A stretch of DNA of 64,000 nt from Methanobacteriota archaeon. GTDB lineage: Archaea; Thermoplasmatota; Thermoplasmata; UBA10834. The notes under the pieces are model-generated. The model searched no databases and had not been told where the DNA came from. It saw nothing but the letters and a program-made list of their open reading frames with translations. The position numbers and the translations under genes were made by a program. The stretch spans positions 243,582 to 307,581 of the forward strand of contig CP070732.1 of assembly GCA_020347565.1 (NCBI GenBank), given 5' to 3'. Positions 1 through 64,000 of this stretch are shown here, piece after piece (position 1 is the first letter of the stretch; each line of letters opens with the position of its first letter).

Positions 1-1640
1 TGTTGAACATGGCAATCATGGTCCCTCCCGTGACCATCATGACCCCGGATATGATGAACATCTCGAGGTCTCCCTGGAGCTCCCCGAACAGCATGGTCTC
101 GATGCCGATTGGATCCAGGATGTAGTATATCATCCAGAAGCCGGCGATGGTGAACGGCAGCCTCGGGTTGACGAACCTCACGGCCACCATCGCAGCGCCA
201 ATCGATATCAGGGCCATGCCGGAGGCCGTGCCGGCCGCTTGGCGCGAAGACGCTCCGCCAGCGAACACAAGCACTCCGAGCGCTAGCGCTGCGATTCCGG
301 TGAGGAAGTACTTGCTCTGTGACTTCGCGAGAACGGGTTCGGGTATGTCGCGAATCGCCATGACGATGTTCAACCTGCTAACCCGCCACGACGCCAAGGC
401 GACGGTAGCCATGGTGATCAGGAACCCCGCCGCGGCGGCCATCGCGAGGCTCCGAAGCTGGAAGTGCAGTTCGAAGGACATCTCGCCTCCGCCCATGATG
501 ACGCTGAACGCGTTGATCATCACAAACGCGATGGCCAGTCCTACCAGCGTCCCGATCAGAGAGGCAACGATGGCATAGACGACTCCTTCGAACATGAAGG
601 ACTGGGTTAGATGTCCTCTCTGCATTCCTACGGCTCTCGATATGCCCATCTCGGGCTTCCTCTCCTCCGCCAACATCACGAATATGTTTATGATCAGAGC
701 TATCCCGGCTATGATCGTGAAGGAGCTCATCAGGACGAACAACTGCATTATCATGTCCGAGACGGTCTCCGCCTCCTCTACTCCATCGCGTTTGACGTCG
801 TTGAAAGCGAAATCGGCATCTTCTTCGATGTGAGCCCTCAACTCAAGAACAGCCTCGTCCGTTACCAGATAGCCGCTCTCCATCGAGCCTTCGCACGATA
901 TGTCCACCGAGTTTATCATCGATGGAGCGGCGAAGATGTTCTCCTGTGCGTACGCAAGGTCGACGAACAAGAGGTCGGCGGACCACCAGTTAGCCATGCC
1001 CTCCTCGGCGGCTATCGCCGAGACCTCCAGCATGACCGGTGCCGCGTTCTTCGGATACAGCATGACCGTGTCTCCGGGGCCCACATCTAGCGCATCCGCG
1101 AGATCGCGGTTGACCACAGTCCTCCCGTCCGTGATCATGTCCGAGGCGATGGCTTCCCCGCCCGAGGCCGTCAGCGCGTTGACGATGCTCTCCGGATCGT
1201 ACGCGTAGATGTATGCAGCCGGAACGGACGTCTGTGGTACAGGTGCGATGACAGTGGCCACCTCGCGTATGGTCGGTGCCACGCCGTCTATGTACTCCAG
1301 ACCTCCTGTCTCAAGGGAGTCTACCAGCTCGTAGGCTATGCTCTCGTTGAAAAGCATGTACAGCCCCGCGTCGTCCTCCATGGCGACGACGATGTCCACA
1401 TGGCCGGTGTTCGTGTAGACGTCGTCCTTGATTATGTAATCCATCGTGTCGCCTACGACGAGCGCCGCCGCTATCATGGCGGTTGCTATGAGAAGCCCTA
1501 CGACCACGATTGCCGAGAACTTCTTCCTACGGACGATGTTTCTCGCCGCCATCTTGGCGAAGACGATTCTTCTGGCCGCCAGCAGACCTACTGCAAGTAG
1601 CACCATGGCGACTATCACAGCCAGCTGAAGAAGCGCGTCC
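1..1640 (-). CDS. ABC transporter permease, FtsX/MacB-like (partial; C-terminal part runs off window start)
   Basis: Minus-strand frame is open from the rc-ATG at 1638-1640 to coordinate 1. Translation gives an N-terminal TM helix (MDALLQLAVIVAMVLLAVGLL...), a large extracytoplasmic domain, then C-terminal TM helices. It starts 13 nt downstream of the ABC ATPase stop, suggesting an operon. Missing from the ORF track because no stop lies in the window. Confidence 0.55.
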
Positions 1641-1653
1641 ATCAAGTCCACCG

Positions 1654-2430
1654 TCAGAATGGGGTCGGAACGAACTCCTTCTCGATCGCCCCGTCCTTCA
1701 TTATCACGATACGGTCGGCCAACCGACCGACGTTGTAGTCGTGTGTGACGATTATGTAAGTCTGCCGGTTCTCCTTGTTCAGCCTCTTCAGGAGTTCCAT
1801 GATCTCCTTCGAGTACTCGCTGTCCAGATTGCCTGTCGGCTCATCTCCGAAAACAATCTCTGGCTTGTTGACGAGCGACCGTGCGATCGTGACCCTCTGC
1901 TGCTGCCCACCTGAGAGCTCCGCTGGCTTGTGGTCCTTCCAGTCCTCGAGTGCCACGGCCCTGAGGGACTCGACGGCCTTACCCCTGGCCTCCTTCGGCG
2001 GCGTACCGGAGAGAAGCAGCGGCAGCTCGACGTTCTCCACCGCTGTTAGGACAGGAAGGAGGTTGTACGCCTGGAATATGAATCCTATCTTCTCCGCACG
2101 GTAGCGCGTGCGCTCTCTGTCTGACATGTCCGTCAGAAGCCTACCCCTTATGCGCACCTCGCCGCCGCTCAAGTCGTCGAGGCCCGACATGCAGTTCAAC
2201 AGCGTCGTCTTGCCGCATCCCGAGGGGCCCATGACGGCGATCATCTCCCCCTCCTTGACGGCCAAGTCGATCCCTCTAAGCGCCTCGACCTTGACCTTGC
2301 CAGTGTCATAGGTTTTGGTGACTCCTTTCGCAATGACTATCGGCTTATCCTGGTCGATATCCCCGCTACTCTCGGCGGTGGCTGTCTCTTTCATGCTATG
2401 CCTCCGATTCCTTTCAGGCGATGCGCCCAT
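1654..2430 (-). CDS. ABC transporter ATP-binding protein (MacB/LolD-like)
   Basis: Walker [13 protein letters not shown] signature [15 protein letters not shown], Walker [13 protein letters not shown] and H-loop are present. True start may be the internal Met ([10 protein letters not shown]...). Confidence 0.85.
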
Positions 2431-2607
2431 CCCACAGCCCCCAGTGTACGGACGCGTGCTTCTTCATGTTCGCGCCTGAGAGGTGTAGTCACAGGCGTGC
2501 TACTATAAGTAATTCCTTCGTTCTTCGCGCGGAACACGTCGACCAGGGCGCCGAGACATCCGCCTTCGTCCGCTTCGATGCGCATCTCCAGCTGTGGCCG
2601 AGGTCAG

Positions 2608-2617
2608 ATTATATATC
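2608..2617 (+). promoter_or_regulatory. TATA box for the PGI/PMI gene (leaderless)
   Basis: gattatatat, ~27 nt upstream of ATG 2641. Confidence 0.45.
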
Positions 2618-2640
2618 CCATCCGTTCCTTTCTTGAGCCG

Positions 2641-3693
2641 ATGTTGGACTCGCTGGACACGATGAGGCGGCTCGACACTCGCGATGTGCTTGGAATGGTC
2701 TCCGGGATGCCCGATCACCTTGCAGAGGGACTGCGTCTGGGCAGGTCCAGGGAGGCGGTAGGCGAACGACCGGACAACGTGGTGATATGCGCCTTGGGTG
2801 GATCAGCGATAGGGGGAGACCTCGTCTCGCAGTGGCTCTCGGACAGGAGCGACATCCCCTGCCATGTCTCGCGAGGATATCACCTTCCAGCATACGTCGG
2901 AGAGAGGTCTCTCGTCGTCGCTGCGAGCTACTCTGGCAACACCGAGGAGACCCTCAGCATGACTCAAGAGGCGGTCTCGAGAAAGGCCAGAGCAATCGTG
3001 ATCTCGTCCGGCGGCAAGCTGGAAGAACTCGCGGAAGCGGAAGGCCTGGCTCATTGCCTCGTGCCGCAGGGCATGCTGCCGAGGGCAACTATCGGATACC
3101 TCTTCGGTGCGATCGCAGGCATACTGGATGGCAACGGTGTGGTCGGGGGCGAGGGGGACATAGCGAGTTCCATCGAGGTCCTTCGAAGGGTGATAGCCGA
3201 TTGCGCCCCTGAGGTCGATACGGCGGGCAACCCGGCCAAGAAGCTGGCACATCACATCCACGGGACCATCCCGGTGATTGTTGGCTATGGCCTATCCTCG
3301 CCCGTAGCCAGGCGGTGGGCGCACCAGCTCAATGAGAACTCCAAGATGCTGGCATTCGACTGCGAAGTCCCCGAGATGAACCACAACAGCATAGTCGGGT
3401 GGATGGGAGACGGCCGTGGAGGAGGGTTCTCGATGACATTTCTCGACCACGACGTCGACGACGAGAGGATGCGGCGGCGCTTGGAGGCCACGAAGGCGAT
3501 GGTCGCGGACCAAGTGCGCGTGTTCTCATCTCATGCGGTGGGAGATGGGACGCTCGAGAGGATGTTCTCCCTCGTCGCCATGGGCGATTACGTGAGCGTG
3601 TACAGCGCTTTCCTGCGGAAAGAGGACCCATCGACAACGGGCCCGATCGATGAGCTGAAGAGGATACTGGCGAAAAAGGGCGGCGGCGGCTGA
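2641..3693 (+). CDS. bifunctional phosphoglucose/phosphomannose isomerase family protein (SIS domains)
   Basis: Two SIS-like halves (GGSAIGGDLVS..., VIVGYGLSSPVARRW...). Start moved to Met22 (ATG 2641) because a TATA box (gattatatat, 2608-2617) lies ~27 nt upstream. Confidence 0.55.
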   Translation: MLDSLDTMRRLDTRDVLGMVSGMPDHLAEGLRLGRSREAVGERPDNVVICALGGSAIGGDLVSQWLSDRSDIPCHVSRGYHLPAYVGERSLVVAASYSGNTEETLSMTQEAVSRKARAIVISSGGKLEELAEAEGLAHCLVPQGMLPRATIGYLFGAIAGILDGNGVVGGEGDIASSIEVLRRVIADCAPEVDTAGNPAKKLAHHIHGTIPVIVGYGLSSPVARRWAHQLNENSKMLAFDCEVPEMNHNSIVGWMGDGRGGGFSMTFLDHDVDDERMRRRLEATKAMVADQVRVFSSHAVGDGTLERMFSLVAMGDYVSVYSAFLRKEDPSTTGPIDELKRILAKKGGGG

Positions 3694-3893
3694 CGGTCAC
3701 GAATGCGAGTCAAGTTCGCGTTGGTGAAAAAAAGTGATTTGAGAGGGCTGAGCCCTCCCGTCCTTGCATCCCATCCTCTGCCTGCGGAAGCAGGCCCTTC
3801 CTTTCCCTTCTGTCGTCAGGTCAGCGGGCGACGAATGTCCCCCGACTCTCGCTTGAAAGGCCTCGAGATCCTCTGGCGGTCGATTGCCCTCGA

Positions 3894-4295
3894 TCACTGA
3901 ATCTTCATTCGCGATGCGACACGAGCCATCCCTCTCCTCGTGTCGCGGTCCTCGGCTGCGTCTGCGACCTTCCTGCGTATGGCTTCCTTCCCTTCCAGGT
4001 AGTAGCGCTTCTTCTCGTCCGTCCAGGCAGTCAGGGCTAGGGTGACGGCCTCAGAGACGTCTGTCGCGTCGCCGCTCGCAATGAACATCTCCAGGTCTTC
4101 AGCCAGTGCGGCTGGTATGGTGGCCTTGACCGTCTCTGAATTCCACGAGGTGGCTTCCTCTTCAAGATAGCATACGATGGCATCCCTCACCACATCCGAA
4201 ACAGAACCCTGGCCATTCCTCTCGCGGACGGCCTCGAGTTCAAGGAGGTCCTCCTGGGGAATCCGTACGTTCAGACGTGCAGACCTGGCAGACAT
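3894..4295 (-). CDS. hypothetical protein, possible ribbon-helix-helix (CopG-like) DNA-binding protein
   Basis: N-terminal RLNVRIPQEDLLELEAVRERNGQGSVSDVVRDAI resembles an RHH fold; acidic C-terminus. Weak. Confidence 0.3.
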   Translation of the reverse strand: MSARSARLNVRIPQEDLLELEAVRERNGQGSVSDVVRDAIVCYLEEEATSWNSETVKATIPAALAEDLEMFIASGDATDVSEAVTLALTAWTDEKKRYYLEGKEAIRRKVADAAEDRDTRRGMARVASRMKIQ

Positions 4296-4332
4296 GTGAT
4301 CTCGAGCCTTGTATGACGAATTGTCGCACAGC

Positions 4333-4347
4333 GTATAAATAAATATC
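4333..4347. promoter_or_regulatory. AT-rich bidirectional promoter element between the divergent RHH gene and glyA
   Basis: gtataaataaatatc in the 170-nt divergent intergenic region. Confidence 0.4.
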
Positions 4348-4467
4348 TAGAATTCACGCGACCGGGACTTCCAGTGGAACGGCGGACCGGGAAGGCCGAC
4401 ATGCGGCCCCCTCGTCGCGCTCCCCCTGCAGCCGCCGGAAGAGGTGCACAGCTGATGCCCCATTCGG

Positions 4468-5817
4468 ATGGCCGAGCCGTCGCGGGATACGTTTTTAATC
4501 TCCAACGGAATCCCCGAGACCGTGAAGACGTCGAGGGAGATCGTCCAATCGGTGCGCGAAACGACGAGACGGCACAACAACTGGTTCAAGGAGTCAATCC
4601 CACTCATAGCATCTGAGAATTTCACCAGCCCAGCAGTGCGCGAGGTGATGAACTCGGACCTGCACAACCGCTATGCCGAGGGGTTGCCTGGCAAGCGATA
4701 CTACCAGGGGAACATCTATATCGACGAGATCGAGACGTTGTGCGAAGAGGTCGCCCGCGAGGTCTTCAGGTGCAGGTTCGCCGATGTACGGCCCGTATCT
4801 GGAACAGTCGCGAACCTCGCGGTGCTGATGGCGTTCGCGAAGCCGGGGGACAAGATGACGGCTGTCGGCCTCTCAGATGGCGGCCACCTGTCGCACGCGA
4901 AGATAGGCGCTGCGGGCCTGAGGGGCGTCCGGACCCATCACTATCCGTTCGACAAGAAGACGATGAACATAGACCCTGATGGAGCGAGGCGCCTTATAAG
5001 AGAGGTTAAGCCCAAGATCGCTCTGTTCGGCCAATCGGTCTACCTCTTCCCCACGCCGCTGGAGGAGCTGAGGGACGCCTTCGAGGAGGTGGGCTGCGTC
5101 GTGTGGTACGACGCCGCGCACGTGCTCGGCCTCATCGCGGGGAAGAGGTTCCAGGACCCTCTCCGCGAGGGCGCGGACGTCGTCTCGGGCAGCACGCACA
5201 AGACTCTCCCGGGACCGCAGCATGGAATGATGATCTCAGACCTGAGGAGGGAGAGCTTCGAGACGTCTCTGAGGCGTGGCGTGTTCCCAGGCGTCACCAG
5301 CAACCATCACCTTCACTCCGTGGCGGCGCTTGCCATCACGCTCGCGGAGACGATGGAGTTCGGAGAGGCGTACGCAGACCAGACCATCAGGAACGCCAGC
5401 GCGCTCGCACAGGCCCTACACGAGCGTGGCCTCGACGTCCTCTGCGAGGCGCTCGGTTTCACCGAGTCCCACACCCTCGTTATCGACGTCGAGGAACATC
5501 ACGGGGGCGCGAAGGTGGCGAAGGCCCTCGAGGACGCGAACATCATCGTCAACAAGAACCTCCTTCCCTGGGACAGCGATCCGGTGAGGCCGAGCGGCAT
5601 ACGCGTCGGCGCACAGGAGATAACGAGGCTGGGCATGAAGGAGAAGGACATGACCGATGTCGCAGAGTTCATGGCGCGCGTGGTCGTCAAGGGTGAGGCA
5701 CCTTCGTCGGTCATCGAGGACGTCAAGACGTTCAAGCGCGACTTCACGAAGGCGCACTACTGCTTCTTCGAGGGACAGGAGGCATACGATTACCCCTCGT
5801 TCGTCGACGATATGTGA
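4468..5817 (+). CDS. glyA: serine hydroxymethyltransferase
   Basis: PLP/THF SHMT motifs: SIPLIASENFTSPAVREVMNS, YAEGLPGKRYYQG, GSTHKTLPGPQHGMI. Length 449 aa. Confidence 0.9.
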   Translation: MAEPSRDTFLISNGIPETVKTSREIVQSVRETTRRHNNWFKESIPLIASENFTSPAVREVMNSDLHNRYAEGLPGKRYYQGNIYIDEIETLCEEVAREVFRCRFADVRPVSGTVANLAVLMAFAKPGDKMTAVGLSDGGHLSHAKIGAAGLRGVRTHHYPFDKKTMNIDPDGARRLIREVKPKIALFGQSVYLFPTPLEELRDAFEEVGCVVWYDAAHVLGLIAGKRFQDPLREGADVVSGSTHKTLPGPQHGMMISDLRRESFETSLRRGVFPGVTSNHHLHSVAALAITLAETMEFGEAYADQTIRNASALAQALHERGLDVLCEALGFTESHTLVIDVEEHHGGAKVAKALEDANIIVNKNLLPWDSDPVRPSGIRVGAQEITRLGMKEKDMTDVAEFMARVVVKGEAPSSVIEDVKTFKRDFTKAHYCFFEGQEAYDYPSFVDDM

Positions 5818-5871
5818 CGACGTGCGCTCCAAATTTCTTATATGACCGTGAGGACTATCCAGTTACGTTGA

Positions 5872-6663
5872 TTGCTGATGGCTGGCAGGACGAGTGCTCT
5901 GCAAGTGGGCGTCGCGGCGGTGAACGTCGTGATATTCATACTCGCCTTCACGAGCATCTATCCGTTCCCAGCCGGGGACTTCAACATCGACCTCCCCTCG
6001 CCGAACGAGGTTCTATGGGACTACCAGGACGGGCTCGTGACCGTCACGGCGCCGTTCTCCATCGACAACGGCGGCTTCTACGACGTGCAGGACTTGACGC
6101 TCGATTACAGCGTGGTCAACTACTCCGACCAGATGATCGCCGAGGACACCATCGTCGTCGGGACGATGAAGGCGGGCACTGTCACTGCGAGCGAGATAGT
6201 CTTCGAGTTCGACCTGGTCTCTATGTACGAGCGCGGGATCACATGGATGGTATTCAACGACGACCTCCTCGACTTCACAGTGGAAGTGTCGTGCTCCTAC
6301 ACGATGAGGCTGGTGAAGTTCGAGGCCATCTATTCGGTCAGCATACCGTGGGACGCGCTGATACAGGATGTGAGTGTAACGGACGTGCGGCTCGACCCGC
6401 TGGCATCCGAACTGTTGGTTGACTACAGAGTGACCACGTCCGACCTGCTGTCCGGGAGCACGATGGTCATAGTGACGCTCTACGAAAACGGGACCGCCCT
6501 GTCCCAGACCACCCAGACGGTCGCATTGGGAACGGACCATGCGGGCACCTTGTCTCTCGACATCCCCCTCGGGTCCGTGCCGGACACGGCGGTCCTAGAG
6601 GTGACCGTGGCGGACTTCTATGTCGAGCAGTCGTTCTCGATACCGTCGGAGGCATTCCATTGA
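5872..6663 (+). CDS. hypothetical membrane-anchored extracytoplasmic beta-rich protein
   Basis: N-terminal TM/signal anchor (VGVAAVNVVIFILAFTSIY), then a Thr/Val/Asp-rich domain. TTG start at 5872 (first ATG 5878). TATA-like tttcttatatga ~30 nt upstream. Confidence 0.4.
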   Translation: MLMAGRTSALQVGVAAVNVVIFILAFTSIYPFPAGDFNIDLPSPNEVLWDYQDGLVTVTAPFSIDNGGFYDVQDLTLDYSVVNYSDQMIAEDTIVVGTMKAGTVTASEIVFEFDLVSMYERGITWMVFNDDLLDFTVEVSCSYTMRLVKFEAIYSVSIPWDALIQDVSVTDVRLDPLASELLVDYRVTTSDLLSGSTMVIVTLYENGTALSQTTQTVALGTDHAGTLSLDIPLGSVPDTAVLEVTVADFYVEQSFSIPSEAFH

Positions 6664-7364
6664 AGCGCAAGGGCAGGGTCCCCGACACCGTGTGGACAGC
6701 CTTCATGGAGACCATACGGTTCATAATCGTCCCGCTCGTGCTCATCGACCTGATAACGGAGAACTACCCGCAGCTCGCCACTGCGTTCATGTCGGACATC
6801 AGGATGTACATAGTGTTCTTCGGGGGCATGATCGTGACATCCAGCACTCTCGAGGCGGCGAACCGTCCGGGCACCTACAAGCGGATGCTCTTCGGGCTGT
6901 CGGCGATATCTTTCGTCTGCCTCTGGTTCTTCGTGGTGTTCGGAGGAGGCATTGCGGAGTTCTCCTATGGGCCGTACTTCGTGAGGTTCGACCTGAGCAT
7001 GATAGTCTACCTCGTCATCTTCGGCCTGTCGCTGAAGGGGCTGCTGGTCATATCGACCTTCAAGGATTACCGCGAGGGGGAGCTTGAGAGGGCTCGGGAG
7101 AGGAGGGCCGAGTTCGCGAGGAAGATGGTCGCCGCCACTAGGCTCCCCGCGCCGCCCAGGCGGAGGGCCCCAGCGTTCTCTACCATGGTCTCTACAGCAT
7201 TCGAGGTGTCCGTCGACGACATGATAGGACACGAGCCTGAGATGCCTCCCAGGCCTGTGGCGAAGGGCAGAAAGGTGTGCGAGATATGCGGGGCGGAGGC
7301 GGCAATCAAGGACTACGTCTGCAGGAACTGCGGCGAGTGGTTTCCGTCCGATTCTGCGGACTGA
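6660..7364 (+). CDS. hypothetical polytopic membrane protein with C-terminal zinc ribbon
   Basis: About 4 predicted TM helices, then a basic/Pro-rich tail ending CEICGAEAAIKDYVCRNCGEWF (CxxC...CxxC). Overlaps the upstream ORF stop (TTG 6660 / TGA 6661-63); alternative ATG at 6705. Confidence 0.4.
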   Translation: MKRKGRVPDTVWTAFMETIRFIIVPLVLIDLITENYPQLATAFMSDIRMYIVFFGGMIVTSSTLEAANRPGTYKRMLFGLSAISFVCLWFFVVFGGGIAEFSYGPYFVRFDLSMIVYLVIFGLSLKGLLVISTFKDYREGELERARERRAEFARKMVAATRLPAPPRRRAPAFSTMVSTAFEVSVDDMIGHEPEMPPRPVAKGRKVCEICGAEAAIKDYVCRNCGEWFPSDSAD

Positions 7365-8280
7365 CCCGCTGCCGTCTCAGCGCGTCGACGAGCTCGCACA
7401 CCTTGCATCTGTCGGATACCGTCGGAGCCCCACACTCGCATTGCCGCAGCGTGGCGGCGGGATAGGTCTGCTCCAGCGCCTTCAACACTTCATCGTGGCT
7501 CTTGAGGATCGAGTGCCTCGTCCCCGGATACCTGTCCTCCAGCTGAGCGACGATCCGCCTGTAGTCGTTTCTGAGCGCTTCGGAGGCGTAGGGGCACTCG
7601 AGGTCGTGATGACGCATCCCGCGGACCATGGCGTACAGCGCGACTTCGTTCTCCGGTATCGTGCGCAACGGCTGTATCCTGGGCACCAGCCCCTCCTGAG
7701 CCCTCCTGTGTGGTCCCAGCCTGGCCAGCCGCTCGACGTCCCCTCTCGAGAAGTTCATCAGGATCGACTGTGCGGTGTCGTCGAGGTTCAGGCCAGTCGC
7801 GAGCCTGGTCGCCTCCCAGCCCTTCGCCGCGCGGTTCAGGGCCGTCCTTCGCATGACACCGCAATACGTGCAAGTCGACAGGTTCCTCTCGGCCTCAGCG
7901 ATCTCGTCCATCGTGAAGCCGTACGCCTCCTTGAAGGAAACGATGATGTGCTCCATGTCGAGTGCCCTGCAGTTCTCCGCTACGATCGCTATGGCACTCC
8001 CCCTATAGCCCTCGATTCCCTCGTCGACCGTGACCGCTGCGAACTCGACATCCCTGCGGTCGCTGAGTATCCGTTTGAGGAGGTGTGCCGTCACGATACT
8101 GTCCTTGCCGCCGGAGACGGCGACGGCCAGCCTCTCCTCCCCATCGAGAGTCATCTGTCTCCTGAGCTCGTGGCGCACGCGTCTCTCAACCAGCTCGCAG
8201 AAGTGCCTCCGGCAGAGGTGTGCGCCGCTGTAACGGACGACGATGACGGACGGCTTCGAACACTTGTCGCAGGAGGTCAT
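7306..8280 (-). CDS. tRNA 2-thiolation PP-loop ATPase (TtuA/NcsA/Ncs6-Ctu1 family)
   Basis: N-terminal Zn finger CDKCSKP...HLCRRHFCE, PP-loop SGGKDS, C-terminal CECGAP...CKVCE. Start set at ATG 8280 (MTSCDKC). The 494-aa track ORF carries an unlikely N-terminal extension that overlaps the rfcS promoter and start. Confidence 0.8.
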   Translation of the reverse strand: MTSCDKCSKPSVIVVRYSGAHLCRRHFCELVERRVRHELRRQMTLDGEERLAVAVSGGKDSIVTAHLLKRILSDRRDVEFAAVTVDEGIEGYRGSAIAIVAENCRALDMEHIIVSFKEAYGFTMDEIAEAERNLSTCTYCGVMRRTALNRAAKGWEATRLATGLNLDDTAQSILMNFSRGDVERLARLGPHRRAQEGLVPRIQPLRTIPENEVALYAMVRGMRHHDLECPYASEALRNDYRRIVAQLEDRYPGTRHSILKSHDEVLKALEQTYPAATLRQCECGAPTVSDRCKVCELVDALRRQRVSPQNRTETTRRSSCRRSP

Positions 8281-8300
8281 CCTGGCCTGATTTGAGGTGT

Positions 8301-8347
8301 GCGTATTTAACTCCTCTTTCGCGCATCTCCCGGAATAGTTATTTGTA
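8301..8347. promoter_or_regulatory. divergent promoters: tatttaa (for the tRNA-thiolase gene, minus) and ttatttgtaa (for rfcS, plus)
   Basis: Each TATA-like element is ~25-35 nt from the respective start. Confidence 0.4.
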
Positions 8348-8377
8348 AGCCAATCGCATTCGAGTCGGCGATAGTGG

Positions 8378-9343
8378 ATGCAAACCGTCTGGGTCGAGAA
8401 GTACCGGCCGCGCGAGCTGTCCAAGGTCGTAGGGCAGAGGGCGATCGTGGAGCGGCTGAAGTCATATGTGGATACTCGGAGCATGCCCCATATGCTCTTC
8501 GCAGGACCAGCTGGTTCCGGCAAGACCACGTGCGCCATAGCCTTGGCGCGCGATATGTACGGCGAGGGCTGGCGAGACAGCCTCATCGAGCTGAACGCCT
8601 CCGACGAGCGCGGGATAGACGTTGTTCGGGGGAAGATCAAGGACTTCGCCAGGGCAGCCACGATCGGCGTGGGAGATTTCAAGATCATATTCCTCGACGA
8701 GGCGGACTCGCTCACGAACGACGCCCAGGCGGCGCTCAGGAGAACCATGGAGCGGTACACGGCCACGTGCCGGTTCATACTTTCGTGCAACTACTCCTCG
8801 AAGATAATAGAGCCCATCCAGTCGCGATGCGCTGTGTTCAGGTTCAGGCCGCTCGCAGAGGCGGATGTGAAGCAGTATCTATCGCACGTGGCCTCCCTCG
8901 AGGGCTTGGAACTCAAGCCGGACGGCCTTGACGCGATATGCTCCATCGCCGCCGGGGACCTCAGGAAGGCGACGAACGTGCTGCAGGTTGCGGCGTCGGC
9001 GTCGAAGGCAGTGGACCAAGACTCGGTCTACGAGTCCACCGAGAGCGTGCGTCCGTCCGAGGTCGACGAGCTGCTCAGGACCGCCCTAAAGGGCAACTTC
9101 AGCGGCGCTCGGTCCAAGCTGGACGAACTGATAGTGCGTCATGGACTGTCGGGGGAGGACATCGTGCGGGCGATACACCGGGCCGTCTTCGACCTGCCTG
9201 TAGACGAGGTCGCCAAGATACGCCTCGTCGACAGGATCGGTGAGGCGGAGTTCAGGATCGTGTCCGGCTCCAACGACCGCATACAGCTTGAGGCGCTGCT
9301 TGCCCACTTCGCCAACGAGGGAGCGCCCTCCGGCCGTGGCTGA
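8378..9343 (+). CDS. rfcS: replication factor C small subunit
   Basis: MQTVWVEKYRP..., Walker A GPAGSGKTT, IIFLDEADSLT, SRC motif (SRCAVFRFRPL). Confidence 0.9.
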   Translation: MQTVWVEKYRPRELSKVVGQRAIVERLKSYVDTRSMPHMLFAGPAGSGKTTCAIALARDMYGEGWRDSLIELNASDERGIDVVRGKIKDFARAATIGVGDFKIIFLDEADSLTNDAQAALRRTMERYTATCRFILSCNYSSKIIEPIQSRCAVFRFRPLAEADVKQYLSHVASLEGLELKPDGLDAICSIAAGDLRKATNVLQVAASASKAVDQDSVYESTESVRPSEVDELLRTALKGNFSGARSKLDELIVRHGLSGEDIVRAIHRAVFDLPVDEVAKIRLVDRIGEAEFRIVSGSNDRIQLEALLAHFANEGAPSGRG

Positions 9344-9374
9344 GCGTCGCCCTGTACTCCGCGGACCCACAAGA

Positions 9375-9382
9375 TTAATATA
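9375..9382 (+). promoter_or_regulatory. TATA box for rpl40e
   Basis: ttaatata, ~35 nt upstream of ATG 9416. Confidence 0.45.
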
Positions 9383-9415
9383 TCGTCGCCATCTTAGTGG
9401 CGCCCGAGGTCCAGC

Positions 9416-9565
9416 ATGGCTAGATTCCCGGAGGCTGAGGCGAGGAACCTCGCCAAGAAGATATGCATGAGCTGCTACGCTCGCAACGCCATCAGGGCAA
9501 CAAGATGCCGTAAGTGCGGCTACAAGGGACTTCGCCTCAAGACAAGAGAGGCCAAGAAAGCCTGA
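9416..9565 (+). CDS. rpl40e: 50S ribosomal protein L40e
   Basis: Not in the ORF track (49 aa). [49 protein letters not shown] matches the archaeal L40e zinc ribbon. TATA ttaatata lies ~35 nt upstream. Confidence 0.85.
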
Positions 9566-9908
9566 GCCAGCCCCGTCCTGCAGCGATGCCGGCGGCTCTG
9601 ATCTTCTCGCCCATCGTTCTCGAGTTCCGGACACGATGCAGTGCCCGTCCAGACGTGCTAGGTCACGTGAGGGAAAAAAGAATGGGTGGAGGGGACTCCA
9701 CCGCAGTTGGGCATCACCCCTTGGTTACACATCTCCTCCTTTCGACAAAAGAGTGTGTGCCAAATCGGCGAAGGATGATTCGGGGCATCTGACTTAACAC
9801 TTGTGGATTTGCGGTTTGGCACTCTACAATTCGGCCCGATTCTGGGAAGTGAACGTGGCATTACTGCAACTGCAATGTTTTTATTGTGATTTTGCTTATA
9901 CCCCGACG

Positions 9909-10961
9909 ATGTGGAACTTCCTGCCAAACGAAAAGCTCGTGATCGCGTCGCTCGTCGAGGATGCGACGAGGACGGATGCGCAGATCGCCGAACTCAACGG
10001 GATGAAAGCGGGCACGGTTGCGACGGTCAGGCGTCGGCTCATGGATGCAGGGGCGGTGTTCTATGTGAACGTTCCTGCTTTCAACAGACTCGGATGCGAG
10101 ATGATGGCCTGTCACCTGGGAACCATGGACCCCGCTCAGAGTTTCGAGTCAAAGACTTCGGACTACATGGAGTTCGTCAAGTCCTCGCCGCAGATATTCG
10201 ACGCCATCATAGGAGCGAAGTCTATCGCCTTCTACAGCGTCCTCCGCAACGCCACCGAACTGGAAAATCTCAAGGCTCATCACAGCCGCTTCTTCTCAGG
10301 CGACAGGAAGCGTTCGATGGCGCGGATATCCTCGATATCCTTCCCCTATTCCGTCTCCAAAGGCACGTACGCCCTGAACTACGCCCCGACGGTCCGCAGG
10401 TTCTTCCGACTCGACAGCCCTTGCGGGGCCGTGTGTGAGCCCACATCCGTCGAGGTCACCTCCCCCGATCTAACGGAGAACGAGAAGAAGGTGCTCACTG
10501 CCATCGTCGAGAACCCGGGCGAGCCGGACAGGGCGATAGCAGCGCGCGTGGGCATCTCCCGACAGTCTGTCACCAGGATTCGGAACAAGCTCGATGAGGA
10601 GGGGTACTTCAGGCTCGTGTGCGTCCCTAGACTGTACAGGTGGGGCTTCGAGATATTCTCCGTTGTACGCGTCTTCTTCTCGTCGGATTTCGCCTATAGC
10701 GACAGGGCGGATTCGCAGCCCAAGGAACCTGTCATGTACTCTTTCTTCTCTCTGATCAAGGCGGAAGAGGCCATCGCGAACCACATGATATGGTCGTTCC
10801 ATGACTATACCAAGGGCCTGGACGCAGGCCTCGCCTGGTACCACCGGGAGAACGCTTTCGAGGAGAACCCGATGATCACGCTGCTATCACTGGAGCACTG
10901 CCTAGAGCTGAGGACGCACGACTTCGCACCCGCGCTCAGACATGTGCTGGAACGCTGTTGA
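9909..10961 (+). CDS. transcriptional regulator with two tandem Lrp/AsnC-like modules (HTH + small domain, internally duplicated)
   Basis: Two homologous segments: NEKLVIASLVEDATRTDAQIAELNGMKAGTVATVRRRLMDAGAV... and NEKKVLTAIVENPGEPDRAIAARVGISRQSVTRIRNKLDEEGYF.... Start taken at ATG 9909 (TATA tttttattg ~28 nt upstream) rather than the track TTG at 9801. Confidence 0.5.
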   Translation: MWNFLPNEKLVIASLVEDATRTDAQIAELNGMKAGTVATVRRRLMDAGAVFYVNVPAFNRLGCEMMACHLGTMDPAQSFESKTSDYMEFVKSSPQIFDAIIGAKSIAFYSVLRNATELENLKAHHSRFFSGDRKRSMARISSISFPYSVSKGTYALNYAPTVRRFFRLDSPCGAVCEPTSVEVTSPDLTENEKKVLTAIVENPGEPDRAIAARVGISRQSVTRIRNKLDEEGYFRLVCVPRLYRWGFEIFSVVRVFFSSDFAYSDRADSQPKEPVMYSFFSLIKAEEAIANHMIWSFHDYTKGLDAGLAWYHRENAFEENPMITLLSLEHCLELRTHDFAPALRHVLERC

Positions 10962-11023
10962 GGTCTCGACCGCCGCACTACAGAGCAATCGGTAAATAAG
11001 TCTCTGGTCCATACTCGTGGGCG

Positions 11024-11479
11024 GTGGTACGGACGGAAATCACAACCCAGATGACGGCCAAGTGGGTGAAGGCGGCCTTCCTGATACTCCTTGGTCTCAT
11101 CCTGCTCATATACTCTGACGGGCTGGTGGACGACCTTGAACGCAACACAGCCGAGGAGTTCAACGTGTCCTTCGAGTGGACATGGGAACTCGTGCGCATA
11201 CTGTTGTGGATCCTCGTGGCGTGGCTGTTCGTCGATGCTTTGCTGATAATCGCTCTGAGCTTCAAGGAGGACGCGTACACGTTGATGGACGTGATGACGA
11301 GGCTGAAGGCGATCGAGAGAAAGGTGACCCCCACAAGGGCCCCGGCGCCGCCCGCCCGCGTCTTGGTCGAGCCGCCTGCAGAGCCTGAGCCGGTCGTGAC
11401 CGAGCACCCCGCGGCAGCGGAGGAGCCGCCGGAACACCCGCAGCAGGACGACGAGGAGCCCCCACCGCCTCTGGAGTGA
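11024..11479 (+). CDS. hypothetical small membrane protein with acidic Pro-rich C-terminal tail
   Basis: Two predicted TM helices, then PAPPARVLVEPPAEPEPVVTEHPAAAEEPPEHPQQDDEEPPPPLE. GTG start at 11024 (first ATG 11051). TATA ggtaaataag is upstream. Confidence 0.4.
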   Translation: MVRTEITTQMTAKWVKAAFLILLGLILLIYSDGLVDDLERNTAEEFNVSFEWTWELVRILLWILVAWLFVDALLIIALSFKEDAYTLMDVMTRLKAIERKVTPTRAPAPPARVLVEPPAEPEPVVTEHPAAAEEPPEHPQQDDEEPPPPLE

Positions 11480-11488
11480 CGCCGCGGC

Positions 11489-13819
11489 CTATTCGTTCTT
11501 GCTCTTCTTGTCGGCGCGCTCACCCTTCTCCTGCCGCTTGGGGCAGTCCATGTTTATGCAGAGCACCCAAGGGGCCTTGCGCCGCGCCTGCCAGACCTTG
11601 ATTATCGGCGCCCCACAGGCGTCGCAGGCCTCTTCCGTGGGGACGATCCTGCCCCTTTGCGGCAACGGGTACATCCTCTTGCACTCCGGGTAGTTCGTGC
11701 ATCCGGCGAACCGTTTGGCCTTCCTGGACTGGATGGATATCATGTCGCCGCCGCAGTCCGGACACTTGCCGACAAGCCTCTGCTTCCTTGCGCCATCGCA
11801 TTTCGGGTCTATGCACAGGACGACGGGCGACTGTCCCTTCGAGACCGTCTTGATCTTCGGAGCCCCGCAGACCTCGCACGAGCCCTCGCCAGGGAGCACG
11901 AGCATGCCTCTCGGGAGCGGATACGCGTTCCTGCAGGCCGGGTAGCTGGAGCAACCGGCGAAGGTGTCTCCGCCCTTCCCTCGTATCTCGACGAGCTCCC
12001 CGGAGTCGCATTGGGGGCACTTCCCCAGGGACCGCTGCTTCTTCAGGGCCTTTCTGATGTCGTCGCCGATCTCCTTCTTATTGCGCTCAAGGACGTCTAT
12101 GATGTCGACGAGCATCGCCTGGCTCTCCTCGAGGACGTCCGGCTGCTCGCGCTCGCCCTTCGCGATCAGATCCATCTCGAGTTCGAGATGGGCGGTCATC
12201 TTCGCGTCCGTTATCTTGTACTCATCGTGGAGCCTCGCGTGGTCCTCGAGGGCCGATATGACGGCTATGCCGCTCTCCGTCGGCTCGATCCTCTGGCCCT
12301 TGACGAACCGCCTGTCGAAGAGCTTCTGCAGCGCCTCATGCCGGGTGCTCTTCGTGCCCAGGCCCATCTTCTCCATCTCCTGGATAAGCGTGCCCTGAGA
12401 GAACCTCGACGGCGGCTGCGTCTTCTTCTCCGCGGAGGTGATGCGGAGCACCTCGGCGGAATCGCCGGTCTTCATCTCGGGCAGGGAGACCTCGTTGACC
12501 CTGTAGTACGGATAGTACTTCCTCCATCCGGGCGACACTATCTCGTCTCCCTCGCTCACGAACGGCTCCTCGCCTATGTTGAGCTCCACACGCGTCTTCT
12601 TCGACCTGCACGCCGGGGCCAGAGTGGCGAGGAACCTCCTCGTGACGAGCTCGTAGACCGTCCATCTCCCGCCCTTCAGCTCGCTCTTCGTGGCGCCTTC
12701 GACCGGGTGGATGGGCGGGTGGTCTGTCGTGAACGATCTTCCCCTGGACGGCCTGAGCGTCTCCTGCGACAGCACCTCCTCTGCCTCCTCCGAGAGGTCG
12801 GACCGTCTGAGCTTCTCCAGGATGGCCTTGAGGCTCAGCGACGGAGGGTATACGGTGTTGTCGGTCCTCGGATACGATATGTATCCGTCCGTGTAGAGGC
12901 CCTCCGCGATCTTCATCGCCTGCGCCGCTGTGATCCCTCTCTTCGTAGCCTCCGCCAGGAATATGGTCGTGTTGAACGGGCATGGCGGGTACTCGACGCC
13001 CTCCTTAAGTTCGATGTCTCCGACCACGGCTTCCTTGGTGCGCCTCGCGCGCGACGCCGCCCCGCGCGCCTCCGTCTTCTCCTCGAACTTGCCGTGTGAG
13101 TGTGACGCCTTGAACTCCGATCCCCTCCGCAGGTCGGCGCCCACGACCCAGTACGGAATCGGCTTGAACTCTCTGATGCTCCTCTCCTTCGCAACTATCA
13201 GGGCAAGTGTCGGCGTCTGAACTCTGCCGACTGAGAGGAAGTCGTTGCCCATCTGCCCCGAGGCGAGCGACATGAACCGCGTGAGCGAGGCGCCCCACGC
13301 GAGGTCGATGTACTGCCTTGTCTCGGCCGCCGTCGCGAGCTTGTAGTCGACCTCGACGAGGTCTGCGAAAGCCCTCTCGACCTCGGCCTTAGTGAGGGCG
13401 CTGAACCTGGCCCTCTTCACCGGCAGCTTCGAGCCCGCATGCTCCAACGCCTCGACGCCTATCAGCTCGCCCTCGCGGTCGTAGTCCGTCGCCACGATGA
13501 CCTCGTCCGACTTGGCGACGGTCTCCCTGAGCGCTCTCATGATCTTCTTCGCTGAGGGGTCGACTCCCTTGACAGGTTCGGCCTCCACGAGCTCCCTCGG
13601 GGGCGTCTTCTCCCAATCGTTCAGCTCGTCGGGGTAGTCGAGTTCGACGATGTGGCCCCTGAGCCCGAGCACGCTATACTCGTCGGAATCCTTCGCGAAG
13701 CGGAGAACTGGCGTGCCGGCCACGCTCTGGGTCTTATAGGAGCCGTTCGAGAGGATCAGGGCGATCCTCCGCGCGGCATGGCTCTTCTCACAGACGATGA
13801 GCCGACGCATCTCTGGCAA
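11489..13819 (-). CDS. topA: DNA topoisomerase I (type IA, archaeal, with C-terminal zinc ribbons)
   Basis: Toprim N-terminus MRRLIVCEKSHAARRIA, topo IA core, and three C-terminal Zn ribbons (CPQCDSG..., CEVCGAP..., CPDCGGD...CDACGAP...). 776 aa. Confidence 0.9.
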   Translation of the reverse strand: MPEMRRLIVCEKSHAARRIALILSNGSYKTQSVAGTPVLRFAKDSDEYSVLGLRGHIVELDYPDELNDWEKTPPRELVEAEPVKGVDPSAKKIMRALRETVAKSDEVIVATDYDREGELIGVEALEHAGSKLPVKRARFSALTKAEVERAFADLVEVDYKLATAAETRQYIDLAWGASLTRFMSLASGQMGNDFLSVGRVQTPTLALIVAKERSIREFKPIPYWVVGADLRRGSEFKASHSHGKFEEKTEARGAASRARRTKEAVVGDIELKEGVEYPPCPFNTTIFLAEATKRGITAAQAMKIAEGLYTDGYISYPRTDNTVYPPSLSLKAILEKLRRSDLSEEAEEVLSQETLRPSRGRSFTTDHPPIHPVEGATKSELKGGRWTVYELVTRRFLATLAPACRSKKTRVELNIGEEPFVSEGDEIVSPGWRKYYPYYRVNEVSLPEMKTGDSAEVLRITSAEKKTQPPSRFSQGTLIQEMEKMGLGTKSTRHEALQKLFDRRFVKGQRIEPTESGIAVISALEDHARLHDEYKITDAKMTAHLELEMDLIAKGEREQPDVLEESQAMLVDIIDVLERNKKEIGDDIRKALKKQRSLGKCPQCDSGELVEIRGKGGDTFAGCSSYPACRNAYPLPRGMLVLPGEGSCEVCGAPKIKTVSKGQSPVVLCIDPKCDGARKQRLVGKCPDCGGDMISIQSRKAKRFAGCTNYPECKRMYPLPQRGRIVPTEEACDACGAPIIKVWQARRKAPWVLCINMDCPKRQEKGERADKKSKNE

Positions 13820-13880
13820 GATGATTGGGGGCTTATTTAACTGTGATGTACGGCAGGTGCTGCTCTCGGCTCACCCCAAA

Positions 13881-13901
13881 CGACGGGGCCCAGCCCCGTC
13901 G
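13881..13901 (-). terminator. perfect hairpin immediately 3' of purA
   Basis: cgacgggg-ccca-gccccgtcg. No strong T-tract follows, so function is uncertain. Confidence 0.25.
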
Positions 13902-13906
13902 TGACC

Positions 13907-15211
13907 TCACCATCGCTCCCTTCTCAGGTCGAGAAGCTCGCTTCGGCGGCGCCCGAGCCCCAGCAGGTGAACGGGCACTCCGATCTCCTTCTCCAGGAAT
14001 CCGACGTAGTACCTCATGCTCCTGGGCAGCCGAGCGAGCCCCCCGTTCAGGAAGTCCTCCAGCCTCGCGGGTTCCAGGTCGTCCCAGCCATCGAAGGACC
14101 TGTAGACCGGCACAACCCTCTCGAGCGTCCTCATGTCCGGCGGGAAGCTGCTCAGCCTCTTGCCATCAACCGTGTAGTGCGTGCACACCTTGACCTCGTC
14201 CAGTCCGCCGAGCACATCCACCTTTGTGAGCGCCAGCCCCGTGAAGCCGTTCAGCGAGTGGGAGTATCTCAGCACCGCGAGGTCGAGCCATCCGCATCGG
14301 CGCGTGCGCCCGGTTGTCGTGCCGAACTCCCCGCCCTTCTCGGCGATGCGCTCGCCGGTCTCGTCATGCAGCTCCGTCGGGAGCGGGCCCGCGCCCACGC
14401 GAGTCGTGTACGCCTTCACGACACCGATTATCGCGCCCATGGCCGTCGGTGGGATGCCTGCCCCTGCAGCGGCGTTGGCGCTGATGGTCGAGGACGAGGT
14501 CACGTACGGATAGGTGCCATGGTCTATGTCCAGCATCGTACCCTGCGCTCCCTCGAAGAGGACCTTCCTGCCCTTCGACAGCGCCTCAGATATCATCGAA
14601 CCCGTGTCGGTGATGAAAGGCTTGAGGGACCGCCCGTAGCCGGCGTAATCCTCGAATGCCTTTTTCCCGTCAACCCTTTGGTCGCTTCCTAACGCCTCAA
14701 GCATTTTGTTCTTCAGGGGCACGAGGAAGTCCATCCTGTTCCTCAGGAGCGGCTCATCGACGAGCTCGCCCATCCTAACGCCGAGCCGCGCGGCCTTGTC
14801 GGCGTATGCAGGGCCTATGCCCCTTCCGGTCGTGCCGACCTTCGCGCCCTCCCTGAGACGCTCCTCTGCGCCGTCGAGCAGCTTGTGGTATGGCATGATG
14901 ACATGTGCCCTGTCGCTTATCCTGAGGTTGTCTGCGCCCTTCCCCCTGGCCTGTATGTCCTCGATCTCTTTCAGAATCACCCCGGGGTCGATCACGACGC
15001 CGTTCCCTATGACCGCCAGCTTACCTGGTCGGAGTATGCCGGATGGCAGGTGGTGCAGCTTGAAGAGCTCCTCGCCGATCTTCACGCTGTGGCCGGCGTT
15101 GTTTCCGCCCTGAAACCTCACCACGACGTCGGCTTCGCCGGCGAGGTAGTCGACCACCTTCCCCTTCCCTTCGTCACCCCACTGCGTGCCAATTACGGCC
15201 AACGTCGGCAT
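13907..15211 (-). CDS. purA: adenylosuccinate synthetase
   Basis: MPTLAVIGTQWGDEGKGKVVD P-loop, GGNNAGH, TTGRGIGP motifs. 434 aa. Confidence 0.9.
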   Translation of the reverse strand: MPTLAVIGTQWGDEGKGKVVDYLAGEADVVVRFQGGNNAGHSVKIGEELFKLHHLPSGILRPGKLAVIGNGVVIDPGVILKEIEDIQARGKGADNLRISDRAHVIMPYHKLLDGAEERLREGAKVGTTGRGIGPAYADKAARLGVRMGELVDEPLLRNRMDFLVPLKNKMLEALGSDQRVDGKKAFEDYAGYGRSLKPFITDTGSMISEALSKGRKVLFEGAQGTMLDIDHGTYPYVTSSSTISANAAAGAGIPPTAMGAIIGVVKAYTTRVGAGPLPTELHDETGERIAEKGGEFGTTTGRTRRCGWLDLAVLRYSHSLNGFTGLALTKVDVLGGLDEVKVCTHYTVDGKRLSSFPPDMRTLERVVPVYRSFDGWDDLEPARLEDFLNGGLARLPRSMRYYVGFLEKEIGVPVHLLGLGRRRSELLDLRRERW

Positions 15212-15272
15212 GTTCTCGCCGGAGTCATTGCCAGATGCCGTAATAAAGGCTTCTCAGCTCAGCGCGTCCGGG

Positions 15273-16397
15273 TCAGGGTACGGACAGCTCGACGAAGAGC
15301 CTGAGCAGCTCTTCCGCCTCTAGGTCCGTCTTCACGCCCTTCGGAGCGAAATGCGTCGGGGAGGCGCATGCCCCGTGTGCCCTCAGCCCCTCCAACAGGC
15401 ACGACAGCCGAGGCGGCTGGCGTTTTGAGCGTTGCGCGAGCTCGTCGACATCGAAGAAGAGGCCGGGCGCGTCCACCTCCTGCCTCCAGAGGTCGACCAT
15501 CTTCTCGCAGCGTCGCCGCGTCCCCAGTCCCTCGGTCGGCGCGAGCGAATCGACGACGCCTCCCGAATGCAGCTCTCCCGTCCAGAGGGGGCCTGCGAAC
15601 TCCCGGGATGCCTCAGACACTTCCTCCGCGAAACCCCTCCGCAATGTCGCCTCGTCAGCGACGGCATAGCCGATCCTTTCCAGGGACTGGTCCGCCCTCC
15701 TCGCGCCGTTCCGCATCCTTATGTGGCACCTGTAGTAGTGGTCCGCGTGGAAGCAGAGCACCGGCTCGATGCCTCTGTCGTGCTTCGCCGCTTCCCTCGC
15801 GATGTACCCAATGAGTATTCGCAGTGCCGTCTCGTGCGAGAAAGCGCTCTTCATCGACCTCGCGCCGTACCTGCGCAGGCAGGTCTTGGGATACGTGCCC
15901 GCTAGGGGCGCTGTGTCCGTGGCCGTCACCGCCACGATCCCCCCGTTGCTGCAGCTCTGGACGGCCGCGTCGACGAAGCCTATCGGCGTGCCGAAGGGGT
16001 CGATGTCGATGTAGGCGTAGCGCGCTTCCGCGAGCAGCGCCCGCAGGTCCCTGCAGCAGGTCGTCACCTCGTCCGTCAGGCCGTTCAGCTCCGCATTCCT
16101 CAGCATGAGCTCGTGCGCCTCTGCAGAACGGTCGTTCAACGTGAACCGCGCCCCTGAACCGCACTCGTTGGCCATCCTCAGCCCCCGGACGCCTGAGGCG
16201 GCGAGTCCGTCGAGCGCGCGCGAGCCCTCCTCAAGGGCGACGCTGCCGAGCATGACGGAGACGTCCCGGCTGAACTCCATCTGCCTGTTGTAGAACACGT
16301 CACCGGAGGCCTTGCCCGGCCCCCGACCGCAGAAGCCTCGCGGCACCATCAGGTCGGTGGCGCCCTCGCGTATGCGGACGAGGTCCTTCGTACTCAC
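15273..16397 (-). CDS. trm1: tRNA (guanine26-N2)-dimethyltransferase Trm1
   Basis: FYNRQMEFSRDVSV motif and SAM-binding core (DGLAASGVRGLR); archaeal Trm1 length (374 aa). Overlaps the upstream NTPase gene by 4 nt. Confidence 0.8.
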   Translation of the reverse strand: MSTKDLVRIREGATDLMVPRGFCGRGPGKASGDVFYNRQMEFSRDVSVMLGSVALEEGSRALDGLAASGVRGLRMANECGSGARFTLNDRSAEAHELMLRNAELNGLTDEVTTCCRDLRALLAEARYAYIDIDPFGTPIGFVDAAVQSCSNGGIVAVTATDTAPLAGTYPKTCLRRYGARSMKSAFSHETALRILIGYIAREAAKHDRGIEPVLCFHADHYYRCHIRMRNGARRADQSLERIGYAVADEATLRRGFAEEVSEASREFAGPLWTGELHSGGVVDSLAPTEGLGTRRRCEKMVDLWRQEVDAPGLFFDVDELAQRSKRQPPRLSCLLEGLRAHGACASPTHFAPKGVKTDLEAEELLRLFVELSVP

Positions 16398-16942
16398 AGG
16401 TACTCGCCCTTCATGAGTTTCATTATCTTGTACGGCAAGAGGTTCCTGTTGATCGGGGTGACTTCGAGTATTCGCACGTCGTCCCTCCTGCGTATGTCCT
16501 GCAGCAGGGGGTTCCGGGACTTCTTGTGTAGCGTGAGTATCATCGGCTTGCTCACCTCCATCGCGTCCTTGACCGCCTTGACGAACCTGTCGGACTCCAC
16601 CTCCATCTTGCCGACCTCGTCTATGACGATCACGTCCGCATTGTTGCTGGCGTCCACCACCGCCTCCACGCCGACGGTGTCGAGCGACTCCAGGTTGACG
16701 CCGTACTTGCCGACATAGAACTTCGATTCGGTGTCTATGTGGGCGAACACGGCCTTCTTCCTCGTCCGCCAGTCCATGACGTAGAACCCGACCCTTTTGC
16801 CGTTCTCCACGATGGGCTCGGTGATCATCCCGCCAACTACCAGCCCCTCGTCCTCGAGCATCTCGATGACCTTGACTAGTGCCTGAGTCTTGCCGGCCCC
16901 AGGAAGCCCCGTTATGCCTACCTTTATCCCCCTCGCTATCAT
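16394..16942 (-). CDS. nucleoside-triphosphatase, THEP1/MJ1559 (COG1618) family
   Basis: Walker A GLPGAGKTQ near the N-terminus; ~180-aa standalone P-loop NTPase. Confidence 0.6.
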   Translation of the reverse strand: MIARGIKVGITGLPGAGKTQALVKVIEMLEDEGLVVGGMITEPIVENGKRVGFYVMDWRTRKKAVFAHIDTESKFYVGKYGVNLESLDTVGVEAVVDASNNADVIVIDEVGKMEVESDRFVKAVKDAMEVSKPMILTLHKKSRNPLLQDIRRRDDVRILEVTPINRNLLPYKIMKLMKGEYL

Positions 16943-17048
16943 CTCACCCCGCGGCCGAAGTGCTGGCTTCGGTATGGGTCTTCAAATATATGATGAATTG
17001 CATAAATCTACGGGCCCTCACCTGCATTCCCATGCCCGCATGCTGCTC

Positions 17049-17555
17049 TCAGACGGTTTCGATGCTCTTGATGAACATCAGGGGATAGCTCATGTCCTCC
17101 ACGAACTCCATACGTGCCTCGACCCTGCTGGTCTTGTACCGGACCACGAGATTGACGTCCAGCATCTCCCCGGTCAGCGAGACGTAATCGAACTCCCCGC
17201 GCTTGCTCTTGAGCCTTGCCCTATCGATCCGGACACGCACGCTCTCGACGAACGGCTGCACCTTGCACCCCTCCTCAATCGCCCGCTCGAGCGTCTGAGC
17301 GTTGTCCGCGCTCACTGGTATGCCTACGAACTGGTGGTATATGGTACCCATCTTGATCCCGGCCTCGAAGGCTGCGCGCTCGGAGTCGCTGCAGTCGAAA
17401 TGCCCGTTCGCCGTCTGCTCCCTCGAATCTCCCATGTGCAAGAACTCCTCGCCCTGCCCGACAGAATCCGAGCCAGGGCCTCGCGATGGCCGTACGTGAG
17501 GCCTCCGTATATAATGTTTGGCCGCCACGGCGGCGGCCGCGCTGGCGCCGGTCAC
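17049..17555 (-). CDS. hypothetical protein; C-terminal region resembles archaeal dihydroneopterin aldolase MptD (DUF381)
   Basis: GIKMGTIYHQFVGIPV ... SYPLMF recalls the MptD family. GTG start overlaps the acdB stop (GTGA); an alternative ATG at 17435 would remove the low-complexity N-terminal extension. Confidence 0.35.
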   Translation of the reverse strand: MTGASAAAAVAAKHYIRRPHVRPSRGPGSDSVGQGEEFLHMGDSREQTANGHFDCSDSERAAFEAGIKMGTIYHQFVGIPVSADNAQTLERAIEEGCKVQPFVESVRVRIDRARLKSKRGEFDYVSLTGEMLDVNLVVRYKTSRVEARMEFVEDMSYPLMFIKSIETV

Positions 17556-18232
17556 CTGAACAGCATCTTGGCGTCCACGACGACGACGCCTTTCTCCTTG
17601 ACGAAGACGGGGTTCAGGTCCATCTGGTCGAGGCTCTCCATGTACTTCACGCCGAGGTCGGACACCTGCAGCAGCAGGTCGAGCAGCGCATCCCTGTCGA
17701 CCTTGATCTTGCGGTAGCCCTCCAGTATCGGCGCCGCCTTGATCTCGGTCAGCATCTCCTCGGCGTCCCGCCTCTTGATCGGGACCACCCTGAAGGTAAC
17801 ATCCTTGTAGACTTCCGTGTAGATCCCGCCCAGGCCGAACATGATCGTCAGCCCGAACGTGGGGTCGTCTATCAGACCGATTATCACCTCCACTCTCCGG
17901 TCCTGCATCGACTCGACCAGTATGGGCTCGGTGACGAACTTCTTCCTAAGCCTGGCGAACTCCTCCTCGAACTGGTCCTTCTGCACATCCAGGACGACGC
18001 CGCCCACGTCCGTCTTGTGCAGTATGTCCGGCGAGCACACCTTCATGACAACCGGGAACTTCAGCTTCCCCTGGTCCACCTCGTCGTACGAGGTCACGAC
18101 CTGGAAGTCCGTGGTGGGTATGCCCGACTCCCTGAGCAGCATCTTGACCTCGTTCTCGGCGAGGGCTTTGCGCCCCTGCTTCAGAACAGAATCGACGATC
18201 ACGCCGCTCATCCCAGGCCTCTCCATCGCCAT
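17552..18232 (-). CDS. acdB: acetyl-CoA synthetase (ADP-forming) beta subunit
   Basis: ~226-aa ATP-grasp beta subunit. SPDILHKTDVGGVVL motif with the conserved His-beta region. Confidence 0.8.
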   Translation of the reverse strand: MAMERPGMSGVIVDSVLKQGRKALAENEVKMLLRESGIPTTDFQVVTSYDEVDQGKLKFPVVMKVCSPDILHKTDVGGVVLDVQKDQFEEEFARLRKKFVTEPILVESMQDRRVEVIIGLIDDPTFGLTIMFGLGGIYTEVYKDVTFRVVPIKRRDAEEMLTEIKAAPILEGYRKIKVDRDALLDLLLQVSDLGVKYMESLDQMDLNPVFVKEKGVVVVDAKMLFR

Positions 18233-18240
18233 CGACGCCC

Positions 18241-18828
18241 TTAATCCTTGTCCTTTCCCTGCATGGCCTCGGCGCCCAGGTCCCTGCCGGCGGCGAGGGC
18301 GTTCTTGTTCAGGTCGTAGGTCGCCTTTGGCACGATCTCCAGCATCGCCTTCTCAAGGGCCTCGTTGCTCACCATGTTGGAGATCTCCCTGAGGGCGCCG
18401 AGCATGACCACGTTCGCCACGACCCTCGTGCCCATCTCCTCGGCCGCCCTCGTCGCCCTTATGCGGTAGACGTGTCCCTGCGGCTTCTCAGGCACGAGGT
18501 CGGGATCGAGGAGGATCCTCGTCTCCGGCTTGACGTCGTTTATGTACTTGTCGTAGCCCTGCCTTGACATGACGACCAGGTAGTCCGGTATCTCGACGAA
18601 CGGGTAGTGCATCTCCTCGGCGGAGAGCTTGACGTCGCATTTGGAGTGCCCTCCCCTGGCAGATGGGCCGTAGGACTGCGTTTGTATGGCGCTCTTCCTC
18701 TTCACCTTGCCGTCCGGACCGACCGGCAGGTCGTGCAGGGCGGCGGCGCGTGCGAGGACGATGCCCATCAGGATCACGCCCTGCCCCCCGAAGCCGGTGA
18801 ACCTAATGCCCATCTCCGTGGGAACCAC
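18241..18828 (-). CDS. 2-oxoacid:ferredoxin oxidoreductase gamma subunit
   Basis: RFTGFGGQGVILMG ... conserved gamma-subunit motif; 195 aa. Confidence 0.8.
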   Translation of the reverse strand: MVPTEMGIRFTGFGGQGVILMGIVLARAAALHDLPVGPDGKVKRKSAIQTQSYGPSARGGHSKCDVKLSAEEMHYPFVEIPDYLVVMSRQGYDKYINDVKPETRILLDPDLVPEKPQGHVYRIRATRAAEEMGTRVVANVVMLGALREISNMVSNEALEKAMLEIVPKATYDLNKNALAAGRDLGAEAMQGKDKD

Positions 18829-19621
18829 CTCCCTTGCGCTCGTGGTAGCATTCGCGGTCCCTGCTCACGAACTCCCCTACCGTCACCTGGCCTGCCAGGT
18901 TCAGGTCCACGTGGTCTATCGCCGCCGCGCGCACCTTGTCCCGCCTGATCGAGCTCTCCTTGAACCAGTCGAGCAGCGCGGACGGGTCCGGCATCTTGTT
19001 CCGCCTTCCGAAATTAGTAGGGCACTGCGACACAACCTCCACGAAGTTGAAACCCTTCTTCGTGAGCGAAGTCCTCATCGACTTCGTCAGCTCGTGCACG
19101 TGCCTCGTCGTCCATCGGGCGACGTAGTTGGCCCCTGCCGCCACCGCGATCTCAGCGAGATCGAACGGGTACTCCTTGTTGCCCTGGGGCGTGGTCGTCG
19201 ACATGTAATCGTGGGGCGTCGTGATGGACGCCTGTCCGCCCGTCATGCCGTAGATGTTGTTGTTGATGCATATCACGTCGAGGTCGACGTTGCGCCTGCA
19301 GCCGTTGATGAAGTGGTTGCCTCCGATGGCGCCGAGGTCGCCGTCGCCGGTGAATACGACCACGTCTAGTTCCGGCCGGGACAGCTTCAGGCCGGTCGCG
19401 AACGCTATCGCCCTCCCGTGGGTCGTGTGTATCGCGTCGGAGTTGATGTAGAGCGGTATCCTGGAGGAGCAGCCTATGCCGCTGACGAAGACCGTGTTCT
19501 CCAGCTTCCACCCCACATCGTTGAAAGCTCTGAAGAAGCAGTTCATGATGGTGCCGTTTCCGCATCCGGGGCAGAACACGTGCGGCCAGTGGTCCTTCCT
19601 GTACAGGTCGAACAGCTCCAT
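18803..19621 (-). CDS. 2-oxoacid:ferredoxin oxidoreductase beta subunit (TPP-binding)
   Basis: CPGCGNG, GIGCSSR, TPP-binding GDGD...N motif; 272 aa (KorB-like size). Confidence 0.85.
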   Translation of the reverse strand: MELFDLYRKDHWPHVFCPGCGNGTIMNCFFRAFNDVGWKLENTVFVSGIGCSSRIPLYINSDAIHTTHGRAIAFATGLKLSRPELDVVVFTGDGDLGAIGGNHFINGCRRNVDLDVICINNNIYGMTGGQASITTPHDYMSTTTPQGNKEYPFDLAEIAVAAGANYVARWTTRHVHELTKSMRTSLTKKGFNFVEVVSQCPTNFGRRNKMPDPSALLDWFKESSIRRDKVRAAAIDHVDLNLAGQVTVGEFVSRDRECYHERKGGGSHGDGH

Positions 19622-20751
19622 CAGATCGCCCCCATCTCCCTAAGCTTGTGCCGCACCTCGCCAGGCGTGGGCGGCTCGCCGCCAACCTTCGAGAGGAACT
19701 CCACGCGGCTGCATCCCGCTTCGAGGACGACGCGCTTGATCTCCCAGTAGAGCTGTCCCAGGTTCATCTCGCACACGAGCATCTGATCGCAGCTGGCCGC
19801 GGCCTCGGCGATCGGCTCAACGGGCAGCGGCCAGATGGTCTTCAAGCGCAGGAGACCGATGCGGTCGTCCTTGGCGGCGACCTCGCGGCCGCCGAACGAC
19901 GCGGAACCGTACGAGACTATCATGGTCTTCGAGTCCGGCTCGATTACCTCCCATTTGTTTATGTCTCGCCTGTTCTTCGTGATCTTCTCGTTGAGACGCC
20001 TCACCAGCTCCTGGTGTATTCTCGGATCCTCGGGTTCGATGGCCGCCTTCCCAGAGTGCGTTATGCCGGTGACCATCGCCTTGTGCCCCTTGCCGAAGGT
20101 GGGGAACGGGGGCACGAGGTCGTCGGGCACGTCATACGCCTCGTCAGAGCGTCGCACGCCCTTCTCCTTCCTGTTGACGATCTTGACCTCCTTCGGGACG
20201 GTCAACAGCCCTCTCATGTGGCCTATCTCGGCATCGGAGAGGACGAACGTGGGTACGCGGTACTTCTCGGCGTAGTTGAACGCCTTGACCGTGAGGTCGA
20301 ACATCTCCTGGACGTTGGCGGGGGCGAAGGCTATGACCTGATAGTCTCCGTGGGAGCCGTACTTCGTCGCCATTATGTCCCCCTGCGAGGCGCGCGTCGG
20401 CTGCCCCGTCGACGGCCCTCCCCTCATCACGTTAACTACGACGACCGGCGTCTCCGTCATGGCCGCGTAGCCGATCGCCTCCTGCATGAGCGAGAATCCG
20501 GGCCCGGAGGTGGCCGTCATGGCCTTGGCCCCTCCCCAGGAGGCTCCGATCACCGCGGATATGCAGGCTATCTCGTCCTCCATCTGGAGGAACTCCCCGC
20601 CCGCCTGGGGCAGCTTCGCCGCGAGCCCCTCGGCTATCTCCGTCGATGGCGTTATGGGATACCCTGCAAAGAACTTCGCACCTGCCAGCATGGACGCCTC
20701 GACGCAGGCCTCGTTGCCCTGGAGGAAGTACTCACCCGGCTTTATCGACAT
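19621..20751 (-). CDS. 2-oxoacid:ferredoxin oxidoreductase alpha subunit
   Basis: GNEACVEASMLAGAKFFAGYPITPSTEI ... alpha-subunit core; 376 aa (KorA-like size). Confidence 0.85.
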   Translation of the reverse strand: MSIKPGEYFLQGNEACVEASMLAGAKFFAGYPITPSTEIAEGLAAKLPQAGGEFLQMEDEIACISAVIGASWGGAKAMTATSGPGFSLMQEAIGYAAMTETPVVVVNVMRGGPSTGQPTRASQGDIMATKYGSHGDYQVIAFAPANVQEMFDLTVKAFNYAEKYRVPTFVLSDAEIGHMRGLLTVPKEVKIVNRKEKGVRRSDEAYDVPDDLVPPFPTFGKGHKAMVTGITHSGKAAIEPEDPRIHQELVRRLNEKITKNRRDINKWEVIEPDSKTMIVSYGSASFGGREVAAKDDRIGLLRLKTIWPLPVEPIAEAAASCDQMLVCEMNLGQLYWEIKRVVLEAGCSRVEFLSKVGGEPPTPGEVRHKLREMGAI

Positions 20752-20992
20752 CTTCCCCCTCCTCCGCCTCTGGCTTCCACGATACGGCCTGGTCCGGGCA
20801 GCTCAGGATGCACAGCTCGCATATCAGCTTCTCCGTCCGGCCGTGGTTGAAACAGCTCTCGGGCGAGGCGACGACGGCCGCGAAGTACCCTCGCTCCGAT
20901 ATGTCGGCTCCCTTTGAGAAACACTTCTTGGGACACATATAGACGCAGATATTGCAGCCCTTGCAGTAGGCCAAATCGATATCGGGCCTCAT
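20732..20992 (-). CDS. 2-oxoacid:ferredoxin oxidoreductase delta subunit (2x[4Fe-4S] ferredoxin)
   Basis: CKGCNICVYMCP and CELCILSCP cluster motifs; 86 aa; overlaps the alpha gene. Confidence 0.8.
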   Translation of the reverse strand: MRPDIDLAYCKGCNICVYMCPKKCFSKGADISERGYFAAVVASPESCFNHGRTEKLICELCILSCPDQAVSWKPEAEEGEDVDKAG

Positions 20993-21019
20993 CAGTAACC
21001 TGTCGGTTCAATCGGATGG

Positions 21020-21050
21020 TTCATATTTGAACCTATTTAACGTAAAATAA
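21020..21050 (-). promoter_or_regulatory. promoter region of the 2-oxoacid oxidoreductase-acdB operon
   Basis: rc contains tttattttacg / ttaaatagg, 30-55 nt upstream of delta-subunit start 20992. Confidence 0.35.
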
Positions 21051-21203
21051 ATCGCATAGCACCTGTCTGGCCCGGCCTGGCCATCTCCGTCGGGGAACGG
21101 GACGAGATGGACCGACACGCCCGCCGTCGCACATCATGGCTCGACCTGGCCACCCACGCGAAACAATTAATAGGACCATTAGGATAGACCGGGACCGTAG
21201 ACG

Positions 21204-22115
21204 ATGAACGCGCTTCAGGAAGAGATACTCGACCTCAAGAGGCAGAAGGGCGCCGTCATTCTCGGACACAACTACCAGTGCAGGGAGGTCCAGGAGGTCT
21301 CCGACTTCCTGGGAGACTCGTACGGCCTCTCGGTCCAGGCAACGAAGGTCGAGGCCGATACGATCGTCTTCGCGGGGGTCGACTTCATGGCCGAGTCGGC
21401 GAAGATTCTCAACCCGCGGAAGACGGTCCTCCTGCCGAACCTGAAGTCCGCCTGTCCCATGGCGGCCATGGTCGACGCGGAAGCTTTGAGGGCGTTCAAG
21501 GAGGAGAATCCGGGCGTTCCCGTCGTTTCGTACGTGAACACCACCGCGTCCGTGAAGTGCGAGACGGACATCTGCTGCACATCGGCAAACGCGGTGAAGA
21601 TCGTCAAGTCGTTGCCCGATGAGAAGATTATCTTCGTGCCCGATTCGAATCTGGGGCTCTATGTTCAACGGTATGTGAAGGACAAGGAGATACTGCTCTG
21701 GCCTGGATACTGTCCCACGCACGTGAACATAACTGCCGCGTCTCTCAGGTCGCTCAAGGACGAGCACCCCGGAGCCGAGGTGCTCGTGCATCCAGAGTGC
21801 ACCCCCGAAGTCATAGACCTCGCCGACTTCGCATACTCCACAGAGGGCATAATCAGGCACGTGGTGTCGTCGTCCAAGAAGGAGTTCATAATCGGTACCG
21901 AAGCCAACATGAACCACAGACTCAGGAAGGAGGCGCCGGGCAAGACCTTCCACGCCGTGGAGGAGGCCATATGCCCGAGCATGAGGGAGATCACGCTGGA
22001 GGACGTACGTGACTCGCTCCTCAAGTCGCAGCACAGGATAGACCTTTCGGACGAGATAGTGTCGAAGGCAAGGGCGCCGCTCGAGAGGATGCTGGAGGCG
22101 GGCCGGCAGGACTGA
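21204..22115 (+). CDS. nadA: quinolinate synthase A
   Basis: ILGHNYQ, VDFMAES, CPTHVN motifs; 303 aa. Confidence 0.9.
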   Translation: MNALQEEILDLKRQKGAVILGHNYQCREVQEVSDFLGDSYGLSVQATKVEADTIVFAGVDFMAESAKILNPRKTVLLPNLKSACPMAAMVDAEALRAFKEENPGVPVVSYVNTTASVKCETDICCTSANAVKIVKSLPDEKIIFVPDSNLGLYVQRYVKDKEILLWPGYCPTHVNITAASLRSLKDEHPGAEVLVHPECTPEVIDLADFAYSTEGIIRHVVSSSKKEFIIGTEANMNHRLRKEAPGKTFHAVEEAICPSMREITLEDVRDSLLKSQHRIDLSDEIVSKARAPLERMLEAGRQD

Positions 22116-22127
22116 GCCTGCCGACGG

Positions 22128-22763
22128 TTAGAGCATCTCGCTCGTCGGTCCGAGGATGAAGTACACGCCGAAGACGACCATGAGCGCTCCGCACGCTCCG
22201 AAGACAATCTCGTGCACCGTCGGCGTCCACAGGTGCTTCGTCCTGAAGACGGCGAAGGTCGTGAACGTGTACCATGCGAGGTCGCAGCTCCAGTGAACGA
22301 TCGCGAACACCAGCACGATGACCACGCCGAACTCCTGCGCGGTGGTGATCAGGACGGCGCCGACCGTTGCCCACCAGAGGAAGAAGTAAGGGTTCGCGGA
22401 CGTGGTGATCGCGCCCGCTGCCACGGGCTTGTACGGGAACATCTCGTGGCCGCCATCTGGCGTCATCTTCCGGGACCGGAACATCGACGCTCCGAGGAAT
22501 ATGAGCAGGACACCGCCGATGACGCCTATCACGGTCATCACGCGGTCGTCCGTGAAGACGTATCCCACGCTGAGGATTATCAGCGCCATCAGCGGGAACT
22601 CGACTATGCCGTGTCCCAGCGCGACCTTGATGCCCGCCTTCTCGTCCTCGTATCCCTTTGCGACGGCAGCCGCGAAGACCGGACCGGGCATCATCACTCC
22701 CGAGAACGATATGAGTATGGCTATGCCGAAGAATATCCATATGTTGTTCGTGATGGGCTCCAC
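22128..22763 (-). CDS. LysE/RhtB-family amino-acid exporter
   Basis: MMPGPVF N-terminal signature, NPYFFLWW in the second half, ~6 TM helices. Start set to GTG 22763 (VEPITNN), 25 nt downstream of rc-TATA ttatatacaacg; the track ORF extends to 22832. Confidence 0.5.
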   Translation of the reverse strand: MEPITNNIWIFFGIAILISFSGVMMPGPVFAAAVAKGYEDEKAGIKVALGHGIVEFPLMALIILSVGYVFTDDRVMTVIGVIGGVLLIFLGASMFRSRKMTPDGGHEMFPYKPVAAGAITTSANPYFFLWWATVGAVLITTAQEFGVVIVLVFAIVHWSCDLAWYTFTTFAVFRTKHLWTPTVHEIVFGACGALMVVFGVYFILGPTSEML

Positions 22764-23054
22764 GCTGGTACTCACCACAGACGTTGTATATAACCGGTTT
22801 CCCCCGCGCCGGCGATGAGGGCGAATGGCCAATATATCCGGACCGCTATTCGTGGCCCTGTGATGAGAAGAGGGTCAGCTGAGGGCTGTACGCCCCGTGA
22901 TGAACCCTATGAGTGCTGATCGCACGCCGGCGCGGGCAAGGAGGCGCATGGCAATGCCCTTTGAAGCATGGGACCGCCCTTGCACAGCGCCGCCCCAGTC
23001 CACAGGCGCGAGGCGGGCGTCCGTTCCTCTGGCCTCCGTGGGGCAACCGTCTTC

Positions 23055-24335
23055 TCAGACCACTGTGAGATCCTTCCCGAAACGCGTGAGATGCTCGCTC
23101 CCTTCGAGGGTCACTAGGATATCGTCTTCGATCCTTATACCGAACTCTCCGGGGAAGTTGAGCGTGGGCTCGATGGTCATCACAATCCCCGGCTTAAGCG
23201 TCATCTCCGTGTCTTTGTACTCTGTCAGATGGGGCATCTCATGCGCCTCGAGGCCGAGACCGTGTCCGATTCCGAAGGGGAAGTGTTCGCCGTATCCGCT
23301 CTCATCAATGACCTTCCGGGCGGCATCATTGACCGCACCCGCCCTCACACCGTCCCGGACCGCTTCTATCGCCTTCAACTGCGCATCATGCACTACTTCG
23401 TGAACCCTCTTCTGCTTCTCGCTGGGCTCTCCGACGACCGTCGGTCGCGTGAGATCTGCGTGATAGCCGTTGTACGTCGCGGACAGGTCCATCAGGAACA
23501 TGTCCCCCTTCTTGACACGGTCCTCCGAAGGGGGATCCCACGTAGCCGTCTTGGCTCCGGTCTGCACGACGCAATATGATATGCTCTCAGCTCCTCTCGC
23601 CCTCATCGCCCTTTCGACTTCGATGGATATCTCTCTCTCAGTGGCGGACTCACGTATGAACTCCCTGCCCACCTTCACTCCATCCTCCACGATCCTCGCG
23701 GCCTTCCGCACGCACTCTATCTCCTCTTCCGACTTGACAAGCCTGGCGAGGCTCAACATATCGGAGGCGCTCCTGACCGTGACATCGGGAACTGCGGAGG
23801 TGAGCTGCTCGTAGGTCTTGAACGGCATGTGGTCCTCTGTGCCGATCGTGCCCTTCATGTTGGACAGCAGTTCCCCGAGAACGGTCTTTCTGTCCTCTGG
23901 ACTCGAATACGGTCGGATGTCCTCGAGCTTCGAGAGTTCTCTCGCATCCTCCTCGCCGATCCGCGGAACCACGAGCACGGGGTCGCCGTCAAGCGGGATC
24001 ACTGCGAAGGTTATGATATCCCAGGTGATCATGACGTCCCAAGCGTCGCCCGGGTAATCGTAGCGCAAACCTGTCAAGTACCGTTGGTTTGGTCCGGGCG
24101 ATACGAACAGAGCTTCGAACCCTTCCTGCTCCATCAGCGACTTGACTCTCCTGAGCCTGTCTATTGACACAGCTGGCACCTCGTGGTTCCGAATGGGAAT
24201 TTGGTATATAACTGCTGCGAGGGCGTGCGCCGACAAGGATGGCGCAGGGTCGCCGGATGAACGCGAATCTTGGAGCGAAAGATGCTCCGTTAGCTCTCCA
24301 GCGTTGAATGTTGCTCCCCGTTCCTCCTGTGCCAA
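23055..24335 (-). CDS. M24-family metallopeptidase (Xaa-Pro aminopeptidase/prolidase-like, creatinase N-domain + pita-bread fold)
   Basis: Metal ligands in the DLSATYNGYHAD..., HGLGLEAHE, GIVMTIEP...GIRIED context. True start probably downstream of the track start. Confidence 0.7.
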   Translation of the reverse strand: MAQEERGATFNAGELTEHLSLQDSRSSGDPAPSLSAHALAAVIYQIPIRNHEVPAVSIDRLRRVKSLMEQEGFEALFVSPGPNQRYLTGLRYDYPGDAWDVMITWDIITFAVIPLDGDPVLVVPRIGEEDARELSKLEDIRPYSSPEDRKTVLGELLSNMKGTIGTEDHMPFKTYEQLTSAVPDVTVRSASDMLSLARLVKSEEEIECVRKAARIVEDGVKVGREFIRESATEREISIEVERAMRARGAESISYCVVQTGAKTATWDPPSEDRVKKGDMFLMDLSATYNGYHADLTRPTVVGEPSEKQKRVHEVVHDAQLKAIEAVRDGVRAGAVNDAARKVIDESGYGEHFPFGIGHGLGLEAHEMPHLTEYKDTEMTLKPGIVMTIEPTLNFPGEFGIRIEDDILVTLEGSEHLTRFGKDLTVV

Positions 24336-24396
24336 CCCTCTGAGAGCGTTAGGTACATAGGCTAGCTATCCGTACAGGGCCATAAGGTGCAGCGCC

Positions 24397-25863
24397 TTGC
24401 AGGTAGAGGAGCCGGTCGGCAGGCACATCGAAATTCTCTCGAGAAGCGACTTGGATGATATCCACGGCGCCACGATGGAAGTCCTCCGACGATTAGGCGT
24501 CAAGGTGTTGGAGCCGAATGCACTGGAGCTGTTCGATGAGGCCGGAGCGGATGTCGACAGGAAGACGAAGGTCGTCAGAATCCCTGAAGGCCTGGTCAAG
24601 GAGACCGTTCGGAAGGCGCCTTCCGAGTTCAAGATGTATGGGAGGGATCCGAAGTACCAATTGGACTACAGCGGGAACAAAGTGCACTTCGGGGTCGCAG
24701 GCTGCGCGATACGAGTCAAGGATCTGGACGGAAGGATCAGGCCAGGAACCGTGGCAGACGTTGAGAGCATAGCGAGGGTTGCGGACTACCTCGAGAACAT
24801 ACATCACATACTGTTGACCGTCACTCCGTTCGACGTACCCGATGAGGTCTACCATTTGCACTGCATCAATGCGGACTGGAAGAACTCTGTGAAGACGACC
24901 GATGGATTCACTTGGACGGCCAGGAAGGCCCAGGAGACGGTCGATATGGCAGCTATCCTCAGAGGCAGCTACGATGAGGTCGTGAGGAGACCCCCGCTCC
25001 TGGGGTTCATGAATCCTGTGAGCCCCATGCAGCTCTCCAGTGAGCTGACGGAGGGTGCACTCGTGTATGCTAAATACAGGCAGCCGATGGTTGTCGCCCC
25101 GGAAGCGCTCGCAGGGGCAACAGCCCCCTCTACCCTGGCCGGCCTCCTCACTCAGCAGAACGCGGAGGTGCTCGCGGGCATCATGGTGACCCAACTGGCT
25201 AGCTCCGGAACGCCCGTGCTCTACGGTACTGCCTCCACCGTCATGGACATGAGGACGGGGACGGCAGCGATGGGAGGGCCCGAGGTCGGATTGGTCAATA
25301 TAGCTACCGGCCAGCTCGGAAGATACTACAGCCTGCCCAGAAGAGGTACTGGAGGCGTCACTGATTCGAAGCTGGTGGACGCGCAGGCCGGCGCCGAGAC
25401 AGCTCTGTCGATGTTGATGGCGGCGCTCTCCGGCATGAACTTCATCTATGAGGCATGCGGAGGACTCGATGGTACGCTCACATTCTCTTATGAGAAGCTG
25501 GTCGTAGACGATGAGATTGCCGGCATGGTTTCCAGGACGCTCAGAGGGATAGAGGTGAACGAGGAGACTCTGGCGGTTGACGAGATATGCAAGTACGGGT
25601 CTTCGAGCTACCTCGGGTCGCCTCATACCGGAAGGACATTCAGGACGGAGCATTACATGCCAACACTGTTCGACCGCAGACACTGGGAGGCCTGGCTGAA
25701 GGCCGGCGGTAGGGACATCTCCCTGGAGGCCAGGCGAAAAGCCAAATGGATCCTGAAGGAGCATCATGCGGAGCCCGTCGACGGAGCCATCCAAGCTGAG
25801 ATCGATGAATTCATCAGGAAGACGACGAGAGGCTGGGCGGACAGCGCTTCTACCGCTTCCTGA
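24397..25863 (+). CDS. MttB-superfamily (trimethylamine methyltransferase-like, COG5598) protein, non-pyrrolysine member, paralog 1
   Basis: Full-length 488-aa ORF with no internal TAG. N-terminal LSRSDLDDIHGATMEVL and core LAGATAPSTLAGLLTQQNAEVLAGI...GGPEVGL resemble the MttB/MtgB family. TTG start with AGGTG-like SD 8 nt upstream. Confidence 0.8.
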   Translation: MQVEEPVGRHIEILSRSDLDDIHGATMEVLRRLGVKVLEPNALELFDEAGADVDRKTKVVRIPEGLVKETVRKAPSEFKMYGRDPKYQLDYSGNKVHFGVAGCAIRVKDLDGRIRPGTVADVESIARVADYLENIHHILLTVTPFDVPDEVYHLHCINADWKNSVKTTDGFTWTARKAQETVDMAAILRGSYDEVVRRPPLLGFMNPVSPMQLSSELTEGALVYAKYRQPMVVAPEALAGATAPSTLAGLLTQQNAEVLAGIMVTQLASSGTPVLYGTASTVMDMRTGTAAMGGPEVGLVNIATGQLGRYYSLPRRGTGGVTDSKLVDAQAGAETALSMLMAALSGMNFIYEACGGLDGTLTFSYEKLVVDDEIAGMVSRTLRGIEVNEETLAVDEICKYGSSSYLGSPHTGRTFRTEHYMPTLFDRRHWEAWLKAGGRDISLEARRKAKWILKEHHAEPVDGAIQAEIDEFIRKTTRGWADSASTAS

Positions 25864-26803
25864 GCTTGGGATTGAAGATCTCGTCGAGCGCGTAACCAAT
25901 GAAAGTGAAACCCATTACCAGGAATACGATGCAGAGCCCCGGCATGAGCACCCATAGATAGAAGCCGTTGTACATTGCGTTATTATTCAGCGCATCCTCA
26001 AGCATGTTGCCCCACGTGACGTCTACCCTCGCGGAGGCTCCCAACCCGAGGAAGCTGAGGGCGCTTTCGGAAAGGATCGCCAGCGCTACCACGAGGATTG
26101 CATTCGCGAATATCAGCGGAAACACATTGGGGAATATGTGCTTTCTAATGATGTGGAATTCTCCTGCCCCGATGGATTTCGCCCTCTCGATGAAAGCCCT
26201 CTCCTTGACAGATAGAACCTGAGTTCGCACAATCCTCGCAGTGCCAGCCCAACCAGTTATGCCTACCACGATTATGATCTTGGTTACGCTGGGCCCTCCA
26301 GGAAGGACCGCCTCAAACACTATCATCAACACCAACCAAGGCAGCACCAGGAAGACATCGGTGACCCTCATCAAGGCCTCGTCCATCCATCCGCCCCAGA
26401 ATCCGCTCAGAAGGCCGACTATCGAGCCCACTACCATGGCGACTGCGGAGGCTAGGAGGCCTATCACGAGGGAGATTCTAGCTCCATATATCAACCTGGC
26501 AAGAATGTCATTTCCTCGTTGGTCCGTTCCCAACCAGTTATCCCATGATGGAGCGGTGCCGGATCCGCGAGAGGCCACATCATCATGCGGGCCATAGGGA
26601 TAGTCCCAGCCTCCGATCTCCGAGAAGACCCACATTATCTGCGCTGGAAACGCCGCCATCGCAACGAATACGAGGAGTATCGCGAGCCCGAGCATGCCCA
26701 TCCGGTTCCTTCTGAACACTCGTCCTGTCTCAGCAATCCTCTTGCGGAAGAGCCTCATCCTCTCTGCGAATGGTTCGGACACCGTGAGATCCGTCTCAAT
26801 CAC
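25850..26803 (-). CDS. ABC transporter permease, DppC/OppC family
   Basis: EAA-loop region SIGAGEFHIIRKHIFPNVFPLI; 6 TM helices. Confidence 0.85.
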   Translation of the reverse strand: MIETDLTVSEPFAERMRLFRKRIAETGRVFRRNRMGMLGLAILLVFVAMAAFPAQIMWVFSEIGGWDYPYGPHDDVASRGSGTAPSWDNWLGTDQRGNDILARLIYGARISLVIGLLASAVAMVVGSIVGLLSGFWGGWMDEALMRVTDVFLVLPWLVLMIVFEAVLPGGPSVTKIIIVVGITGWAGTARIVRTQVLSVKERAFIERAKSIGAGEFHIIRKHIFPNVFPLIFANAILVVALAILSESALSFLGLGASARVDVTWGNMLEDALNNNAMYNGFYLWVLMPGLCIVFLVMGFTFIGYALDEIFNPKLRKR

Positions 26804-26814
26804 CTTTCATCAAT

Positions 26815-27795
26815 TCAACTCAACTCCACACGAGGGTCCAAATACAACATCACAACGTCCGAGACGAAGTTGGCGATCAGCACAGCGACCGCTATCAAGA
26901 AGAACGCAGCCTGGAGCACTGGCCAATCCTCTTCAAAGACTGCATCTATCGTCGCCCATCCCACCCCAGGATATTCGAAAACGTATTCCACCATGAACGC
27001 CCCGCCAACGATGTACGCAATGGTCAGTGCAATCAGTATGAGCATCGGCAGCATAGCGTTCGGCACAGCATGATCCTTCAATACCGACCCTTCAGGCAGG
27101 CCTTTTGCTCTCGCAGTGGTTATGTAGTCCTCCGTCATCACATCGGACAGAGCGCCGCGCATCATGAGAGAGAATGTCGCAATGTACACGAGCACTAGAC
27201 AGGTCACGGGCATGACCAAGTGGGACAAGAGGTCCTTAACTGATGCAAGGGTGAACTCGAATTCTTCCCCGATCTCCAGCGCTCTGGAAGGTGGGAAGAT
27301 CTCCCACGTTACGGCAAACAGCATCACCATTATCATGGCAAGCCAGAAAGTGGGCATTGCATAGAAGAAGAGCGAGAATGCAAGAGACCCAGAGTCGAAC
27401 AAACTGCCTCGCTTCCATGCTGCGATAATCCCAATGAGCATGCCAATCACGATCATGAAGAATGAGGCAACGCCGACAAGGAGCAGAGTCCACGGTATGT
27501 ACTCAAAGATGAAATCCATCGCCGGCATCTTATATTGAAAGGACTCGCCGAAATCGAGAGTGAAGACACCCTTGATGTATGTGATGAACTGCTCGGTCAG
27601 AGGGTCGTCCAGGCCGTACCTTTCGATCAGCTTATCCTTGTACTCATCGGGGATCGCGGGGTCAGACGGAACCATGAACCGCATCGGATCCCCAGGCATC
27701 ATTCGAAAGAGTATGAAGTTGATGCATATCACTAGGAGAAACGTGACGAACAGGCTTATGAATCTCCTCAGTAGTATTCGCCTGAAGTTCCTCAT
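26815..27795 (-). CDS. ABC transporter permease, DppB/OppB family
   Basis: ARAKGLPEGSVLKDHAVPNAMLPMLILIAL... and C-terminal MLYLDPRVELS. Confidence 0.85.
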   Translation of the reverse strand: MRNFRRILLRRFISLFVTFLLVICINFILFRMMPGDPMRFMVPSDPAIPDEYKDKLIERYGLDDPLTEQFITYIKGVFTLDFGESFQYKMPAMDFIFEYIPWTLLLVGVASFFMIVIGMLIGIIAAWKRGSLFDSGSLAFSLFFYAMPTFWLAMIMVMLFAVTWEIFPPSRALEIGEEFEFTLASVKDLLSHLVMPVTCLVLVYIATFSLMMRGALSDVMTEDYITTARAKGLPEGSVLKDHAVPNAMLPMLILIALTIAYIVGGAFMVEYVFEYPGVGWATIDAVFEEDWPVLQAAFFLIAVAVLIANFVSDVVMLYLDPRVELS

Positions 27796-27885
27796 GCGTT
27801 GGCTCCACTCATCAAAGGCGTGTCTTAGTCTGCGACGGTGTCATCTCGCGGAAATGGTCGAAAGGAAGAGGTTTAAGGTGTTTGC

Positions 27886-30675
27886 TTACGTCTCAGGAGG
27901 AGGTTCCTCAGGAGGAGCTTCCTCAGGAGGTGCGCCCTCTATGGTCTCCGGCTCCGGGCCTTTTCTCCGCTTCAAGAGCAAAGCCGCAGCCGCTACAGCA
28001 GCAATGAGTGCCAGTATCCCGACAACGATCGCTATGGTGCCCAATCCTCCTCCGCCGTCCTCATCCTCTTCAACGGCGGTCAGGTGGATGGTCAAACTCG
28101 CGGTCTCATTTGAGACCACTGTGACGGTCTCTGTGTCGTTCGTTTCGTACCCCGTCTTGCTGACAACGACTTCGTAGGTGCCCTCATCAACAAGAGTGAT
28201 CTCGAATGAACCACTGTCGTCGGTCTTCTTCGCATACGCTGCCTCCTCGTCGCCGGGACGGTACAGTTCTACCAGAGCGCCCGCGATTGCGACGCTCGTG
28301 TCCACAGAGTCCAGAACATCTCCTGCAACAGAACCAGAGGTTACACTCAGTGTGAAATTCTGCCATGTAGTATTGCCCATTACGACAGTCACGCTGGCAC
28401 TCTCGTTCGAGTATCCTTCTGCGGTCGCATAGATCTCATAGGTTCCAGACTCGACGGTATGGTTGTAGAATCCTTCCTCATCGGAGGATTGCTGACTGGA
28501 GGCTTCTGAGACAATCACCAAAGCTCCCGCAATCGGCTCACCTTCGGTATCATTCACATATCCGATGATCCACCCAGCATCTACAGGCACATCGATGACG
28601 GTGACCGTTATCGAGTCCAGATTACCACTCAACCCTTCTGGATCCTTAACTTCCAGGGTGACGGTAGATTCACCAGTTTCGTTGAAGAAGTGCTTGATGT
28701 TCTGGCCGTACAAGGTCGTCGTATCAAGAAGCTCCATGATTGTCCAAGTCCAGTTCAGCTCTTCGTCAGGGGATTCCAGGTCGTCTGCAGAGCCGGAGAA
28801 TGTCGCCTCCGTCCCGACAAACACTGTCCTGTCGTCTCCATCCATGTCCACATTGTACGGTGCTGTGTTTCCTGTGCTACCGATCGGCGTGATTGCGAAA
28901 TAGTACCAAAACGAACTGGGGCTTATCCCGGTTAAGACTTCCATATCGGGGAAGTTCTCGTACTCGTCAGTCCGGTAGCCAATCAAGCCGGACGGATACA
29001 CAAGACAGATGTACGGGCAGTCCCGATACACGATTTGCTGCATCTCGTGGACTATCGCCTGTCGCTCGTACAGGTCCATCGCTTCCTGCTGGTCCCACCA
29101 CAGCTGGTCGTAATAAGGATTCGTGTAGAAGCAATCGGACCACGCGGTGGTGTCGCTATTGTCCACGGGTATCTCATCCGTGGTCAACACGGACAGGAAC
29201 CATGTCGGGTCGACGTCGGGCCACCAGCTCCAGATGAACATGTCGTACTCCATATTGGACATTAGGTCGTATAGCTTCCCCTCAGACTCGTCGTATAGGT
29301 TGACTTTGACGCCAATATCTGCCCACCATATCTGCATCATCTCGGCAGTCTGTTCGTCATGGATGTTCGCGCGGATGTAGTAGAACTCGAATTCGAGGAG
29401 CGCGCCACTCGACTCGTTCTCCCGGACGGTCGGGCTGCTGATGTACCTGTATCCTGCATCCTCCAACATCTGGTTGGCTGCTGCGACGCAGTCCTCGTGT
29501 GAACCGTAGTCCCACCTCTCCTCCTCAGGCACATTGTAATGCCAGAAAGGCGTCGCAGGCGGTATGAGCCCATAGGCTGGTTGAGCCATGCCTTGGTGGA
29601 TTTCATTTGCGATGTACTCTATGTCCGTGGCCATCGTACACGCCTGCCTGACCGTCAGGTTCGTGGTCTCGTAATTCGTTGAAGCGGTGGGGAAGTTGCG
29701 TTCTCCACCAGTTTCCGACAACCTCCATTCTTTGGGCGCACAATTGAATCCGAATTCCTCAAGGATGAGTGTGGCGGGTGTCTGCCCATCAATGTCTGGG
29801 TTCGCGATGACGGTCTCCCATACGGACGGTGGTACGCCGTCGACCACATCGATATCTCCTGTCTCGAGAGCGGTAATCAGCGCATTGTCGCTCTTGTATA
29901 TGACGAAGATCAGTTTGTCGATATTCACCGAGTCGACTTCGATTCCTGGAAGGCGGTGGTACGGTTTCTGAGCGAGAAGATGGATTTCTCCCTCCGCCAT
30001 TCTGTATTCTTCCAGAATGAACGGACCAGAGCCGACGGGGCCATCTGGGAAGTAATCCGTTTCAAACATATCCACCGTATCGATTACGCCATCATCCCTC
30101 ACCTTACTCCAGAGGTGCTCCGGGAGGATCGGGACTATCAAGGATAGCATATTGGCCTTCGGTCTCAACAGGTCTATCTGAACAGTGTAGTTGTCAAGTG
30201 CGGTGACTTCGTCGAAGCCTTCTAGATAGCCAGCCAGAAGTGCGCATTCCTGTGGATAATCCATTATCATCTTGAACGTGAACTCAACGTCATGAGCCGT
30301 TACGGGAAGTCCGTCGTGCCAGTACGAGTCCTCAACGAGATGGTAGGTCCAAGTCAAGTTGCCGTTGCTGACTTCATGCGACGCTGCAAGTTGCGGATAC
30401 GGTTCCATCATCGGGCCAACGGCATAGAGGAACTCATACGTCATGTGCGCGACAGACCATGATGTGCCAGCCATCATATCGAACGGGTTGAAGGTGTCTG
30501 GGTCTTCCTTCACCCCTATTCTGTACTCATAATACGTTTGAACGGCTCCGACCGACGGAGCTGTCACAGCGAGCGTTGCCAGCGCCGTGAGCAGCAAGCA
30601 CACAACAATCGCCAAGGACACGAAGTAGTGCAGTCTGCATTTGTCAAACAAGCTCGAGTAATCCATCTCATTCAT
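27886..30675 (-). CDS. ABC transporter substrate-binding protein, family 5 (peptide/opine/nickel type), with ~350-aa C-terminal Ig-like/PKD + carboxypeptidase-regulatory-like extension and C-terminal TM anchor
   Basis: N-terminal signal/TM; ~560-aa SBP_bac_5-like core; beta-rich repeats (VTVIDVP..., YEIYATAEGY..., YEVVVSKTGY...); C-terminal hydrophobic anchor followed by KRRKGPEPETIEGAPPEEAPPEEPPPET. Confidence 0.75.
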   Translation of the reverse strand: MNEMDYSSLFDKCRLHYFVSLAIVVCLLLTALATLAVTAPSVGAVQTYYEYRIGVKEDPDTFNPFDMMAGTSWSVAHMTYEFLYAVGPMMEPYPQLAASHEVSNGNLTWTYHLVEDSYWHDGLPVTAHDVEFTFKMIMDYPQECALLAGYLEGFDEVTALDNYTVQIDLLRPKANMLSLIVPILPEHLWSKVRDDGVIDTVDMFETDYFPDGPVGSGPFILEEYRMAEGEIHLLAQKPYHRLPGIEVDSVNIDKLIFVIYKSDNALITALETGDIDVVDGVPPSVWETVIANPDIDGQTPATLILEEFGFNCAPKEWRLSETGGERNFPTASTNYETTNLTVRQACTMATDIEYIANEIHQGMAQPAYGLIPPATPFWHYNVPEEERWDYGSHEDCVAAANQMLEDAGYRYISSPTVRENESSGALLEFEFYYIRANIHDEQTAEMMQIWWADIGVKVNLYDESEGKLYDLMSNMEYDMFIWSWWPDVDPTWFLSVLTTDEIPVDNSDTTAWSDCFYTNPYYDQLWWDQQEAMDLYERQAIVHEMQQIVYRDCPYICLVYPSGLIGYRTDEYENFPDMEVLTGISPSSFWYYFAITPIGSTGNTAPYNVDMDGDDRTVFVGTEATFSGSADDLESPDEELNWTWTIMELLDTTTLYGQNIKHFFNETGESTVTLEVKDPEGLSGNLDSITVTVIDVPVDAGWIIGYVNDTEGEPIAGALVIVSEASSQQSSDEEGFYNHTVESGTYEIYATAEGYSNESASVTVVMGNTTWQNFTLSVTSGSVAGDVLDSVDTSVAIAGALVELYRPGDEEAAYAKKTDDSGSFEITLVDEGTYEVVVSKTGYETNDTETVTVVSNETASLTIHLTAVEEDEDGGGGLGTIAIVVGILALIAAVAAAALLLKRRKGPEPETIEGAPPEEAPPEEPPPET

Positions 30676-30868
30676 GATCCCTCAACCCCCGATGCTACGA
30701 TTTGATAGCCCAAGAGAAGAAACAATGAATCGAAGCTATATTAATCGACTTATCGATGTGTGGCCTGCACATTGGATCCCCCCGATGCTGCTTTCACCTC
30801 GTAGCATTGCACAATGGATATCTGGCCAACCCATTATAAAGCTTCTTCTATCGCGAAGGGCAACAGCG

Positions 30869-30878
30869 ATATATAAGA
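30869..30878 (+). promoter_or_regulatory. TATA box for MttB paralog 2
   Basis: gatatataag, followed by GGGAGG SD and the TTG start at 30916. Confidence 0.45.
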
Positions 30879-30915
30879 TGTCTGACATGCAGGCTATTGA
30901 CGGGAGGCATCGAAC

Positions 30916-32373
30916 TTGGAAATCAAGGCGCCGAAGGGCGGTCAATTGGAACTCTTATCTCGCGACGACCTGGACAAGATTCACGGCGCCACAGTCGAAA
31001 TCCTTCAGAGATTAGGGATGAAGATCTGGGAGCCAACTGCCTTGAAGCTGTTCAAAGATGCTGGAGCCGACGTCGACGAGAAGACAATGATGGTCCGCAT
31101 CCCAGAGAACCTCCTCAAAGAGACTGTTCGGAAGGCTCCTCAGGAGTTCAAGCTCTATGGGAGGGATCCGGACTATATTCTCAACATGGCCGAAAACAAT
31201 GTCCACATCGGACCATCTGGTCTCGCCGTAAGAGTGCATGACCTCGACGGCAAGATCAGGCCTGGGAAGCTGAAGGACGTCGGAAACCTCGCGAGGCTCA
31301 TCGACGCTCTGGAGAACATCCATATGAATGTCATGAGCGTCACCCCGTCCGACGTCCCGGACGATCTGTATCACCTTCATGGAATCATGGAGGATTGGAG
31401 GAACTCAGTCAAGACGACTGATGGATACAATTGGACCGCAAGGAAGGCCCAAGAGACCATAGACATGGCGTCGATTCTCAGGGGAGGCACAGAGGAACTG
31501 ATGAAGAAGCCGTGCCTTCTTGGTTTCACGAATCCCGTCAGCCCTATGCAGCAATCCAAGGAGCTGATCGAGGGGGCGCTGGTCTACGCGAAGTACAAGC
31601 AGCCGATGATCTACGCTCCTGAAGCACTTGCGGGCGGCACCGCACCCGCGACCCTCGCAGGCCTGCTTGCACAGCAGAACGCTGAGGTGTTATCTGGAAT
31701 CATGATATCCGAGCTCGCGAACCCCGGAGCTCCCGTGTTCTACGGGACGGTCTCGGCGGCGCTGGACATGAAGACGGGAGCGACAGCCCTTGGGGGGCCT
31801 GAAGTCGGACTGCTGAATATCGCGACTGGACAGCTCGGAAGATACTACGGGCTCCCGCGAAGAGGCACGGGCGGCAACTCCGATTCAAAGGCATTGGACG
31901 CTCAGGCAGGGTTGGAGACGGCGACGAACATGCTCATGGCAGGACTCGCAGGGATGAATTTCATCTATGACGCCTGCGGCTCCCTCGAGGGCAGCATAAC
32001 GACGTCCTATGAGAAACTCGTGATTGACAACGAAATCGCCGGTATGGTCACGAGGATCCTTGGCGGCATAGAGGTCACGGAGGAAACGCTCGCGGTTGAC
32101 GAGATCTGCAGAGTCGGGCCGAATGCCAGCTTCCTCGGGACGTCGTTCACGGCGAAGCACTTCAGGAAGGAGCACTTCCTCCCAACGCTGCTTGACCGCA
32201 GGTCACTGGAATCGTGGCTGAAAGCCGGCTCGAAAGACATCACCGCGGTCGCGCGAGAGAAGGCAAAGCAGATACTGAAGGAGCACGAGCCTGTGCCCAT
32301 GGACAAAGGCGTCACAGCAGAGCTAGAAGAATACGTGAAGAAGGCGACAAAGACGAAGGCGACAAAGACATAG
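30916..32373 (+). CDS. MttB-superfamily (COG5598) protein, non-pyrrolysine, paralog 2 (~70% identical to paralog 1)
   Basis: 485 aa with no internal TAG. ELLSRDDLDKIHGATVEIL and LAGGTAPATLAGLLAQQNAEVLSGI...GGPEVGLLNIATGQLGRYYGLPRRGTGG are near-identical to paralog 1. In-frame stop lies 15 nt upstream; TTG start at 30916; GGGAGG SD ~9 nt upstream; TATA gatatataag at 30869-78. Confidence 0.8.
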   Translation: MEIKAPKGGQLELLSRDDLDKIHGATVEILQRLGMKIWEPTALKLFKDAGADVDEKTMMVRIPENLLKETVRKAPQEFKLYGRDPDYILNMAENNVHIGPSGLAVRVHDLDGKIRPGKLKDVGNLARLIDALENIHMNVMSVTPSDVPDDLYHLHGIMEDWRNSVKTTDGYNWTARKAQETIDMASILRGGTEELMKKPCLLGFTNPVSPMQQSKELIEGALVYAKYKQPMIYAPEALAGGTAPATLAGLLAQQNAEVLSGIMISELANPGAPVFYGTVSAALDMKTGATALGGPEVGLLNIATGQLGRYYGLPRRGTGGNSDSKALDAQAGLETATNMLMAGLAGMNFIYDACGSLEGSITTSYEKLVIDNEIAGMVTRILGGIEVTEETLAVDEICRVGPNASFLGTSFTAKHFRKEHFLPTLLDRRSLESWLKAGSKDITAVAREKAKQILKEHEPVPMDKGVTAELEEYVKKATKTKATKT

Positions 32374-32513
32374 GGACTCTGAAACGATTGCGCCAGCTGT
32401 CCCCTGAATCTGCAACCCGGGACTCGATCTGGAGCGCAGAGGCGGAGGGGGCCACAACACGACGAGGCTGGATTGAAGCCCTGTCGCAGACGATCCACGC
32501 GCGCAGTTTTGCT

Positions 32514-33569
32514 CTAGATGCTGAACCTCACGAACTGGTTCTCACAGGGCGATCCATGGGCTATCCAGAACTCCCTCTTCGAGGGCACACTGATCCACGA
32601 ATCCAGGGTGAGTCCCCGCTCCTTCGGACCCGGATCATCTCCTGGGTGATGGCAGATCGAGGCCGGATAATCCACATGGTCCCGCAAGAAGCCCATGCAT
32701 GTTTCCAGGTCTATCTTGCCTCGGTTCTCCCTCAACAGCCTGTTCATTCTGTTGTGGCGGATTATGCTGCAAGAGGTTACTCCAGTGTTCTGCGTCGTTC
32801 GGAACTTGTCCGACACAAAGTGGTTGGCGTGGCCTATGTACTCTCCGCTGTAGGAGATATCCAGATCGTTAGGTGTTGCTTCAACGTTGTACAATTCGGT
32901 CTCATTCGTTATGACGAAGTTGAAGTATCCTGCTCTGTCCGCTCTTCGAACGGCGTCCAGCGCCTTCCCCAAGGTCTTCTGCTTCAGAACTTCAGCCACT
33001 ATGAGGTAGGAAGGCACTCCAGCAGTCATTTCCTTCTGCGGCACAGTGTTCCAGTTGATGCTGATCCCGCTCGAATTCAATCCAGCACAGGCCAGCATGC
33101 CTGGGTTGGTGTAATCCAGGATGTCAGGACCGTTTTCCCTCCTGATCTTGAATAGCAGGCTGAGCTCCCCATCCCACCACTCTTTTTCAAGACCATCCCA
33201 TGTTTGCCCAGCATACGTCTCGCCTTTTTCTGTCGCATTGCCTGTCGCGGCAAATGCTGTGCAACCGGGACGGTCGAAATCGCTTCTCTCCTCGAGGGCG
33301 TTTATCATCACTATCTCTTCATAGGCCCGCTCCGATCCTTCCGCAATGCCTCTGAGCTCGTCAGCGATTTCCGGAGAGTATTCCCGGATGAAAGGCTCGT
33401 ACTTGCTAGCATGTCTCAGCAACTGGTCTTTGGTCTGTCTACCGGCGAACTCCTGGTAGAACTGCTCCTCTATCATCCGGGTGATAAGGCTCTTGCAGAT
33501 CTCGCCATAGCCGAAACCCCTGTCGTATGCGTTGCCGCTCAGATCCATTGTGAAAAGGCTCTTTGCCAT
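32514..33569 (-). CDS. C45-family Ntn amidohydrolase/acyltransferase (acyl-CoA:6-APA acyltransferase / choloylglycine-hydrolase-like fold)
   Basis: Predicted autoprocessing site ...DFDRPG|C103TAFAATG with catalytic Cys at position 103, as in isopenicillin-N acyltransferase; ~350 aa. Confidence 0.65.
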   Translation of the reverse strand: MAKSLFTMDLSGNAYDRGFGYGEICKSLITRMIEEQFYQEFAGRQTKDQLLRHASKYEPFIREYSPEIADELRGIAEGSERAYEEIVMINALEERSDFDRPGCTAFAATGNATEKGETYAGQTWDGLEKEWWDGELSLLFKIRRENGPDILDYTNPGMLACAGLNSSGISINWNTVPQKEMTAGVPSYLIVAEVLKQKTLGKALDAVRRADRAGYFNFVITNETELYNVEATPNDLDISYSGEYIGHANHFVSDKFRTTQNTGVTSCSIIRHNRMNRLLRENRGKIDLETCMGFLRDHVDYPASICHHPGDDPGPKERGLTLDSWISVPSKREFWIAHGSPCENQFVRFSI

Positions 33570-33738
33570 GATGATGCTCTCCCCTGGTTCCTGATTACCG
33601 CAACCACCATAAGCATTGCTGTGTCTTGATGTTCAGTGCGTTGCCGACCTATTCGTGTGAGCGCCGAATTCGCGTGCCTGAAGGGGAGCCAAGGGTTTAT
33701 CTCTGCCCTTTCCCTCCCAGGCGTCAGGAGGGCTACTC

Positions 33739-35190
33739 GTGAAGGGGATTCCGTGCAAACAGATGATCAAGATACTGACCGACGAACAGGTGGAGAAGGT
33801 TCACGAGGCCTCCCTCAAGATACTTGAGGGGACGGGCGTCAGGTTCGATAGCGCAGACGCGAGGCGCCGCCTGATGGACTCTGGCGGGATTGCGCACACG
33901 GACAGGAAGGACGTCATCACTTTCCCCAGAAGCGTGATTGAGGAGGCAATCGGCAAGGTCCCGCGCGAGGTCAGCTACTTCGCGAGGGACCCCGAATGGG
34001 ACATCAGGTACGACGGTGAACACACGTACCCGTACGCTGGAGGCGGCGACCCAAACGTCCTGGACATCGACACTGGGAAGGCGAGGCCCTCAACGTTTGC
34101 TGACGTCGAAGACGCCGCGAGACTCGGTGATGCGCTCGAGAACAACAACTCGGTTTCACATATGGTCATCGCCAACGATGTCCCTCCCTGGATGATAGAG
34201 CTCAGGACCATGGAGGCGGGGATGAAGAACTCGGCGAAGGCCTTGTCCCACCACGCCACACGTGCGGAGACCGTGGATTACATGGTCAAGATATGGTCTT
34301 GCGTTGCTGGCGGCGAGGAGGAGTTCAGGAAGAGGCCTCTGCTCAGCCTGGGCAGCTCCCCGAGCAGTCCGCTGACCTACGCCAGCCACGTGTGCGATGT
34401 CCTGATCAGGAGCGTGGAGCTAGGGGTTCCGTTCTCCGTCATTCCTTGCCCCGTCTCGGGCGGGACCGGCCCGGCGACGCTCGGAGGGTCCCTGGCGCTG
34501 CAGAACGCCGAGACGCTGGCCGGCTTGGTGCTGATGCATGCGGCCGCCCCGCCGCTCCCGACAGTGTATTGCGGCAGGGTCTGCTTCATGGACCCGAGGA
34601 GCGGACGGGACCTATGGGGAGTGCCAGAGGAGGGACTGGTATCGGCAGCCCTCGTCCAGCTCGGCAAGAGATACGATATGGTTTGTGACGCCTGCGGCAC
34701 GGCCTCCGACGTGACGAGATGGGACCTCCAGATCGGGTTCGAGTGCATGATGACTACGCTACTGCCAGTCATGGCCGGGGCCGAGAGCGTTTCCGGCATC
34801 GGCGGCGGATGGGAAGGCGCCTCAAGCCTCGAGATGATGGTCGTCGGCAACGAGGTATACGACGACGTCGCCAGGGTCATGAGGGGCATCGCCCTGGACG
34901 ACGACGTGCTCGGTTTGGATGTAATCGATGGGGTGGGGCACATGGGCACATACCTCACGCAGCCTCACACCGCGAAGTACCTGCGGAAGGGGGAGCTGAG
35001 GATCTCGTCGCTCTGGGACAAGAGGACTTCCGAGAGCGCCTCGAGGGAAGGGTCAAAGCCCTTGATCGAGACCGCGAGGGATGTTGCCAAAAGCGTATTG
35101 AAAGAGCATGAGCCGATGCCCTTGGACAGGGACGTCGAGCAGGAGATTGGCACGATACTGAAAGACGCGCAGAAGGCCCTCGCAAGATAG
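33739..35190 (+). CDS. MttB-superfamily (COG5598) protein, non-pyrrolysine, divergent paralog 3
   Basis: 483 aa with no internal TAG. ILTDEQVEKVHEASLKIL, PATLGGSLALQNAETLAGL; alignable to paralogs 1 and 2 over the full length but much more divergent. GTG start with AGGAGG SD 8 nt upstream; alternative ATG at 33763. Confidence 0.75.
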   Translation: MKGIPCKQMIKILTDEQVEKVHEASLKILEGTGVRFDSADARRRLMDSGGIAHTDRKDVITFPRSVIEEAIGKVPREVSYFARDPEWDIRYDGEHTYPYAGGGDPNVLDIDTGKARPSTFADVEDAARLGDALENNNSVSHMVIANDVPPWMIELRTMEAGMKNSAKALSHHATRAETVDYMVKIWSCVAGGEEEFRKRPLLSLGSSPSSPLTYASHVCDVLIRSVELGVPFSVIPCPVSGGTGPATLGGSLALQNAETLAGLVLMHAAAPPLPTVYCGRVCFMDPRSGRDLWGVPEEGLVSAALVQLGKRYDMVCDACGTASDVTRWDLQIGFECMMTTLLPVMAGAESVSGIGGGWEGASSLEMMVVGNEVYDDVARVMRGIALDDDVLGLDVIDGVGHMGTYLTQPHTAKYLRKGELRISSLWDKRTSESASREGSKPLIETARDVAKSVLKEHEPMPLDRDVEQEIGTILKDAQKALAR

Positions 35191-35283
35191 TCGCCCAGAC
35201 GCTCGCCGCTGTGGCCGCACGCCAGCTGAGGCGACGGGAACGGCAGTAGCCGAGCCCTCTGTGCAACGGCCTTCCGACCGCGT

Positions 35284-35823
35284 TCAGATGTCTATGCTGC
35301 TGTAGTCGACGTCCGAAGCCCTCTTGAAGTACCCCTTCGGATGCTTGCAGTTCGGGCACTCGTCCGGCGCTTCCTTGCCCCTGTGCAGATGACCGCAGTT
35401 CGTGCAGAACCAGACCTCTTCCTCGTCTGACTTGTAGAGCGTTCCATCCCTCAGCCTGTCGAGCAGAAGCTGGTACCTCTTCGCGTGGTGCTTCTCGCTC
35501 ACGATCACATGCTCGAAGTACTTCGCCTCGTCGGCCTTCCCCTCATCGCGTGCCCCCTTGGCGAAAGTCGGGTACATCTCCGTCCATTCGTAGGTCTCGC
35601 CCTTCACCGCCTCGACCAGGTTCTCCTCTGTGGTGCCGACCATGCCGAGGAGCTTCATGATCATCGCGGCATGTTCGTACTCGTTGTCAGCCGTCTCCTC
35701 GAAGATCTTGGCTATTGCCTGATGGCCCTCCTTCTTCGCGGCACCCGCCCACTTCACGTACTTCGCTCTCGCCTGGGCCTCGCCCGCGAGAGCCGCCTTG
35801 AGATTCTCCTCCGTCTTGCTCAA
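35284..35823 (-). CDS. rbr: rubrerythrin
   Basis: Di-iron ferritin-like EX2H motifs plus C-terminal rubredoxin CTNCGH...CPNC. Confidence 0.85.
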   Translation of the reverse strand: MSKTEENLKAALAGEAQARAKYVKWAGAAKKEGHQAIAKIFEETADNEYEHAAMIMKLLGMVGTTEENLVEAVKGETYEWTEMYPTFAKGARDEGKADEAKYFEHVIVSEKHHAKRYQLLLDRLRDGTLYKSDEEEVWFCTNCGHLHRGKEAPDECPNCKHPKGYFKRASDVDYSSIDI

Positions 35824-35901
35824 CCTAATCCCTCTGGATGAGTGAAAGGGTTGCCCACATAAGTATCCCTCGCCTAATCCATGAGGGCTGGTCTCGTCGC
35901 G

Positions 35902-36417
35902 CTAGGATTGTATCGATACCAGGTAGTCTATGAACTTGCTCAGAGGCATCCCGTCCTTCCAGCGCATGATGAGGTTGCCCCCCTTGGACGCCTCTATCTT
36001 CGGCAGTCTCTCGTACATGAACCGCAGCCTGCCGTTCACGGACCCCATCTCTATCGTGAACATCCTCCAGGCGTCGCCCCGCTGCCCCTTGTGCCTGAAA
36101 GCGTATATCGGCATGAGCCCGGCACGCCTGCAGTCCTCCACCATCTCCTGCGCCTGCACCGCGAGCTTCTCGCTCCTGCTGAAGCGCAGCACCTGGCTCG
36201 TGGAGCTCTTGACTTCGATCGGGAGGGATATGCCCTCTCTTATGGCGACGAGGTCGACGCCCAACGAGCCCGCGCCGCGTATGACGAGAAACGGCTTGTC
36301 CTCGATCCTCCGGTAGCCGGTCCTCTCCTCGGTGTTGCATGTCTTGGTGACCCTCTCGAGCGTGTCACTGTTCGCGCTGAGGATCCCCTTGAGCTCTCGC
36401 TCGAAAACCTTGCCCAT
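35902..36417 (-). CDS. Holliday junction resolvase Hjc-like nuclease
   Basis: GKVFERELKGIL...VIRGAGSLGVDLVAIREG..IEVKSS matches the Hjc E..D..EVK catalytic motif layout. Confidence 0.55.
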   Translation of the reverse strand: MGKVFERELKGILSANSDTLERVTKTCNTEERTGYRRIEDKPFLVIRGAGSLGVDLVAIREGISLPIEVKSSTSQVLRFSRSEKLAVQAQEMVEDCRRAGLMPIYAFRHKGQRGDAWRMFTIEMGSVNGRLRFMYERLPKIEASKGGNLIMRWKDGMPLSKFIDYLVSIQS

Positions 36418-36464
36418 CCCATCGCCTTGGCTGCGTGTATCGCGTCGCCAGAATTAATCACTTT

Positions 36465-36965
36465 CTACATGCAGTCAGCGATCGCCTGCGCGTCGATGTC
36501 CTCGAGGACCAGTTTGTCGAGGTCGTCGGTGTGGAGGGCGCACTTCGTCCCGGGCGCTTCGGGCGTCCGCGGTTCCGCGCTTCCAGCCTCGCACTCGTAG
36601 ACGACGAGCAGTCTCTTCACTGAGATGTTGCCATAGTGTCGTGTCACATCGTAGAGCGCTCTGAGCCTCATGCCCTCCGCATCGATCCCGCACGACTCGC
36701 TCACGACCCGGGCGCCCGCCTCCTCCGGCGCCTCGTCCATCGCGATCCTCCCGGACGGCAGCGTCCACACGGACGCCGCTCCCTTTCGTAGGAGGAACAC
36801 GCCCTCCCTGCGCTTCGTCACGACGACGGCCTCCCCCTTGCACGGCGTGTAATCCATGTCGAACTTCATCTCGAGGAGGTCTAGCTCGAAGCGCCTGACG
36901 ACGAGGTCAGGCGTGTCGGCCGCCAGCTCGTCGATCTCGTCCGCGGTCGGCAGCTCCAGCAGCAT
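36465..36965 (-). CDS. NUDIX-like hydrolase (degenerate Nudix box)
   Basis: WTLPSGRIAMDEAPEEAGARVVSESCGI resembles GX5EX7REUXEEXGU with deviations. Confidence 0.35.
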   Translation of the reverse strand: MLLELPTADEIDELAADTPDLVVRRFELDLLEMKFDMDYTPCKGEAVVVTKRREGVFLLRKGAASVWTLPSGRIAMDEAPEEAGARVVSESCGIDAEGMRLRALYDVTRHYGNISVKRLLVVYECEAGSAEPRTPEAPGTKCALHTDDLDKLVLEDIDAQAIADCM

Positions 36966-36982
36966 CCTCTTGGATCGTTCTG

Positions 36983-38311
36983 TCAGGGGACCAGCCTCAC
37001 TCTGTCGCGCGGGTAGAGAACCGTCTCGCGTATGTTCGGGAGGTCGAGTATCTTCTGCACATATCTCTCGATGCCGAAACCGAACCCGCCGTGCGGTGGC
37101 ATCCCGTACCTGAACGCCTTGAGGTAGAAATCGAACGCCTCGAGGTCAAGGCCGTTCTCCCTCATCTGTTCGACGAGGACGTCGTATCTGTGCTCCCTCT
37201 GACCGCCCGACACGATCTCCTGGCCCTTGTAGTCGAGGTCGAAGTAGCCCGTCCGCTCAGGGTCTTCGTCGTACCGTTTCGCATAGAATGTGCCCCTCTT
37301 CAACGACGTCGGGAACTCGGTGATGAAGTACAGCAGCGCTCCATGCTTCTCCATGACGATGTCCCCCAGCCGCTTCTCCCCCTCCGTGCCGAGGTCGTCT
37401 CCGTGCGCTATCTTCATGCCGTCGGAGGCGAGCAGGTCGATGGCGTCGTCGTATCGTATCCTCGGGTACGGCGGCTCGGGCACGCTGAGATCGACACCGA
37501 GCAGGTCGAGATCTGCTTTCGCCGCGGTCAACAGGTGTCTCAGGCTGCTGTCCACGATGCCTTCCGCGACGGCCATGACGTCCTCGGATGACTCTATGAA
37601 CGCCAGCTCGACGTCGAGGGATGTGAACTCGGCGATGTGCCTGACCGTGTCGGAGGCCTCCGCCCTGTAGGCCGGGGCTATCTCGTAGACCCTGTCGAGG
37701 CCCGACGCCATCAGGTTCTGCTTGTACAGCTGTGGGCTCTGGGCGAGGTACGCGCTCTTGTCGAAGTACTTGATGGGGAAGAGCGTCGCTCCTCCCTCGG
37801 CACCGGCGGCGACTATCTTCGGCGTCGACACCTCGATGAAGCTCTCGGACAACAGGTAGTCCCTGACTCCCTGCAGCGCGGCAGCCCTGATTCGGAACAC
37901 CGCCCTGATATCGGCCTTTCTGAGGTCCATGAACCTGTTGTTCAGGCGCGTGTCGAGGTCCGCGCCGACCTTGTCCACGACGCCCAGAGGCTGGGGGCTC
38001 TCTGCCGCGCTGAGCACACGCACATCCTCCGGCAGTACCTCGAAGCCCGCCCTCGCCTCCTTGCTCTCCTTGACCGTACCCCTGACCAGAAGCACCGACT
38101 CCCTCTGCAGCGAGTTGATCTCTGCGAACAGCTCGGGGTTCCTCTTCTTGACCGCCGTCACCTGGACGACGCCGTCTCGGTCCCTCAGCTGCACGAACGA
38201 TATGCCCCCGAGGTTGCGGATGTCCTGCACCCAACCGCCGACAGAGACGGTCCTGCCGTAGTGTTCGGCCGTTATCTCGGCGGAGTAGAGTATGTGCTGC
38301 CATACGGGCAA
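36983..38311 (-). CDS. aspS: aspartate--tRNA ligase (archaeal type, possibly non-discriminating)
   Basis: Class II motifs (FRIRAAA..., GGFGFGIERYVQ, C-terminal RDRVRLVP); anticodon-binding N-terminus ISFVQLRDRDG. Start reassigned to TTG 38311 (MPVWQHILYSAEIT) by homology to archaeal AspRS N-termini. The track ORF start at 38455 overlaps acdA by 56 nt. TATA ggtatatact is ~40 nt upstream. Confidence 0.85.
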   Translation of the reverse strand: MPVWQHILYSAEITAEHYGRTVSVGGWVQDIRNLGGISFVQLRDRDGVVQVTAVKKRNPELFAEINSLQRESVLLVRGTVKESKEARAGFEVLPEDVRVLSAAESPQPLGVVDKVGADLDTRLNNRFMDLRKADIRAVFRIRAAALQGVRDYLLSESFIEVSTPKIVAAGAEGGATLFPIKYFDKSAYLAQSPQLYKQNLMASGLDRVYEIAPAYRAEASDTVRHIAEFTSLDVELAFIESSEDVMAVAEGIVDSSLRHLLTAAKADLDLLGVDLSVPEPPYPRIRYDDAIDLLASDGMKIAHGDDLGTEGEKRLGDIVMEKHGALLYFITEFPTSLKRGTFYAKRYDEDPERTGYFDLDYKGQEIVSGGQREHRYDVLVEQMRENGLDLEAFDFYLKAFRYGMPPHGGFGFGIERYVQKILDLPNIRETVLYPRDRVRLVP

Positions 38312-38399
38312 GGGAACATCACCTTCTCTCGCGTAACCAGGTCGTAGGTATATACTCTTTCTCCGCGACGGCCCGTGTCGGGTATGCGGCGTCGCGTCC

Positions 38400-39809
38400 T
38401 CACTTCGTCTTGGGCTTCCCTCTGCGGCCGAGCGTCGCCTGCCTGTGCCCCTCATCGAAGAGGCACCTGACCGCCCTCGCCGCCCTCATGGCGGAAGGAT
38501 ACACGGGTATGTTCTTCACCCTCAGCTCCTGAACGACCTCGTCGACCTCGGGGCCGCCCACCCAGCACGCGACGATCGGTTTCTTGAGGTTCCTCTTCTC
38601 CTCCACCAGCTTGATGACGGCGCCGACGTACTCCCTGGGCCTCGCGATCCCCGCGTGGACGCAGGTCATGATCAGCGAATCTATGTTCGGGTCGCTCAGC
38701 ATTATGCTGCCGGTGACGTAGTACCTGTGAAACCTCGCGTCGCCCGTGACGTCGAGCGGGTTCCTTGCGCTGGTTATCGGCGGAAGGTGAGGTGTCAGCG
38801 CGTCCCTGGTCTTCTTGGTCAGCTCAGGAACCTTAAGGCCCAGCGACTCGCACCAGTCGGTCATCATTATGCCCGCGCCGCCGCCGTTCGAGATTATGCC
38901 CACGCGATTGCCGCGGGTGCATGGCTGGTACGCCAACGCCCTCGCGAAATCGAACAGCTCCCCGACATCGTACGCTCGCTGGATGTGCACCTGCCTGAAC
39001 GCGGAGTCGTATACGGCGTCCGAGCCGCTGAGCGAGCCGGTGTGGGTCGACGCGGCAGCGGAGCCAGCGGGCGTGCGTCCCGCCTTTATGGCGATGATCG
39101 GCTTACGGCACCTCCTCGCGGCGTCGAGGAACTTCTTCCCGTCCTTGATGCCTTCGATGTACATCGCGATGACCTTGGTCGCTTCGTCCTGGTCGAGGTA
39201 ATCTATCAGGTCCGCATCGTCGACGTCCGCCTTGTTGCCGACCGATATCACCCTCGACAGGCCAATGTGCTCGCCGTTGGCGTAGTATATCATGCCCACG
39301 CACAGCGCGCCGCTCTGGCTAACGAGGGCGACCTCGCCTGGCTTGGGCATTCCGAAGACGAACGCGGCGTCGAGGTTGTCCACGGGGTCCTTGTACCCAA
39401 GGGTGTTGGGCCCTATGACCCTGATGCCTCCGCGCTTGGCGATGTCGAGCACCTCCTTCTCGAGCTGCCTCCCCCGCTCGCCCGTCTCGCCGAAGCCCGA
39501 CGATATGATGATCGCTCCCTTCACCTTCTTCCTCGCGCACTCGGTCATCACCTTCGGCACGAACTCCGCGGGCACGACGATCACCGCGAGATCTATCTCT
39601 TCCTTCGTCGCCAGGACGCTGGGGAGCGACCTGAGCCCAAGGATCGTCGGAGTCTCTGGGTTGATCGGTATGACCTTGCCTTTGTAGCCGTTGACGAGAA
39701 TGTTCTGGAGTATCTCGAAGCCCAGCTTCGTCGGGCTCCTCGATGCCCCTATGACCGCTATCGATTTCGGAGAGAATATCGGCCTGAGCTCCTCGACCGT
39801 TCCCATCAC
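38400..39809 (-). CDS. acdA: acetyl-CoA synthetase (ADP-forming) alpha subunit (CoA-binding + succinyl-CoA-synthetase-like)
   Basis: IAVIGASRSPTKLG CoA-binding Rossmann, His-alpha motif GRTPAGSAAASTHTGSL; 469 aa. Confidence 0.85.
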   Translation of the reverse strand: MMGTVEELRPIFSPKSIAVIGASRSPTKLGFEILQNILVNGYKGKVIPINPETPTILGLRSLPSVLATKEEIDLAVIVVPAEFVPKVMTECARKKVKGAIIISSGFGETGERGRQLEKEVLDIAKRGGIRVIGPNTLGYKDPVDNLDAAFVFGMPKPGEVALVSQSGALCVGMIYYANGEHIGLSRVISVGNKADVDDADLIDYLDQDEATKVIAMYIEGIKDGKKFLDAARRCRKPIIAIKAGRTPAGSAAASTHTGSLSGSDAVYDSAFRQVHIQRAYDVGELFDFARALAYQPCTRGNRVGIISNGGGAGIMMTDWCESLGLKVPELTKKTRDALTPHLPPITSARNPLDVTGDARFHRYYVTGSIMLSDPNIDSLIMTCVHAGIARPREYVGAVIKLVEEKRNLKKPIVACWVGGPEVDEVVQELRVKNIPVYPSAMRAARAVRCLFDEGHRQATLGRRGKPKTK

Positions 39810-39900
39810 TTCTCACTCGCGTCTCGCACAGCGACATCTCTGCGCATAAGCCTTTCCGTCCCTTGAGGCCAGGGCGAGACGTGTCCGGCTCGCCAGAGGC

Positions 39901-41847
39901 TCATGCCTGAGGGAGAACGACACTGAACTCCGCCCCCTGCGAGTGGTCTCCCGGCACACGATCGCCCACGATGAGCCTTCCACCGTACCTGTCCGTCAGC
40001 GTCTTGGCGATTGACAGGCCCAGGCCCGTCCCGGTGAACCTCTTGGACGAGTCGAGGCGCATGTATCTGTCGAACAGGTCCTCCCTCTTGTCCGGCGGAA
40101 TGCCAGGCCCGTGGTCGGATATGCTCACCTTCCACGCGGGCTTGCCGGAGATGTCCGCCTCCTCGATGCGCGCGCTCACCTCGCCTCCCCCACCGTATCT
40201 GACGGCGTTCGAGAGGAGGTTGACGAAGATCTCCTTCGAGAACGCGCCGACCTTGACGTTCCGGGTGCCTTCGCCGAAGTCCCTGGCGACGGCCGCCGCC
40301 TCTCCCTGGCACGAGCTGCACACGTCCCCTATCGCCTCGTCGACTATCGAGCACAGGTCCTTCGTCTCCCGCGCCTCGTCCCGGCTGGTGTAGACCTTCG
40401 AGAACCACCGCACCTTCTCGATGAGCTCGCCGCTCCTGCAGATCTGGACGTGCGCCGTCTTCAAGTTGGCGTCTCCGCTCGACCCCTGGTCGCCGCTCTC
40501 CAACGCCACCTCCATATATCCCCGCGCTGAGCCGATGTAGTTGCCGAGGTCGTGGATGAGGAGGTCGTTGTACAGCTGGAGCAGCGTCCTGACCTTCTCG
40601 GTCTTCATCCTCGCCTCCTCGAGATCGGTGATGTCGTACGCTATCTCCAGGCGGACGTACCGTCCATCGGGCCATTCGATCGCCCTGTCGACGCAGCTGT
40701 AGGTCCTCCCGGTCCTGGTGTTCTCGAACTTCCAACTGTACGGAGGCGCCGGCGTTCCGTTCTCCTTCATCAGCCTGTCGTTCGTGCAGAACGGGCACGG
40801 CGACGTCTGCCCCCGCTGCAGCACCTCGTAACACTTCCTTCCGACGAGGTTCGGGCCGAACAGCTCCTCTAGCTTCCGGTTGACCGCGAGGAGCTCATAC
40901 GTCTCCATGTCTGCGACGTAGACGGCCGATTCCAGAGCACTGAGGATCGTGAATAGCTCGGACCGTCCCTCTTCCAGGCTATCGACCATGTTCATGGCGC
41001 CCTGGTACAGACGGGCCTTGTCGCACGAGACTCCGATGTGGTCTGCCATCGACCGAATCATACGAACGCCCGGGTCCTCCAGTGTGGAACGGTCCCGCGA
41101 TGCGACGGCGACCGCGCCTATGACCTCCTTCCTCGCGATTATGGGCACGCTCGCGACGGACTCGGCGTCCGGGGCGAACGGGTCCACCGGCCCGGTTACC
41201 ACGGTCTCCCCTTCCCGCGCCGCCATGGTGCAGGCATTCTCGAGCGCTTCCCTGACGGCGCCCTGCTCCTCACTGAAGAAGAAATCCTCGTCGCCGCATT
41301 TCAGGTACACCGCCGACTTGAGGCTGAACCGGTCGCGTATGCTGGCGACCGATCTCCGTGCCACTGTCCTTTCGTCGATCGGCTGGTGAGCTATGGCGAG
41401 GTCGGAGACGGCCTCGGCGACGGAGGACTGCCGACGCAGATCCTCGGACACCCTGGCATGTCTCAAGCATATGTGAGTGAACATCTCTGCGAGTCCGTCC
41501 GCAATCTCATACCAATGCGGAGCATCCTCGTCCTCGCATCTTGTCTTCAAGACATCGAATGCCGTGCGCATCCCAAGCGATATGACTGCAAGCGTGTCGG
41601 AGAGTTCGAAGCCCTCCTTCGCACGCCTCCCGGAAATGTCAGTTACGATTCGGTCCAGACGTCGCGAGTCGCCCGACTCCAGCCGATGGATCATCGCGTC
41701 GAGGAGCCCCATCAAATCGGAGCGCATCTCGTCCGGCGGCTCGTCCGAGTATCGCGTGGACGATGCCCTGGTGCGCTCTGCCCATTCGTCGGCGATGTCC
41801 TCCCTGCTCTCTGCAAGGAGCTCCGCTAGTGAAACCACTTCTTGCAT
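39901..41847 (-). CDS. sensor histidine kinase with N-terminal sensory (GAF/PAS-like) domains
   Basis: H-box HDLGNYIGSARGYMEVAL; HATPase_c N/G boxes (LLSNAVRYG, DHGPGI, GTGLGLSI). No membrane helices obvious. No response regulator adjacent. Confidence 0.8.
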   Translation of the reverse strand: MQEVVSLAELLAESREDIADEWAERTRASSTRYSDEPPDEMRSDLMGLLDAMIHRLESGDSRRLDRIVTDISGRRAKEGFELSDTLAVISLGMRTAFDVLKTRCEDEDAPHWYEIADGLAEMFTHICLRHARVSEDLRRQSSVAEAVSDLAIAHQPIDERTVARRSVASIRDRFSLKSAVYLKCGDEDFFFSEEQGAVREALENACTMAAREGETVVTGPVDPFAPDAESVASVPIIARKEVIGAVAVASRDRSTLEDPGVRMIRSMADHIGVSCDKARLYQGAMNMVDSLEEGRSELFTILSALESAVYVADMETYELLAVNRKLEELFGPNLVGRKCYEVLQRGQTSPCPFCTNDRLMKENGTPAPPYSWKFENTRTGRTYSCVDRAIEWPDGRYVRLEIAYDITDLEEARMKTEKVRTLLQLYNDLLIHDLGNYIGSARGYMEVALESGDQGSSGDANLKTAHVQICRSGELIEKVRWFSKVYTSRDEARETKDLCSIVDEAIGDVCSSCQGEAAAVARDFGEGTRNVKVGAFSKEIFVNLLSNAVRYGGGGEVSARIEEADISGKPAWKVSISDHGPGIPPDKREDLFDRYMRLDSSKRFTGTGLGLSIAKTLTDRYGGRLIVGDRVPGDHSQGAEFSVVLPQA

Positions 41848-41982
41848 CGTTTCACAGTCTCACTCAAGTCGGTCTCCTCTTGCGAGCCACCCCAAAGGCA
41901 ATCTCGACTCTGGCATCTTATCTGCTTGACTTGTACATAATACATGCGACACCGGCGCCCGGGCGCTTGGCGAGCAGAGCGG

Positions 41983-41994
41983 TTAATATATATT
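41983..41994 (+). promoter_or_regulatory. TATA box for the fbp-tpiA operon
   Basis: ttaatatatatt, ~45 nt upstream of ATG 42038, with GGAGG SD. Confidence 0.45.
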
Positions 41995-42037
41995 CTATGC
42001 TCCTCATTCGCCCCAATCATAGGTCGGAGGAAGAGGA

Positions 42038-43174
42038 ATGCCGGAGAAGGTAACAGTATCTCTCATCAAGGCGGATGTCGGCTCAGTCGCGGGACATTCG
42101 AAGCCGCATCCGAAGATGATGGAGACGGCGCGCGCAACGGCAGCCAAGGGCGTCTCGGACGGGTTGATATTGGACTTCTATGTCAGTCGCTGCGGGGACG
42201 ACATGGAGCTGCTTATGACCCACAGGAACGGCGAGAACCACAAGGACGTCCACGAGCTCGCGTGGAACGCGTTCATGAACGCTGCATCGGAGGCGAAGAA
42301 GATGAGGCTCTACGCGGCTGGACAGGACCTTCTCTCGGACGCGTTCTCGGGCAACGTGAGAGGGCAGGGCCCGGGCGCCGCTGAGATGGAGTTCGAGGAG
42401 CGCAAGACGGAGCCGATGCTCGTGTTCATGGCGGACAAGTGCGGCCCATCGGCGTACTCTCTCCCGATATCCAAGATCTACATGGACCCTTTCACGACGA
42501 CCGGCCTGGTCATCGACCCGCGCGCCCATCAGGGGTACGACATCGAGGTGGTGGACGTTGTTGATCACAAGAAGGTCGTCATGAGTTCCCCTGCGGAGAT
42601 GTACGACATACTGGCGCTCATAGGCGACACGACGAGATACGCCGTCAAGCGGGTGACGCACAGAGATATCGGCATCGCGGCGGTGGTCTCGACGGAGAAG
42701 CTGAACATGCTTGCAGGCAAGTACGTCGGCAAGGACGACCCCGTCATGCTGGTCAGGTGCCAGTCGGGACTGCCCGCAGTCGGTGAGGTCCTGCAGCCGT
42801 TCGCGTTCCCGCAGCTCGTCGCGGGCTGGATGAGGGGCTCGCACTACGGTGCATGGTACCCGTGCGGCGTGGACGATTCGGACCCTTCATACCATGACGG
42901 ACCGCCGCGCGTATGCGCCCTCGGCCTGCAGATTAGCAACGGGATGATCCAGGGCCTGGAGGCGCCGGGCGGGCCGGTTGGCGCGCACCAGCCGGTTGAC
43001 TATTTCTCGGGGTCCGAGTGGGATTATGTGCGCAACAAAGCGATGGACATATCCGTCTACATGAGGGGGCACGGGCCGTTCATGCCAGGTATCGTCTCGC
43101 CGGACGACCTGGAGTACACGACGAGGCCGGAGATATTGAAGAAGCTCGAGCCCAGGATGAGCCCGCTCGACTGA
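42038..43174 (+). CDS. fbp: fructose-1,6-bisphosphate aldolase/phosphatase (class V FBPase, archaeal bifunctional)
   Basis: N-terminal MPEKVTVSLIKADVGSVAGH... is characteristic of FBPase V; 378 aa; GGAGG SD 8 nt upstream; TATA ttaatatatatt at 41983-94. Confidence 0.9.
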   Translation: MPEKVTVSLIKADVGSVAGHSKPHPKMMETARATAAKGVSDGLILDFYVSRCGDDMELLMTHRNGENHKDVHELAWNAFMNAASEAKKMRLYAAGQDLLSDAFSGNVRGQGPGAAEMEFEERKTEPMLVFMADKCGPSAYSLPISKIYMDPFTTTGLVIDPRAHQGYDIEVVDVVDHKKVVMSSPAEMYDILALIGDTTRYAVKRVTHRDIGIAAVVSTEKLNMLAGKYVGKDDPVMLVRCQSGLPAVGEVLQPFAFPQLVAGWMRGSHYGAWYPCGVDDSDPSYHDGPPRVCALGLQISNGMIQGLEAPGGPVGAHQPVDYFSGSEWDYVRNKAMDISVYMRGHGPFMPGIVSPDDLEYTTRPEILKKLEPRMSPLD

Positions 43175-43184
43175 GGTGTCCTGA

Positions 43185-43865
43185 TTGGAGTCGAACGACG
43201 CCGTCATCGCCGTGAACTTCAAGACCTACGCCGAGGCGGTGGGCCCGCGTTCGGTCGCCCTTGCGAAGACATGCGAGGCCGTCGCGAAGGAGACGGGCTT
43301 CACGATCATCGCGGCGCCGCCGTTGCCGGACCTGGCTTCAGTCGCGGCTTCCGTGTCGATACCCGTCTACTCGCAGCACGTCGACGACGTCCGGCAGGGC
43401 AGCACGACAGGACACGTGACGCCGGAGAACGTGGCGGCCAGTGGAGCGTCGGGCACGCTGATCAACCACTCCGAGAGGAGGATGACGATAGCCCACATAG
43501 AGTCGCTCGTGGGAAGGTGCAGGGCGCTCGGGCTGTCGACGATAGTGTGCACCAACAATATCGGGGTCACCAGGGCCTGCGCGGCGTTCCAACCCGACTT
43601 CGTGGCGATCGAGCCGCCCGAGCTCATAGGCGGCGACGTGTCCGTCACAACAGCGAACCCCGGCATTGTCAGCGACTCCGTGGGGGCGGCGAAGGCCGTC
43701 TCGCCGGGCGTGCGCGTCCTTTGCGGGGCTGGCGTTAAGAACGGCGCGGATGTGGAAAAGGCGGTCGAACTCGGAACAGACGGTGTCCTGCTCGCGAGCG
43801 GCGTCGTCAAAGCAACGGACCCGGCGAAGGTGCTTGCAGACCTCGTATCCGGGCTCAGGCGCTGA
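43185..43865 (+). CDS. tpiA: triosephosphate isomerase (archaeal short type)
   Basis: VIAVNFKTY, INHSERR catalytic region; ~225 aa archaeal TIM; 10 nt after fbp (operon). Confidence 0.85.
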   Translation: MESNDAVIAVNFKTYAEAVGPRSVALAKTCEAVAKETGFTIIAAPPLPDLASVAASVSIPVYSQHVDDVRQGSTTGHVTPENVAASGASGTLINHSERRMTIAHIESLVGRCRALGLSTIVCTNNIGVTRACAAFQPDFVAIEPPELIGGDVSVTTANPGIVSDSVGAAKAVSPGVRVLCGAGVKNGADVEKAVELGTDGVLLASGVVKATDPAKVLADLVSGLRR

Positions 43866-43921
43866 GGGCAGACTGCCTGTAGCCGTACAACAGTTGTCCG
43901 ATCGGCCCCTCGCGACGAGTA

Positions 43922-46084
43922 TTGTCACAAGGTCCGCATCTCATCGTCGCGGCGTCGGTGCTGATGTTGTCAACGCTCGGGCAGGCTATGGCGGCTACGA
44001 GCGCCGACGCTGGCGCCCCTCGACCAATCGTCCTCGGCGAGGGGGCGGTGCCGGAGCTGCTTATCTCGGAGTTCTACGCGAACGCCTTGGCGGAGGACGA
44101 GTACGTGAGGATTCGGTCTGCTGCGACGTGGGATGTGCAGATGTGTGGGTGGCGGCTGACCGACGGCGAGGGCACGTTGGAGTTCGTCAGCGCCGCCGTT
44201 ATCGGCGCCGGCGGGGAGGTTTCGGTGTCGTTCAACTCGTCGTCCTACGTCGCCGCATACGATGTCCTCCCTGACTTCGCCGTCGACGCCTCCTGTCAGA
44301 CAGGCGGGCTGGAGGCCAGCGGCTCGTTCAGGTTGGGGGACTCCGGCGACTCCATATCGCTCGTGGACCCGTCGGGCTCTGAAGTCGACTGCGTCCTGTA
44401 CGGTGACGTGGCGGTCGGCTCCTGCGCGTGGAGCGGAGCGCCGTTGCCCGCCCCAAGGGATGGAGAGGTCTTCAGGCGCATCACCGTCGAAGGCAGGGCC
44501 ATCGACACCGACACCGTGTCGGACTGGCAGCCATTCCGTGAGTTCAGGTACGGGTACACGGACCAGATGCCGCGCGCGTTCGACATAGCGCCCGGAGGCC
44601 TCAGCGCGTTCGTCAGCCCTGACTGCTCCCTCGATGTCGTCCTGGAGAGAGTCGGCTCTGCGAGAAAGGAGGTCGTGTTGTGTTCCTATGAATTCCAGTC
44701 GGCCGAGCTGTGCCTGCTTCTGCTCGACGCAATGGCGAGAGGCGTGTCCGTCAGGGTGCTCGTCGAAGGGAGCCCTGTGGGCGGGATGAGCGACGCTGAG
44801 GTGGCAGCCCTGTCCGTCCTTGAATCGGCGGGAGCGGATGTGCGCGTCGTCGCGGGTACTCTCAGGGAAGGCGTCGCAAGGCATTTCGCAGTGCTGCACT
44901 CGAAATACATGGTGGTGGACTCAGAGGAGGCGCTCGTGCTGTCCGAGAACTTCGTGAGCGACGGCATCCCTATCGACAGGGTCTTTGGGAACAGAGGATG
45001 GGGCGTCGCGGTCAACTCACCAGAGCTGGCATGCTATCTCCGCCGCGTCTTCGATTGCGATTCGAGGAGCACGAGGCCAGACATCGTCAGATGGTCTGAC
45101 GACGAGAGATACGATCCGCTGGCGGACGCACCCGCGGGCGAACCGACGGAGCATCCACGGGGTTGTCTGCCGCCCTTCGTGTCGACATCCGCGTCGAGGG
45201 TGGTCTTGTACATGTCACCAGATGCGAACGTCGTCGCGCCCTTCCTGTGCGCCCTCATGGCCTCTGCACGCGACATCTCCGTCGAGCTCCTGCATGCAGA
45301 TCTGGCCTGGGACACCCGCTGGAGCGTGCGCGACGTCATGAGCCCTCTGCTCTCGACGCTCCTGGAGCGCATGCGCGACGGAGCGTCGTGCAGGCTGTTA
45401 CTCGACTCCTCGTGGTACAACGCTGCGAGGAACGAGGAGGTGACTGCGGCGATGACCGCTGCCGCATACGCCGAAAGCCTCACAGGCTCCTTTCGGCTCA
45501 TCAGCGCTGGCTCTCCCATCTCCGTGCTGCATAACAAGGGCGTCATACTCGACGGCGACGTCGCATTGGTGTCCAGCAACAACTGGGTGTACGCGTCCTT
45601 CGCGAGGAACAGAGAGCTGGCAGCGGTCATCGAGTCGAGCGAGGTCTGCGGCTACTTCGCCGCGGCATTCGACATGGACTGGATTCCGGATACGACGCCT
45701 CCGACGATGGAGCTGAGGCCTGAGTTCGTCGCGTCGCCCGGAGAGCGCGTGCTCCTATCGCCCGACACCTGCCAAGACGACAGGACGATCGCCTGCTACC
45801 GCTGGGACATCGGCATCGACGGCGAGGTCGACGGCCGCGGCCCCCAGATGTCGTATCTCGCTCTCGTGCCAGGGAGTGTCCCGGTCTCGCTGACAGTCGT
45901 GGATGCCTGGGGCAACTCCGCCACCGCGATGGCCGTCATCAGGGTCGTTGGGAACGGGGCCCCCGCCGTGGAGGACGACATCGACTGGACGGATGCGGCA
46001 CGGGCAGCGGCTCCGCTGGCCGTCGGCATAGGGTTTCTGCTCATCAGGATGCTGGGCCCACGTGGATCCGGCCGCCAGGCGTGA
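43922..46084 (+). CDS. secreted/membrane-anchored phospholipase-D-superfamily protein (two HKD motifs) with C-terminal PKD domain and TM anchor
   Basis: Signal peptide HLIVAASVLMLSTLGQAMA|A. HKD motif 1: LHSKYMVVDSEEALVLSEN. HKD motif 2: LHNKGVILDGDVALVSSNN. PKD-like WDIGIDGEVDG. C-terminal hydrophobic helix plus RGSGRQA. TTG start. Confidence 0.7.
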   Translation: MSQGPHLIVAASVLMLSTLGQAMAATSADAGAPRPIVLGEGAVPELLISEFYANALAEDEYVRIRSAATWDVQMCGWRLTDGEGTLEFVSAAVIGAGGEVSVSFNSSSYVAAYDVLPDFAVDASCQTGGLEASGSFRLGDSGDSISLVDPSGSEVDCVLYGDVAVGSCAWSGAPLPAPRDGEVFRRITVEGRAIDTDTVSDWQPFREFRYGYTDQMPRAFDIAPGGLSAFVSPDCSLDVVLERVGSARKEVVLCSYEFQSAELCLLLLDAMARGVSVRVLVEGSPVGGMSDAEVAALSVLESAGADVRVVAGTLREGVARHFAVLHSKYMVVDSEEALVLSENFVSDGIPIDRVFGNRGWGVAVNSPELACYLRRVFDCDSRSTRPDIVRWSDDERYDPLADAPAGEPTEHPRGCLPPFVSTSASRVVLYMSPDANVVAPFLCALMASARDISVELLHADLAWDTRWSVRDVMSPLLSTLLERMRDGASCRLLLDSSWYNAARNEEVTAAMTAAAYAESLTGSFRLISAGSPISVLHNKGVILDGDVALVSSNNWVYASFARNRELAAVIESSEVCGYFAAAFDMDWIPDTTPPTMELRPEFVASPGERVLLSPDTCQDDRTIACYRWDIGIDGEVDGRGPQMSYLALVPGSVPVSLTVVDAWGNSATAMAVIRVVGNGAPAVEDDIDWTDAARAAAPLAVGIGFLLIRMLGPRGSGRQA

Positions 46085-46124
46085 GCGCGCAACGTTAAAG
46101 AGCGGAGTCCGGGTTCATCCTCCG

Positions 46125-46565
46125 ATGGCGATCCGAGAGTTCACTCCGGCGGACATGCAACCGGTCATGCGAATAGTGAAGGCTTCGCTCGGGGAGACCT
46201 ACCCCCCATCGCTTTACCTCACAATCCATAACATCTGGCCGTCAGGGTTCCTCGTTCTTGAGGTGGAGGGCAGAATCGAGGCGTTCGTCGCCGCGGTGGA
46301 ATCTGAGAAGAACGTCGTGCGCGTGCTGATGCTCGCCGTCACCCCTGAGCACCGGGGCCGCTCGTTCGGGTCGCTGTTGATGAAGGAGCTTCACGCCAGA
46401 TGCATCGCCGCGGCCGCCCACATGGTCAAGCTGGAGGTGCGGAAGAGCAACAGTTCGGCGCTGTCGTTCTACGAGCGCCTGGGCTACTCCGTGGTGGGCG
46501 AGTTGCAGAACTTCTATCTCAACGGCGAGGGCGCCTACGTGATGAGGAAGACGCTTGGCAGCTGA
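46125..46565 (+). CDS. GNAT N-acetyltransferase (RimI-like)
   Basis: Acetyl-CoA-binding motif A region RVLMLAVTPEHRGRSFGSLLM and motif B FYERLGY; start set at ATG 46125. Confidence 0.65.
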   Translation: MAIREFTPADMQPVMRIVKASLGETYPPSLYLTIHNIWPSGFLVLEVEGRIEAFVAAVESEKNVVRVLMLAVTPEHRGRSFGSLLMKELHARCIAAAAHMVKLEVRKSNSSALSFYERLGYSVVGELQNFYLNGEGAYVMRKTLGS

Positions 46566-46574
46566 TCCCCGCGC

Positions 46575-48101
46575 CTATCTGTAGCCCATCCTGTCGTCGT
46601 TCTGATGGACATTCCAGTAATGGTATGGCGAGCTCTCCCTCTCGCTCGTGGTCATGTCCTTGGAGACGCCGCCCATGTAGCTGCCGTAGCGCTCCCTGAT
46701 CTGCTCCTCCACAGGGCGCGCCCGGCGAATCGCGTCCCTTATGTGTTTCCCCTCGACGTACTTCGCCTCCTCGACTATCGCTATGTCCCCGGCCGCCCGT
46801 ATGAGGCCTCCGAGCTCGCGCAATCTCAATGTCAACGACTTGTCCCGGCTGTCCACCGCCTTGGCGCGCTTCCTGGCTTCGTGGATGATCAGCTCGACGG
46901 CCTCCCTCGTGGCGTGCGGGATCTTCATGTCCATCGCTATCTCCTGGGCGACGAACTGGGCTATCTTCGACCTGTTCTCGCCGGTGTCGGGCATGACCGT
47001 CTCGAGGAGCACCTCGTACCCGCCCCCGTTTATCCTCGACCTCAGCGGCGACAGGATGTGCGACAGGTCCTGGATGTTGCACGCGCCGACGAAGATGAAA
47101 TCGCACGGCACGCTGTCGACGCGCACGCTCGCGCCAGCGCTCTGCGGGTTGCGCCCCGTGATGGGGAACCGCTTCTCCTGCATGCCCGTGAGTATGAACC
47201 TCTGGAGATGGCCGAGGTGTGGCAGCTCGTCGATGAAGAGGACACCCTGGTGGGCGCTGTGGATCGCTCCCGCGACGACCCTGTCGTACGGCTGCGTGCC
47301 CAGCTGCGGGTGCCCTCCGTACGGGTCGTGGCGGACGTCGCCCAGGAGCTCCGTCTCACTCGCGCCCGTGGCCAGGACGAACGGGTTCCTGTCGATCGGC
47401 ACGATCACCTTCCGCGGGCTCATCCTCTCCAGGTTCCGCCTGTCCTCGAGGGCCTTCTGGTCGAGCACCTTGATCATCTCGCCGGCTCGCTCGAAGACGA
47501 CGACCTCCTCCTTGCCGAAACGCTTCCTGGTGGTCGTCACCCTGTCCCGGCCCGCCATGCCCCCCATCGTGACCTCCACGAGGCCACCCAGGAGATCCCC
47601 GAAGGGGTTGTTGGCCATGCCCTTGCCGTAGGTGGCCTTGGTGTGAGAGCACTTGGGGCAGAATGTCTCCTTCGGCGACGAGTACGTGCCGCAGTTGGCG
47701 CACCTGTATCCCAGCCGCTCGGCGACGTTGACTGGCGATTCCTTCGGGTCGATGAACTCCCCCTCCGCGGATCCCTTCGACTCGGCCTCCTTCTCGACCT
47801 CGCCCCCCGACTTCACCTCGATCATCGGCCTCTCGGGGTTTTCCGGGTTGTGCACGACCCTAATCTCCTCCGTGGGCCGGTGGAGATGAAGGGACAGGGC
47901 CTGAGCTATCATCGATTTCCCAGTCCCAGGCGGTCCGACGAGGAGGAAGTGCCTCCTCTGCGCCGCGGCGATACGCGCGAGCCTGACGGCCTCGTCCTGC
48001 CCCACTACCCGCTCGAGCGGGTCGGAGGATATCTTAATCTCCTCCGTCGTCTCGATCGAATCCAGCATCGCGGCGGTCGTCTCTGGTTCTTCTTCCGTCA
48101 T
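46575..48101 (-). CDS. Lon-related AAA+ ATPase lacking a protease domain, with zinc-ribbon insertion
   Basis: Walker A GPPGTGKSM; a long insertion containing CANCG...CPKCS; Walker B VLFIDELPHL; sensor region GACNIQDL...RSR. No Ser-Lys protease domain follows. Begins 13 nt after dnaG. Confidence 0.55.
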   Translation of the reverse strand: MTEEEPETTAAMLDSIETTEEIKISSDPLERVVGQDEAVRLARIAAAQRRHFLLVGPPGTGKSMIAQALSLHLHRPTEEIRVVHNPENPERPMIEVKSGGEVEKEAESKGSAEGEFIDPKESPVNVAERLGYRCANCGTYSSPKETFCPKCSHTKATYGKGMANNPFGDLLGGLVEVTMGGMAGRDRVTTTRKRFGKEEVVVFERAGEMIKVLDQKALEDRRNLERMSPRKVIVPIDRNPFVLATGASETELLGDVRHDPYGGHPQLGTQPYDRVVAGAIHSAHQGVLFIDELPHLGHLQRFILTGMQEKRFPITGRNPQSAGASVRVDSVPCDFIFVGACNIQDLSHILSPLRSRINGGGYEVLLETVMPDTGENRSKIAQFVAQEIAMDMKIPHATREAVELIIHEARKRAKAVDSRDKSLTLRLRELGGLIRAAGDIAIVEEAKYVEGKHIRDAIRRARPVEEQIRERYGSYMGGVSKDMTTSERESSPYHYWNVHQNDDRMGYR

Positions 48102-48114
48102 GGCCTTCCACGGC

Positions 48115-49383
48115 CTATGTCAGGTCGTCCTTCGTGTAGACCTTGATCTTTGTGGGCAGCTTGGCGACGTTGCCCATCTTGACACCTACGACCGTGGAGA
48201 TATCCTTTTCCACGGCCAAATCGAGGACCCGCTGGGTTATGATGCCATCGAGGACCAGCGACTTCACCCCGGCCTCCTCCCTTTTGAGGGTCTCGGCCAG
48301 GCTGGCCACTTGGACCTCCTTCACGGCCTTGCCGCCGCCGTCCAGTAGCTTCGCCTTCGAAGTTGTGCTGAGTTCGGTCAATAGGCCCTTGAGCATGGTC
48401 AGCTCGGGCGAAAGCTTCTTTGAGCCGCCTCGGTCGTCGTGCTTCCCCCGGTCTTGGCGCCGTCTCCCGCGGTCGTCATCGTGTTTGGGCCTGTCTCCCC
48501 TGTGGTTGCCTCCACGTGCCGTCTTCTCGCCATTCTTCAATCCGCCACCGGATAGATTGAACATTTCTGCAAACTGGTCTGCCGGAATCTTGTTCCTCAG
48601 GCACTTGACTATCTGTTTCTGCGTCAGCTCCTCGACCTCCTGTCCGCCAGGGGCCTTCGCTATGAAGTCTATCTCGCCTACCTGCATCAGCTCCCGAACG
48701 ATGAGTTCGCCCCCTCTGTCGCCGTCCACGAAGGCCGTCACGACTTTCTCCTTGGCTAGGTCGACTATCGTCTTCGGTATGTTCGTGCCCTCCGCCGCGA
48801 TGGCGTTCTTAATGCCGTACTTGAGCAAATTGAGCACGTCCGACCTGCCCTCCACCACTATTATGGCGTCGGAGTCGCCTATGTTCGGCCCTGCGGGAAG
48901 CCGTTCCCTACCGTAGTGAACGACCTCCTCCATCTGGAAGGTCTGACGCACTGAATCCGTCAGGTCGACGCCGCTCGTCTTCGAGGTCTTCATGAGCTCG
49001 GCGAGCAGCTGCTTCGCCCTGTCGACGATCTTGTTGCGCTTGGCGACGCGAACGTCCTCGACTTTCTCGATCGATATCCGGGCCTTGCACGGCCCGACTC
49101 TGTCTATCGTCTCAAGCGATGATGCCAGGATCGCCGTCTCCACCTGGTCAAGGCTCGAAGGCACGTATATCGTGCCCTCCGACTTGCCTTTGTTCGAGGA
49201 GACCTCGACCTCTATTCTCCCTATCCTCCCGCTCTTCTGGAGGTCCCTGAGGTCGAGTTCCTCGCCGAGAAGTCCCTCCGTCTGGCCGAATATGGCCCCG
49301 ACTATGTCCGGCTTCTCGACGATGCCGTCCGTGGAGAGCTTCGCTTGTATCAGGTACTTTGTCGTACTTGGGTCTATGTCCAT
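48115..49383 (-). CDS. dnaG: DNA primase DnaG (archaeal, Toprim)
   Basis: MDIDPSTTKYLIQAKLSTDGIVEKPDIVGAIFGQTEGLLG... is the conserved archaeal DnaG N-terminus; Toprim IIVVEGRSDV...FVDGDRGG. Confidence 0.9.
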   Translation of the reverse strand: MDIDPSTTKYLIQAKLSTDGIVEKPDIVGAIFGQTEGLLGEELDLRDLQKSGRIGRIEVEVSSNKGKSEGTIYVPSSLDQVETAILASSLETIDRVGPCKARISIEKVEDVRVAKRNKIVDRAKQLLAELMKTSKTSGVDLTDSVRQTFQMEEVVHYGRERLPAGPNIGDSDAIIVVEGRSDVLNLLKYGIKNAIAAEGTNIPKTIVDLAKEKVVTAFVDGDRGGELIVRELMQVGEIDFIAKAPGGQEVEELTQKQIVKCLRNKIPADQFAEMFNLSGGGLKNGEKTARGGNHRGDRPKHDDDRGRRRQDRGKHDDRGGSKKLSPELTMLKGLLTELSTTSKAKLLDGGGKAVKEVQVASLAETLKREEAGVKSLVLDGIITQRVLDLAVEKDISTVVGVKMGNVAKLPTKIKVYTKDDLT

Positions 49384-49669
49384 TGGTTTCGCCTCTGTTG
49401 TGAAAAACAGCCCTACAACCGCTATCTGGCTGGCTGTCCGTTCGGACCGACTATCGTCACTGCGAGCTGGAAAGCGGTTTCCTGACGAACGTCCCGCACC
49501 GGGTCATGCTGGCCTTCGCCAGCGAGGACCGCTCGCGGATGACATTGATCGTGATGGTGCCTCTACAGGCACATACGCGCTGTTCTTCAGAGAATACTAT
49601 CACGCGCTCTGATAAATAGTTTTGCATCGTGTTGATAAAATTACGCCCGACGAGTGCCAGTACCGCCGA

Positions 49670-49897
49670 CTAGCCGCCCGATACGACGGATATGAGCCTT
49701 ACCTCGCAGTCCTCCTCGAGGGCGTGATCTATAGGCACCGGCTCTCCGTCGATGACGGCTATCCATCCGTCCGGCAGCAGGCCGAGGCTCCTCATCAGTC
49801 CCTCCACCGTCTCCCCTACATCCAGCTCGACGACCTTCGTCTCCCTGCGCGCGGGAAGGAGTTGCGCCACGATCTTCGTCCGCTCACCCGTCTGCAC
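49670..49897 (-). CDS. ubiquitin-like small archaeal modifier/sulfur-carrier protein (MoaD/ThiS/SAMP fold, C-terminal GG)
   Basis: Ends ...EVRLISVVSGG-stop. Beta-grasp-like KVVELDVGETVEGLMRSLG...IAVIDGEPV. GTG start at 49897 is ~25 nt downstream of rc-TATA atctatatga; the track ORF starts further upstream at 49984. Confidence 0.5.
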   Translation of the reverse strand: MQTGERTKIVAQLLPARRETKVVELDVGETVEGLMRSLGLLPDGWIAVIDGEPVPIDHALEEDCEVRLISVVSGG

Positions 49898-50040
49898 GGA
49901 AGGCGTATCATATAGATGACGCTTTGCCGGCGCGCACGCCCGCGTGCAGACGCGTGCAAACCATTGAAGTCCTGGCAGATGCATCTACGATTGAAAACGC
50001 CATATAGTGGGCCGAACATGCATGGACGCCGGCAAAGACT

Positions 50041-50127
50041 GCCGAGGTAGCTAAGCCCGGTTTAAGGCGGTAGCCTCGAGAGCTACTGGTGCTTGTCACC
50101 ACGGGAGTTCAAATCTCCCCCTCGGCG
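50041..50127 (+). tRNA. tRNA-Ser (anticodon CGA), class II with long variable arm
   Basis: Acceptor GCCGAGG/CCTCGGC; anticodon stem GTAGC/GCTAC with loop CTCGAGA (anticodon CGA); variable arm TGGTG...CACCA; T-arm GGGAG-TTCAAAT-CTCCC; discriminator G followed by genomic CC. TATA catatag is ~35 nt upstream. Confidence 0.7.
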
Positions 50128-50172
50128 CCTGCACCGCAAAGACGGAGGACACATCGGAACTCGGCGAGGGAC

Positions 50173-51327
50173 ATGACGCGCTCGAAGGAGATCGTTGCAT
50201 ATTCGGCGTCCTTCACCGGACCTGTGGCAGGCAACGCCTTCCTCGCGATGATAGTCGTGCTCGAGGCGGAATGGAACGCGTCGACGGAGGCGGTGCTCCT
50301 CGCCATCCCCGCGTTCATGCTACCGTTCGCCATTATCCAGCTGTTTTCTGGGGCGGTGTCGAACGCATATGACCGCCGTCTCACCTTGAGCGTCGGCTTG
50401 CTCGTGTACATCGTCGGCTCCGTCGCCGCGGCTGCGTCCCCGTCGCTCGAGGTGTTCCTGGGCACGCGCGTCGTCCAGGGCGTCGGCTACGCCTTCGTCT
50501 CGCCGGTCCTCGTGCCCATCGTTTCAGACATCGCCGGGAAGGACCGTCAGGGACTTGCGATGGGGTACCTCGGCAGCACCAGCACCGCAGGGGTCACGTT
50601 GGGGCCATTGCTGGGCGGACTCTTCGCGGAGGTCAACTGGCGGTTGGCGTTCGTGGCGATCGCCCTCATGGCGTCGGCCGTGCTCGCGGCCGTCCTCATA
50701 GTCTTCCGCGGCGAGTCGGGACAGGGTGCGCAGCATGGACGGCCCGGTTCCTTGGGCCAGCTACGCCTGACGCTCAAGAACAGGGACGTCATGCTGCTCT
50801 CTCTCGGGGGCTTCGTCGGCTTCGCCTCGTTCATAGGCGTCGTCTCGTACCTCTCGCCCTACCTCGGCTCACAGGGCTTCAGCACTGGCGAGATAGGCTT
50901 CGCGCTGATGTTCTCCGGACTCTCGGGCGTGTTCCTCTCGCCTGTCGCGGGCAAGCTGGTCGATCGCAAGGGGGCCAGGTGCTGCGCCGTGTTGGGCTTC
51001 GCCATCGCCGCATTCGCGGCGTTTGCGATGCAGTTTGCAGATGATTACGCGGCCTATGTCGCGTTGCTGGCGGTCCTGGGTCTCGGCTCGAGCTTCATCT
51101 GGTCCGCGATGCTCACGATGCTCATGAGGGCATATCCTACGATGAAGGACTCCCTCTCCGCCGTCTTCAACTCGGCACGGTTCTCGGGATACGCGGCTTC
51201 GCCCGTTCTGCTCGCGCCCGTGTTCAGCTCCGCTGGCTTCGAAGGCGTGGTGACCGTGTGCGCGGTCGCGAACGTGGCGTGCGTACTCGTCATCCTTACG
51301 ACTCGCAGGTCGCTGGACCGAGGATAG
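50173..51327 (+). CDS. MFS transporter
   Basis: 12 predicted TM helices and MFS loop motifs. Start moved to ATG 50173 because the track ORF start (50089) lies inside the tRNA-Ser gene. Confidence 0.75.
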   Translation: MTRSKEIVAYSASFTGPVAGNAFLAMIVVLEAEWNASTEAVLLAIPAFMLPFAIIQLFSGAVSNAYDRRLTLSVGLLVYIVGSVAAAASPSLEVFLGTRVVQGVGYAFVSPVLVPIVSDIAGKDRQGLAMGYLGSTSTAGVTLGPLLGGLFAEVNWRLAFVAIALMASAVLAAVLIVFRGESGQGAQHGRPGSLGQLRLTLKNRDVMLLSLGGFVGFASFIGVVSYLSPYLGSQGFSTGEIGFALMFSGLSGVFLSPVAGKLVDRKGARCCAVLGFAIAAFAAFAMQFADDYAAYVALLAVLGLGSSFIWSAMLTMLMRAYPTMKDSLSAVFNSARFSGYAASPVLLAPVFSSAGFEGVVTVCAVANVACVLVILTTRRSLDRG

Positions 51328-51361
51328 GGATTTATTACGGCCCAGCTTATTCACAGTCGAT

Positions 51362-52589
51362 CATGAAGCACAGGAAGATCCTGATGGTCGTCTGCGACGG
51401 CGTTTCAGACAGGCCTGTCAAGGAGCACGATGGCAAGACGCCGCTCCAGGTCGCCCGGAAGCCGGCGATGGACGCCGTCGCGCGGAACGGCGTGTCGGGC
51501 ACGATGGACGTGATCGCACCAGGCGTGGTGCCAGGCAGCGACACCGCCCATCTCGCACTCTTCGGATACGACCCGTACAGGGTCTACACGGGCCGTGGCC
51601 CCATCGAGGCGGCCGGGGCCGGCATCGCCCTTCACAAGGGCGACGTCGCGTTCCGATGCAATTTCGCGCATGTGAACGACTCGATGAAGGTCTTGGACCG
51701 CAGGGCCGGAAGGATCCGTTCGGGCACGGCGGCGCTCGCCCAGGCGCTGACAGGGATGATGCTGGGCGATGTGGAGGTGATTTTCAAGGAGGGCTCTGAG
51801 CATCGCGCGGTCCTCGTTCTCCGCGGCCCTGGACTCGACCATCGCGTGTCCGAGGTCGACCCACACTCGGAATCAGCTGTGCTGGAAGCGAGGGCGCTCT
51901 CGTCGGAGGCTGAGAAGACGGCGCGTGTGCTGAACGAATTCGTCAGGAGGTCCAACGAGGTGCTCTCGGCGCACCAGGTGAACACGGAAAGGGCCGCGGA
52001 GGGCTTGCCCTCGGCGAACATCGTGCTGCCTCGAGGTGCGGGGAGCGTGAGCGAATTGACCACGCTTTCGGAGCGCGACGGTATCAGGTGCGCCGGCGTC
52101 GCGGGCGTCACGCTGGTGAAGGGGCTCTGCCGGCTCGTGGGCATGGAGACGCCGGATGTCAGAGGCGCGACGGGCGGCCTCGACACGGACTACGGTGCCA
52201 AGGCGGAGGCCGCCCTGCGCCTCCTGGACAGGAACGACCTGGTGTTCGTGAACGTGAAGGCACCGGACATCGCTGGCCATGATGGAGACTTCAGGCTCAA
52301 GGTACAGGTCATCGAAAACATCGATGCGATGCTGGGAACAATGCTCAAGGACGTGCACGAGGAGGTGCTCGTTGTGTTGACGGCGGACCACTCCACGCCT
52401 GTCAGCGTAAGGGACCACAGCGCCGACCCTGTGCCCGTGTCGATATCCGGCTCCGACTCGCGCGTGGACGAAGTGCGCCTCTACGACGAGATGTCGGCGG
52501 CATCAGGCGCGCTGGGCAGAATGAGGGGGATGGACCTCATGCCCATCGTGCTTGGAATGGCAAACAGGTCCAGCAAGTTTGGCGCTTGA
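51362..52589 (+). CDS. apgM: 2,3-bisphosphoglycerate-independent phosphoglycerate mutase, archaeal type
   Basis: KILMVVCDGVSDRP, VAFRCNFA, metal-ligand motifs of the archaeal iPGM family; start set at ATG 51362 (MKHRKILMVV). Confidence 0.85.
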
Positions 52590-52594
52590 AGACG

Positions 52595-52894
52595 CTACGA
52601 CGGCGAGAGCTCCTCGTCTATCCTGTCCTTGTGTACGTGCCCGATGACTCTGACATCCGCATTCCTCACGCCGTCAAGGGCCATCAGCCTTCTCTTGATG
52701 TTCAGCGCGAAATGGACCCCGAGGGGACACCACCTGGAAGTCGGCCTGAAGGTGAGGCTGACGGAATCGTCAGTCGTCACGATGTCCGATATGAGTCCCA
52801 TGTCATAGATGTTCATGTCCGTGTGGGGGTCGATGATCTCTCTGAGAACAGTCACGACGTCATCTTCTGTCGGCATAGTCTGCATCCCTTCCAT
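52595..52894 (-). CDS. DUF59/MIP18-family Fe-S cluster assembly protein
   Basis: VLREIIDPHTDMNIYDMGLI...RPTSRWCPLG is the DUF59 signature. Confidence 0.6.
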   Translation of the reverse strand: MEGMQTMPTEDDVVTVLREIIDPHTDMNIYDMGLISDIVTTDDSVSLTFRPTSRWCPLGVHFALNIKRRLMALDGVRNADVRVIGHVHKDRIDEELSPS

Positions 52895-53015
52895 GGAGTT
52901 ATCTTGGTTGTTCTGCGGCTGTATTACTGACTACCAACCCACTAGTTTAACTTGTTGTCTTTGTGGTTCGGGTGAGCGGATATTCGCTCGTGTCTGGAAC
53001 GCTGTGGACCCTGCC

Positions 53016-53744
53016 TCAAACGCTCCTCCTCTGCTTCTTGAAGTAGTCTAGCACTATCTTGCGCTGGCCCTTCCTGAGTATCTCTGAAAGCGTGGACGGC
53101 GATACGTCGAACATCCGGGCGAGTTCGCGGAGGCTTATCCTCTTCGGATAGTCAAAGTAGCCTCTCTCGAACGCAACCTGTGTGATCTTGTCCTGTCGTT
53201 CAGTCAGCGACTCCTTGTCGTCGATCTTCGTGAGCTTGATGAGTTCGGCCTCCACGCTCTTGGACTTCAAGTCGTCGAATATCTCCTTCAGCACCTGCTT
53301 CTCGCTGAGTATGAGCGTCCATTCGACCTTGCCGCCGTCCTTCGATTGAGCTGATATGAGGAAGACATCCGAATCGGTCAGAATCCTGCATATCTCGCAC
53401 CGCGTCGTCGTCACGGCGCTGATCACCTTCCCCCTCTCCGTCGTGGTTGTGTCCATGTCGGCGACCAGCGGGTTGGCCCTCACCGCTTTGAGGACATCCT
53501 CCATCACGTCGGAGGTTGCGGATATCTCGACGAGGTCCTTCACACCCTTCTCGGCATAGGGCACCCTGTCTATGACTCTGATTTCCACAGGGAACTTAGC
53601 CGACACCTCGCTTATCCAGTTCTCAGGCTCTCGGAGCGAGACTATTGCCTCCATCATTTCTGTCGATACCCCTCTCCAGCTATCTTGCGATTGCCGCAAG
53701 TAGTGCAGGGCATACGGCGTATATGTATCTTGACACAGGTCCAT
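53016..53744 (-). CDS. HTH_10 (bacterio-opsin-activator-type) transcriptional regulator
   Basis: C-terminal TERQDKITQVAFERGYFDYPKRISLRELARMFDVSPSTLSEILRKGQRKIV is a Bat-type HTH; an alternative start at the MMEAIV Met pair (~53654) would shorten the N-terminus. Confidence 0.6.
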   Translation of the reverse strand: MDLCQDTYTPYALHYLRQSQDSWRGVSTEMMEAIVSLREPENWISEVSAKFPVEIRVIDRVPYAEKGVKDLVEISATSDVMEDVLKAVRANPLVADMDTTTTERGKVISAVTTTRCEICRILTDSDVFLISAQSKDGGKVEWTLILSEKQVLKEIFDDLKSKSVEAELIKLTKIDDKESLTERQDKITQVAFERGYFDYPKRISLRELARMFDVSPSTLSEILRKGQRKIVLDYFKKQRRSV

Positions 53745-53815
53745 CCATCCCTCAGCGGCATTTTCGCCCTGCCATCCGAGCTTATTATCTATGCCGTCCT
53801 CGTTTGCGATGTGGG

Positions 53816-55129
53816 ATGGATCTAACGGCCCTCAACCAGTCAGCCGCAATGGTCGACACCCCTGAGATGTTCGACGAAGTGCTCTCAGGCGACAACATCA
53901 GGATGAAGTCTTCAAGGTGTGTCTACTGCAAGGGCGCGAAGATGCTGTGTGGAAAGAGCCGGTGCAGCGTTCTAGCCAGGTACATGTCGACCGGCTGGAT
54001 GCGGTCCCAGACCGACAAGCTCTCGTTGGACGGCAACTCCCCCCCGAGCGTCTTCGTTGGCAGGATGGGATATCCAAAGGTCGCTATCGGGCCGATGATA
54101 CCCCCGTATCACGGCGACACATCCCTCCTCGACACGCCGGAGCGGTGGGCCGGCCTGTCAATAGACGACATAATCGACTTCAGATCGAGCCTCGTGCGAG
54201 GGATGCACTGGGCCCGTGTGACGGATGTGGACAGCGGGGACAGACTGGTCTCCAGGACGAGGGAGCTGGCCCTCGCGCAGGTCCCGCCCGATGTGGATGC
54301 GGAGTTCAGGAAGAAGCCCGTGGGCCGGCTGACGGTCGACGACGACGTCCAGCCGTTCGGGCCGTCCGCACCTCTGGAGAGATTCGACATCTCCAACTGT
54401 AGATTCGACAGGAGGCTGGAGAAGGCGTTCCACGATGTGGACCTTCTTGCACGTGATGCGATAGTGTCGCTCTACGACAGCGGCACCCTCGTCTCACAGA
54501 TACAGAGGGCCTTCAGCGTCGGCGCGTTCGGGGTGGGCAAACGGAGGCGCTTCGTGCCTACAAGATGGAGCATCACGGCGGTGGACAGCCAGCTCGGACT
54601 GCACATGCTCCAGACGACGAAGACCAGGCCGATCATAGACGAGTTCAGGGTTTACGAGACCGTCAGCCTGGACAACAGATGGGCTGTGCTCATGATGCCG
54701 ACATCCTGGAGGTACGAGCTGATCGAGGCATGGTATCCCAAGACCGTTTGGAACCCGTACAACGACAGGATCGCCATCATGTCTGACCACGAGTTCTATG
54801 ACGGCAGGAAGACGTATGCTAGCATAGGCGGGTGCTACTACGCCGCCAGGCTCGCGGTCAACGAGCTGCTCACGAGGGAACGCCGCCAGGCGGGGGTCTG
54901 CATAATGCGCGAGGCGCACCCGGGCTACATACTCCCCGTCGGGGTCTGGAACGTGAGGGAGAACGTGAGAACCGCCCTGAGCAACAGGCCGAAGAGGTTC
55001 TCCACGCTCACGGATGCACTCACCCATGTGTCGACGATGATGGACATCCCGGTGTCGAGGTGGATCCGGAGCAGTGCTGTGCTGAAGGATGCCCTCTATC
55101 AGAGACGCATAGACGAGTTCGTCGGGTGA
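53816..55129 (+). CDS. hypothetical protein, possibly archaeal Nre-family (DUF650/DUF651) DNA repair protein
   Basis: N-terminal Cys cluster CVYCKGAKMLCGKSRC and overall size recall NreA/NreB; assignment is from memory of family features, not a computed match. Confidence 0.35.
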   Translation: MDLTALNQSAAMVDTPEMFDEVLSGDNIRMKSSRCVYCKGAKMLCGKSRCSVLARYMSTGWMRSQTDKLSLDGNSPPSVFVGRMGYPKVAIGPMIPPYHGDTSLLDTPERWAGLSIDDIIDFRSSLVRGMHWARVTDVDSGDRLVSRTRELALAQVPPDVDAEFRKKPVGRLTVDDDVQPFGPSAPLERFDISNCRFDRRLEKAFHDVDLLARDAIVSLYDSGTLVSQIQRAFSVGAFGVGKRRRFVPTRWSITAVDSQLGLHMLQTTKTRPIIDEFRVYETVSLDNRWAVLMMPTSWRYELIEAWYPKTVWNPYNDRIAIMSDHEFYDGRKTYASIGGCYYAARLAVNELLTRERRQAGVCIMREAHPGYILPVGVWNVRENVRTALSNRPKRFSTLTDALTHVSTMMDIPVSRWIRSSAVLKDALYQRRIDEFVG

Positions 55130-55932
55130 TCCAGTTGGAGGTTCGACACGTCGAGTGTTCCGTCGCGGCCCCCCCGTCCAGGCTTCCCGGGCTGGATCGC
55201 GCGGTCAACCCGTATCGGGGCTGCGCCCACTCATGCGCCTACTGCTACGCCCAGGACGTCACGAGGTTCGAGACCGACAGGCCGTGGGGAGATGTGGTGG
55301 AGGCGAAGGTCAACATCGCGCGGAGGCTGAAGCACGAGCTATCGCGGGACGCGAAGGGGGTCTACGGCATAGGGACGGTGACGGACCCGTATCAGCCACT
55401 GGAGGAGAAGCTGGAGCTGACGAGAAGCTGTCTCGCGCTCCTGAGACGGTTCGGTGCGCGCGCGAGCGTCCTCACTAAGTCGGACCTCGTACTGCGCGAC
55501 ATCGACCTGATGCGCGATTGGCCTGGTGTCGAGGTCGGGATGAGCATCGCATGTGCGGACGACGCAACGGCCGCCGTCGTGGAGCCGCATGCGCCGCCGC
55601 CGACCAACCGGTTCGGCGCGCTGGCGCGGCTGTCGGCCGCTGGTGTCGACGTCTACCTGATGGCTGCTCCGATCATCCCTTCGCTGTCCGGCTCGCGGGA
55701 CCAGCTCGAGAGTCTCGTGGATGCGGCGCACGGATCCGGCGTGAGGCGTATCATATGGGACATGTGGAGCCCGAAGCCCATCGCGAGCCTCCGCCTCCGA
55801 GAGGCGCTCGATGGCGTCGTCGCCGAGCTCGCCGAGCTCGCCGGGTCGTCGCGCGGAGCCCGTTCGTCTGCCGAAGCCGTCCTCGCAAGCGTGTGCTCCG
55901 ACAGGGGTATCCAGCTCGTCTCGGCGTTCTGA
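55126..55932 (+). CDS. radical SAM protein, SplB-like (spore-photoproduct-lyase / 'DNA repair photolyase' COG1533 family)
   Basis: [10 protein letters not shown] CxxxCxxC cluster motif near the N-terminus. GTG start overlaps the upstream stop (GTGA). Confidence 0.6.
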
Positions 55933-56020
55933 GGGTCTGCGGCCGAAGGCCGCCTCTGGCCGCATGCGCATATCTTATATAGAAGTTCAATCATACTCGA
56001 CGAACTGGAGGCAAGACTGT

Positions 56021-57688
56021 ATGTTGGGAAACCAGCCGATAATCGTACTGAAAGAAGGCACAGAATCGACCCGCGGCCGCTCCGCGCATGCGAACAACAT
56101 AATGGCGGCCAGGGCAGTTGCTGACGCCGTCAGGAGCACCTTGGGCCCCAAGGGCATGGACAAGATGCTCGTGGACAGCATGGGCGACATCGTGATGACG
56201 AATGATGGTGCAACCATACTGAAGGAGCTGGATATTGAACACCCTGCGGCCAAGATGATAGTGGAGATATCGAAGACGCAGGACAACGAGTGCGGGGACG
56301 GCACGACCTCCGCGGTTGTGATCGCCGGTGAGCTGCTGAAGAAGTCGGAGGCGCTGATCGAACAGAACGTGCATCCGACGGTCATATCAAACGGCTTCAG
56401 GCTGGCTTCGCAGGAGGCGGTGAAGGTCCTCAAGAGCATAGGCGTAGAAGTGTCGCCGACGGACAGGAAGACGCTCAAGCTCGTCGCCAAGACGGCGATG
56501 ACTGGAAAGAGCGTCGACGGGGACAAGGACACCCTTGCCAGGGTAGCGGTCGACGCCGTGACCTCCGTGGCCGAGGAGACGGGCGGGAAGTACGCAGCAG
56601 ACATCGACAACATCCAGGTCGAGAAGAAGCACGGCGGCTCCGTCGCGGACACAGAGATGATCAAGGGTCTCGTTCTCGACAAGGAGCGCGTGCACCCTCG
56701 GATGCCGACGTCGGTTAAGGGCGCGAAAATCGCGCTCATAGACTCCGCGCTGGAGATCAAGAAGACCGAGGTCGAGGCCAAGATCCAGATACGCGACCCG
56801 ACGCAGATGCAGCGCTTCCTGGACGAGGAGGAGAAGACGCTCCAGGAGATGGTCGAGAAGGTCCGGAGGTCGGGTGCGAACGTGGTCATGTGCGAGAAGG
56901 GCATAGACGACCTCGCCCAGCACTACCTCGCGAAGACCGGACTCTACGCCGTCCGTCGCGTCAAGCGCTCGGACATGGAGAAGCTCGCGAAGGCCACAGG
57001 TGGCAAGATCGTCACCAACCTCGATGACCTGGGCGCATCAGAGCTCGGGAAGGCACAGACGGTTGAGGAGGTGAAGATCGGCGACTCCGACATGACCTTC
57101 GTGACCGGATGCAGGAACCCGAAGGCCGTGTCCGTCCTCATAAGAGGCGGGACGGAGCATGTCGTGGATGAGGCGGAGCGCGCGCTTCATGACGCCCTAA
57201 AGGTCGTATCGGTGTCCATCGAGGACGGCGTGGCCGTCGCCGGCGGAGGCGCTCCGGAGATCGAGCTGGCAATCAAGCTCCGCGACTACGGCCAGAGCGT
57301 GGGCGGCAGGGAGCAGCTGGCGATCGAGGCATTCGCCGAGGCCCTCGAGGTCATCCCGTGGACGCTCGCCGAGAACGCAGGCATGGACGCGATCAACGTG
57401 CTTATCGAGCTCAAGACCTCGCACGCCAAGAAGGCCGGTCAGGCGTTCGGCGTCGACGTGATGGCCAACAAGGTCTCCGACATGATGAAGGCTCAGGTTA
57501 TCGAGCCGCTCAGGGTGAAGAGGCAGGCCATCGAATCGGCGACCGAGGTCGCGTCGATGGTGCTGAGGATCGATGATGTCATCGCGTCCAAGAAGATGAG
57601 CCCGTCCGATATGCCGCAGGGGCCTCCGGGAGGGGGCGGCATGGGTGGCATGGGTGGTATGGGTGGCATGCCACCTGGCATGATGTAA
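56021..57688 (+). CDS. ths: thermosome subunit (group II chaperonin)
   Basis: [42 protein letters not shown]-terminal [17 protein letters not shown] tail. Start set at ATG 56021. Confidence 0.9.
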
Positions 57689-57704
57689 ACGCGAACCAAA
57701 CCGA

Positions 57705-57738
57705 CGAGGGCTCTGGGCCCTCGCCATCTTGCTTTTCC
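57705..57738 (+). terminator. hairpin + T-rich tract downstream of the thermosome gene
   Basis: cgagggc-tctg-ggccctcg stem-loop then cttgcttttcc, 17 nt after the stop. Confidence 0.45.
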
Positions 57739-58085
57739 ACGCCAACGCCTCGGGATAGCCTGATTCACGCTCCGATGGTCGGCAGGGATGTGCCGACACA
57801 TGTGGATCGTCCGCCTGAGTCCGAAGCTCAGGAGGAAACACATGTCTTGCCGACAAACGGGCATTCACCGGAAGCCCAACACGTATGCTGGCCTACTCGG
57901 CCTTGCGCCGAGGAATGCACGTTTTGGCTGCTGTTTTGCGTGGCGAATACACTGCTCCGACAACGCCTGACGCGCCCGTAGACAGGTCTTGGCGGCGCGT
58001 CCCTTCCGTGTCTGGCCAACCTGTCACAGGCCCTGTTTGGCGTCGGCCCGGAGTTCGAGATTCGCCCCTCGGAAATGGCTGATCC

Positions 58086-58500
58086 TTGTATCATTTCATC
58101 GATACATTCCGTGAATTCAACCTCATAGCTATCATTGGAACGCTTTTAAATTTAATCTGGTCATTCTTAACGGAGATAGATATACTGTTCCCGGACTCTG
58201 CCGACGGGTGTCTTCCGGAGTGGACGCATATTTATTTCGGCCGCCCTATTATTAATCCTCCGTCATGAGATTTTGGGTCTGGCTATGCCCACCGAGGGTG
58301 TCTAAATGCGGGGAAGATAGTCGCTTCACAAAGGGCTGGTTCAGGCCATTCCCCTGCTCATCTGTAGCTGCATGATCCTCCTCATGATGCCATGCTATGG
58401 CATGTCATGGCGTCTGCCGTTGTCGGACAGATGTTTAGTTTAGATGTATATTTGTAATGCTGGTATCGGTATATACAAATATATTGGAATTGAATACTAA
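58086..58500. other. AT-rich (~35-40% GC versus ~60% background) non-coding island with multiple inverted repeats
   Basis: For example atgccat-gct-atggcat (58387-58403) and ttgcccct-ttca-ggggcaa (~58515). Lies upstream of the recombinase gene. No long ORF. Confidence 0.5.
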
Positions 58501-58840
58501 AATGGCAGGCGCCCCTTGCCCCTTTCAGGGGCAACCGGCCGGATCCCGCTTCGAGAGCGGTGATTTTCGCTCTGCAGGCTCGTAGTAATTGAATGCTTTC
58601 GGGGTCGAGTGCTACAAAATAGCACGCTGTCTTGAGCCATACAGGCGTTTCCGCGGCGTATTTCGCCCCTCCCAAGCGAAAACGGCGACAAATCGGGCAT
58701 TAGTTGACGATTTCGATGGGGTCTCTAGCGTCTCGGAGATGGTCGAGGGCGGATTCTAGGCGAAATGCGACATTTTTAAATAGGCACAATCGGATTAGCT
58801 GTCGGACGATTGTCCGCGCGCAAAGGGATGGGAACGTACC

Positions 58841-59491
58841 ATGCGAAAGTATCTCAAGGAGGGCGAGCTACGGCAACTGCTCGAGGCGCCGAGGCGGATG
58901 AGGGACCGTCTCATCATCAAACTGCTGTACGAGACGGGTATGCGGGTCGGCGAACTGTCGACCTTGACAATCGGTGACGTGGATCTCGACTCAGGCGAGA
59001 TCACAATACAGCACGCGAAGAGGCACAGTGAAGGGCGCAAGGTCCCGATCGTCAACTCCTGGACACGCACAATGCTCCGGGATTACATAGGCACGCGCAA
59101 GAACCACAGGGACCCGCTGTTCGTCTCGAACAAGAGAGGGCCGCTTTCGAGGCGCCAGATAGAGCGACTCATCCACAATTACGGTACCTCAGTAGGCCTG
59201 GAAAGAGACAAGAGCCACCCCCACGTCCTCCGTCACACGCATGCGGTCCACGCTCTCAAGTCTGGCATCGACCTCAGAACGCTGCAGCAGAATCTCGGGC
59301 ACTCCAGCATAGAGGTGACGGCCATCTACCTCACCATGGACATCGATGACAGGAAGGAAGAATACTCCAAGCATCGACTGCCGGGAATGGACGCGGCTGC
59401 GGGAGAGGGAGACGGGCAAGCGGAGCAGGATACAGAGCGCACAACGGGCGCTAGTCACTCGAACTCCTATGTGCTCTCGAGTGATGTTTAG
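58841..59491 (+). CDS. tyrosine recombinase/integrase, catalytic domain only (no N-terminal core-binding domain)
   Basis: R...HxxR...Y catalytic layout: LLYETGMRVGEL, HVLRHTHAVHALKSG, GHSSIEVTAIYL. Only 216 aa. Confidence 0.7.
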   Translation: MRKYLKEGELRQLLEAPRRMRDRLIIKLLYETGMRVGELSTLTIGDVDLDSGEITIQHAKRHSEGRKVPIVNSWTRTMLRDYIGTRKNHRDPLFVSNKRGPLSRRQIERLIHNYGTSVGLERDKSHPHVLRHTHAVHALKSGIDLRTLQQNLGHSSIEVTAIYLTMDIDDRKEEYSKHRLPGMDAAAGEGDGQAEQDTERTTGASHSNSYVLSSDV

Positions 59492-59640
59492 GTAAACGCT
59501 AAACTGAATGATGTTGAATCGGTACATCCCATAATTTCTTAGCTTGATGCTATTCAATCGGTCGCGGCGGCCGGGAAAGAAGCTCTGTCGCCGTTCCCTC
59601 GTCAACATATAATACACGTCTCGGGATTCTTACCTACGAT

Positions 59641-61029
59641 ATGCCTGAGGATTGGACGGAGAGGTACAGGCCAGCATCGCTGTCCGAAGTGGTGGGCAAC
59701 GACAGAGCCATCGGGACTATGAGACGCTGGGCCGAGTCCTGGAAGAAGGGGGCTCCGAAGAAGAAGGCATTGGTGCTGAAAGGCGAGCCAGGTACTGGAA
59801 AGACAAGTGCCGCTCTGGCCCTCGCGAACGACTTCGGATGGGACGTCATCGAGATGAACGCGTCGGATCACAGGAACGCCGATTCCATACGCAGGGTTGC
59901 TGGCCTCGGAGCGGTCAGCGAGACGTTCTCCAACGCGGGAGAGTTCCTGTCCACTTCAGAAGGCAAGCGCAAGCTGATCGTTTTGGATGAGGCGGACAAC
60001 CTGTTCGGACGAGAGGACCATGGAGGAGCGAAGGCGATCAGCCAGACGATCAAGGAGACCAACCAGCCCGTCATACTGATCGTCAACGACTACTACGCCC
60101 TAACCCGCAAGGCCTCAGCCATCAAGACGCTCGCAGTGGGTGTGAAGTTCGCGAGGCACCGCGACGGCACGGTTCTGGAGGTGCTGCGGGGGATCTGCGA
60201 AGCCGAAGGGTTGACGGTGGACGCTGGACTGCTCGCCGCAATCGTCAAGAACGCCTCTGGCGACCTGAGAGGGGCCATCAACGACCTCCAGATGCTCGTG
60301 GAGGGGCGAAAGACGGTCGATGTCGAGGGCGGAGACGCCCTTGGCAAGCGGAACCAGGGAGTCGAGCTGGACGCTGCGCTCGAGGCCATGTACGGCGCGC
60401 GCACCGCGAGGGAGGCGAGGGACGCCACGAACTCGCTCGACAAGACCCCTGATGAGCTGATCATGTGGATAGAGGAGAGCATACCCAGCGAGTTCTCGAA
60501 CCGCGCAGACAGGGCAGCGGCGTTCGACGCCCTCTCGCGCTCGGACGTCTACCTCAGACGGACCAGGCGCCTCCAACACTACGGCCTCTGGGCGTACGCG
60601 AAAGAGATGATGACGAGCGGCGTGGCCCTTGCCAGGAGCGGCCCGAGACGCCGCTCCCCACCGAGGTACGGCTTCCCGAGCTACCTCATCATGATGTCGC
60701 GCTCCAAATCCGTCCGGTCCTCGAGGGCGGCTCTGTGTCGCAAGCTCTCGCCTGTGCTGCACTCGTCGTCACGCGAGATCGCCGTTTCCGTGCTTCCTTA
60801 TCTGTCGGCCATGGCCCGCAACGACAGCGAGCTACTGGCCCATCTGGGCGCGGAGGCCGAGTTCGACGAGGGCGACGTCGCCTACCTCCTCGGGACGGAC
60901 CCCGCATCCGATGCCGTGGCGGATACGATGGACGTGATCCGAAGGATCAGGTCCGGCGAAATACGGCGGGAAGCCGCTGCCGAGGCGGGCTCAGATGCCC
61001 GGCGAGGCACTCGCCTGTCGGACTTCTGA
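59641..61029 (+). CDS. rfcL: replication factor C large subunit
   Basis: MPEDWTERYRP, GEPGTGKTS, LIVLDEADNL; archaeal RfcL length (462 aa). Confidence 0.85.
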   Translation: MPEDWTERYRPASLSEVVGNDRAIGTMRRWAESWKKGAPKKKALVLKGEPGTGKTSAALALANDFGWDVIEMNASDHRNADSIRRVAGLGAVSETFSNAGEFLSTSEGKRKLIVLDEADNLFGREDHGGAKAISQTIKETNQPVILIVNDYYALTRKASAIKTLAVGVKFARHRDGTVLEVLRGICEAEGLTVDAGLLAAIVKNASGDLRGAINDLQMLVEGRKTVDVEGGDALGKRNQGVELDAALEAMYGARTAREARDATNSLDKTPDELIMWIEESIPSEFSNRADRAAAFDALSRSDVYLRRTRRLQHYGLWAYAKEMMTSGVALARSGPRRRSPPRYGFPSYLIMMSRSKSVRSSRAALCRKLSPVLHSSSREIAVSVLPYLSAMARNDSELLAHLGAEAEFDEGDVAYLLGTDPASDAVADTMDVIRRIRSGEIRREAAAEAGSDARRGTRLSDF

Positions 61030-61041
61030 AGGGGGCTGGAT

Positions 61042-61971
61042 GTGGTGTCCTCAGGTGCTCTTGACCAGCTGAAGAAGCAGCAATACCACATGGTAGGAGA
61101 CACGGGAGCGGTGAAGCTCTGCCATTGGATGAGGCAGAAGCTCATACACGGCCGCCCGTGCTACAAGGAGGAATTCTACGGGATCGATACGCACAGGTGT
61201 CTGCAGATGACCCCCAGCGTCAACATATGCAATTTCAGGTGCCTCTTTTGTTGGAGATTCCACGGAATGACGGGCTTCGAGGGGTCGAAGTGTCCCGAGC
61301 CAGAGGAGCTGCTCGATGGATGCATCTCCGAACAGCGGCTGCTGGTTTCTGGCTACAAGGGCGACGAGAGATGCGACCCGGCGATGTGGGAGCAGGCACG
61401 TGAGCCCAACCAGGTGGCGATATCGCTGTCCGGGGAGCCCACGCTGTATCCGTACCTTGGGGAGTTCATCGCGCTCTGCCACAGGCGTGGCATGACGACT
61501 TTCCTGGTGACGAACGGCTCAGTGCCAAGGACGCTGGGGTCCCTCGACACTCTTCCGACGCAGCTGTACGTGACAGTCGCGGCCCCGAACGAGATGCTGT
61601 TCGAGAGGCTGTGCGTACCCCAATCCCCGAACGCCTGGGAGAAGCTCATGGAGACATTGCGGCTGCTGCCGTCGCTCGACACAAGGGTGGTCCTTCGCCA
61701 CACGCTCGTGAAGGGCTGGAACCTCGGCTGGGAGGACGAGTATGTTAAGCTCGACACGATGGCCGAGCCGATGTTCGTCGAGCCGAAGGGATATGTCTTC
61801 GTCGGTGATTCGCGCAGGAGGATGACGATGGACAACATGCCATCTCACCAGGATGTGAGGGAGTTCTCGCGGAGGGTCGCTGAGAGCCTTTCCCTGGATA
61901 TGCTGATGGAGAGGGAGGACAGCAGGGTAGTCCTGCTCGGCGATAGAAGGTCGGCGCTCAAGGTTCGATAG
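61042..61971 (+). CDS. taw1: tRNA 4-demethylwyosine synthase Taw1 (TYW1 homolog, radical SAM)
   Basis: GAVKLCHWMRQKL, CNFRCLFCWR radical-SAM cluster motif. GTG start at 61042 fits archaeal Taw1 N-termini. Confidence 0.8.
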   Translation: MVSSGALDQLKKQQYHMVGDTGAVKLCHWMRQKLIHGRPCYKEEFYGIDTHRCLQMTPSVNICNFRCLFCWRFHGMTGFEGSKCPEPEELLDGCISEQRLLVSGYKGDERCDPAMWEQAREPNQVAISLSGEPTLYPYLGEFIALCHRRGMTTFLVTNGSVPRTLGSLDTLPTQLYVTVAAPNEMLFERLCVPQSPNAWEKLMETLRLLPSLDTRVVLRHTLVKGWNLGWEDEYVKLDTMAEPMFVEPKGYVFVGDSRRRMTMDNMPSHQDVREFSRRVAESLSLDMLMEREDSRVVLLGDRRSALKVR

Positions 61972-61974
61972 AGC

Positions 61975-63897
61975 CTACTTAAGCCTGATCGTCTCGAGGT
62001 TGAGGGGCGCGCGCGTTTCGATGCCGAACTTCTTGTACAGAGTGCTGGCCAGGTCGGAGCACTTGTGGTCCTCTCCGTGGCCGATGATTATGCGCTCGGG
62101 CCGGGGGTCGAGCGTGCTTACGTAGTTCACCAGCTGGCGCCGGTCCGAGTGCCCTGAGAACCCGTCGACGGTCTCCGTGTCCATCTTCATCTTGAGCGAA
62201 ATGGACTTGCCCCTCTCGTTGAGCGTTATGTCGCTCCAGCCCTTCTGGATCTTCCTTCCCATCGTCCCCTCGCCCTGGAAACCGACGAAGACGATGGTGT
62301 TGTTGGGGTCGTCGCACCACGCCTTGAAGTACTCCATGACGGGCCCGCCGCTCATCATGCCGCTCGTGGCGAGAACTATGCAGGGTTCGGGGTCGTGGCA
62401 TATCCTCTCGCGCATGTCCGGGCTGTCGACTCTCTTGAACACCTCGGACAGGAACGGGTTCTCCCCCATCTGGAATATCTGCGTCCTCAGCTGGCTGTTC
62501 AGGTACTCCGGGTAGGCGGTGTGTATCGCGGTCGCCTCCCAGATCATGCCATCAAGGTATATCGGAACGGTGTGTATGCGGTGGCCCCGCATCTGCTCCT
62601 CGAGGACGAGCATGACCTCTTGCGACCTCCCGACGGCGAAGACGGGAACGAGGACCTTGCCTCCTCTGCCGAGCGTCGCCCTGACTACCTCCTTCATCTG
62701 GTTCGCCGCCTCCTGCCGGCTCGGCTGGATGTCGTGGTAACCGCCATAGGTGGATTCGATCAAGAGCGTCTCAAGCCTCGGGAACTTGTTGACGGAAGCG
62801 TTGAACAGCCACGACTTCTCGAACTTGATGTCGCCGGTGAAGCCGACGTTGTACAGCCCGTCACCCACGTGGAAGTGCGCGATGGACGAGCCTAGTATGT
62901 GTCCCGCGTTCTGGAGCGTCAGCCTGATGTCCGGCGATATGTCGGTCGTCTCTCCGTATTTCAGTGGTATGCAGTGCACGACCGCGTCCCTTATATGCGA
63001 CGACTCGTACGACGCCTTCTTGCCCTCGCCGACGGCCACCTTGATGTAGTCCAGCTGCAGCAAGGACATCAGGTCCCTCGTCGGGGGCGTGCAGTATGTC
63101 GGCCCTTCGAAGCCGTACTTGTAGAGTACTGGGAGCAGTCCGGAGTGGTCCAGGTGTGCGTGGGTTATCACGACGGCGTCGAGCGTGTCGAGCGGGAACA
63201 GCTCAGGTGCGCTCAGGTATGGCGTCGTGCCGTTGTCGTCGGCAGCGACGGCCACGCCGCAGTCCACCAACACCTTGCTCTCCCTCGTAGACAGCAGCGC
63301 TGCGCTTCTGCCGACCTCACGGAACCCGCCGAGTGCGGTCACGCGCAGCCATGTCTCGTCGTTGAGCCTCTGCCGCATGAGTCTCCTGCCCACGCGCCTG
63401 AGGAACTCCTTGCGCTCGTCCTGCACCTTCCTGAGGTAGTTGCGGATCTCGCTGACGGTCTTCGACGGGATCGGCGGGGCGCGGACCACCTTCGGCGCCC
63501 AGCCGATGTCCTTCTTGATCTCGTTCAGTATGGCGCCGTGCTTGCCTATGACGAGGCCGGGAGAAATCGCTTCGATCGTGACCTCGCCAGTGTCGTCCTC
63601 GAAGTAGATGTTGGTGATCTTCGCCTCTTCAGGGATGATCTTCCGGATGCGCTCCTCCGCGCTTGTCGGCTCGGCGAGCATCTCCGGGTCGGGCCTTATC
63701 GCGACACGTCTCCGCAGGGACTGCGCGAGCTGGCGGACGAGGTCGTTGTTCTTTGCGAACTCGTCCAGGTTCTTCGTGTAGATCACAATCACTGGTCCTT
63801 CGAAGTCGACGTCGGTGACCTCGATGTTCGAAGGTATGGTCTTCTTGACCGCCTCTCTGGCGTCTTCCAGAATCTTCTCTACGCCCATAGGCTTCAC
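61975..63897 (-). CDS. archaeal CPSF1 (aCPSF1) beta-CASP ribonuclease with N-terminal KH domains
   Basis: Two KH motifs (IGKHGAILNEI), metallo-beta-lactamase HAHLDHSG, beta-CASP motifs; 640 aa. Confidence 0.9.
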   Translation of the reverse strand: MKPMGVEKILEDAREAVKKTIPSNIEVTDVDFEGPVIVIYTKNLDEFAKNNDLVRQLAQSLRRRVAIRPDPEMLAEPTSAEERIRKIIPEEAKITNIYFEDDTGEVTIEAISPGLVIGKHGAILNEIKKDIGWAPKVVRAPPIPSKTVSEIRNYLRKVQDERKEFLRRVGRRLMRQRLNDETWLRVTALGGFREVGRSAALLSTRESKVLVDCGVAVAADDNGTTPYLSAPELFPLDTLDAVVITHAHLDHSGLLPVLYKYGFEGPTYCTPPTRDLMSLLQLDYIKVAVGEGKKASYESSHIRDAVVHCIPLKYGETTDISPDIRLTLQNAGHILGSSIAHFHVGDGLYNVGFTGDIKFEKSWLFNASVNKFPRLETLLIESTYGGYHDIQPSRQEAANQMKEVVRATLGRGGKVLVPVFAVGRSQEVMLVLEEQMRGHRIHTVPIYLDGMIWEATAIHTAYPEYLNSQLRTQIFQMGENPFLSEVFKRVDSPDMRERICHDPEPCIVLATSGMMSGGPVMEYFKAWCDDPNNTIVFVGFQGEGTMGRKIQKGWSDITLNERGKSISLKMKMDTETVDGFSGHSDRRQLVNYVSTLDPRPERIIIGHGEDHKCSDLASTLYKKFGIETRAPLNLETIRLK

Positions 63898-64000
63898 TCA
63901 TTTCGCGTCGAATAGCTCACTGTGGTTTCGGCAGCTCTGCCTGTTGTCCAGACGCCTCGCCCGATGTCAGGTCGAGAGCTTCATCTTGGACATTCTCTTG

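Follow-up and report, generated by a model that had tools for sequence, protein, structure and literature searches.

At this locus of an uncultured sediment archaeon, three non-pyrrolysine MttB-superfamily methyltransferase homologs (MttB1, MttB2 and MttB3) are interspersed with a peptide-type ABC importer, a C45-family Ntn hydrolase and a prolidase-like metallopeptidase (Table 1). An earlier note, made from the whole stretch of DNA analyzed here (64 kb, hereafter the window), had given positions for these eight genes, and Pfam and NCBIfam profile searches verified all eight there. The three MttB ORFs match the lengths of GenBank entries UCE91809.1, UCE91813.1 and UCE91815.1, and the C45 protein (UCE91814.1) is labeled ‘hypothetical’ in GenBank. 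The largest intergenic gap within the locus is at most 240 bp, and the gaps therefore hold no hidden gene.

Table 1. Genes and candidate regulatory features of the locus (positions count from the first letter of the window).
Feature	Position	Strand	Evidence or remark
M24B prolidase-like metallopeptidase, Creatinase_N + Peptidase_M24	23055..24335	-	PF00557 1.8e-57
Candidate promoter/operator, conserved ~29-nt block AGCGTYAGGTACATAGRCTAGYTAWCCGT	24345..24373	+	~25-50 nt upstream of MttB1
MttB1, non-Pyl MttB-superfamily methyltransferase homolog, UCE91809.1	24397..25863	+	PF06253 4.7e-128
OppC/DppC-type ABC permease	25850..26803	-	PF00528 + OppC_N; six TM-like segments
OppB/DppB-type ABC permease	26815..27795	-	PF00528 + BPD_transp_1_N
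Family-5 solute-binding protein (SBP), 929 aa	27886..30675	-	SBP_bac_5 3.1e-68; PKD, CarboxypepD_reg, PEGA C-terminal
Divergent promoter region, SBP gene / MttB2	30832..30907		two TATA-like boxes + ribosome-binding site
MttB2, non-Pyl MttB homolog, UCE91813.1	30916..32373	+	PF06253 4.9e-127
C45-family Ntn self-processing amidohydrolase/acyltransferase, UCE91814.1, JSV90_01275	32514..33569	-	NF040521
MttB3, divergent non-Pyl MttB homolog, UCE91815.1	33739..35190	+	PF06253 1.8e-74

MttB1, MttB2 and MttB3 score 427.8, 424.4 and 251 bits against PF06253, all well above the cutoff of 25, and cover profile positions 30 to 488-496 of 500. They align end to end with the solved MtgB and MttB structures, at E ~1e-85 to 1e-92 over the full length for MttB1 and MttB2 and 1e-54 to 1e-57 for MttB3. 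As the earlier note had claimed, no TAG interrupts them: the pyrrolysine codon position is occupied by GTC (Val) in MttB1, AAC (Asn) in MttB2 and an Ala codon in MttB3. Lacking an in-frame UAG and scoring 469, 472 and 372 bits against TIGR02369, the trimethylamine methyltransferase MttB equivalog (cutoff 525), none of the three is a genuine trimethylamine methyltransferase MttB. Matches to the Rfam family PYLIS_3 inside MttB1 and MttB2 were rejected as recoding signals; since sense codons stand at the UAG position, they reflect coding-sequence similarity.

The paralogs differ considerably from one another, with 65% identity between MttB2 and MttB1, 30-32% between MttB3 and either, and 28-35% between the three and MtgB. 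Glycine betaine binding by MtgB involves residues Y97, R312, H348 and F356, and Arg312, which pairs with the substrate carboxylate, is common to all characterized quaternary-amine members (PMC13080624). This residue set is absent from all three proteins in our alignment. At DhMtgB Y97/R312/Pyl site/H348/F356, MttB1 carries Gly/Arg/Val/Glu/Thr and MttB2 carries Gly/Arg/Asn/Asp/Ser, the latter invariant in 16 orthologs, while MttB3 has Gly at the Y97 position, Asp at the R312 position and non-matching residues elsewhere. Arg312 is kept in MttB1, MttB2 and all their orthologs, and Asp takes its place in MttB3 and its clade. Each paralog maintains its own active-site signature among its orthologs, and by these signatures the three are distinct predicted specificity classes. 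The combination of Arg with an acidic residue in MttB1 and MttB2 suggests a substrate with both a carboxylate and an amino group, i.e., a methylated amino acid, and the Asp of MttB3 suggests a substrate that has no acidic group there. Across the superfamily, residue 312 is highly variable, which makes it a weak guide to chemistry. The base composition of MttB3 is that of the host genome, and a search for repeats at the edges of the low-GC block, as insertion scars, found none.

The importer combines a family-5 binding protein with two BPD_transp_1 permeases and thus belongs to the Opp/Dpp type. In its SBP, a signal/anchor at the N-terminus (residues 16-38) precedes the SBP domain, one PKD and two CarboxypepD_reg domains, and KRRK follows a C-terminal TM anchor (878-900). 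Among solved proteins, binders of peptides, nickel and opines come nearest to it, at remote similarity (E ~1e-16). The absence of ATPase genes beside it, already remarked in the earlier note, extends across the window, in which no oligo_HPY-bearing ATPase (OppD/F) was found and the sole ABC ATPase (1654-2430) is without oligo_HPY. ATPases are also absent from the Thermoplasmata and Bipolaricaulota versions of the gene set and present in a low-GC archaeal locus (L030), a peat locus (L033) and L038.

The C45 protein scores 209.3 bits against NF040521 (cutoff 85), as a member of PF03417/NF040521. Its Gly102-Cys103 aligns with Gly-Cys 102-103, the self-cleavage site, in the Penicillium acyltransferase 2x1d. 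The alignment agrees with the catalytic Cys103 proposed earlier, and processing at the predicted Gly-Cys site would generate the N-terminal Cys nucleophile expected of the family. The protein has no signal peptide. Among solved structures, the M24 protein is closest to the Pyrococcus Xaa-Pro dipeptidases 1wy2 and 1pv9 (1e-57), and it shares with M24B Xaa-Pro dipeptidases both the domain pair and the five metal ligands, which are kept in the motifs D..D, GHG..HE, TIEP and RIED (alignment to the P. horikoshii prolidase 1wy2). A score of 215.7 bits against the archaeal PepQ equivalog NF040821 (cutoff 630) marks it, as judged from sequence, as a distinct M24B enzyme related to archaeal PepQ. The identity given in the earlier note, an M24 Xaa-Pro-type peptidase, thus stands, and the start probably does not: the likely true start is GTG 24179, with a TATA-like box ~30 nt upstream, and the resulting 374 aa fits homologs of 371-381 aa.

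Candidate regulatory elements are also conserved. The block upstream of MttB1 recurs upstream of its ortholog in eight loci and matches no Rfam family. Between the SBP gene and MttB2 lie the TATA-like boxes CATTATAA (30832-30839) and TATATAA (30870-30876) and, upstream of MttB2, a GGGAGG ribosome-binding site (30902-30907); both boxes and the Shine-Dalgarno sequence are kept in 11 orthologous loci. A 10-mer common to two intergenic regions was rejected as a motif, as it lies within the C45 coding start and was judged a chance match.

As a unit, the eight genes are conserved: the set is found in at least 10 further Thermoplasmata contigs (L001, L002, L004-L009, L012 and L016), in shuffled order, at different genomic sites and among flanking housekeeping genes that vary by genome. 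The earlier note had reasoned that unrelated contexts in close relatives would point to chance juxtaposition; the opposite is seen, and because the set recurs in these contigs despite rearrangement, the juxtaposition is not chance. The 3′ ends of MttB1 and OppC overlap by 14 bp here, an overlap kept in seven loci, and M24|MttB1 and SBP|MttB2 persist as divergent pairs in eight and 11 loci, respectively. Overlaps of 4 bp join MttB1 to C45 in L004, L006 and L007 and OppC to MttB3 in L004, and 8 bp separate MttB3 from C45 in L005. Among the 11 Thermoplasmata versions, five have no C45, and of these at least L002 is truncated by a contig edge; L001, L009, L012 and L016 have a five-gene core that lacks C45 (MttB1-OppC-OppB-SBP-MttB2). 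The linkage of M24 is confined to the Thermoplasmata clade, and deeper-branching versions do not have this gene, so that its place in the functional unit holds for that clade and not for the deeper core.

C45 homologs with only 46-64% identity always adjoin Dpp-type genes and mostly MttB genes too (L029-L034 and others). Bipolaricaulota have an operon SBP-OppB-OppC-MttB-C45, and Natranaerobius has OppBCDF-SBP-amidohydrolase-C45; Natranaerobius thermophilus is a cultured bacterium with the C45-importer core. The Dpp components beside distant C45 genes are 26-35% identical to those described here, and distant sets therefore need not share a substrate with this locus. More distant MttB2 orthologs come after an APC amino-acid permease, with no hydrolase, a neighbor that fits an amino-acid-like substrate. 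In the close relative L001, an S9 prolyl oligopeptidase, an Asp-type MttB and a second ATPase-less Dpp set share an operon.

On balance, the locus probably encodes the uptake, amide cleavage and corrinoid-dependent demethylation of a predicted N-methylated peptide-like compound. The surface-anchored SBP would capture an N-methylated, amide-containing compound, and the OppB/OppC permeases, powered by OppD/F-type ATPases encoded elsewhere, would import it. In the cytoplasm, the self-activating C45 enzyme and the prolidase-like M24 enzyme would cut amide bonds, after which MttB1-3, each acting on its own methylated species or on its own methylation state, may hand an N-methyl group to the Co(I) form of a corrinoid protein whose gene lies elsewhere. 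A pterin carrier would then receive the methyl group from a second methyltransferase (MtrH- or URO-D-type, as in L030), a RACo-type activase would maintain the reduced corrinoid, and the demethylated amino-acid-like product may enter the amino-acid fermentation typical of these archaea. Both the substrate and the placing of hydrolysis before demethylation are purely what we infer.

A more specific form of this proposal, which we put forward only tentatively, is that the module defines a new MttB-superfamily substrate class, N-methylated peptides or pseudopeptides. It would combine Dpp import and unblocking by C45 and proline-specific peptidases (M24 here, S9 in the sister operon) with demethylation by three specialized MttB clades, in one of which Asp reverses the charge of the carboxylate-binding site. 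Candidate substrates are protease-resistant N-terminally trimethylated X-Pro peptides and trimethyl-lysine-bearing fragments. If so, protein-derived methyl groups would enter C1 metabolism in abundant sediment Thermoplasmata and Bipolaricaulota.

It is rather unlikely, in our estimation, that the importer takes free methylated amino acids or betaines (trimethyl-lysine, proline-betaine-like) instead of an amide conjugate, with the MttBs acting directly and C45 and M24 processing only downstream products or ordinary peptides from the same uptake system. Such a scheme would accommodate the hydrolase-free pairing of distant MttB2 orthologs with an APC permease, the four loci with the C45-less core, and the carboxylate-binding Arg that MttB1 and MttB2 share with characterized quaternary-amine enzymes (PMC13080624). 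However, MttB is translationally coupled to C45 in several lineages, bacteria included, the S9 peptidase takes the place of C45 in the parallel L001 operon, and an amide-cleaving enzyme of some kind lies beside the MttB-importer pair in every version.

Corrinoid-dependent demethylation, part of the favored reading, requires partners that the locus does not supply. A search across the window for corrinoid protein, MtrH, RACo and URO-D genes found none, and the window thus lacks a three-component corrinoid methyltransferase system with its activase; the search also covered the locus itself, where the earlier note had allowed for a misannotated corrinoid gene. In L030, a corrinoid-MttB-MttB-RACo-MtrH operon lies divergent from URO-D-C45, a complete Dpp system with OppD/F lies next to both, and elsewhere in the locus an aminotransferase gene comes after another corrinoid gene, making two corrinoid proteins in all. 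An ‘unknown 224-aa ORF’ of L030 was rejected as an opposite-strand shadow of the second corrinoid gene. A corrinoid protein gene and an extra MttB also adjoin the cluster in L001. With this L001 corrinoid protein as query, none of the best 120 relatives (to ~61% identity) lay on the 1.97-Mb source contig or the 1.42-Mb sister chromosome. The MttB-family genes of Eubacterium limosum do not lie with those of their shared corrinoid protein and MtqA/RamQ (PMC8604678). This gives the separate encoding of corrinoid protein, second methyltransferase and activase a characterized precedent and makes the contrast with characterized systems drawn in the earlier note an overstatement. The central claim of that note, a single unit of MttBs, ATPase-less importer and hydrolases with corrinoid partners elsewhere, is strongly supported by synteny, gene overlaps, the Bipolaricaulota operon and L030, with the reservation on M24 given above.

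We regard it as improbable that the MttB homologs perform other chemistry on imported peptides and either have no corrinoid-dependent methyltransferase activity or need no dedicated corrinoid protein. The full-length similarity of MttB1-3 to MtgB and MttB speaks against this, as do the occurrence of the same C45-linked MttB clades in L030 operons with a corrinoid protein, RACo and MtrH, the corrinoid gene beside the cluster in L001, and the corrinoid genes reported in some MAGs of this order. These observations have to be set against the absence of a corrinoid gene from the window and most related clusters, the null result for a close ortholog on the two long contigs among the best 120 matches, published surveys of the order, in which no second methyltransferase is reported (PMC11264602), and a superfamily that is mostly uncharacterized and variable at substrate positions.

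Family-5 binding proteins also serve nickel, opine and sugar ligands, and the SBP and permeases could form a nickel/cobalt or metallophore importer linked to the MttBs through their cofactor metal, not their substrate. This is very unlikely: although Opp2B (241.6 bits), NikC and NikA are among the top NCBIfam matches and solved NikA is among the remote ones, all of these nickel-system matches fall far below cutoff, the oligopeptide models Opp4B/C/A score the same or higher, and the coupled C45, M24 and S9 peptidases and the sister-locus APC permease would be left unexplained. Chance adjacency of a peptide-uptake/peptidase set and abundant MttB paralogs hardly merits credence, since even with the raised background of MttB-rich genomes (five copies in 21 kb in L001) rearrangement has not parted these genes in at least 10 contigs, stop/start codons overlap, and the combination recurs in lineages as unrelated as Bipolaricaulota, L030 and L033.

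Non-pyrrolysine MttB homologs are among the commonest ‘methylotrophy’ genes of anoxic sediments. To our knowledge, only six substrates of the superfamily are known (glycine betaine, proline betaine, carnitine, gamma-butyrobetaine, phosphocholine and trimethylamine), and the quaternary-amine systems that we know of use betaine-type transporters. The literature searched showed no link of MttB to C45, peptide/Dpp-type importers, trimethyl-lysine or methylated peptides, and no known substrate for prokaryotic members of this C45 clade. The cross-domain coupling of MttB to peptide-type importers and amide hydrolases offers a concrete lead that can be tested: methylated amino acids from peptide-like conjugates, not free osmolytes, may serve as the methyl donors. 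If true, this would connect the breakdown of proteins and peptides with C1 and methane-precursor cycling. The coupling also provides prokaryotic C45 hydrolases with a first physiological context.

With Opp/Dpp (PepT-family) systems, the importer shares a family-5 binding protein and OppB-like and OppC-like permeases, but it is without OppD/F genes, and its binder is a C-terminally anchored archaeal surface protein. The C45 enzyme is distantly related to the Penicillium chrysogenum isopenicillin-N acyltransferase 2x1d (phmmer E ~5e-22, 82 bits), and Drosophila Tan, a beta-alanyl-amine hydrolase, is another C45 Ntn hydrolase. Unlike both, the enzyme described here is prokaryotic, cytoplasmic and found within importer and MttB operons.

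Non-Pyl MttBs have already been reported in these archaea (Zinke et al., 10.1101/2020.03.09.984617; PMC11264602). For the Thermoplasmata orders UBA10834 (Ca. Gimiplasmatales) and RBG-16-68-12, these studies describe MttB genes, a few corrinoid genes and no second methyltransferase, and the role of MttB is called ‘unclear’ or the use of trimethylamine or glycine betaine is assumed. The family and archaeal lineage are those of the present locus, and the related locus L008 comes from isolate UBA10834; gene context, paralog classes and a peptidase or importer link do not figure in the accessible parts of those accounts. Clusters of mtrH-mttB-mttC-RACo are described from non-methanogenic Culexarchaeia and, as cited there, Brockarchaeota (PMC9723716). 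The window is without these partner genes, and those descriptions, in the accessible text, mention no C45 or Dpp neighbor, whereas L030, which shares the C45 and MttB clades of this locus, has exactly the Culexarchaeia-type set of corrinoid protein, MttB, RACo and MtrH.

The closest characterized counterparts are MtgB/MtgC/MtgA of Desulfitobacterium hafniense and MtpB, MtcB, MtyB and MthB with MtqC/MtqA/RamQ of E. limosum, which share with this locus a non-Pyl PF06253 protein of ~480 aa. A further parallel with E. limosum is the separation of the substrate-specific MttB genes from those for the corrinoid protein, the second methyltransferase and the activase (PMC8604678). Distinguishing this locus from these systems are Glu or Asp at position 348 in MttB1 and MttB2, Asp at position 312 in MttB3, and a set of partners made up of a Dpp-type importer, a C45 Ntn hydrolase and a prolidase.

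The flanks of the window encode Trm1, a THEP1 NTPase, an archaeal-type dihydroneopterin aldolase, Hjc, a class V fructose-bisphosphatase, the thermosome, Nre, a four-subunit 2-oxoacid:ferredoxin oxidoreductase and parts of an ADP-forming acetyl-CoA synthetase, and the window is archaeal. The closest homologues of its proteins are all from Thermoplasmata MAGs, isolate UBA10834 among them. The eight genes that the earlier note had described (see table) are borne out by Pfam and NCBIfam; identical GenBank proteins are UCE91809.1 (MttB1), UCE91813.1 (MttB2), UCE91815.1 (MttB3) and, for the Ntn hydrolase C45, UCE91814.1 (JSV90_01275, 'hypothetical'). Gaps between the locus genes do not exceed 240 bp, so no hidden gene lies inside the locus. 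Genes for an OppD/F-type ATPase, MtrH, RACo, URO-D or a corrinoid protein are absent from the entire 64 kb.

All three MttB proteins align end to end with the solved MtgB (9yce, 2qne) and MttB (7xcl), and their reading frames are, as previously claimed, uninterrupted by TAG; the UAG position of true MttB is occupied by GTC in MttB1 and AAC in MttB2. Rfam PYLIS_3 matches lie inside both genes, and these sense codons rule out a recoding signal, so the model also picks up non-Pyl mttB coding sequence. Gly102-Cys103 of C45 aligns with a Gly-Cys pair (residues 102-103) that is the self-cleavage site of Penicillium acyltransferase; no signal peptide was found in C45. The prolidase-like peptidase M24 is closest to Pyrococcus prolidases and retains their metal-ligand motifs. 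The family-5 solute-binding protein (SBP), a surface protein of 929 aa, has a signal/anchor at its N-terminus and a transmembrane anchor at its C-terminus.

Features of the window and of homologous loci on other contigs (L001, L004)
Feature	Position	Strand	Remark
M24	23055-24335	-	true start probably GTG 24179
MttB1	24397-25863	+	
OppC	25850-26803	-	
OppB	26815-27795	-	
SBP	27886-30675	-	
MttB2	30916-32373	+	
C45	32514-33569	-	
MttB3	33739-35190	+	
Block of about 29 nt, AGCGTYAGGTACATAGRCTAGYTAWCCGT	24345-24373		upstream of MttB1; conserved in 8 orthologous loci
MttB1/OppC 3' overlap	25850-25863		14 bp
PYLIS_3 match	25357-25456		inside MttB1; 37.7 bits
PYLIS_3 match	31876-31975		inside MttB2; 41.9 bits, exceeds gathering score
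Low-GC block, M24 to C45	23055-33569		seven genes; GC 0.551
Serine hydroxymethyltransferase	4468-5817		
Dihydroneopterin aldolase	17049-17555		archaeal-type; pterin biosynthesis
2-Oxoacid:ferredoxin oxidoreductase operon	17552-20751		last gene ATP-grasp (acetyl-CoA synthetase beta-like)
ADP-forming acetyl-CoA synthetase alpha	38400-39809		separate gene, downstream
tRNA-Ser	50041-50129		
Phage-integrase-family gene	58841-59491		216 aa; low-GC stretch (0.544, 58-60 kb)
L004, second C45-family paralogue	703-2232		509 aa; adjoins MttB3 orthologue
L001, second Dpp-type set	11663-21402		ATPase-less; 1288-aa binding protein, OppB, OppC

MttB2 orthologues with 84-93% identity occur on many Thermoplasmata contigs, onto which the window proteins were mapped. 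Of 11 distinct versions, 9 have a core of five genes (MttB1-OppC-OppB-SBP-MttB2), 8 have M24, 7 have MttB3 and 6 have C45, with contig ends explaining some absences. No ATPase genes occur in any of these clusters, and a corrinoid gene, together with a further MttB, adjoins the cluster in L001 only. Order and orientation vary among the genomes carrying the cluster (MttB3-OppC-OppB-SBP / MttB2 / C45-MttB1 / M24 in L004; SBP / MttB2-MttB3 / M24 / MttB1-C45 / second importer in L006 and L007), and the neighbouring genes in relatives are unrelated housekeeping genes. Because the partners are kept together despite rearrangement, selection on the gene set can be argued, and the association goes beyond chance across the few dozen loci that make up the neighbourhood evidence. 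Several pairs are predicted to be operonic: MttB1-C45, with a 4-bp overlap in L004, L006 and L007; OppC-MttB3, with a 4-bp overlap in L004; and MttB3-C45, spaced by 8 bp in L005. The divergent pair M24|MttB1 is retained in 8 loci and SBP|MttB2 in 11, and the overlapping 3' ends of convergent MttB1 and OppC recur in six relatives (L001, L002, L005, L009, L016, and L012 at 26 bp). TATA-like boxes and ribosome-binding sites are conserved in both divergent pairs. The short block upstream of MttB1 is more strongly conserved than the spacer around it and has no counterpart in Rfam; a role as promoter, operator or leader element is possible.

A second line of search, seeded with C45 rather than MttB, recovered independent loci. 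In the metagenome loci L029-L034, C45 homologues with 61-64% identity lie beside Dpp-type SBP/permease genes and divergent MttB genes. L030 (GC 0.42) carries an operon corrinoid-MttB-MttB-RACo-MtrH divergent from URO-D-C45, and a full Dpp system with OppD/F adjoins its corrinoid/URO-D-C45 genes; an aminotransferase, an amino-acid permease and another corrinoid protein are also encoded in this locus. L033 has OppD/F, a C45 gene that overlaps two MttB genes, and a MetE-like methyltransferase domain protein. A Bipolaricaulota contig carries an operon SBP-OppB-OppC-MttB-C45 without ATPases (C45 48% identical), and in Natranaerobius thermophilus C45 (46% identical) is the last gene of an OppBCDF-SBP-amidohydrolase operon that has no MttB gene in its vicinity. 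The C45-importer pairing is thus the older core, to which MttB genes were added in several lineages. The Dpp components of the distant C45 loci share only 26-35% identity with those of the window, so those importers need not have the same ligand. MttB2 orthologues at 64-74% identity lie downstream of an APC amino-acid permease instead. In the control loci L019-L021, with ordinary bacterial MttB, the corrinoid gene is directly 3' of MttB. Proteins of 475-510 aa resembling the longer L004 paralogue also occur among the distant C45 homologues. In L001, which is from a close relative, the second Dpp-type set is encoded on one strand with an Asp-type MttB and an S9 prolyl oligopeptidase; it is a parallel version of the importer-peptidase-MttB theme with a different peptidase.

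The glycine betaine-binding residues of D. hafniense MtgB are Y97, R312, H348 and F356 (PMC13080624). At the positions Y97/R312/Pyl site/H348/F356, MttB2 has an invariant G/R/N/D/S (16 sequences), MttB1 has G/R/(V,T,S,I)/E/T (10 sequences), and MttB3 has G/D/(A,S)/other/other (7 sequences). By these residues the paralogues would form three specificity classes, and none of them is a glycine betaine enzyme. The Arg is conserved across all characterised members and is believed to contact the carboxylate of the substrate (PMC13080624). In MttB1 and MttB2 it is present alongside an acidic residue at the His348 position, a combination that would fit a substrate bearing a carboxylate as well as an amino group. 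In MttB3 it is replaced by Asp. The L001 MttB beside the S9 peptidase shares this Asp, as do the MttBs that directly adjoin C45 in the Bipolaricaulota operon and in L033 and L034; a neighbour-joining tree places all of them in one clade with MttB3. A search of 1.84 billion representatives gives MttB3 a single close cluster (57%), after which identity falls to 38% or less. Of the 150 nearest clusters, 38 carry the Asp, frequently in a 'PxDVYG' motif, at a position that is otherwise very variable; the Asp type is thus a genuine uncharacterised subfamily of considerable size. Chemical readings of a single Arg/Asp position are weak.

Across the seven-gene stretch M24 to C45, third-position GC is 0.65-0.73, against 0.8-0.9 in the remainder of the window, where GC is 0.614; MttB3, at 0.81, looks native. 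In lower-GC relatives such as L005 the cluster has the composition of its own housekeeping neighbours. Together these values suggest that the block was laterally acquired fairly recently, beside a resident MttB3. No repeats were found flanking the block. Elsewhere in the window, the short phage-integrase-family gene follows 1.15 kb in which no gene was called, a region that may be an integrated-element remnant unrelated to the MttB locus; there is also a tRNA-Ser gene. The serine hydroxymethyltransferase and dihydroneopterin aldolase genes indicate that the organism has C1-carrier metabolism, and neither is conserved beside the cluster in relatives. The oxidoreductase and acetyl-CoA synthetase genes fit the amino-acid fermentation proposed for these archaea.

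Given the observed gene content, conserved linkage and intact catalytic motifs, we consider it fairly probable that the locus is a catabolic module for uptake, amide cleavage and corrinoid-dependent demethylation of an N-methylated, amide-containing compound; what it acts on, in which order the steps run and which partners are encoded in trans are inferences. The compound would be captured and imported, and C45 and the prolidase-like enzyme would cut its amide bonds in the cytoplasm. The MttB paralogues would then methylate a corrinoid protein whose gene lies elsewhere. Onward transfer of the methyl group would fall to an enzyme of the MtrH or URO-D type, and a RACo-type activase would reactivate the corrinoid. 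Proline-directed peptidases recur (M24 in the window, S9 in L001), and one might speculate that they hint at proline-containing substrates. Free methylated amino acids are a less probable class of substrate. Non-corrinoid chemistry and metal uptake are improbable alternatives, and chance juxtaposition is contradicted by the retention of partners through rearrangement between flanks that are unrelated among relatives.

Within an incomplete coverage of the literature, no paper was found that connects MttB with peptide-type importers, methylated peptides or C45 hydrolases. Non-Pyl MttB genes have already been published for the Thermoplasmata orders UBA10834 (Ca. Gimiplasmatales) and RBG-16-68-12, together with some corrinoid genes; these papers found no second methyltransferase and call the role of MttB unclear (10.1101/2020.03.09.984617; PMC11264602). 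Clusters of mtrH-mttB-mttC-activase have been described in other non-methanogenic archaea (PMC9723716). The missing corrinoid gene is less of an oddity than the earlier note had made it: E. limosum keeps its substrate-specific MttB genes in clusters separate from those of MtqC, the corrinoid protein they share, and of MtqA/RamQ (PMC8604678). The finding is of moderate to high interest because the MttB-C45-importer linkage makes the question of what the Thermoplasmata MttBs act on testable.

Follow-up and report, generated by a model that had tools for sequence, protein, structure and literature searches.

A predicted surface-tethered two-HKD enzyme of Thermoplasmata with a Lamin Tail Domain and a possible role in cleaving extracellular phosphodiesters

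What does a thermoplasmatal archaeon do with a phospholipase-D-superfamily (HKD) active site on the outside of its cell? Members of the Thermoplasmata abound in sediments, wetlands and guts, with detrital macromolecules thought to supply part of their living. To our knowledge, almost nothing is known of the biochemistry of their surface enzymes. Here, we consider one gene within a 64,000-nt stretch of a Thermoplasmata contig (CP070732.1; hereafter the window). We establish the domain make-up of its product, the invariance of the catalytic residues, the two-HKD fold, the export and anchor signals, and the genomic slot, and we propose extracellular nucleic acids or other phosphodiesters as its most likely substrates.

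Gene and domain architecture

The gene occupies 43922..46084 on the + strand, an exact open reading frame (ORF) that encodes a 720-aa precursor (ORF list, Pfam and AF2 model) and is a 100% match to GenBank UCE91823.1. An in-frame TAG at 43880 closes the frame upstream, so the TTG at 43922 is the furthest-upstream start possible, and the start column is aligned in at least 90% of 26 homologues. The boundaries given in a first-pass annotation of the letters alone are borne out. GC3 is 0.81, typical for genes within the window; together with a fixed position and fast evolution around an invariant active site, this marks the gene as native and subject to selection. It is a real gene for a cell-surface enzyme of the HKD superfamily. 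The order of domains in the precursor (+ strand) is signal peptide, Lamin Tail Domain (LTD), bridge, HKD lobe 1, HKD lobe 2, PKD domain, transmembrane (TM) helix and basic tail.

The two HKD lobes are complete. Lobe 1 (aa 225-392; 44594..45097, +) features a PLDc_2 match at aa 241-378 and motif 1, HSKYMVVDSEEALVLSEN (aa 326-343; nt 44897-44950, +). Lobe 2 (aa 425-592; 45194..45697, +) features a PLDc match at aa 535-558, a second PLDc_2 stretch, and motif 2, HNKGVILDGDVALVSSNN (aa 537-554; nt 45530-45583, +), followed by an invariant NRE at aa 563-565. Both translations were checked, and both motifs follow the pattern HxK(x)4D(x)6(G)SxN, with the motif Gly replaced by L340 in motif 1 and S551 in motif 2. 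Pfam PLDc_2 (PF13091) matches in two stretches with E 5.4e-27 and 94.7 bits (cut-off 27), and PLDc (PF00614) scores 31.7 bits (cut-off 21.9). Across 52 homologues at only 29-65% identity, H326, K328, D333, E342, N343, N357, R358, G359 and W360 are invariant in lobe 1, as are H537, K539, D544, S551, S552, N554, N563, R564 and E565 in lobe 2; this invariance and the Pfam scores place the match far above chance. The two motifs and the superfamily membership assigned in the first-pass annotation therefore stand, while its spacing of about 220 aa is corrected to a His-His distance of 211 aa. The lobes are asymmetric (lobe 1 carries NRGWG, lobe 2 NRE), and they are the best-conserved parts of the protein (mean pairwise identity 0.51-0.53 versus 0.40-0.44 for the PKD and LTD regions).

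The AF2 model (pLDDT 89.6, pTM 0.84; pLDDT 95-99 over both lobes) has the bilobed alpha/beta fold of two-HKD enzymes, and Foldseek aligns it at probability 1.00 over approximately 400-490 columns to 7e0m, PLD3/4, F13, Streptomyces PLD and PssA. The top matches are the compact two-HKD enzymes 7e0m (SpPLD) and then PLD3/PLD4 (E 1e-20 to 1e-18), and target-normalised TM-scores reach 0.6-0.73 for 7e0m, PLD3/PLD4 and F13 versus 0.42-0.53 for lipid PLDs with large insertions. Among HKD proteins, a profile search of the PDB ranks Nuc (4e-13), Zucchini/MitoPLD (5e-13), SpPLD 7e0m (2e-9), NucT (1e-8) and PLD3 (5e-5) highest; lipid PLDs of Streptomyces or eukaryotes, Cls and PssA are all absent at E<0.01. 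The NCBIfam DrmC and NucT models are matched by 52/52 family members, Cls by 35/52 and ClsB by 22/52, all below cut-off. DrmC (NF038319) is the best-scoring NCBIfam model for the window protein at 64.4 bits versus 133. The Nuc/NucT-type equivalog (PRK13912) gives 29.1 bits versus 297 for this fused two-HKD chain, and ClsA/ClsB (TIGR04265, NF008427) give 21.4 and 21.6 bits versus 290 and 281. PLDc_3 (PF13918), which matches three bacterial relatives (L008, L013 and L018), has no match in the window protein at E<=1. The lack of any Pfam match to an EEP domain or OB-fold places it outside the LTD nucleases of the ExeM/Xds type. OB-fold, HhH and other recognised nucleic-acid-binding domains are likewise absent from this protein and its giant multi-module relatives.

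Two elements that had gone unmentioned in the first-pass annotation lie ahead of the lobes. The LTD (aa 43-161; 44048..44404, +) passes the PF00932 gathering threshold (E 1.1e-9; 39.1 bits versus 34.3), is an all-beta, Ig-like sandwich in the AF2 model (pLDDT 84-95), and is precomputed in most homologues. The conserved bridge between the LTD and lobe 1 (aa 162-224; 44405..44593, +) bears the signature DWxPFRE[FYH][RK]YGY; W170, R186, D201, W202, R206 and G211 are invariant, and pLDDT is 78 at aa 161-170 and 90-95 at aa 171-220. Profile matches spanning positions 28-584 reveal that the bridge accompanies the LTD and the HKD pair every time. LTD, bridge and two HKD lobes constitute a recurrent unit, LTD-HKD2.

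The ends of the chain carry the signals for export and anchoring. A signal-peptide-like N-terminus (aa 1-25, MSQGPHLIVAASVLMLSTLGQAMA followed by A; 43922..43996, +) has a hydrophobicity of 1.85 over 15 aa, with putative cleavage after AMA (aa 25). Its hydrophobic segment (aa 6-24) is helical in the AF2 model, a disordered linker (aa 21-40) comes next, and equivalent segments are present in all full-length homologues; the window protein has no basic n-region. A lipobox anchor was considered and rejected, as those homologues that have a Cys after the h-region show no consistent lipobox and the window protein has no Cys there. At the other end, a TM helix (aa 689-711, core AAAPLAVGIGFLLIRML) and the basic, predicted cytoplasmic tail GPRGSGRQA (45986..46081, +; hydrophobicity 1.99 over 15 aa) complete the protein. 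The helix is supported by the AF2 model, and a TM segment with an R/K-rich tail is found in all full-length homologues, whose C-termini have only a hydrophobic stretch and basic residues in common. Searched against NCBIfam, the C-terminus matched no model for PGF-CTERM/archaeosortase or another sorting signal at E<=1, and the sole sorting-type match is a chance-level 'GIVxVP' (13.2 bits versus 35); the archaeosortase signal raised earlier is accordingly dropped.

Between lobe 2 and the helix, a PKD domain (aa 593-676; 45698..45949, +) would form a membrane-proximal stalk. It is a beta-sandwich in the AF2 model and includes WDIGIDGEVDG (aa 628-638; nt 45803-45835, +), and the family profile matches solved PKD domains of KIAA0319L (E 1.8e-14) and ColH (1.2e-13). 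The PKD assignment made from that motif is supported at the family level, where many homologues pass the gathering threshold, but not by the single sequence, which scores 18.3 and 16.7 bits (PF00801 / PF18911) against gathering values of 27 and 23.5 (18.3 is the PKD_4 score). Overall, the family-wide N-terminal segment, TM helix and basic tail agree with the exported, C-terminally anchored topology first suggested, and the best reading of the sequence is a predicted type-I enzyme tethered to the cell surface.

Genomic slot, upstream spacer and distribution

The gene sits in the fixed order fbp-tpiA-[HKD gene]-GNAT. These neighbours are an FBP aldolase/phosphatase (fbp; 42038-43174, +; FBPase_3 in orthologous loci), triosephosphate isomerase (tpiA; 43185-43865, +; Pfam TIM in orthologous loci) and a GNAT acetyltransferase (46122..46565, +; Acetyltransf_1, E 8e-16). 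tpiA is immediately upstream on the same strand in 60/61 loci, GNAT is immediately downstream in 55/59, and a Lon-like ATPase and dnaG are also among the neighbours; the archaeal-type FBP aldolase/phosphatase, TIM and DnaG support the archaeal host. The adjacency of fbp, tpiA and the HKD gene (pld) is kept even in two loci (L041 and L042) where all other neighbours change and the FBPase is 49-50% identical. The gene upstream of fbp varies between loci. In the window it is a GAF histidine kinase (39901-41847, -) by Pfam, rather than the ADP-forming acetyl-CoA synthetase considered by analogy with L001 and L002. A TATA-like TTAATATATATT (~41984-41995) lies upstream of fbp, with GGAGG ahead of the fbp ATG.

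The conserved 56-nt spacer between tpiA and pld (43866..43921, +) is a putative promoter/operator of the gene's own. It contains a palindrome-like AGACTGCCTGTAGC (43870-43883, +) and a T-rich AGTTGT (43892-43897, +) approximately 27 nt ahead of the HKD-gene start. Across loci, the gap has a median of 56 nt and is at most 100 nt in 62/65; its consensus is GAAGcCTACgTGTAGC at -53..-38 and GTTTTC at about -31..-26, with the remainder unconserved. Allowing up to one mismatch, the spacer motif occurs 13 times in the window versus 5.0+-2.2 expected. Judged from these elements, the spacer probably holds a regulated promoter and operator from which a leaderless mRNA would start. Read-through from fbp-tpiA is possible, and the conserved motif weakens a simple operon read-through model.

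The protein is common in Thermoplasmata, with more than 110 full-length relatives, and is already auto-annotated in GenBank. All 78 related Thermoplasmata loci that were examined have the gene, including a Methanomassiliicoccus metagenome-assembled genome (MAG); a single-protein search of genome contigs matched only a few archaeal genomes. Far from being unusual for an archaeon, as first thought, it is vertically inherited in a fixed slot and present in all 78 loci. The suggestion of a gut association finds no support either: relatives derive from environmental metagenome contigs, and the one gut-derived relative (L007, horse faeces) is a reduced, N-terminally anchored 446-aa form without LTD and PKD. 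An Rfam PYLIS match had raised the candidate of a pyrrolysine-using methanogen; the mttB-like ORF has no in-frame TAG, and the match is therefore no evidence for methanogenesis or a gut habitat.

Median identity of the HKD protein is 44% versus 82-85% for the neighbouring FBPase and Lon-like ATPase. The LTD-HKD2 unit also occurs in Chloroflexota and in giant archaeal relatives, where repeated modules are combined with CARDB or PKD domains. One 1250-aa paralogue (L113) adjoins geranylgeranyl-reductase-family and radical-SAM genes, and the contexts of the paralogous or multi-module forms L113, L114 and L115 give no consistent functional hint.

Substrate of the surface enzyme

The first-pass annotation listed scavenging of extracellular DNA (eDNA) or other phosphodiesters, and remodelling of lipids. 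That short list survives, and the evidence leans to nucleic acid. We tentatively favour, at somewhat short of even chances, a phosphodiesterase that is tethered to the surface, works without metal and has extracellular nucleic acids as its substrate. Under this model, the signal sequence would export the chain, the C-terminal TM helix and basic tail would hold it at the membrane, and the PKD domain would serve as a short stalk. Lobes 1 and 2 would together form a single pseudo-dimeric active site, and the LTD and bridge would pack onto them as a constant accessory. By analogy with the superfamily, one motif His is predicted to attack the phosphodiester, giving a covalent phospho-histidine intermediate, while the other would protonate the leaving group; water would then resolve the intermediate, and metal would not be needed. 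The substrate may be ssDNA, RNA or eDNA, and nucleotides or oligonucleotides freed at the cell surface could be taken up as a source of phosphorus, carbon and nitrogen.

Several comparisons point to nucleic acid. The PDB profile matches are nearest to nuclease-type HKD proteins (Nuc, Zucchini and NucT); the DrmC and NucT models are matched throughout the family (52/52) versus part of it for Cls (35/52) and ClsB (22/52); and the nearest folds are the compact 7e0m and the 5'-exonucleases PLD3/PLD4. The order of signal peptide, LTD, catalytic module, linker, TM helix and basic tail is that of ExeM, and LTD and nuclease are also associated in the LTD-bearing nuclease Hvo_1477 and in Izemoplasmatales. 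Other observations count against nucleic acid. The ectodomain is strongly acidic across the family (pI 4.3), which is unfavourable to binding a polyanion; we give this argument less weight because other exported proteins of the host organism are equally acidic (pI 4.1), such that the pI may be a feature of the exoproteome. Further points on this side are the missing nucleic-acid-binding domain, constant neighbours that are gluconeogenic rather than nucleoside or phosphate transporters or nucleotidases, and nearest folds that are not purely nucleases (PLD3/PLD4 make S,S-BMP, F13 is a membrane protein, and SpPLD has been described as a phospholipase). The dispensability of the ExeM LTD for clearing DNA in vivo and a signal sequence without a basic n-region count in the same direction.

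The main rival is lipid head-group chemistry, that is, hydrolysis or exchange of head groups on the cell's own outer-leaflet ether lipids or on foreign bacterial phospholipids. The superfamily prototype is a lipid PLD, and the sub-threshold Cls and ClsB matches noted above fit such a role. A short PKD stalk and a linker of about 12 aa put the catalytic unit near the membrane, and a lineage-wide gene in a fixed position suits a housekeeping envelope function more than an optional scavenging enzyme. The S,S-BMP made by the fold neighbours PLD3/PLD4 has glycerol stereochemistry of the archaeal (sn-1) type (PMC12055030), and the L113 paralogue adjoins a geranylgeranyl-reductase-family gene, though as a single case. 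We nevertheless consider a lipid substrate less likely than nucleic acid: lipid PLDs, Cls and PssA are missing from the PDB profile matches at E<0.01, the compact lobes (~170 aa each) have none of the insertions of Streptomyces and eukaryotic PLDs and align to them with lower target-normalised TM-scores, Cls equivalog cut-offs are missed widely (21 bits versus 281-290), and the LTD fusions documented in the literature are nucleases and other hydrolases of soluble substrates.

A further step down in probability are other extracellular phosphodiesters (glycerophosphodiesters, teichoic-acid-like polymers or phosphoglycans), whose glycerol or sugar phosphates would feed the neighbouring triose-phosphate and gluconeogenic enzymes. 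The deep conservation of fbp-tpiA-pld, even in L041 and L042, is consistent with this idea, the LTD-HKD2 repeats with CARDB or PKD in giant relatives resemble arrays of polymer-degrading surface enzymes, and an acidic ectodomain is a smaller problem with neutral or zwitterionic substrates. However, no HKD enzyme of such substrate range is among the close relatives by Foldseek, PDB profile or NCBIfam, and no transporter for glycerol or sugar phosphate products is linked to the gene. The adjacency itself may be inherited gene order only. The conserved spacer hints that transcription of the gene is controlled separately.

A structural or adhesive surface protein, in which Ig-like LTD and PKD modules flank an HKD core that binds with little or no catalysis, is very improbable. 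It would accommodate the Ig-like domains at both ends and the fast evolution in a conserved slot (median identity 44%), and superfamily pseudo-enzymes do exist (FAM83 and the Pfam iHKD family), but the catalytic residues of the two motifs never vary in 52 sequences down to 29% identity and the HKD lobes are the best-conserved parts (0.51-0.53 versus 0.40-0.44). Finally, an intracellular defence nuclease akin to DISARM DrmC, suggested by the top NCBIfam model and its match in 52/52 members, is effectively ruled out by a score (64.4 bits) under half the cut-off of 133, by an export signal, stalk and anchor that place the enzyme outside the cell, and by a fixed, vertically inherited position among housekeeping genes, unlike a defence island and with no DrmA, DrmB or methylase.

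Beyond the nucleic-acid reading, we put forward a broader and more doubtful proposal. LTD-bridge-HKD2 could represent a previously undescribed class of metal-independent ecto-phosphodiesterases, core to Thermoplasmata and present also in Chloroflexota and giant archaeal surface proteins. It might be kept beside fbp-tpiA behind a palindromic operator because harvest of extracellular phosphodiesters (nucleic acid or glycerophospho-compounds) is coupled to triose-phosphate and gluconeogenic metabolism. In a bolder variant, it could be an outer-leaflet transphosphatidylase that remodels sn-1-type archaeal head groups, as PLD3/4 make S,S-BMP.

Present in 78/78 related loci, with intact catalytic residues, predicted surface exposure and a promoter-like element, the protein is a good first target for learning what Thermoplasmata cells obtain from their environment. 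Should it prove to be a nuclease, archaea would have their first described ecto-nuclease of the HKD type (EDTA-resistant), and the pairing of LTD with nuclease would then cover three catalytic folds. Should lipids be its substrate, ether-lipid membranes would gain their first head-group enzyme that faces outwards. Under either substrate, the names given by automated annotation, "cardiolipin synthase" and "lamin tail domain-containing protein", would be corrected.

Comparison with known systems

The closest structural likeness is to SpPLD of Serratia plymuthica (PDB 7e0m), the best Foldseek match (E 1.8e-20; target-normalised TM-score 0.66), whose nuclease-like short loops are remarked upon in its description (PMC8004604). 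SpPLD and secreted bacterial two-HKD proteins of approximately 400 aa share the compact core and a signal peptide with the HKD protein, and bacterial relatives in Myxococcota, Planctomycetota, Elusimicrobiota and Oligoflexia are 22-29% identical over aa 230-590. SpPLD-type proteins lack the LTD, the bridge, the PKD and the C-terminal anchor; several match PLDc_3, and identity is approximately 17%. The second-best fold is that of mammalian PLD3/PLD4, lysosomal 5'-exonucleases that act on ssDNA and RNA and also synthesise the lipid S,S-BMP (PMC12055030). They too are single-pass anchored with a non-cytoplasmic two-HKD domain, but they are eukaryotic, glycosylated, type II proteins with an N-terminal anchor, an acidic pH optimum and no LTD or PKD (identity ~17%).

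Nuc (pKM101), NucT (H. pylori) and Zucchini/MitoPLD are the best profile matches of each lobe, and in the alignment Zucchini has the same HxK...D...SxN...N-R-E spacing. These enzymes are homodimers of single-HKD chains of ~155-200 aa, whereas the HKD protein is a fused two-lobe monomer. Streptomyces secreted PLD and the cardiolipin and phosphatidylserine synthases share superfamily, two-HKD fold and motifs (Foldseek E ~1e-16). Streptomyces PLD has a larger core with lipid-gating insertions (target-normalised TM-score 0.50-0.53), and Cls enzymes have N-terminal TM helices and neither LTD nor PKD.

In architecture alone, the nearest counterpart is ExeM/Xds of Shewanella and Vibrio. ExeM is a membrane-bound nuclease with a signal peptide, N-terminal LTD, catalytic phosphoesterase, linker, C-terminal hydrophobic helix and Arg-rich end; it is retained at the cytoplasmic membrane, and its LTD is dispensable for DNA clearing in vivo (PMC6085458). 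The ExeM/Xds catalytic module is a metal-dependent EEP with OB-folds, in contrast to the predicted metal-independent HKD pair and PKD stalk described here, and no GlyGly-CTERM motif was detected in the HKD protein with NCBIfam. Hvo_1477 of Haloferax volcanii is likewise archaeal, surface-attached and LTD-bearing, but has a staphylococcal-nuclease domain, a lipobox anchor, another domain order and no HKD domain. This lipoprotein nuclease is needed for growth on eDNA, and experiments have demonstrated its role in the use of eDNA as a source of phosphorus (PMC3929857). An LTD also accompanies the nuclease in DNA-degrading Izemoplasmatales (PMC8289736).

Gene and domain architecture

The PLD-like gene, pld, runs from 43922 to 46084 on the + strand and encodes 720 aa from a TTG start, as the first-pass annotation had placed it. 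Because an in-frame TAG at 43880 closes the frame, TTG 43922 is the most upstream start possible, and when 26 homologues are aligned, at least 90% of them share that start column. The GC3 of pld is 0.81, typical of real genes in the window, and the antisense ORFs that overlap it are the usual high-GC artefacts. Its product is identical to GenBank UCE91823.1, encoded on a 1.97-Mb contig under the name ‘MAG: lamin tail domain-containing protein [Methanobacteriota/Euryarchaeota archaeon]’.

Motifs, profile score, and fold all place the protein in the HKD superfamily. The two HKD motifs, both encoded on the + strand, lie 211 aa apart at aa 326-343 (HSKYMVVDSEEALVLSEN) and aa 537-554 (HNKGVILDGDVALVSSNN), and Pfam PLDc_2 matches the protein in two stretches (E 5.4e-27; PLDc 1.4e-7). 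The PKD domain gives weak Pfam matches in the single sequence and is secured at family level, where a profile built from 52 sequences matches solved PKD domains (E 1.8e-14 and 1.2e-13). Hydrophobic stretches at both ends, the C-terminal one a helix with R/K-rich residues after it, likewise recur in virtually all full-length homologues as well as in the window protein. The first-pass description of a secreted, C-terminally anchored two-HKD enzyme with a PKD domain stands, and we extend it here. A Lamin Tail Domain (LTD; residues 43-161, above the Pfam gathering score) had been overlooked.

A confident AlphaFold2 model from the 52-sequence alignment (mean pLDDT 89.6; pTM 0.84) features, from N- to C-terminus, an N-terminal helix (aa 6-24), a disordered linker, the LTD as a beta-sandwich, a bridge, two alpha/beta HKD lobes (pLDDT 95-99), the PKD sandwich, a short low-confidence linker, and the C-terminal helix (aa 689-711). 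Conservation is highest in the HKD lobes and lowest in the signal peptide, linkers, and TM helix. In the same alignment, all residues of both HKD motifs are invariant, together with the stretches that follow them (N357-R358-G359-W360 for motif 1, N563-R564-E565 for motif 2). The bridge joining the LTD to lobe 1 (aa 162-224) is strongly conserved too and bears the signature DWxPFRExRYGY. One sub-clade, with members such as P0028, P0030, P0047, and P0053, shares a cytoplasmic tail motif beyond the TM helix, RK(L/V)NH(P/G)(R/K)RD, which is absent from the window protein.

Relatives and the LTD-bridge-HKD2 unit

Full-length relatives of about 700 aa and like architecture form more than 110 clusters at 40-65% identity, drawn from Thermoplasmata MAGs and metagenomes, and automated annotation calls them anything from ‘cardiolipin synthase’ to ‘phospholipase D-like domain-containing protein’. 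The earlier suggestion that such an enzyme is unusual for an archaeon finds no support, since the gene is lineage-wide and already auto-annotated.

An exhaustive profile search of 1.84 billion representatives recovered the LTD, the bridge, and the two HKD lobes (HKD2) as one block (profile positions ~28-584) in about 130 of the best 150. Its carriers include proteins of 850-2400 aa with the block once or twice plus extra LTDs, CARDB, and PKD domains, and it is also found in Chloroflexota proteins with DUF11/CLIPPER repeats. Judged from sequence, LTD-bridge-HKD2 is thus a reusable unit, newly recognised here as a conserved one. A further catalytic domain, or one recognisable as substrate-binding, appears in none of these architectures.

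Some relatives depart from the common plan. A reduced 446-aa homologue from an archaeon of horse faeces (L007, 5704-7044) consists of a TM anchor at the N-terminus, a linker rich in P/T/V/N/D (PVSSNDPVTPITPVTPNDPVP), and just the two HKD lobes; LTD, PKD, and C-terminal anchor are absent. In a 4.2-Mb Thermoplasmata genome, a 1250-aa LTD-HKD2-PKD paralogue adjoins geranylgeranyl-reductase-family and radical-SAM genes (region 8001-13942 of L113). A 1971-aa double-module protein is the divergent neighbour of a rhomboid protease (region 3670-11016 of L115), reminiscent of ExeM and rhombosortase. Both are single cases.

Genomic setting and divergence

In the window, pld follows genes for FBP aldolase/phosphatase (fbp, 42038-43174) and triosephosphate isomerase (tpiA, 43185-43865; TIM), the latter directly 5’ of it. 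It precedes a GNAT acetyltransferase gene (46122-46565) and, on the - strand, genes for a Lon-like AAA ATPase and then DnaG. We compared 78 loci from genomes and metagenomes that carry a relative of at least 30% identity; most come from a single lineage, with FBPase at least 81% identical, and are therefore not independent observations. Among loci with enough flank, the gene immediately upstream, in the same orientation, is tpiA in 60 of 61, and the one immediately downstream is the GNAT gene in 55 of 59. The tpiA adjacency is kept in a Methanomassiliicoccus MAG (FBPase 64%) and in L003 (73%), and also in L041 and L042 (49-50%) though their downstream genes have changed. Exceptions are a Halobacteriota relative (L004) and the reduced 446-aa homologue. 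The fixed position behind fbp-tpiA is newly described here, together with its conserved spacer, which resembles a promoter and operator. The neighbour upstream of fbp varies: a divergently oriented GAF-domain histidine kinase with an RsbRD_N domain in the window (39901-41847, - strand), an ADP-forming acyl-CoA synthetase at the equivalent position in L001 and L002. Two loci (L058, 4758-6221; L059, 6929-8392) have about 1.4 kb inserted between the PLD-like and GNAT genes.

The tpiA-pld spacer (43866-43921 in the window) has a median length of 56 nt and measures at most 100 nt in 62 of 65 loci. Two consensus elements are conserved in it, a palindrome-like GAAGcCTACgTGTAGC at -53..-38 and, at about -31..-26 relative to the start codon, a T-rich hexamer; the remaining sequence drifts freely around them. 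The window copies are AGACTGCCTGTAGC (43870-43883) and AGTTGT (43892-43897, ~27 nt before the start codon). The palindrome, GAAGCCTACGTGTAGC, is modestly enriched in the window (13 copies with at most one mismatch; 5.0±2.2 expected), and it recurs about 190 nt upstream of fbp in L048, L103, and L106. We propose that pld may be transcribed as a leaderless mRNA from a promoter of its own within the spacer, a palindromic operator lying immediately upstream of where BRE and TATA would be. Read-through from upstream of fbp, which strong TATA and SD signals precede, is a possible alternative source of pld transcript.

Compared with its syntenic neighbours, the PLD-like protein evolves far more quickly, yet all its catalytic residues are retained, a combination not previously described for it. 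Its median identity to the window is 44%; the figures for the neighbours are 85% (FBPase), 82% (Lon-like ATPase), 75% (DnaG), 67% (TIM), and 55% (GNAT). One possible cause is diversifying pressure acting on a surface protein.

Elsewhere in the window, a lower-GC island (24397-35190; 0.54 vs ~0.61) resembles a cluster for the demethylation and uptake of quaternary amines or betaine. It features three MttB-superfamily methyltransferase genes lacking in-frame TAG (24397-25863, 30916-32373, and 33739-35190), a Pfam-confirmed ABC permease gene (26815-27795) adjoining a second ORF (25850-26803), an AAT-family gene (32514-33569), an M24 peptidase/creatinase-like gene (23055-24335), and the gene for a 928-aa SBP_bac_5 binding protein. 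This extracellular solute-binding protein (27886-30675, - strand; pI 4.1) carries additional PKD, CarboxypepD_reg, and PEGA-like Ig domains; across the organism, exported proteins seem to be uniformly very acidic and Ig-domain-rich. Rfam PYLIS_3, the mttB pyrrolysine insertion sequence, matches 31876-31975 just above gathering (41.9 vs 38 bits), within an MttB-family ORF that has no in-frame UAG, so the match probably reflects mttB similarity rather than pyrrolysine use. The sole tRNA in the window is tRNA-Ser(CGA) (50041-50129).

Substrate and comparison with known systems

With its export signal, its C-terminal anchor, and an intact two-HKD catalytic centre in the ectodomain, the protein is predicted to be a surface-tethered phosphodiesterase. 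HKD enzymes act through a covalent phospho-histidine intermediate and need no metal ions; by this precedent, catalysis here would be metal-free and proceed by the same intermediate. We advance as a new proposal a metal-independent ecto-phosphodiesterase, probably a nuclease, whose substrate would be nucleic acid outside the cell.

Sequence profiles, structure, and architecture are the three lines behind this lean. A profile search of the entire PDB pairs the HKD lobes with Nuc (4e-13), Zucchini/MitoPLD (5e-13), SpPLD (2e-9), NucT (1e-8), and PLD3 (5e-5), and no lipid PLD, Cls, or PssA falls below E 0.01. In NCBIfam, DrmC and NucT models hit all 52 family members (Cls 35, ClsB 22), every hit far under cut-off. 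The top Foldseek matches are the compact two-HKD SpPLD (7e0m), whose published description notes short, nuclease-like loops (PMC8004604), and the 5’-exonucleases PLD3/PLD4; lipid PLDs with large insertions align less completely. Against the nucleic-acid reading, the ectodomain is very acidic (pI 4.3 family-wide), though other exported proteins of the organism are equally so; no nucleic-acid-binding domain was found in the protein; the conserved neighbours are gluconeogenic, with no nucleoside or phosphate uptake genes; and the nearest fold relatives are themselves ambiguous, as PLD3/PLD4 double as synthases of a lipid, S,S-BMP (PMC12055030), and SpPLD has been described as a phospholipase. For these reasons, we hold the ecto-nuclease reading tentatively, at somewhat under even confidence.

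We hold a lipid head-group enzyme to be rather unlikely. The gluconeogenic neighbours would fit a phosphodiesterase for other extracellular diesters that feeds triose-phosphate metabolism, a still less probable reading. A non-catalytic surface protein is improbable beside invariant HKD motifs. A DrmC-like defence nuclease is the most far-fetched. The PLD-like protein belongs to no curated equivalog, lying far under the cut-offs of NucT, DrmC, ClsA/B, and PssA.

Searches of the protein for Pfam PLDc_3 (the PLD3/4-like family) and for PGF-CTERM or another sorting signal gave no match. Full-text literature searches turned up no article that links a lamin tail domain to an HKD/PLD enzyme, nor any description of an extracellular phospholipase D family in Thermoplasmata or Methanomassiliicoccales. 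The architectural line for the ecto-nuclease reading comes from other nucleases that carry an LTD. ExeM, a membrane-retained nuclease, is built from signal peptide, LTD, phosphoesterase, linker, TM helix, and basic tail (PMC6085458), a plan common to it and the PLD-like protein. An LTD is likewise present in Hvo_1477, an archaeal nuclease of eDNA metabolism (PMC3929857), and accompanies a nuclease of DNA-degrading Izemoplasmatales (PMC8289736). Although they have no catalytic domain in common with the PLD-like protein, ExeM, Xds, and Hvo_1477 resemble it in overall design.

What the first reader, a model, noticed from the sequence alone, without database searches (positions are those of the whole stretch)
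57689..59640. Catalytic-domain-only tyrosine recombinase next to a 1.1-kb non-coding, partly AT-rich, hairpin-rich island wedged between thermosome and rfcL
Seen in sequence: after a hairpin/T-tract terminator for the thermosome gene there is ~1150 nt without a credible ORF. Its central ~400 nt are ~35-40% GC in a ~60% GC genome and carry several perfect inverted repeats. Then comes a 216-aa integrase comprising only the catalytic R-HxxR-Y domain, and then ~150 nt before rfcL. Established knowledge: archaeal SSV-type integration splits the int gene into int(N) and int(C) at the attachment site, and Xer-like or integron-like recombinases act on hairpin or IR sites. Inference, with four possibilities: (a) a decayed or minimal integrated element whose int(C) remains; (b) a site-specific inversion or excision switch acting on the inverted repeats; (c) an XerA-like recombinase with an unusually short form; (d) an unrecognised structured ncRNA in the island. 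No tRNA is adjacent, which argues against classical tRNA-targeted integration.
Basis: partly seen in the sequence, partly recalled or inferred. Interest (0 to 1): 0.6.

Follow-up and report, generated by a model that had tools for sequence, protein, structure and literature searches.

The report
Short XerA-like recombinase with conserved upstream site
A whole lineage of Thermoplasmata archaea carries a highly conserved tyrosine recombinase with no DNA-clamping N-terminal domain, always preceded by the same about 455-bp palindrome-rich non-coding stretch, and this pair is most likely a self-contained chromosome-resolution (Xer/dif-like) module, not a dead virus integrase, a DNA switch or an RNA gene.

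Summary
After the thermosome gene come 1152 nt without a gene, a 216-aa catalytic-domain-only tyrosine recombinase (58841-59491), and rfcL.

The recombinase is not a fragment. More than 120 Thermoplasmata loci carry the same 213-224-aa protein at 72-87% identity (better conserved than rfcL). All catalytic residues are intact and synteny is fixed: int, rfcL, tyw1, aCPSF1. Its closest relatives are archaeal XerA catalytic domains.

The "island" has two parts. The distal 700 nt (57689-58385) is lineage-specific filler; relatives hold ordinary genes in that slot. The proximal 455 nt (58386-58840) is a module conserved in sequence blocks and in spacing (a few nt in most loci). It holds seven palindromes, a BRE/TATA promoter and a 14-5-14 imperfect palindrome (P5, 58680-58712) shaped like a recombinase core site.

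I found no Rfam hit, no covariation, no orientation polymorphism, no att repeats and no viral relatives.

Best reading (about 0.4): a Xer/dif-type module with a clamp-less XerA derivative. Whether a canonical XerA coexists in these genomes is unresolved. I rate it a new variant of a known kind, of moderate interest.

The parts
57702..57726 (+). GC-rich hairpin followed by a T-rich tail, a terminator-like end of the thermosome gene. It is context, not part of the module.
   Evidence: Sequence and scan. The adjoining thermosome 3' end and stop codon (to about 57690-57701) aligns in relatives.
57689..58385 (.). Lineage-specific non-coding filler in a variable gene slot, probably what remains after gene loss.
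   Evidence: No nucleotide match in 40 relatives. In relatives this slot is 0.7 to more than 4.5 kb and holds an M20 peptidase, a wHTH protein, VIT1, a subtilase or a clostripain. The only match is a marginal tblastn hit to an M20 C-terminus (E 0.007).
57956..57973 (-). Window-specific inverted copy of the P2 element, 16 of 18 positions complementary to 58410-58427.
   Evidence: pair I2. It was not found in relatives and falls below the PWM threshold. Its significance is unknown.
58390..58410 (.). P1: weak copy of the palindrome CCGTGNTA-N5-TANCACGG. It marks the distal edge of the conserved module.
   Evidence: PWM hits at about -455 in many loci and alignment A1.
58411..58429 (.). P2: palindrome CGTCYG-N7-CGGACG, about 430 nt upstream of int.
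   Evidence: Present at -419 to -440 in more than 90 loci. The whole hairpin is reverse-complemented in L005, L047 and L017.
58430..58510 (.). AT-rich spacer (29.6% GC). Its length is conserved but its sequence is not.
58516..58534 (.). P3: GC palindrome TTGCCCC(C)-loop-(G)GGGGCAA, followed by CGGATC and three T-runs spaced 21 and 11 nt apart.
   Evidence: The loop is found in both orientations among lineages (GTA/TAC, TTATA/TATAA).
58607..58627 (.). P4: palindrome (C)CGTGNTA-N5-TANCACG(G), a second copy of the P1 motif.
   Evidence: At about -234 in nearly all loci and retained in the deep branch L036/L037. The third position of each half-site varies without compensation.
58680..58712 (+). 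P5: imperfect palindrome AAACGGCRACAAAT-N5-ATWWGKYGNCGNTT (14-5-14). It is the candidate recombinase core (dif-like) site.
   Evidence: Single copy in the 64-kb window; 0 of 100 shuffles gave a match. Always on the + strand at -159 to -174. The left arm is nearly invariant, the right arm is variable and the centre is variable. Covariation is below shuffles. It is kept in a degenerate form when the rest of the module is lost (L115) and in the deep branch. A P5-like palindrome lies upstream of a 55%-identical relative in an unrelated genomic context (L128).
58748..58788 (+). P6 inverted repeat (GCATTTT-N7-AAAATGC in most loci), then AAATGCGACA, a TATA-like TTTTTAAATA and GGCACA. This is the presumed int promoter with an overlapping operator.
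   Evidence: Nearly invariant in A1 and always on the + strand at about -93. The same GCGACATTTTATATA...AGGCACA is present in L128. Promoter function is inferred from archaeal BRE/TATA knowledge and was not tested.
58801..58816 (+). P7: palindrome GTCGGAC-N4-GTCCG in the presumed 5' leader. It shares the 8-mer TGTCGGAC with P2.
   Evidence: A homologous element is present in the 65%-identical relative L130.
58823..58832 (+). Conserved AAGGGATGGG motif 9-18 nt before the start codon. It does not match the anti-Shine-Dalgarno sequence, and its role is unknown.
   Evidence: Invariant GGGATGGG in A1.
58841..59491 (+). Catalytic-domain-only tyrosine recombinase of 216 aa. Catalytic residues are R35, K60, H128-x-x-R131, H154 and Y163. 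It ends in a disordered acidic tail and a conserved C-terminal motif (59450-59488).
   Evidence: Pfam PF00589, residues 4-165. NCBIfam XerA model positions 94-263 of 263, 179.7 bits against a cut-off of 220. PDB XerA 4a8e and 5hxy are the best matches. AF2 model pLDDT is 79, with residues 187-213 disordered. Invariant columns are listed.
59641..61029 (+). rfcL (RFC large subunit), the invariant downstream neighbour with its own short upstream gap.
   Evidence: Pfam AAA, Rad17 and RFC lid domains. Synteny holds in 40 genome loci.

Best explanation
The locus is a conserved, vertically inherited two-part unit.

**Part 1: the recombinase (shown).** It is an active tyrosine recombinase derived from the archaeal XerA family. 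It has no core-binding N-terminal domain. It carries a disordered acidic tail that ends in a conserved peptide.

**Part 2: the upstream region (shown).** Directly upstream lies a cis-acting DNA region of about 455 bp made of protein-binding palindromes at largely fixed spacing. Its most persistent element is P5, a single-copy 14-5-14 imperfect palindrome about 75 bp upstream of the recombinase promoter.

**Proposed mechanism (inferred).**
- P5 is the crossover site.
- Two recombinase monomers bind its arms.
- The flanking palindromes (P1/P4, P2/P7, P3, the phased T-tracts and the promoter-overlapping repeat) bind accessory proteins or extra recombinase subunits. These would compensate for the missing clamp domain, bend the DNA, make the reaction selective for two directly repeated copies, and autoregulate int.
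- Only one site exists per chromosome, so the natural substrate would be a chromosome dimer. That makes this a Xer/dif-type resolution module with the site next to the gene.

The distal 700 nt of the "island" is unrelated filler in a variable gene slot.
For: **The recombinase is real and functional.**
- More than 265 homologues were found; the 120 listed are 74-100% identical and nearly all 204-241 aa long.
- 40 genome loci and 80 metagenome loci were recovered. Synteny with rfcL, tyw1 and aCPSF1 holds in the 40 genome loci and in L115, the only metagenome locus checked.
- Identity is 72-87% for int against 43-77% for rfcL.
- The catalytic residues are invariant.
- The best family match is XerA, covering the catalytic half only. 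The best sequence and fold matches are T. acidophilum and P. abyssi XerA.
- The AF2 model shows one domain plus a disordered tail.
- No core-binding-domain peptide is encoded in any frame of the window or of the related loci.

**The module is a DNA-level element.**
- Motifs and spacing are conserved in more than 100 loci.
- There is no Rfam hit and no covariation.
- Half-site positions vary without compensation.
- The hairpin loops of P2 and P3 occur in both orientations.

**P5 is tied to int.**
- It is unique in the window.
- It always has the same strand and nearly the same distance.
- It survives, in degenerate form, when P2-P4 are replaced (L115).
- It is kept in the 72% branch.
- A P5-like palindrome and the identical promoter motif accompany a 55%-identical short recombinase in a different genomic neighbourhood (L128).

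**Design matches known core sites.**
- P. abyssi dif is ATTGGATATAA-TCGGCC-TTATATCTAAA (PMC2958812). The window P5, read as 11-6-11, is ACGGCGACAAA-TCGGGC-ATTAGTTGACG.
- The Tn4430 IRS core has 14-bp arms and a 4-bp spacer (PMC2847244).

**Precedent.**
- xerA/dif modules exist in some archaea (PMC5357621).
- In haloarchaea dif lies upstream of the xerA operon, and in T. kodakarensis dif sits in a large intergenic region (PMC11840125).
- Lineage-specific simple recombinases have been suggested to compensate for Xer function (PMC8138268).

**No mobile-element signature.** The neighbouring variable genes are ordinary, and there are no viral hits.
Against: - No experiment or read-level data shows recombination at P5.
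- P5 could equally be a transcription-factor operator.
- P5 does not keep the TAA-N6-8-TTA feature called the most conserved in archaeal dif (PMC11840125). Its symmetry gives a 5-nt, not a 6-nt, centre.
- I could not establish whether these genomes also carry a canonical two-domain XerA (one search was uninformative). If they do, the dimer-resolution role is less likely.
- Two relatives, at 55% (L043) and 65% (L130) identity, lack a clear P5.
- The wider clade of short recombinases includes members on mobile elements.
- The sequence shared between the P5 arm and the promoter motif is only a 6-mer, and the half-site PWM finds only the two P5 arms.
- How a clamp-less recombinase would bind and synapse DNA is unexplained.
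Confidence: 0.4

Rival explanations
1. The module is only a promoter and operator region. The palindromes bind transcription factors, or the recombinase acting as its own repressor, and control int. The real recombination target of the enzyme lies elsewhere in the chromosome or on mobile elements.
For: A BRE/TATA-like promoter lies inside the module, and an inverted repeat overlaps it. P1 and P4 are repeated copies of one dimer-type operator. P5 sits about 100 bp upstream of the presumed transcription start, a possible activator position. Relatives L043 and L130 lack a clear P5.
Against: Seven palindromes at near-constant spacing over 455 bp is far more than an ordinary archaeal promoter needs. 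P5 has 14-bp arms of unequal conservation and a variable centre, like a recombinase core site. No other candidate site is known. Recombinase genes that sit next to their own site are common (PMC5357621, PMC2847244).
Confidence: 0.25
2. It is a domesticated integrase acting as an integration platform, integron-like or a hot spot. The fixed int and its attachment region capture or lose genes just upstream, which would explain the variable gene content between the thermosome gene and the module.
For: The gap between the thermosome gene and the module varies from 0.7 to more than 4.5 kb with different genes in different genomes. The wider short-recombinase clade contains members in mobile-element-like contexts and one next to a tRNA fragment. 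In L115 the homology break falls just left of P5. The window has an extra inverted P2-like copy inside the variable part.
Against: The variable genes come from a small recurring set (M20 peptidase, wHTH protein), consistent with ancestral genes being lost. No repeated att-like sites bound them. The gene has no viral relatives, and no exact match to the site pattern was found in viral contigs. Integron-integrase models score far below their cut-offs.
Confidence: 0.1
3. It is a replication origin or chromosome-architecture element: an AT-rich unwinding stretch flanked by repeated palindromes next to a replication gene. The recombinase would be only a neighbour.
For: A length-conserved AT-rich 80 nt lies between repeated palindromes P1 and P4, followed by phased T-tracts. 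Neighbours include rfcL, a DnaG-like Toprim protein and Nre. Domain boundaries colocalize with dif in several euryarchaea, and in T. kodakarensis dif lies in a large intergenic region (PMC11840125).
Against: No orc1/cdc6 lies within 35 kb. The palindromes do not resemble known ORB elements (my own knowledge). The AT-rich part and P2-P3 are missing in the deep branch and in L115, while int, P5 and the promoter stay. No skew inflection is visible, though the window is too short to judge.
Confidence: 0.07
4. It is an unrecognised non-coding RNA, for example a small transcript starting at the GC hairpin P3 and ending at the T-runs, possibly assisting the recombinase.
For: A TATA-like GCTAAAAT/GGTATAAT lies about 15 nt before P3, and T-runs occur on the + strand after it. 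One precedent pairs a tyrosine-recombinase-like protein with an adjacent sRNA (SGI1 MpsA and sgm-sRNA, PMC9299015).
Against: No Rfam hit even at E <= 10. The consensus fold has a covariation term of -0.18. The palindromes show no covariation above shuffles. Loop flips and uncompensated half-site changes fit DNA sites better.
Confidence: 0.05
5. It is a phase-variation invertase of the FimB/FimE type that flips a promoter-bearing segment between inverted repeats.
For: The clamp-less architecture of about 200 aa is the same as in FimB/FimE, whose models align end to end. P2 and P7 share the half-sites CGGAC/GTCCG and bracket the promoter.
Against: All loci with enough upstream DNA, roughly 100, have the same orientation of P5 and the promoter. 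Scores against the invertase models are 64-66 bits against cut-offs of 221-222.
Confidence: 0.03

Closest known systems
Archaeal XerA/dif chromosome-dimer resolution system (P. abyssi, T. acidophilum; xerA/dif modules in Sulfolobales and haloarchaea)
   Same: The catalytic domain is the best sequence, family and fold match. The gene is chromosomal, vertically inherited and single at this locus. An adjacent single-copy imperfect palindrome has AT-rich inner arms and a GC-rich centre. The site is embedded in a large intergenic region.
   Different: The about 100-aa core-binding domain is absent. The score falls below the XerA family cut-off (179.7 against 220). The site is 14-5-14 rather than 11-6-11 and lacks TAA...TTA. 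It is accompanied by about 420 bp of further conserved palindromes. The protein has an acidic tail with a conserved C-terminal peptide.
XerS/difSL and XerH/difH single-recombinase systems of bacteria
   Same: One recombinase acts with an atypical site. For XerS/difSL the site is genetically linked to the gene (PMC5357621, PMC2958812).
   Different: Those enzymes are full two-domain proteins of 350-360 aa (as seen for the XerS family model and the XerH chains). XerS/difSL depends on FtsK, which archaea lack (PMC2958812).
FimB/FimE tyrosine-type DNA invertases
   Same: The domain architecture is the same: about 200 aa with the catalytic domain starting within the first 10 residues (model alignment). 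From my own knowledge, they depend on accessory DNA-bending proteins and on sites next to the recombinase genes.
   Different: Sequence similarity is weak (E 1e-17 to 1e-18). No invertible segment or orientation polymorphism was found here.
Tn4430 TnpI / internal resolution site, and by analogy Tn3 res and cer/psi accessory sequences
   Same: The core has 14-bp inverted arms with a short spacer. Further conserved motifs lie beside it and could serve as accessory sites (PMC2847244).
   Different: That system sits on a transposon and its recombinase is full length. The accessory motifs there clearly share 9 bp with the core, whereas here only a 6-mer is shared.
SGI1 MpsA/MpsB mobilisation module
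   Same: A tyrosine-recombinase-like catalytic protein comes without its own core-binding domain (a separate protein, MpsB, carries a core-binding-like domain), together with a cis site (oriT) in the module and an sRNA encoded between the gene and oriT (PMC9299015).
   Different: That is a bacterial mobile element with relaxase function. No MpsB-like core-binding-domain gene is near int here.

Membership tests
Tyrosine recombinase superfamily (Pfam PF00589) | Catalytic R-K-H-R-H/W-Y residues within the conserved catalytic fold | tested here: met
   PF00589 E 9e-40. R35, K60, H128, R131, H154 and Y163 are invariant in 27 family members and in 67 sequences that include XerAs. The AF2 model (pLDDT 79) matches XerA 5hxy with TM 0.69-0.71.
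Archaeal XerA (NCBIfam NF040815 equivalog) | Whole-protein score at or above the curated cut-off (220 bits) | tested here: not met
   179.7 bits. Only model positions 94-263 of 263 are matched.
Archaeal XerA (NCBIfam NF040815 equivalog) | Two-domain architecture: N-terminal core-binding domain plus catalytic domain forming a C-shaped clamp | tested here: not met
   The catalytic domain starts at residue 4. Upstream frames are closed. An HMM built from 110 XerA N-termini finds nothing in the window or in the related loci. The short form is conserved in all relatives.
Archaeal XerA (NCBIfam NF040815 equivalog) | Cognate 28-bp dif: 11-bp imperfect inverted repeats, 6-bp spacer, TAA-N6-8-TTA | tested here: inconclusive
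   P5 is a unique imperfect palindrome next to the gene with a dif-like layout, and its spacer TCGGGC compares with TCGGCC in P. abyssi. Its symmetry is 14-5-14, however, and TAA...TTA is not kept (PMC2958812, PMC11840125).
Archaeal XerA (NCBIfam NF040815 equivalog) | Sole Xer-type recombinase of the genome, with its site in the replication terminus | not testable with these tools
   Only 64 kb of the genome and windows of at most about 13 kb from relatives were available. The search with the T. acidophilum XerA catalytic domain returned only Thermoplasmatales-like proteins in its top 120.
FimB/FimE-type DNA invertases (NF007370/NF007371) | Family score above cut-off (221-222 bits) | tested here: not met
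   64-65.5 bits.
FimB/FimE-type DNA invertases (NF007370/NF007371) | A segment flanked by inverted repeats that is found in both orientations | tested here: not met
   P5 and the promoter have the same order and strand in every locus with enough upstream DNA, roughly 100 loci.
SSV-type 'suicidal' integrase fragment int(C) | The att site lies inside the int ORF, so integration splits the gene into int(N) and int(C) at the borders of an integrated element | tested here: not met
   The gene has a conserved start codon, promoter and full catalytic domain in all loci. No int(N)-like peptide was found. No flanking direct repeats beyond chance were found. The neighbours are core genes.
Integron integrase / integron platform | IntI family membership and a cassette array bounded by attC sites next to attI | tested here: not met
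   Integron models score 53-79 bits against cut-offs of 265-435. No repeated att-like elements occur in the variable regions. Cassette structure was not examined exhaustively.
Any Rfam RNA family | Covariance-model match | tested here: not met
   No match at gathering score in the window. The only hit at E <= 10 in 57600-59700 is a 15-bit chance hit.
Archaeal oriC | ORB repeats flanking an AT-rich unwinding element, usually next to orc1/cdc6 | tested here: inconclusive
   An AT-rich 80 nt lies between repeated palindromes. No orc1/cdc6 lies within 23-64 kb of the window, and the distal elements are dispensable in some lineages.

The most novel reading that the evidence does not exclude
In an order-level Thermoplasmata lineage the canonical two-domain XerA may have been replaced by a clamp-less, catalytic-domain-only enzyme. 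This enzyme would resolve chromosome dimers at a site next to its own gene. It would rely on a 455-bp array of accessory palindromes, and possibly on a partner docked through its conserved C-terminal peptide, for DNA recognition, synapsis and directionality. That would be a natural minimal tyrosine recombinase working without the C-shaped clamp.
Probability: 0.2. Interest if true: 0.7.

Novelty: new variant of a known kind. Interest (0 to 1): 0.5.

Why it matters
Tyrosine recombinases are taught as two-domain clamps. A housekeeping enzyme that has worked without the clamp domain across a whole archaeal lineage would show another way to build a recombination synapse, using accessory DNA and proteins in its place.

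It is better conserved than the clamp-loader gene next to it, which argues for an important cellular role. That would also offer a very small natural recombinase with a defined candidate site for engineering.

It gives a concrete, testable candidate for how these uncultured Thermoplasmata resolve chromosome dimers. Archaea lack FtsK, and how resolution is made directional in them is unclear.

For annotation, it shows that this gene should not be read as a prophage remnant. It also shows that 455 bp of "intergenic" DNA here is a conserved functional element.

Tried and rejected
- **Upstream extension or frameshifted N-terminus.** All three frames upstream of the ATG are closed. An HMM of XerA N-terminal domains finds nothing.
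- **Known RNA.** Rfam gave nothing at gathering or E-value thresholds.
- **New structured RNA.** RNAalifold and pair counting show no covariation. My first P5 register was off by one and was redone.
- **att direct repeats flanking 57.7-59.6 kb.** Only 10-14-nt chance-level matches were found.
- **Viral or plasmid origin.** No relatives of int and no P5-like site were found in IMG/VR.
- **Inversion.** 33 genome loci and about 70 metagenome loci are all collinear.
- **Pseudogene in the distal 700 nt.** The only signal is a marginal M20 peptidase hit at E 0.007.
- **Coexisting full-length XerA.**
  - The search with the T. acidophilum XerA catalytic domain was saturated by Thermoplasmatales sequences, and none came from the genomes of interest.
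  - Cluster look-ups carried no useful names.
  - The closest full-length relatives proved to be bacterial or phage proteins.
  - I ran no further search on this because the odds were poor.
- **First AlphaFold run.** A shallow alignment gave pLDDT 50 and was discarded. The second run, with XerAs added, gave pLDDT 79.
- **Shared half-site between P5 and the promoter.** A PWM scan supports only the two P5 arms, so this idea stays tentative.
- **Origin of replication.** No orc1/cdc6 was found nearby, and skew over 64 kb is uninformative.
- **T. acidophilum dif2 sequence.** The source paper is not held and the supplement is not held.
Full report
**1. What is in the window**

The thermosome gene (56021-57688, Pfam Cpn60_TCP1, E 1e-187) is followed by a GC-rich hairpin with a T-rich tail at 57702-57726. 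Then come 1152 nt (57689-58840) in which no ORF has a family match.

A 216-aa ORF follows at 58841-59491. Its Pfam Phage_integrase match starts at residue 4 and ends at 165 (E 9e-40). After a further 149 nt comes rfcL at 59641-61029.

All three frames upstream of the ATG are closed by stop codons. The only tRNA in the 64 kb is tRNA-Ser at 50041.

The AT-rich centre is less extreme than reported. GC is 44.5% over 58080-58510, and 100-nt minima reach 33-36%. The window mean is 60.3%.

**2. The recombinase is a conserved native short form, not a fragment**

A search of the large protein collection found more than 265 relatives. The 120 listed are 74-100% identical and nearly all 204-241 aa long.

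Forty loci from species-representative Thermoplasmata genomes and eighty from metagenomes encode it. In the 40 genome loci the order is int, rfcL, a Tyw1-type radical-SAM gene, then a convergent aCPSF1 gene. L115, the one metagenome locus checked for neighbours, has the same order.

| Protein | Identity to the window protein in the 40 genome loci |
|---|---|
| int | 72-87% |
| rfcL | 43-77% |
| thermosome | 67-88% |
| aCPSF1 | 78-95% |

The protein is thus as constrained as core informational genes.

R35, K60, H128, R131, H154 and Y163 are invariant, both within the family and when aligned with bona fide XerAs.

The best curated family is archaeal XerA (NF040815, E 8e-53). The match covers only model positions 94-263 and scores 179.7 bits against a cut-off of 220. 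The best solved relatives are P. abyssi and T. acidophilum XerA, over their catalytic domains only, at about 38% identity.

An AlphaFold model built with XerAs in the alignment (pLDDT 79) shows one catalytic domain (residues 1-180). Residues 187-213 are disordered. Its best Foldseek hits are XerA 5hxy and 4a8e.

The tail is a variable acidic linker ending in a conserved motif (S/N-H-T/S-x-S-F/Y-V-L/I-S-x-D-V). This looks like a docking peptide, but its partner is unknown.

An HMM built from 110 XerA N-terminal domains detects bacterial core-binding domains in control loci. It finds nothing in any frame of the window or of the related loci. So the missing domain is neither decayed upstream nor encoded nearby.

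**3. The "island" is two different things**

Nucleotide comparison with relatives shows that homology extends about 160-170 nt upstream of the start codon in nearly all loci. It reappears at about -390 to -455. Alignment resolves a module of about 455 nt (58386-58840), described in section 4.

Upstream of the module nothing aligns. The distance to the thermosome gene ranges from 0.7 kb (this window) to more than 4.5 kb. That slot holds ordinary genes in relatives: an M20 peptidase, a winged-helix protein, VIT1, a subtilase or a clostripain.

The window's own 700 nt (57689-58385) has no detectable homology apart from a marginal M20 fragment (E 0.007). I read it as filler left by gene loss in a variable slot.

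**4. Anatomy of the module (window coordinates)**

| Element | Coordinates | Description |
|---|---|---|
| P1 | 58390-58410 | Copy of CCGTGNTA-N5-TANCACGG |
| P2 | 58411-58429 | CGTCYG-N7-CGGACG |
| AT-rich spacer | 58430-58510 | Length conserved, sequence not |
| P3 | 58516-58534 | TTGCCCC-loop-GGGGCAA, then CGGATC and T-runs spaced 21 and 11 nt apart |
| P4 | 58607-58627 | Second copy of the P1 motif |
| P5 | 58680-58712 | AAACGGCGACAAAT-CGGGC-ATTAGTTGACGATT, a 14-5-14 imperfect palindrome |
| P6 and promoter | 58748-58788 | Inverted repeat overlapping AAATGCGACA, TTTTTAAATA and GGCACA; a BRE/TATA-type promoter by inference |
| P7 | 58801-58816 | GTCGGAC-N4-GTCCG |
| AAGGGATGGG | 58823-58832 | Conserved motif just before the ATG at 58841 |

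The distances of these elements to the ATG agree within a few nt in most of the more than 100 loci examined. A minority clade is shifted by about 10 nt.

P5 is unique in the 64 kb; 0 of 100 shuffles gave a match. P4 is also unique there at two or fewer mismatches.

**5. DNA element or RNA?**

- Rfam finds nothing.
- RNAalifold predicts only the local hairpins, with a covariation term of -0.18 kcal/mol.
- Counting pairs on the six palindromes gives 74.9% pairing with covariation no better than column shuffles (92 of 500 reach it).
- For P5 the observed covariation is lower than in almost all shuffles (498 of 500 reach or exceed it). Its left arm is nearly invariant while the right arm drifts (ATTTG, ATTAG, ATAAG, ATAAT).
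- In P4 the third half-site base varies without compensation.
- The P2 hairpin and the P3 loop occur in both orientations in different lineages.

Together these patterns are expected for protein-binding DNA palindromes, not for an RNA whose stems are under selection.

**6. Which parts go with the recombinase**

- The 72%-identity deep branch (L035-L037) keeps P4 (in L036 and L037), P5 and the promoter, but not P2 or P3.
- In L115, homology with close relatives stops just to the left of P5. Unrelated GC-rich DNA replaces P2-P4, while a degenerate P5, the promoter, P7 and int remain.
- A 55%-identical short recombinase (L128) lies in an AT-rich archaeal genome with different neighbours: DNA ligase, serpins and an RPA-like gene.
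  - It is preceded by an 850-nt non-coding gap.
  - The gap contains a P5-like palindrome (GTCACAAAATA-GGA-TATTATGTGAC).
  - It also contains the same promoter motif, GCGACATTTTATATA...AGGCACA.
- A 65% relative (L130) keeps the TATA and a P7 homologue but has only a degenerate P5.
- Another 55% relative (L043) has none of these elements.

So P5, the promoter and int form an old unit, and the distal palindromes are a later elaboration in this lineage.

**7.

- **(a) Remnant int(C).** Excluded by the conservation and intact catalytic residues, the conserved start and promoter, the core-gene neighbourhood and the lack of viral relatives.
- **(b) Inversion or excision switch.** P5 and the promoter are on the same strand and in the same order in every locus with enough upstream DNA. 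No second P5 exists in cis.
  - The window does carry one extra inverted P2-like copy at 57956-57973.
  - This copy is not seen in relatives.
- **(d) ncRNA.** See section 5.
- **(c) Short XerA-like recombinase.** Supported.

**8. Most likely mechanism**

The shown facts are these:
- An active XerA-derived catalytic domain without a clamp domain.
- A unique adjacent imperfect palindrome with the proportions of a tyrosine-recombinase core site.
- Further conserved palindromes at near-fixed spacing.
- A promoter overlapped by an inverted repeat.
- No second site in cis.
- No mobile-element context.

From these I infer that P5 is the crossover site. Because the chromosome has one copy, the substrate would be two copies brought together in a chromosome dimer. 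This is a Xer/dif-type module with the site beside the gene.

Three lines of precedent support this:
- Linked sites are described for some archaeal xerA/dif pairs and for XerS/difSL (PMC5357621, PMC2958812).
- In haloarchaea a dif-like site lies upstream of the xerA operon (PMC11840125).
- In T. kodakarensis dif sits in a 1.9-kb intergenic region with its own architectural function (PMC11840125).

The layout of P5 can be set beside known core sites:

| Site | Left arm | Centre | Right arm |
|---|---|---|---|
| P. abyssi dif (PMC2958812) | ATTGGATATAA | TCGGCC | TTATATCTAAA |
| Window P5, read as 11-6-11 | ACGGCGACAAA | TCGGGC | ATTAGTTGACG |

The Tn4430 IRS core, with 14-bp arms and a 4-bp spacer (PMC2847244), is also similar.

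By analogy with the TnpI/IRS accessory motifs, the extra palindromes and T-tracts would supply binding sites for accessory proteins or additional recombinase subunits. From my own knowledge, cer/psi and the IHF/Lrp dependence of the equally clamp-less FimB/FimE point the same way. Such sites would replace the missing clamp, bend the DNA and impose resolution selectivity, and the promoter-overlapping repeat would give autoregulation.

These steps are inference. I put about 0.4 on the full statement. I put more than 0.9 on "genuine conserved clamp-less XerA-family recombinase" and about 0.75 on "DNA-level cis element".

**9. Main uncertainties**

- I could not find out whether these genomes also have a canonical XerA. 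The one search aimed at this was saturated by Thermoplasmatales sequences, and the other routes gave no usable taxonomy.
- P5 lacks the TAA-N6-8-TTA signature of archaeal dif (PMC11840125) and could be an operator.
- A rough neighbour-joining tree places the family inside a wider clade of short (166-265 aa) recombinases.
  - Some sit in mobile-element-like contexts or next to a tRNA fragment.
  - Domestication from a mobile element, and a role in the gene turnover seen just upstream, therefore cannot be excluded.
- No orc1/cdc6 lies within 35 kb, which lowers but does not remove the origin hypothesis.

**10. Novelty and score**

Clamp-less tyrosine recombinases are known (FimB/FimE), and gene-linked xer/dif modules are known. 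Two full-text searches found no description of this arrangement:
- a lineage-wide, vertically inherited, clamp-less XerA derivative;
- more conserved than rfcL;
- with a 455-bp conserved multi-palindrome region.

I class it as a new variant of a known kind and score interest at 0.5. It would rise to about 0.7 if this enzyme proves to be the sole Xer of these archaea.

Noticed in passing
L029:1-3300 versus L029:4400-10651: One relative (MFD00709.bin.2.183) carries a second, inverted copy of the whole unit (module, int, rfcL, tyw1), head to head with the intact one and about 1.4 kb away. The module-int part is 87% identical at nucleotide level and the rest 73%. The second int is broken into frameshifted pieces.
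   Followed up: partly
P2 (window 58411-58429) and P3 (58516-58534), compared across L001-L125: The P2 hairpin and the P3 loop are found reverse-complemented in different lineages (for example CGTCCG-CCGTTGT-CGGACG against CGTCCG-ACAACGG-CGGACG, and loop GTA against TAC). These are repeated small hairpin inversions, as known from chloroplast spacers. They suggest the palindromes extrude or recombine as DNA.
   Followed up: partly
L115:2690-2880: In one metagenome contig, homology with relatives ends just left of P5. Upstream lies unrelated GC-rich DNA with several partial copies of the P5 left arm (GAAAACGGCAAC, GCGCCGACAAATCG, and an inverted ATTGTCGCC). This could be the scar of a rearrangement at the site, or an assembly chimera.
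   Followed up: partly
window 59450-59488 (int residues 204-216): The recombinase ends in a conserved peptide (S/N-H-T/S-x-S-F/Y-V-L/I-S-x-D-V) after a variable acidic, disordered linker. It looks like a docking motif for an unknown partner and does not fit the canonical PIP-box pattern.
   Followed up: no
window 58823-58840: The invariant GGGATGGG just before the int start contains an ATG. In many relatives this opens a 3-4-codon mini-ORF (ATG GGA ACC TAG) that ends at or overlaps the real start. The motif is not complementary to the 16S rRNA 3' end.
   Followed up: no
window 57956-57973: An inverted copy of the P2 element (16 of 18 positions) lies 436 nt upstream of P2, inside the non-conserved filler. 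It was not seen in relatives.
   Followed up: partly
window 24397-25863, 30916-32373, 33739-35190; Rfam hit at 31876-31975: Three MttB-family (trimethylamine methyltransferase-like) genes lie within 11 kb. One carries a PYLIS_3 Rfam match (41.9 bits), although the ORF reads through without an in-frame amber codon, so it is probably a non-pyrrolysine MttB homologue. An oligopeptide ABC transporter lies between them.
   Followed up: no
L128:5150-6000: A 55%-identical short recombinase in an AT-rich archaeal genome (neighbours: DNA ligase, an actin-like protein, two serpins, an RPA-like protein) is also preceded by an 850-nt gene-free stretch. That stretch carries the same promoter motif and two palindromes built from the half-site ATGTC(A/G)C.
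   Followed up: partly
L131:1330-1420; L045; L129: More distant short recombinases of the same clade sit next to a tRNA 3' fragment (GGTTCGAATCCCGG) or inside runs of small ORFs with no family hits. These members are therefore probably integrases of mobile elements.
   Followed up: no
window 53645-55932: The Nre gene (53645-55129) and the longest reading of the next radical-SAM ORF (54832-55932) overlap by about 300 nt. The alignments to relatives begin between residues 16 and 179 of that ORF, about residue 100 in many loci, so its true start is probably well downstream.
   Followed up: no
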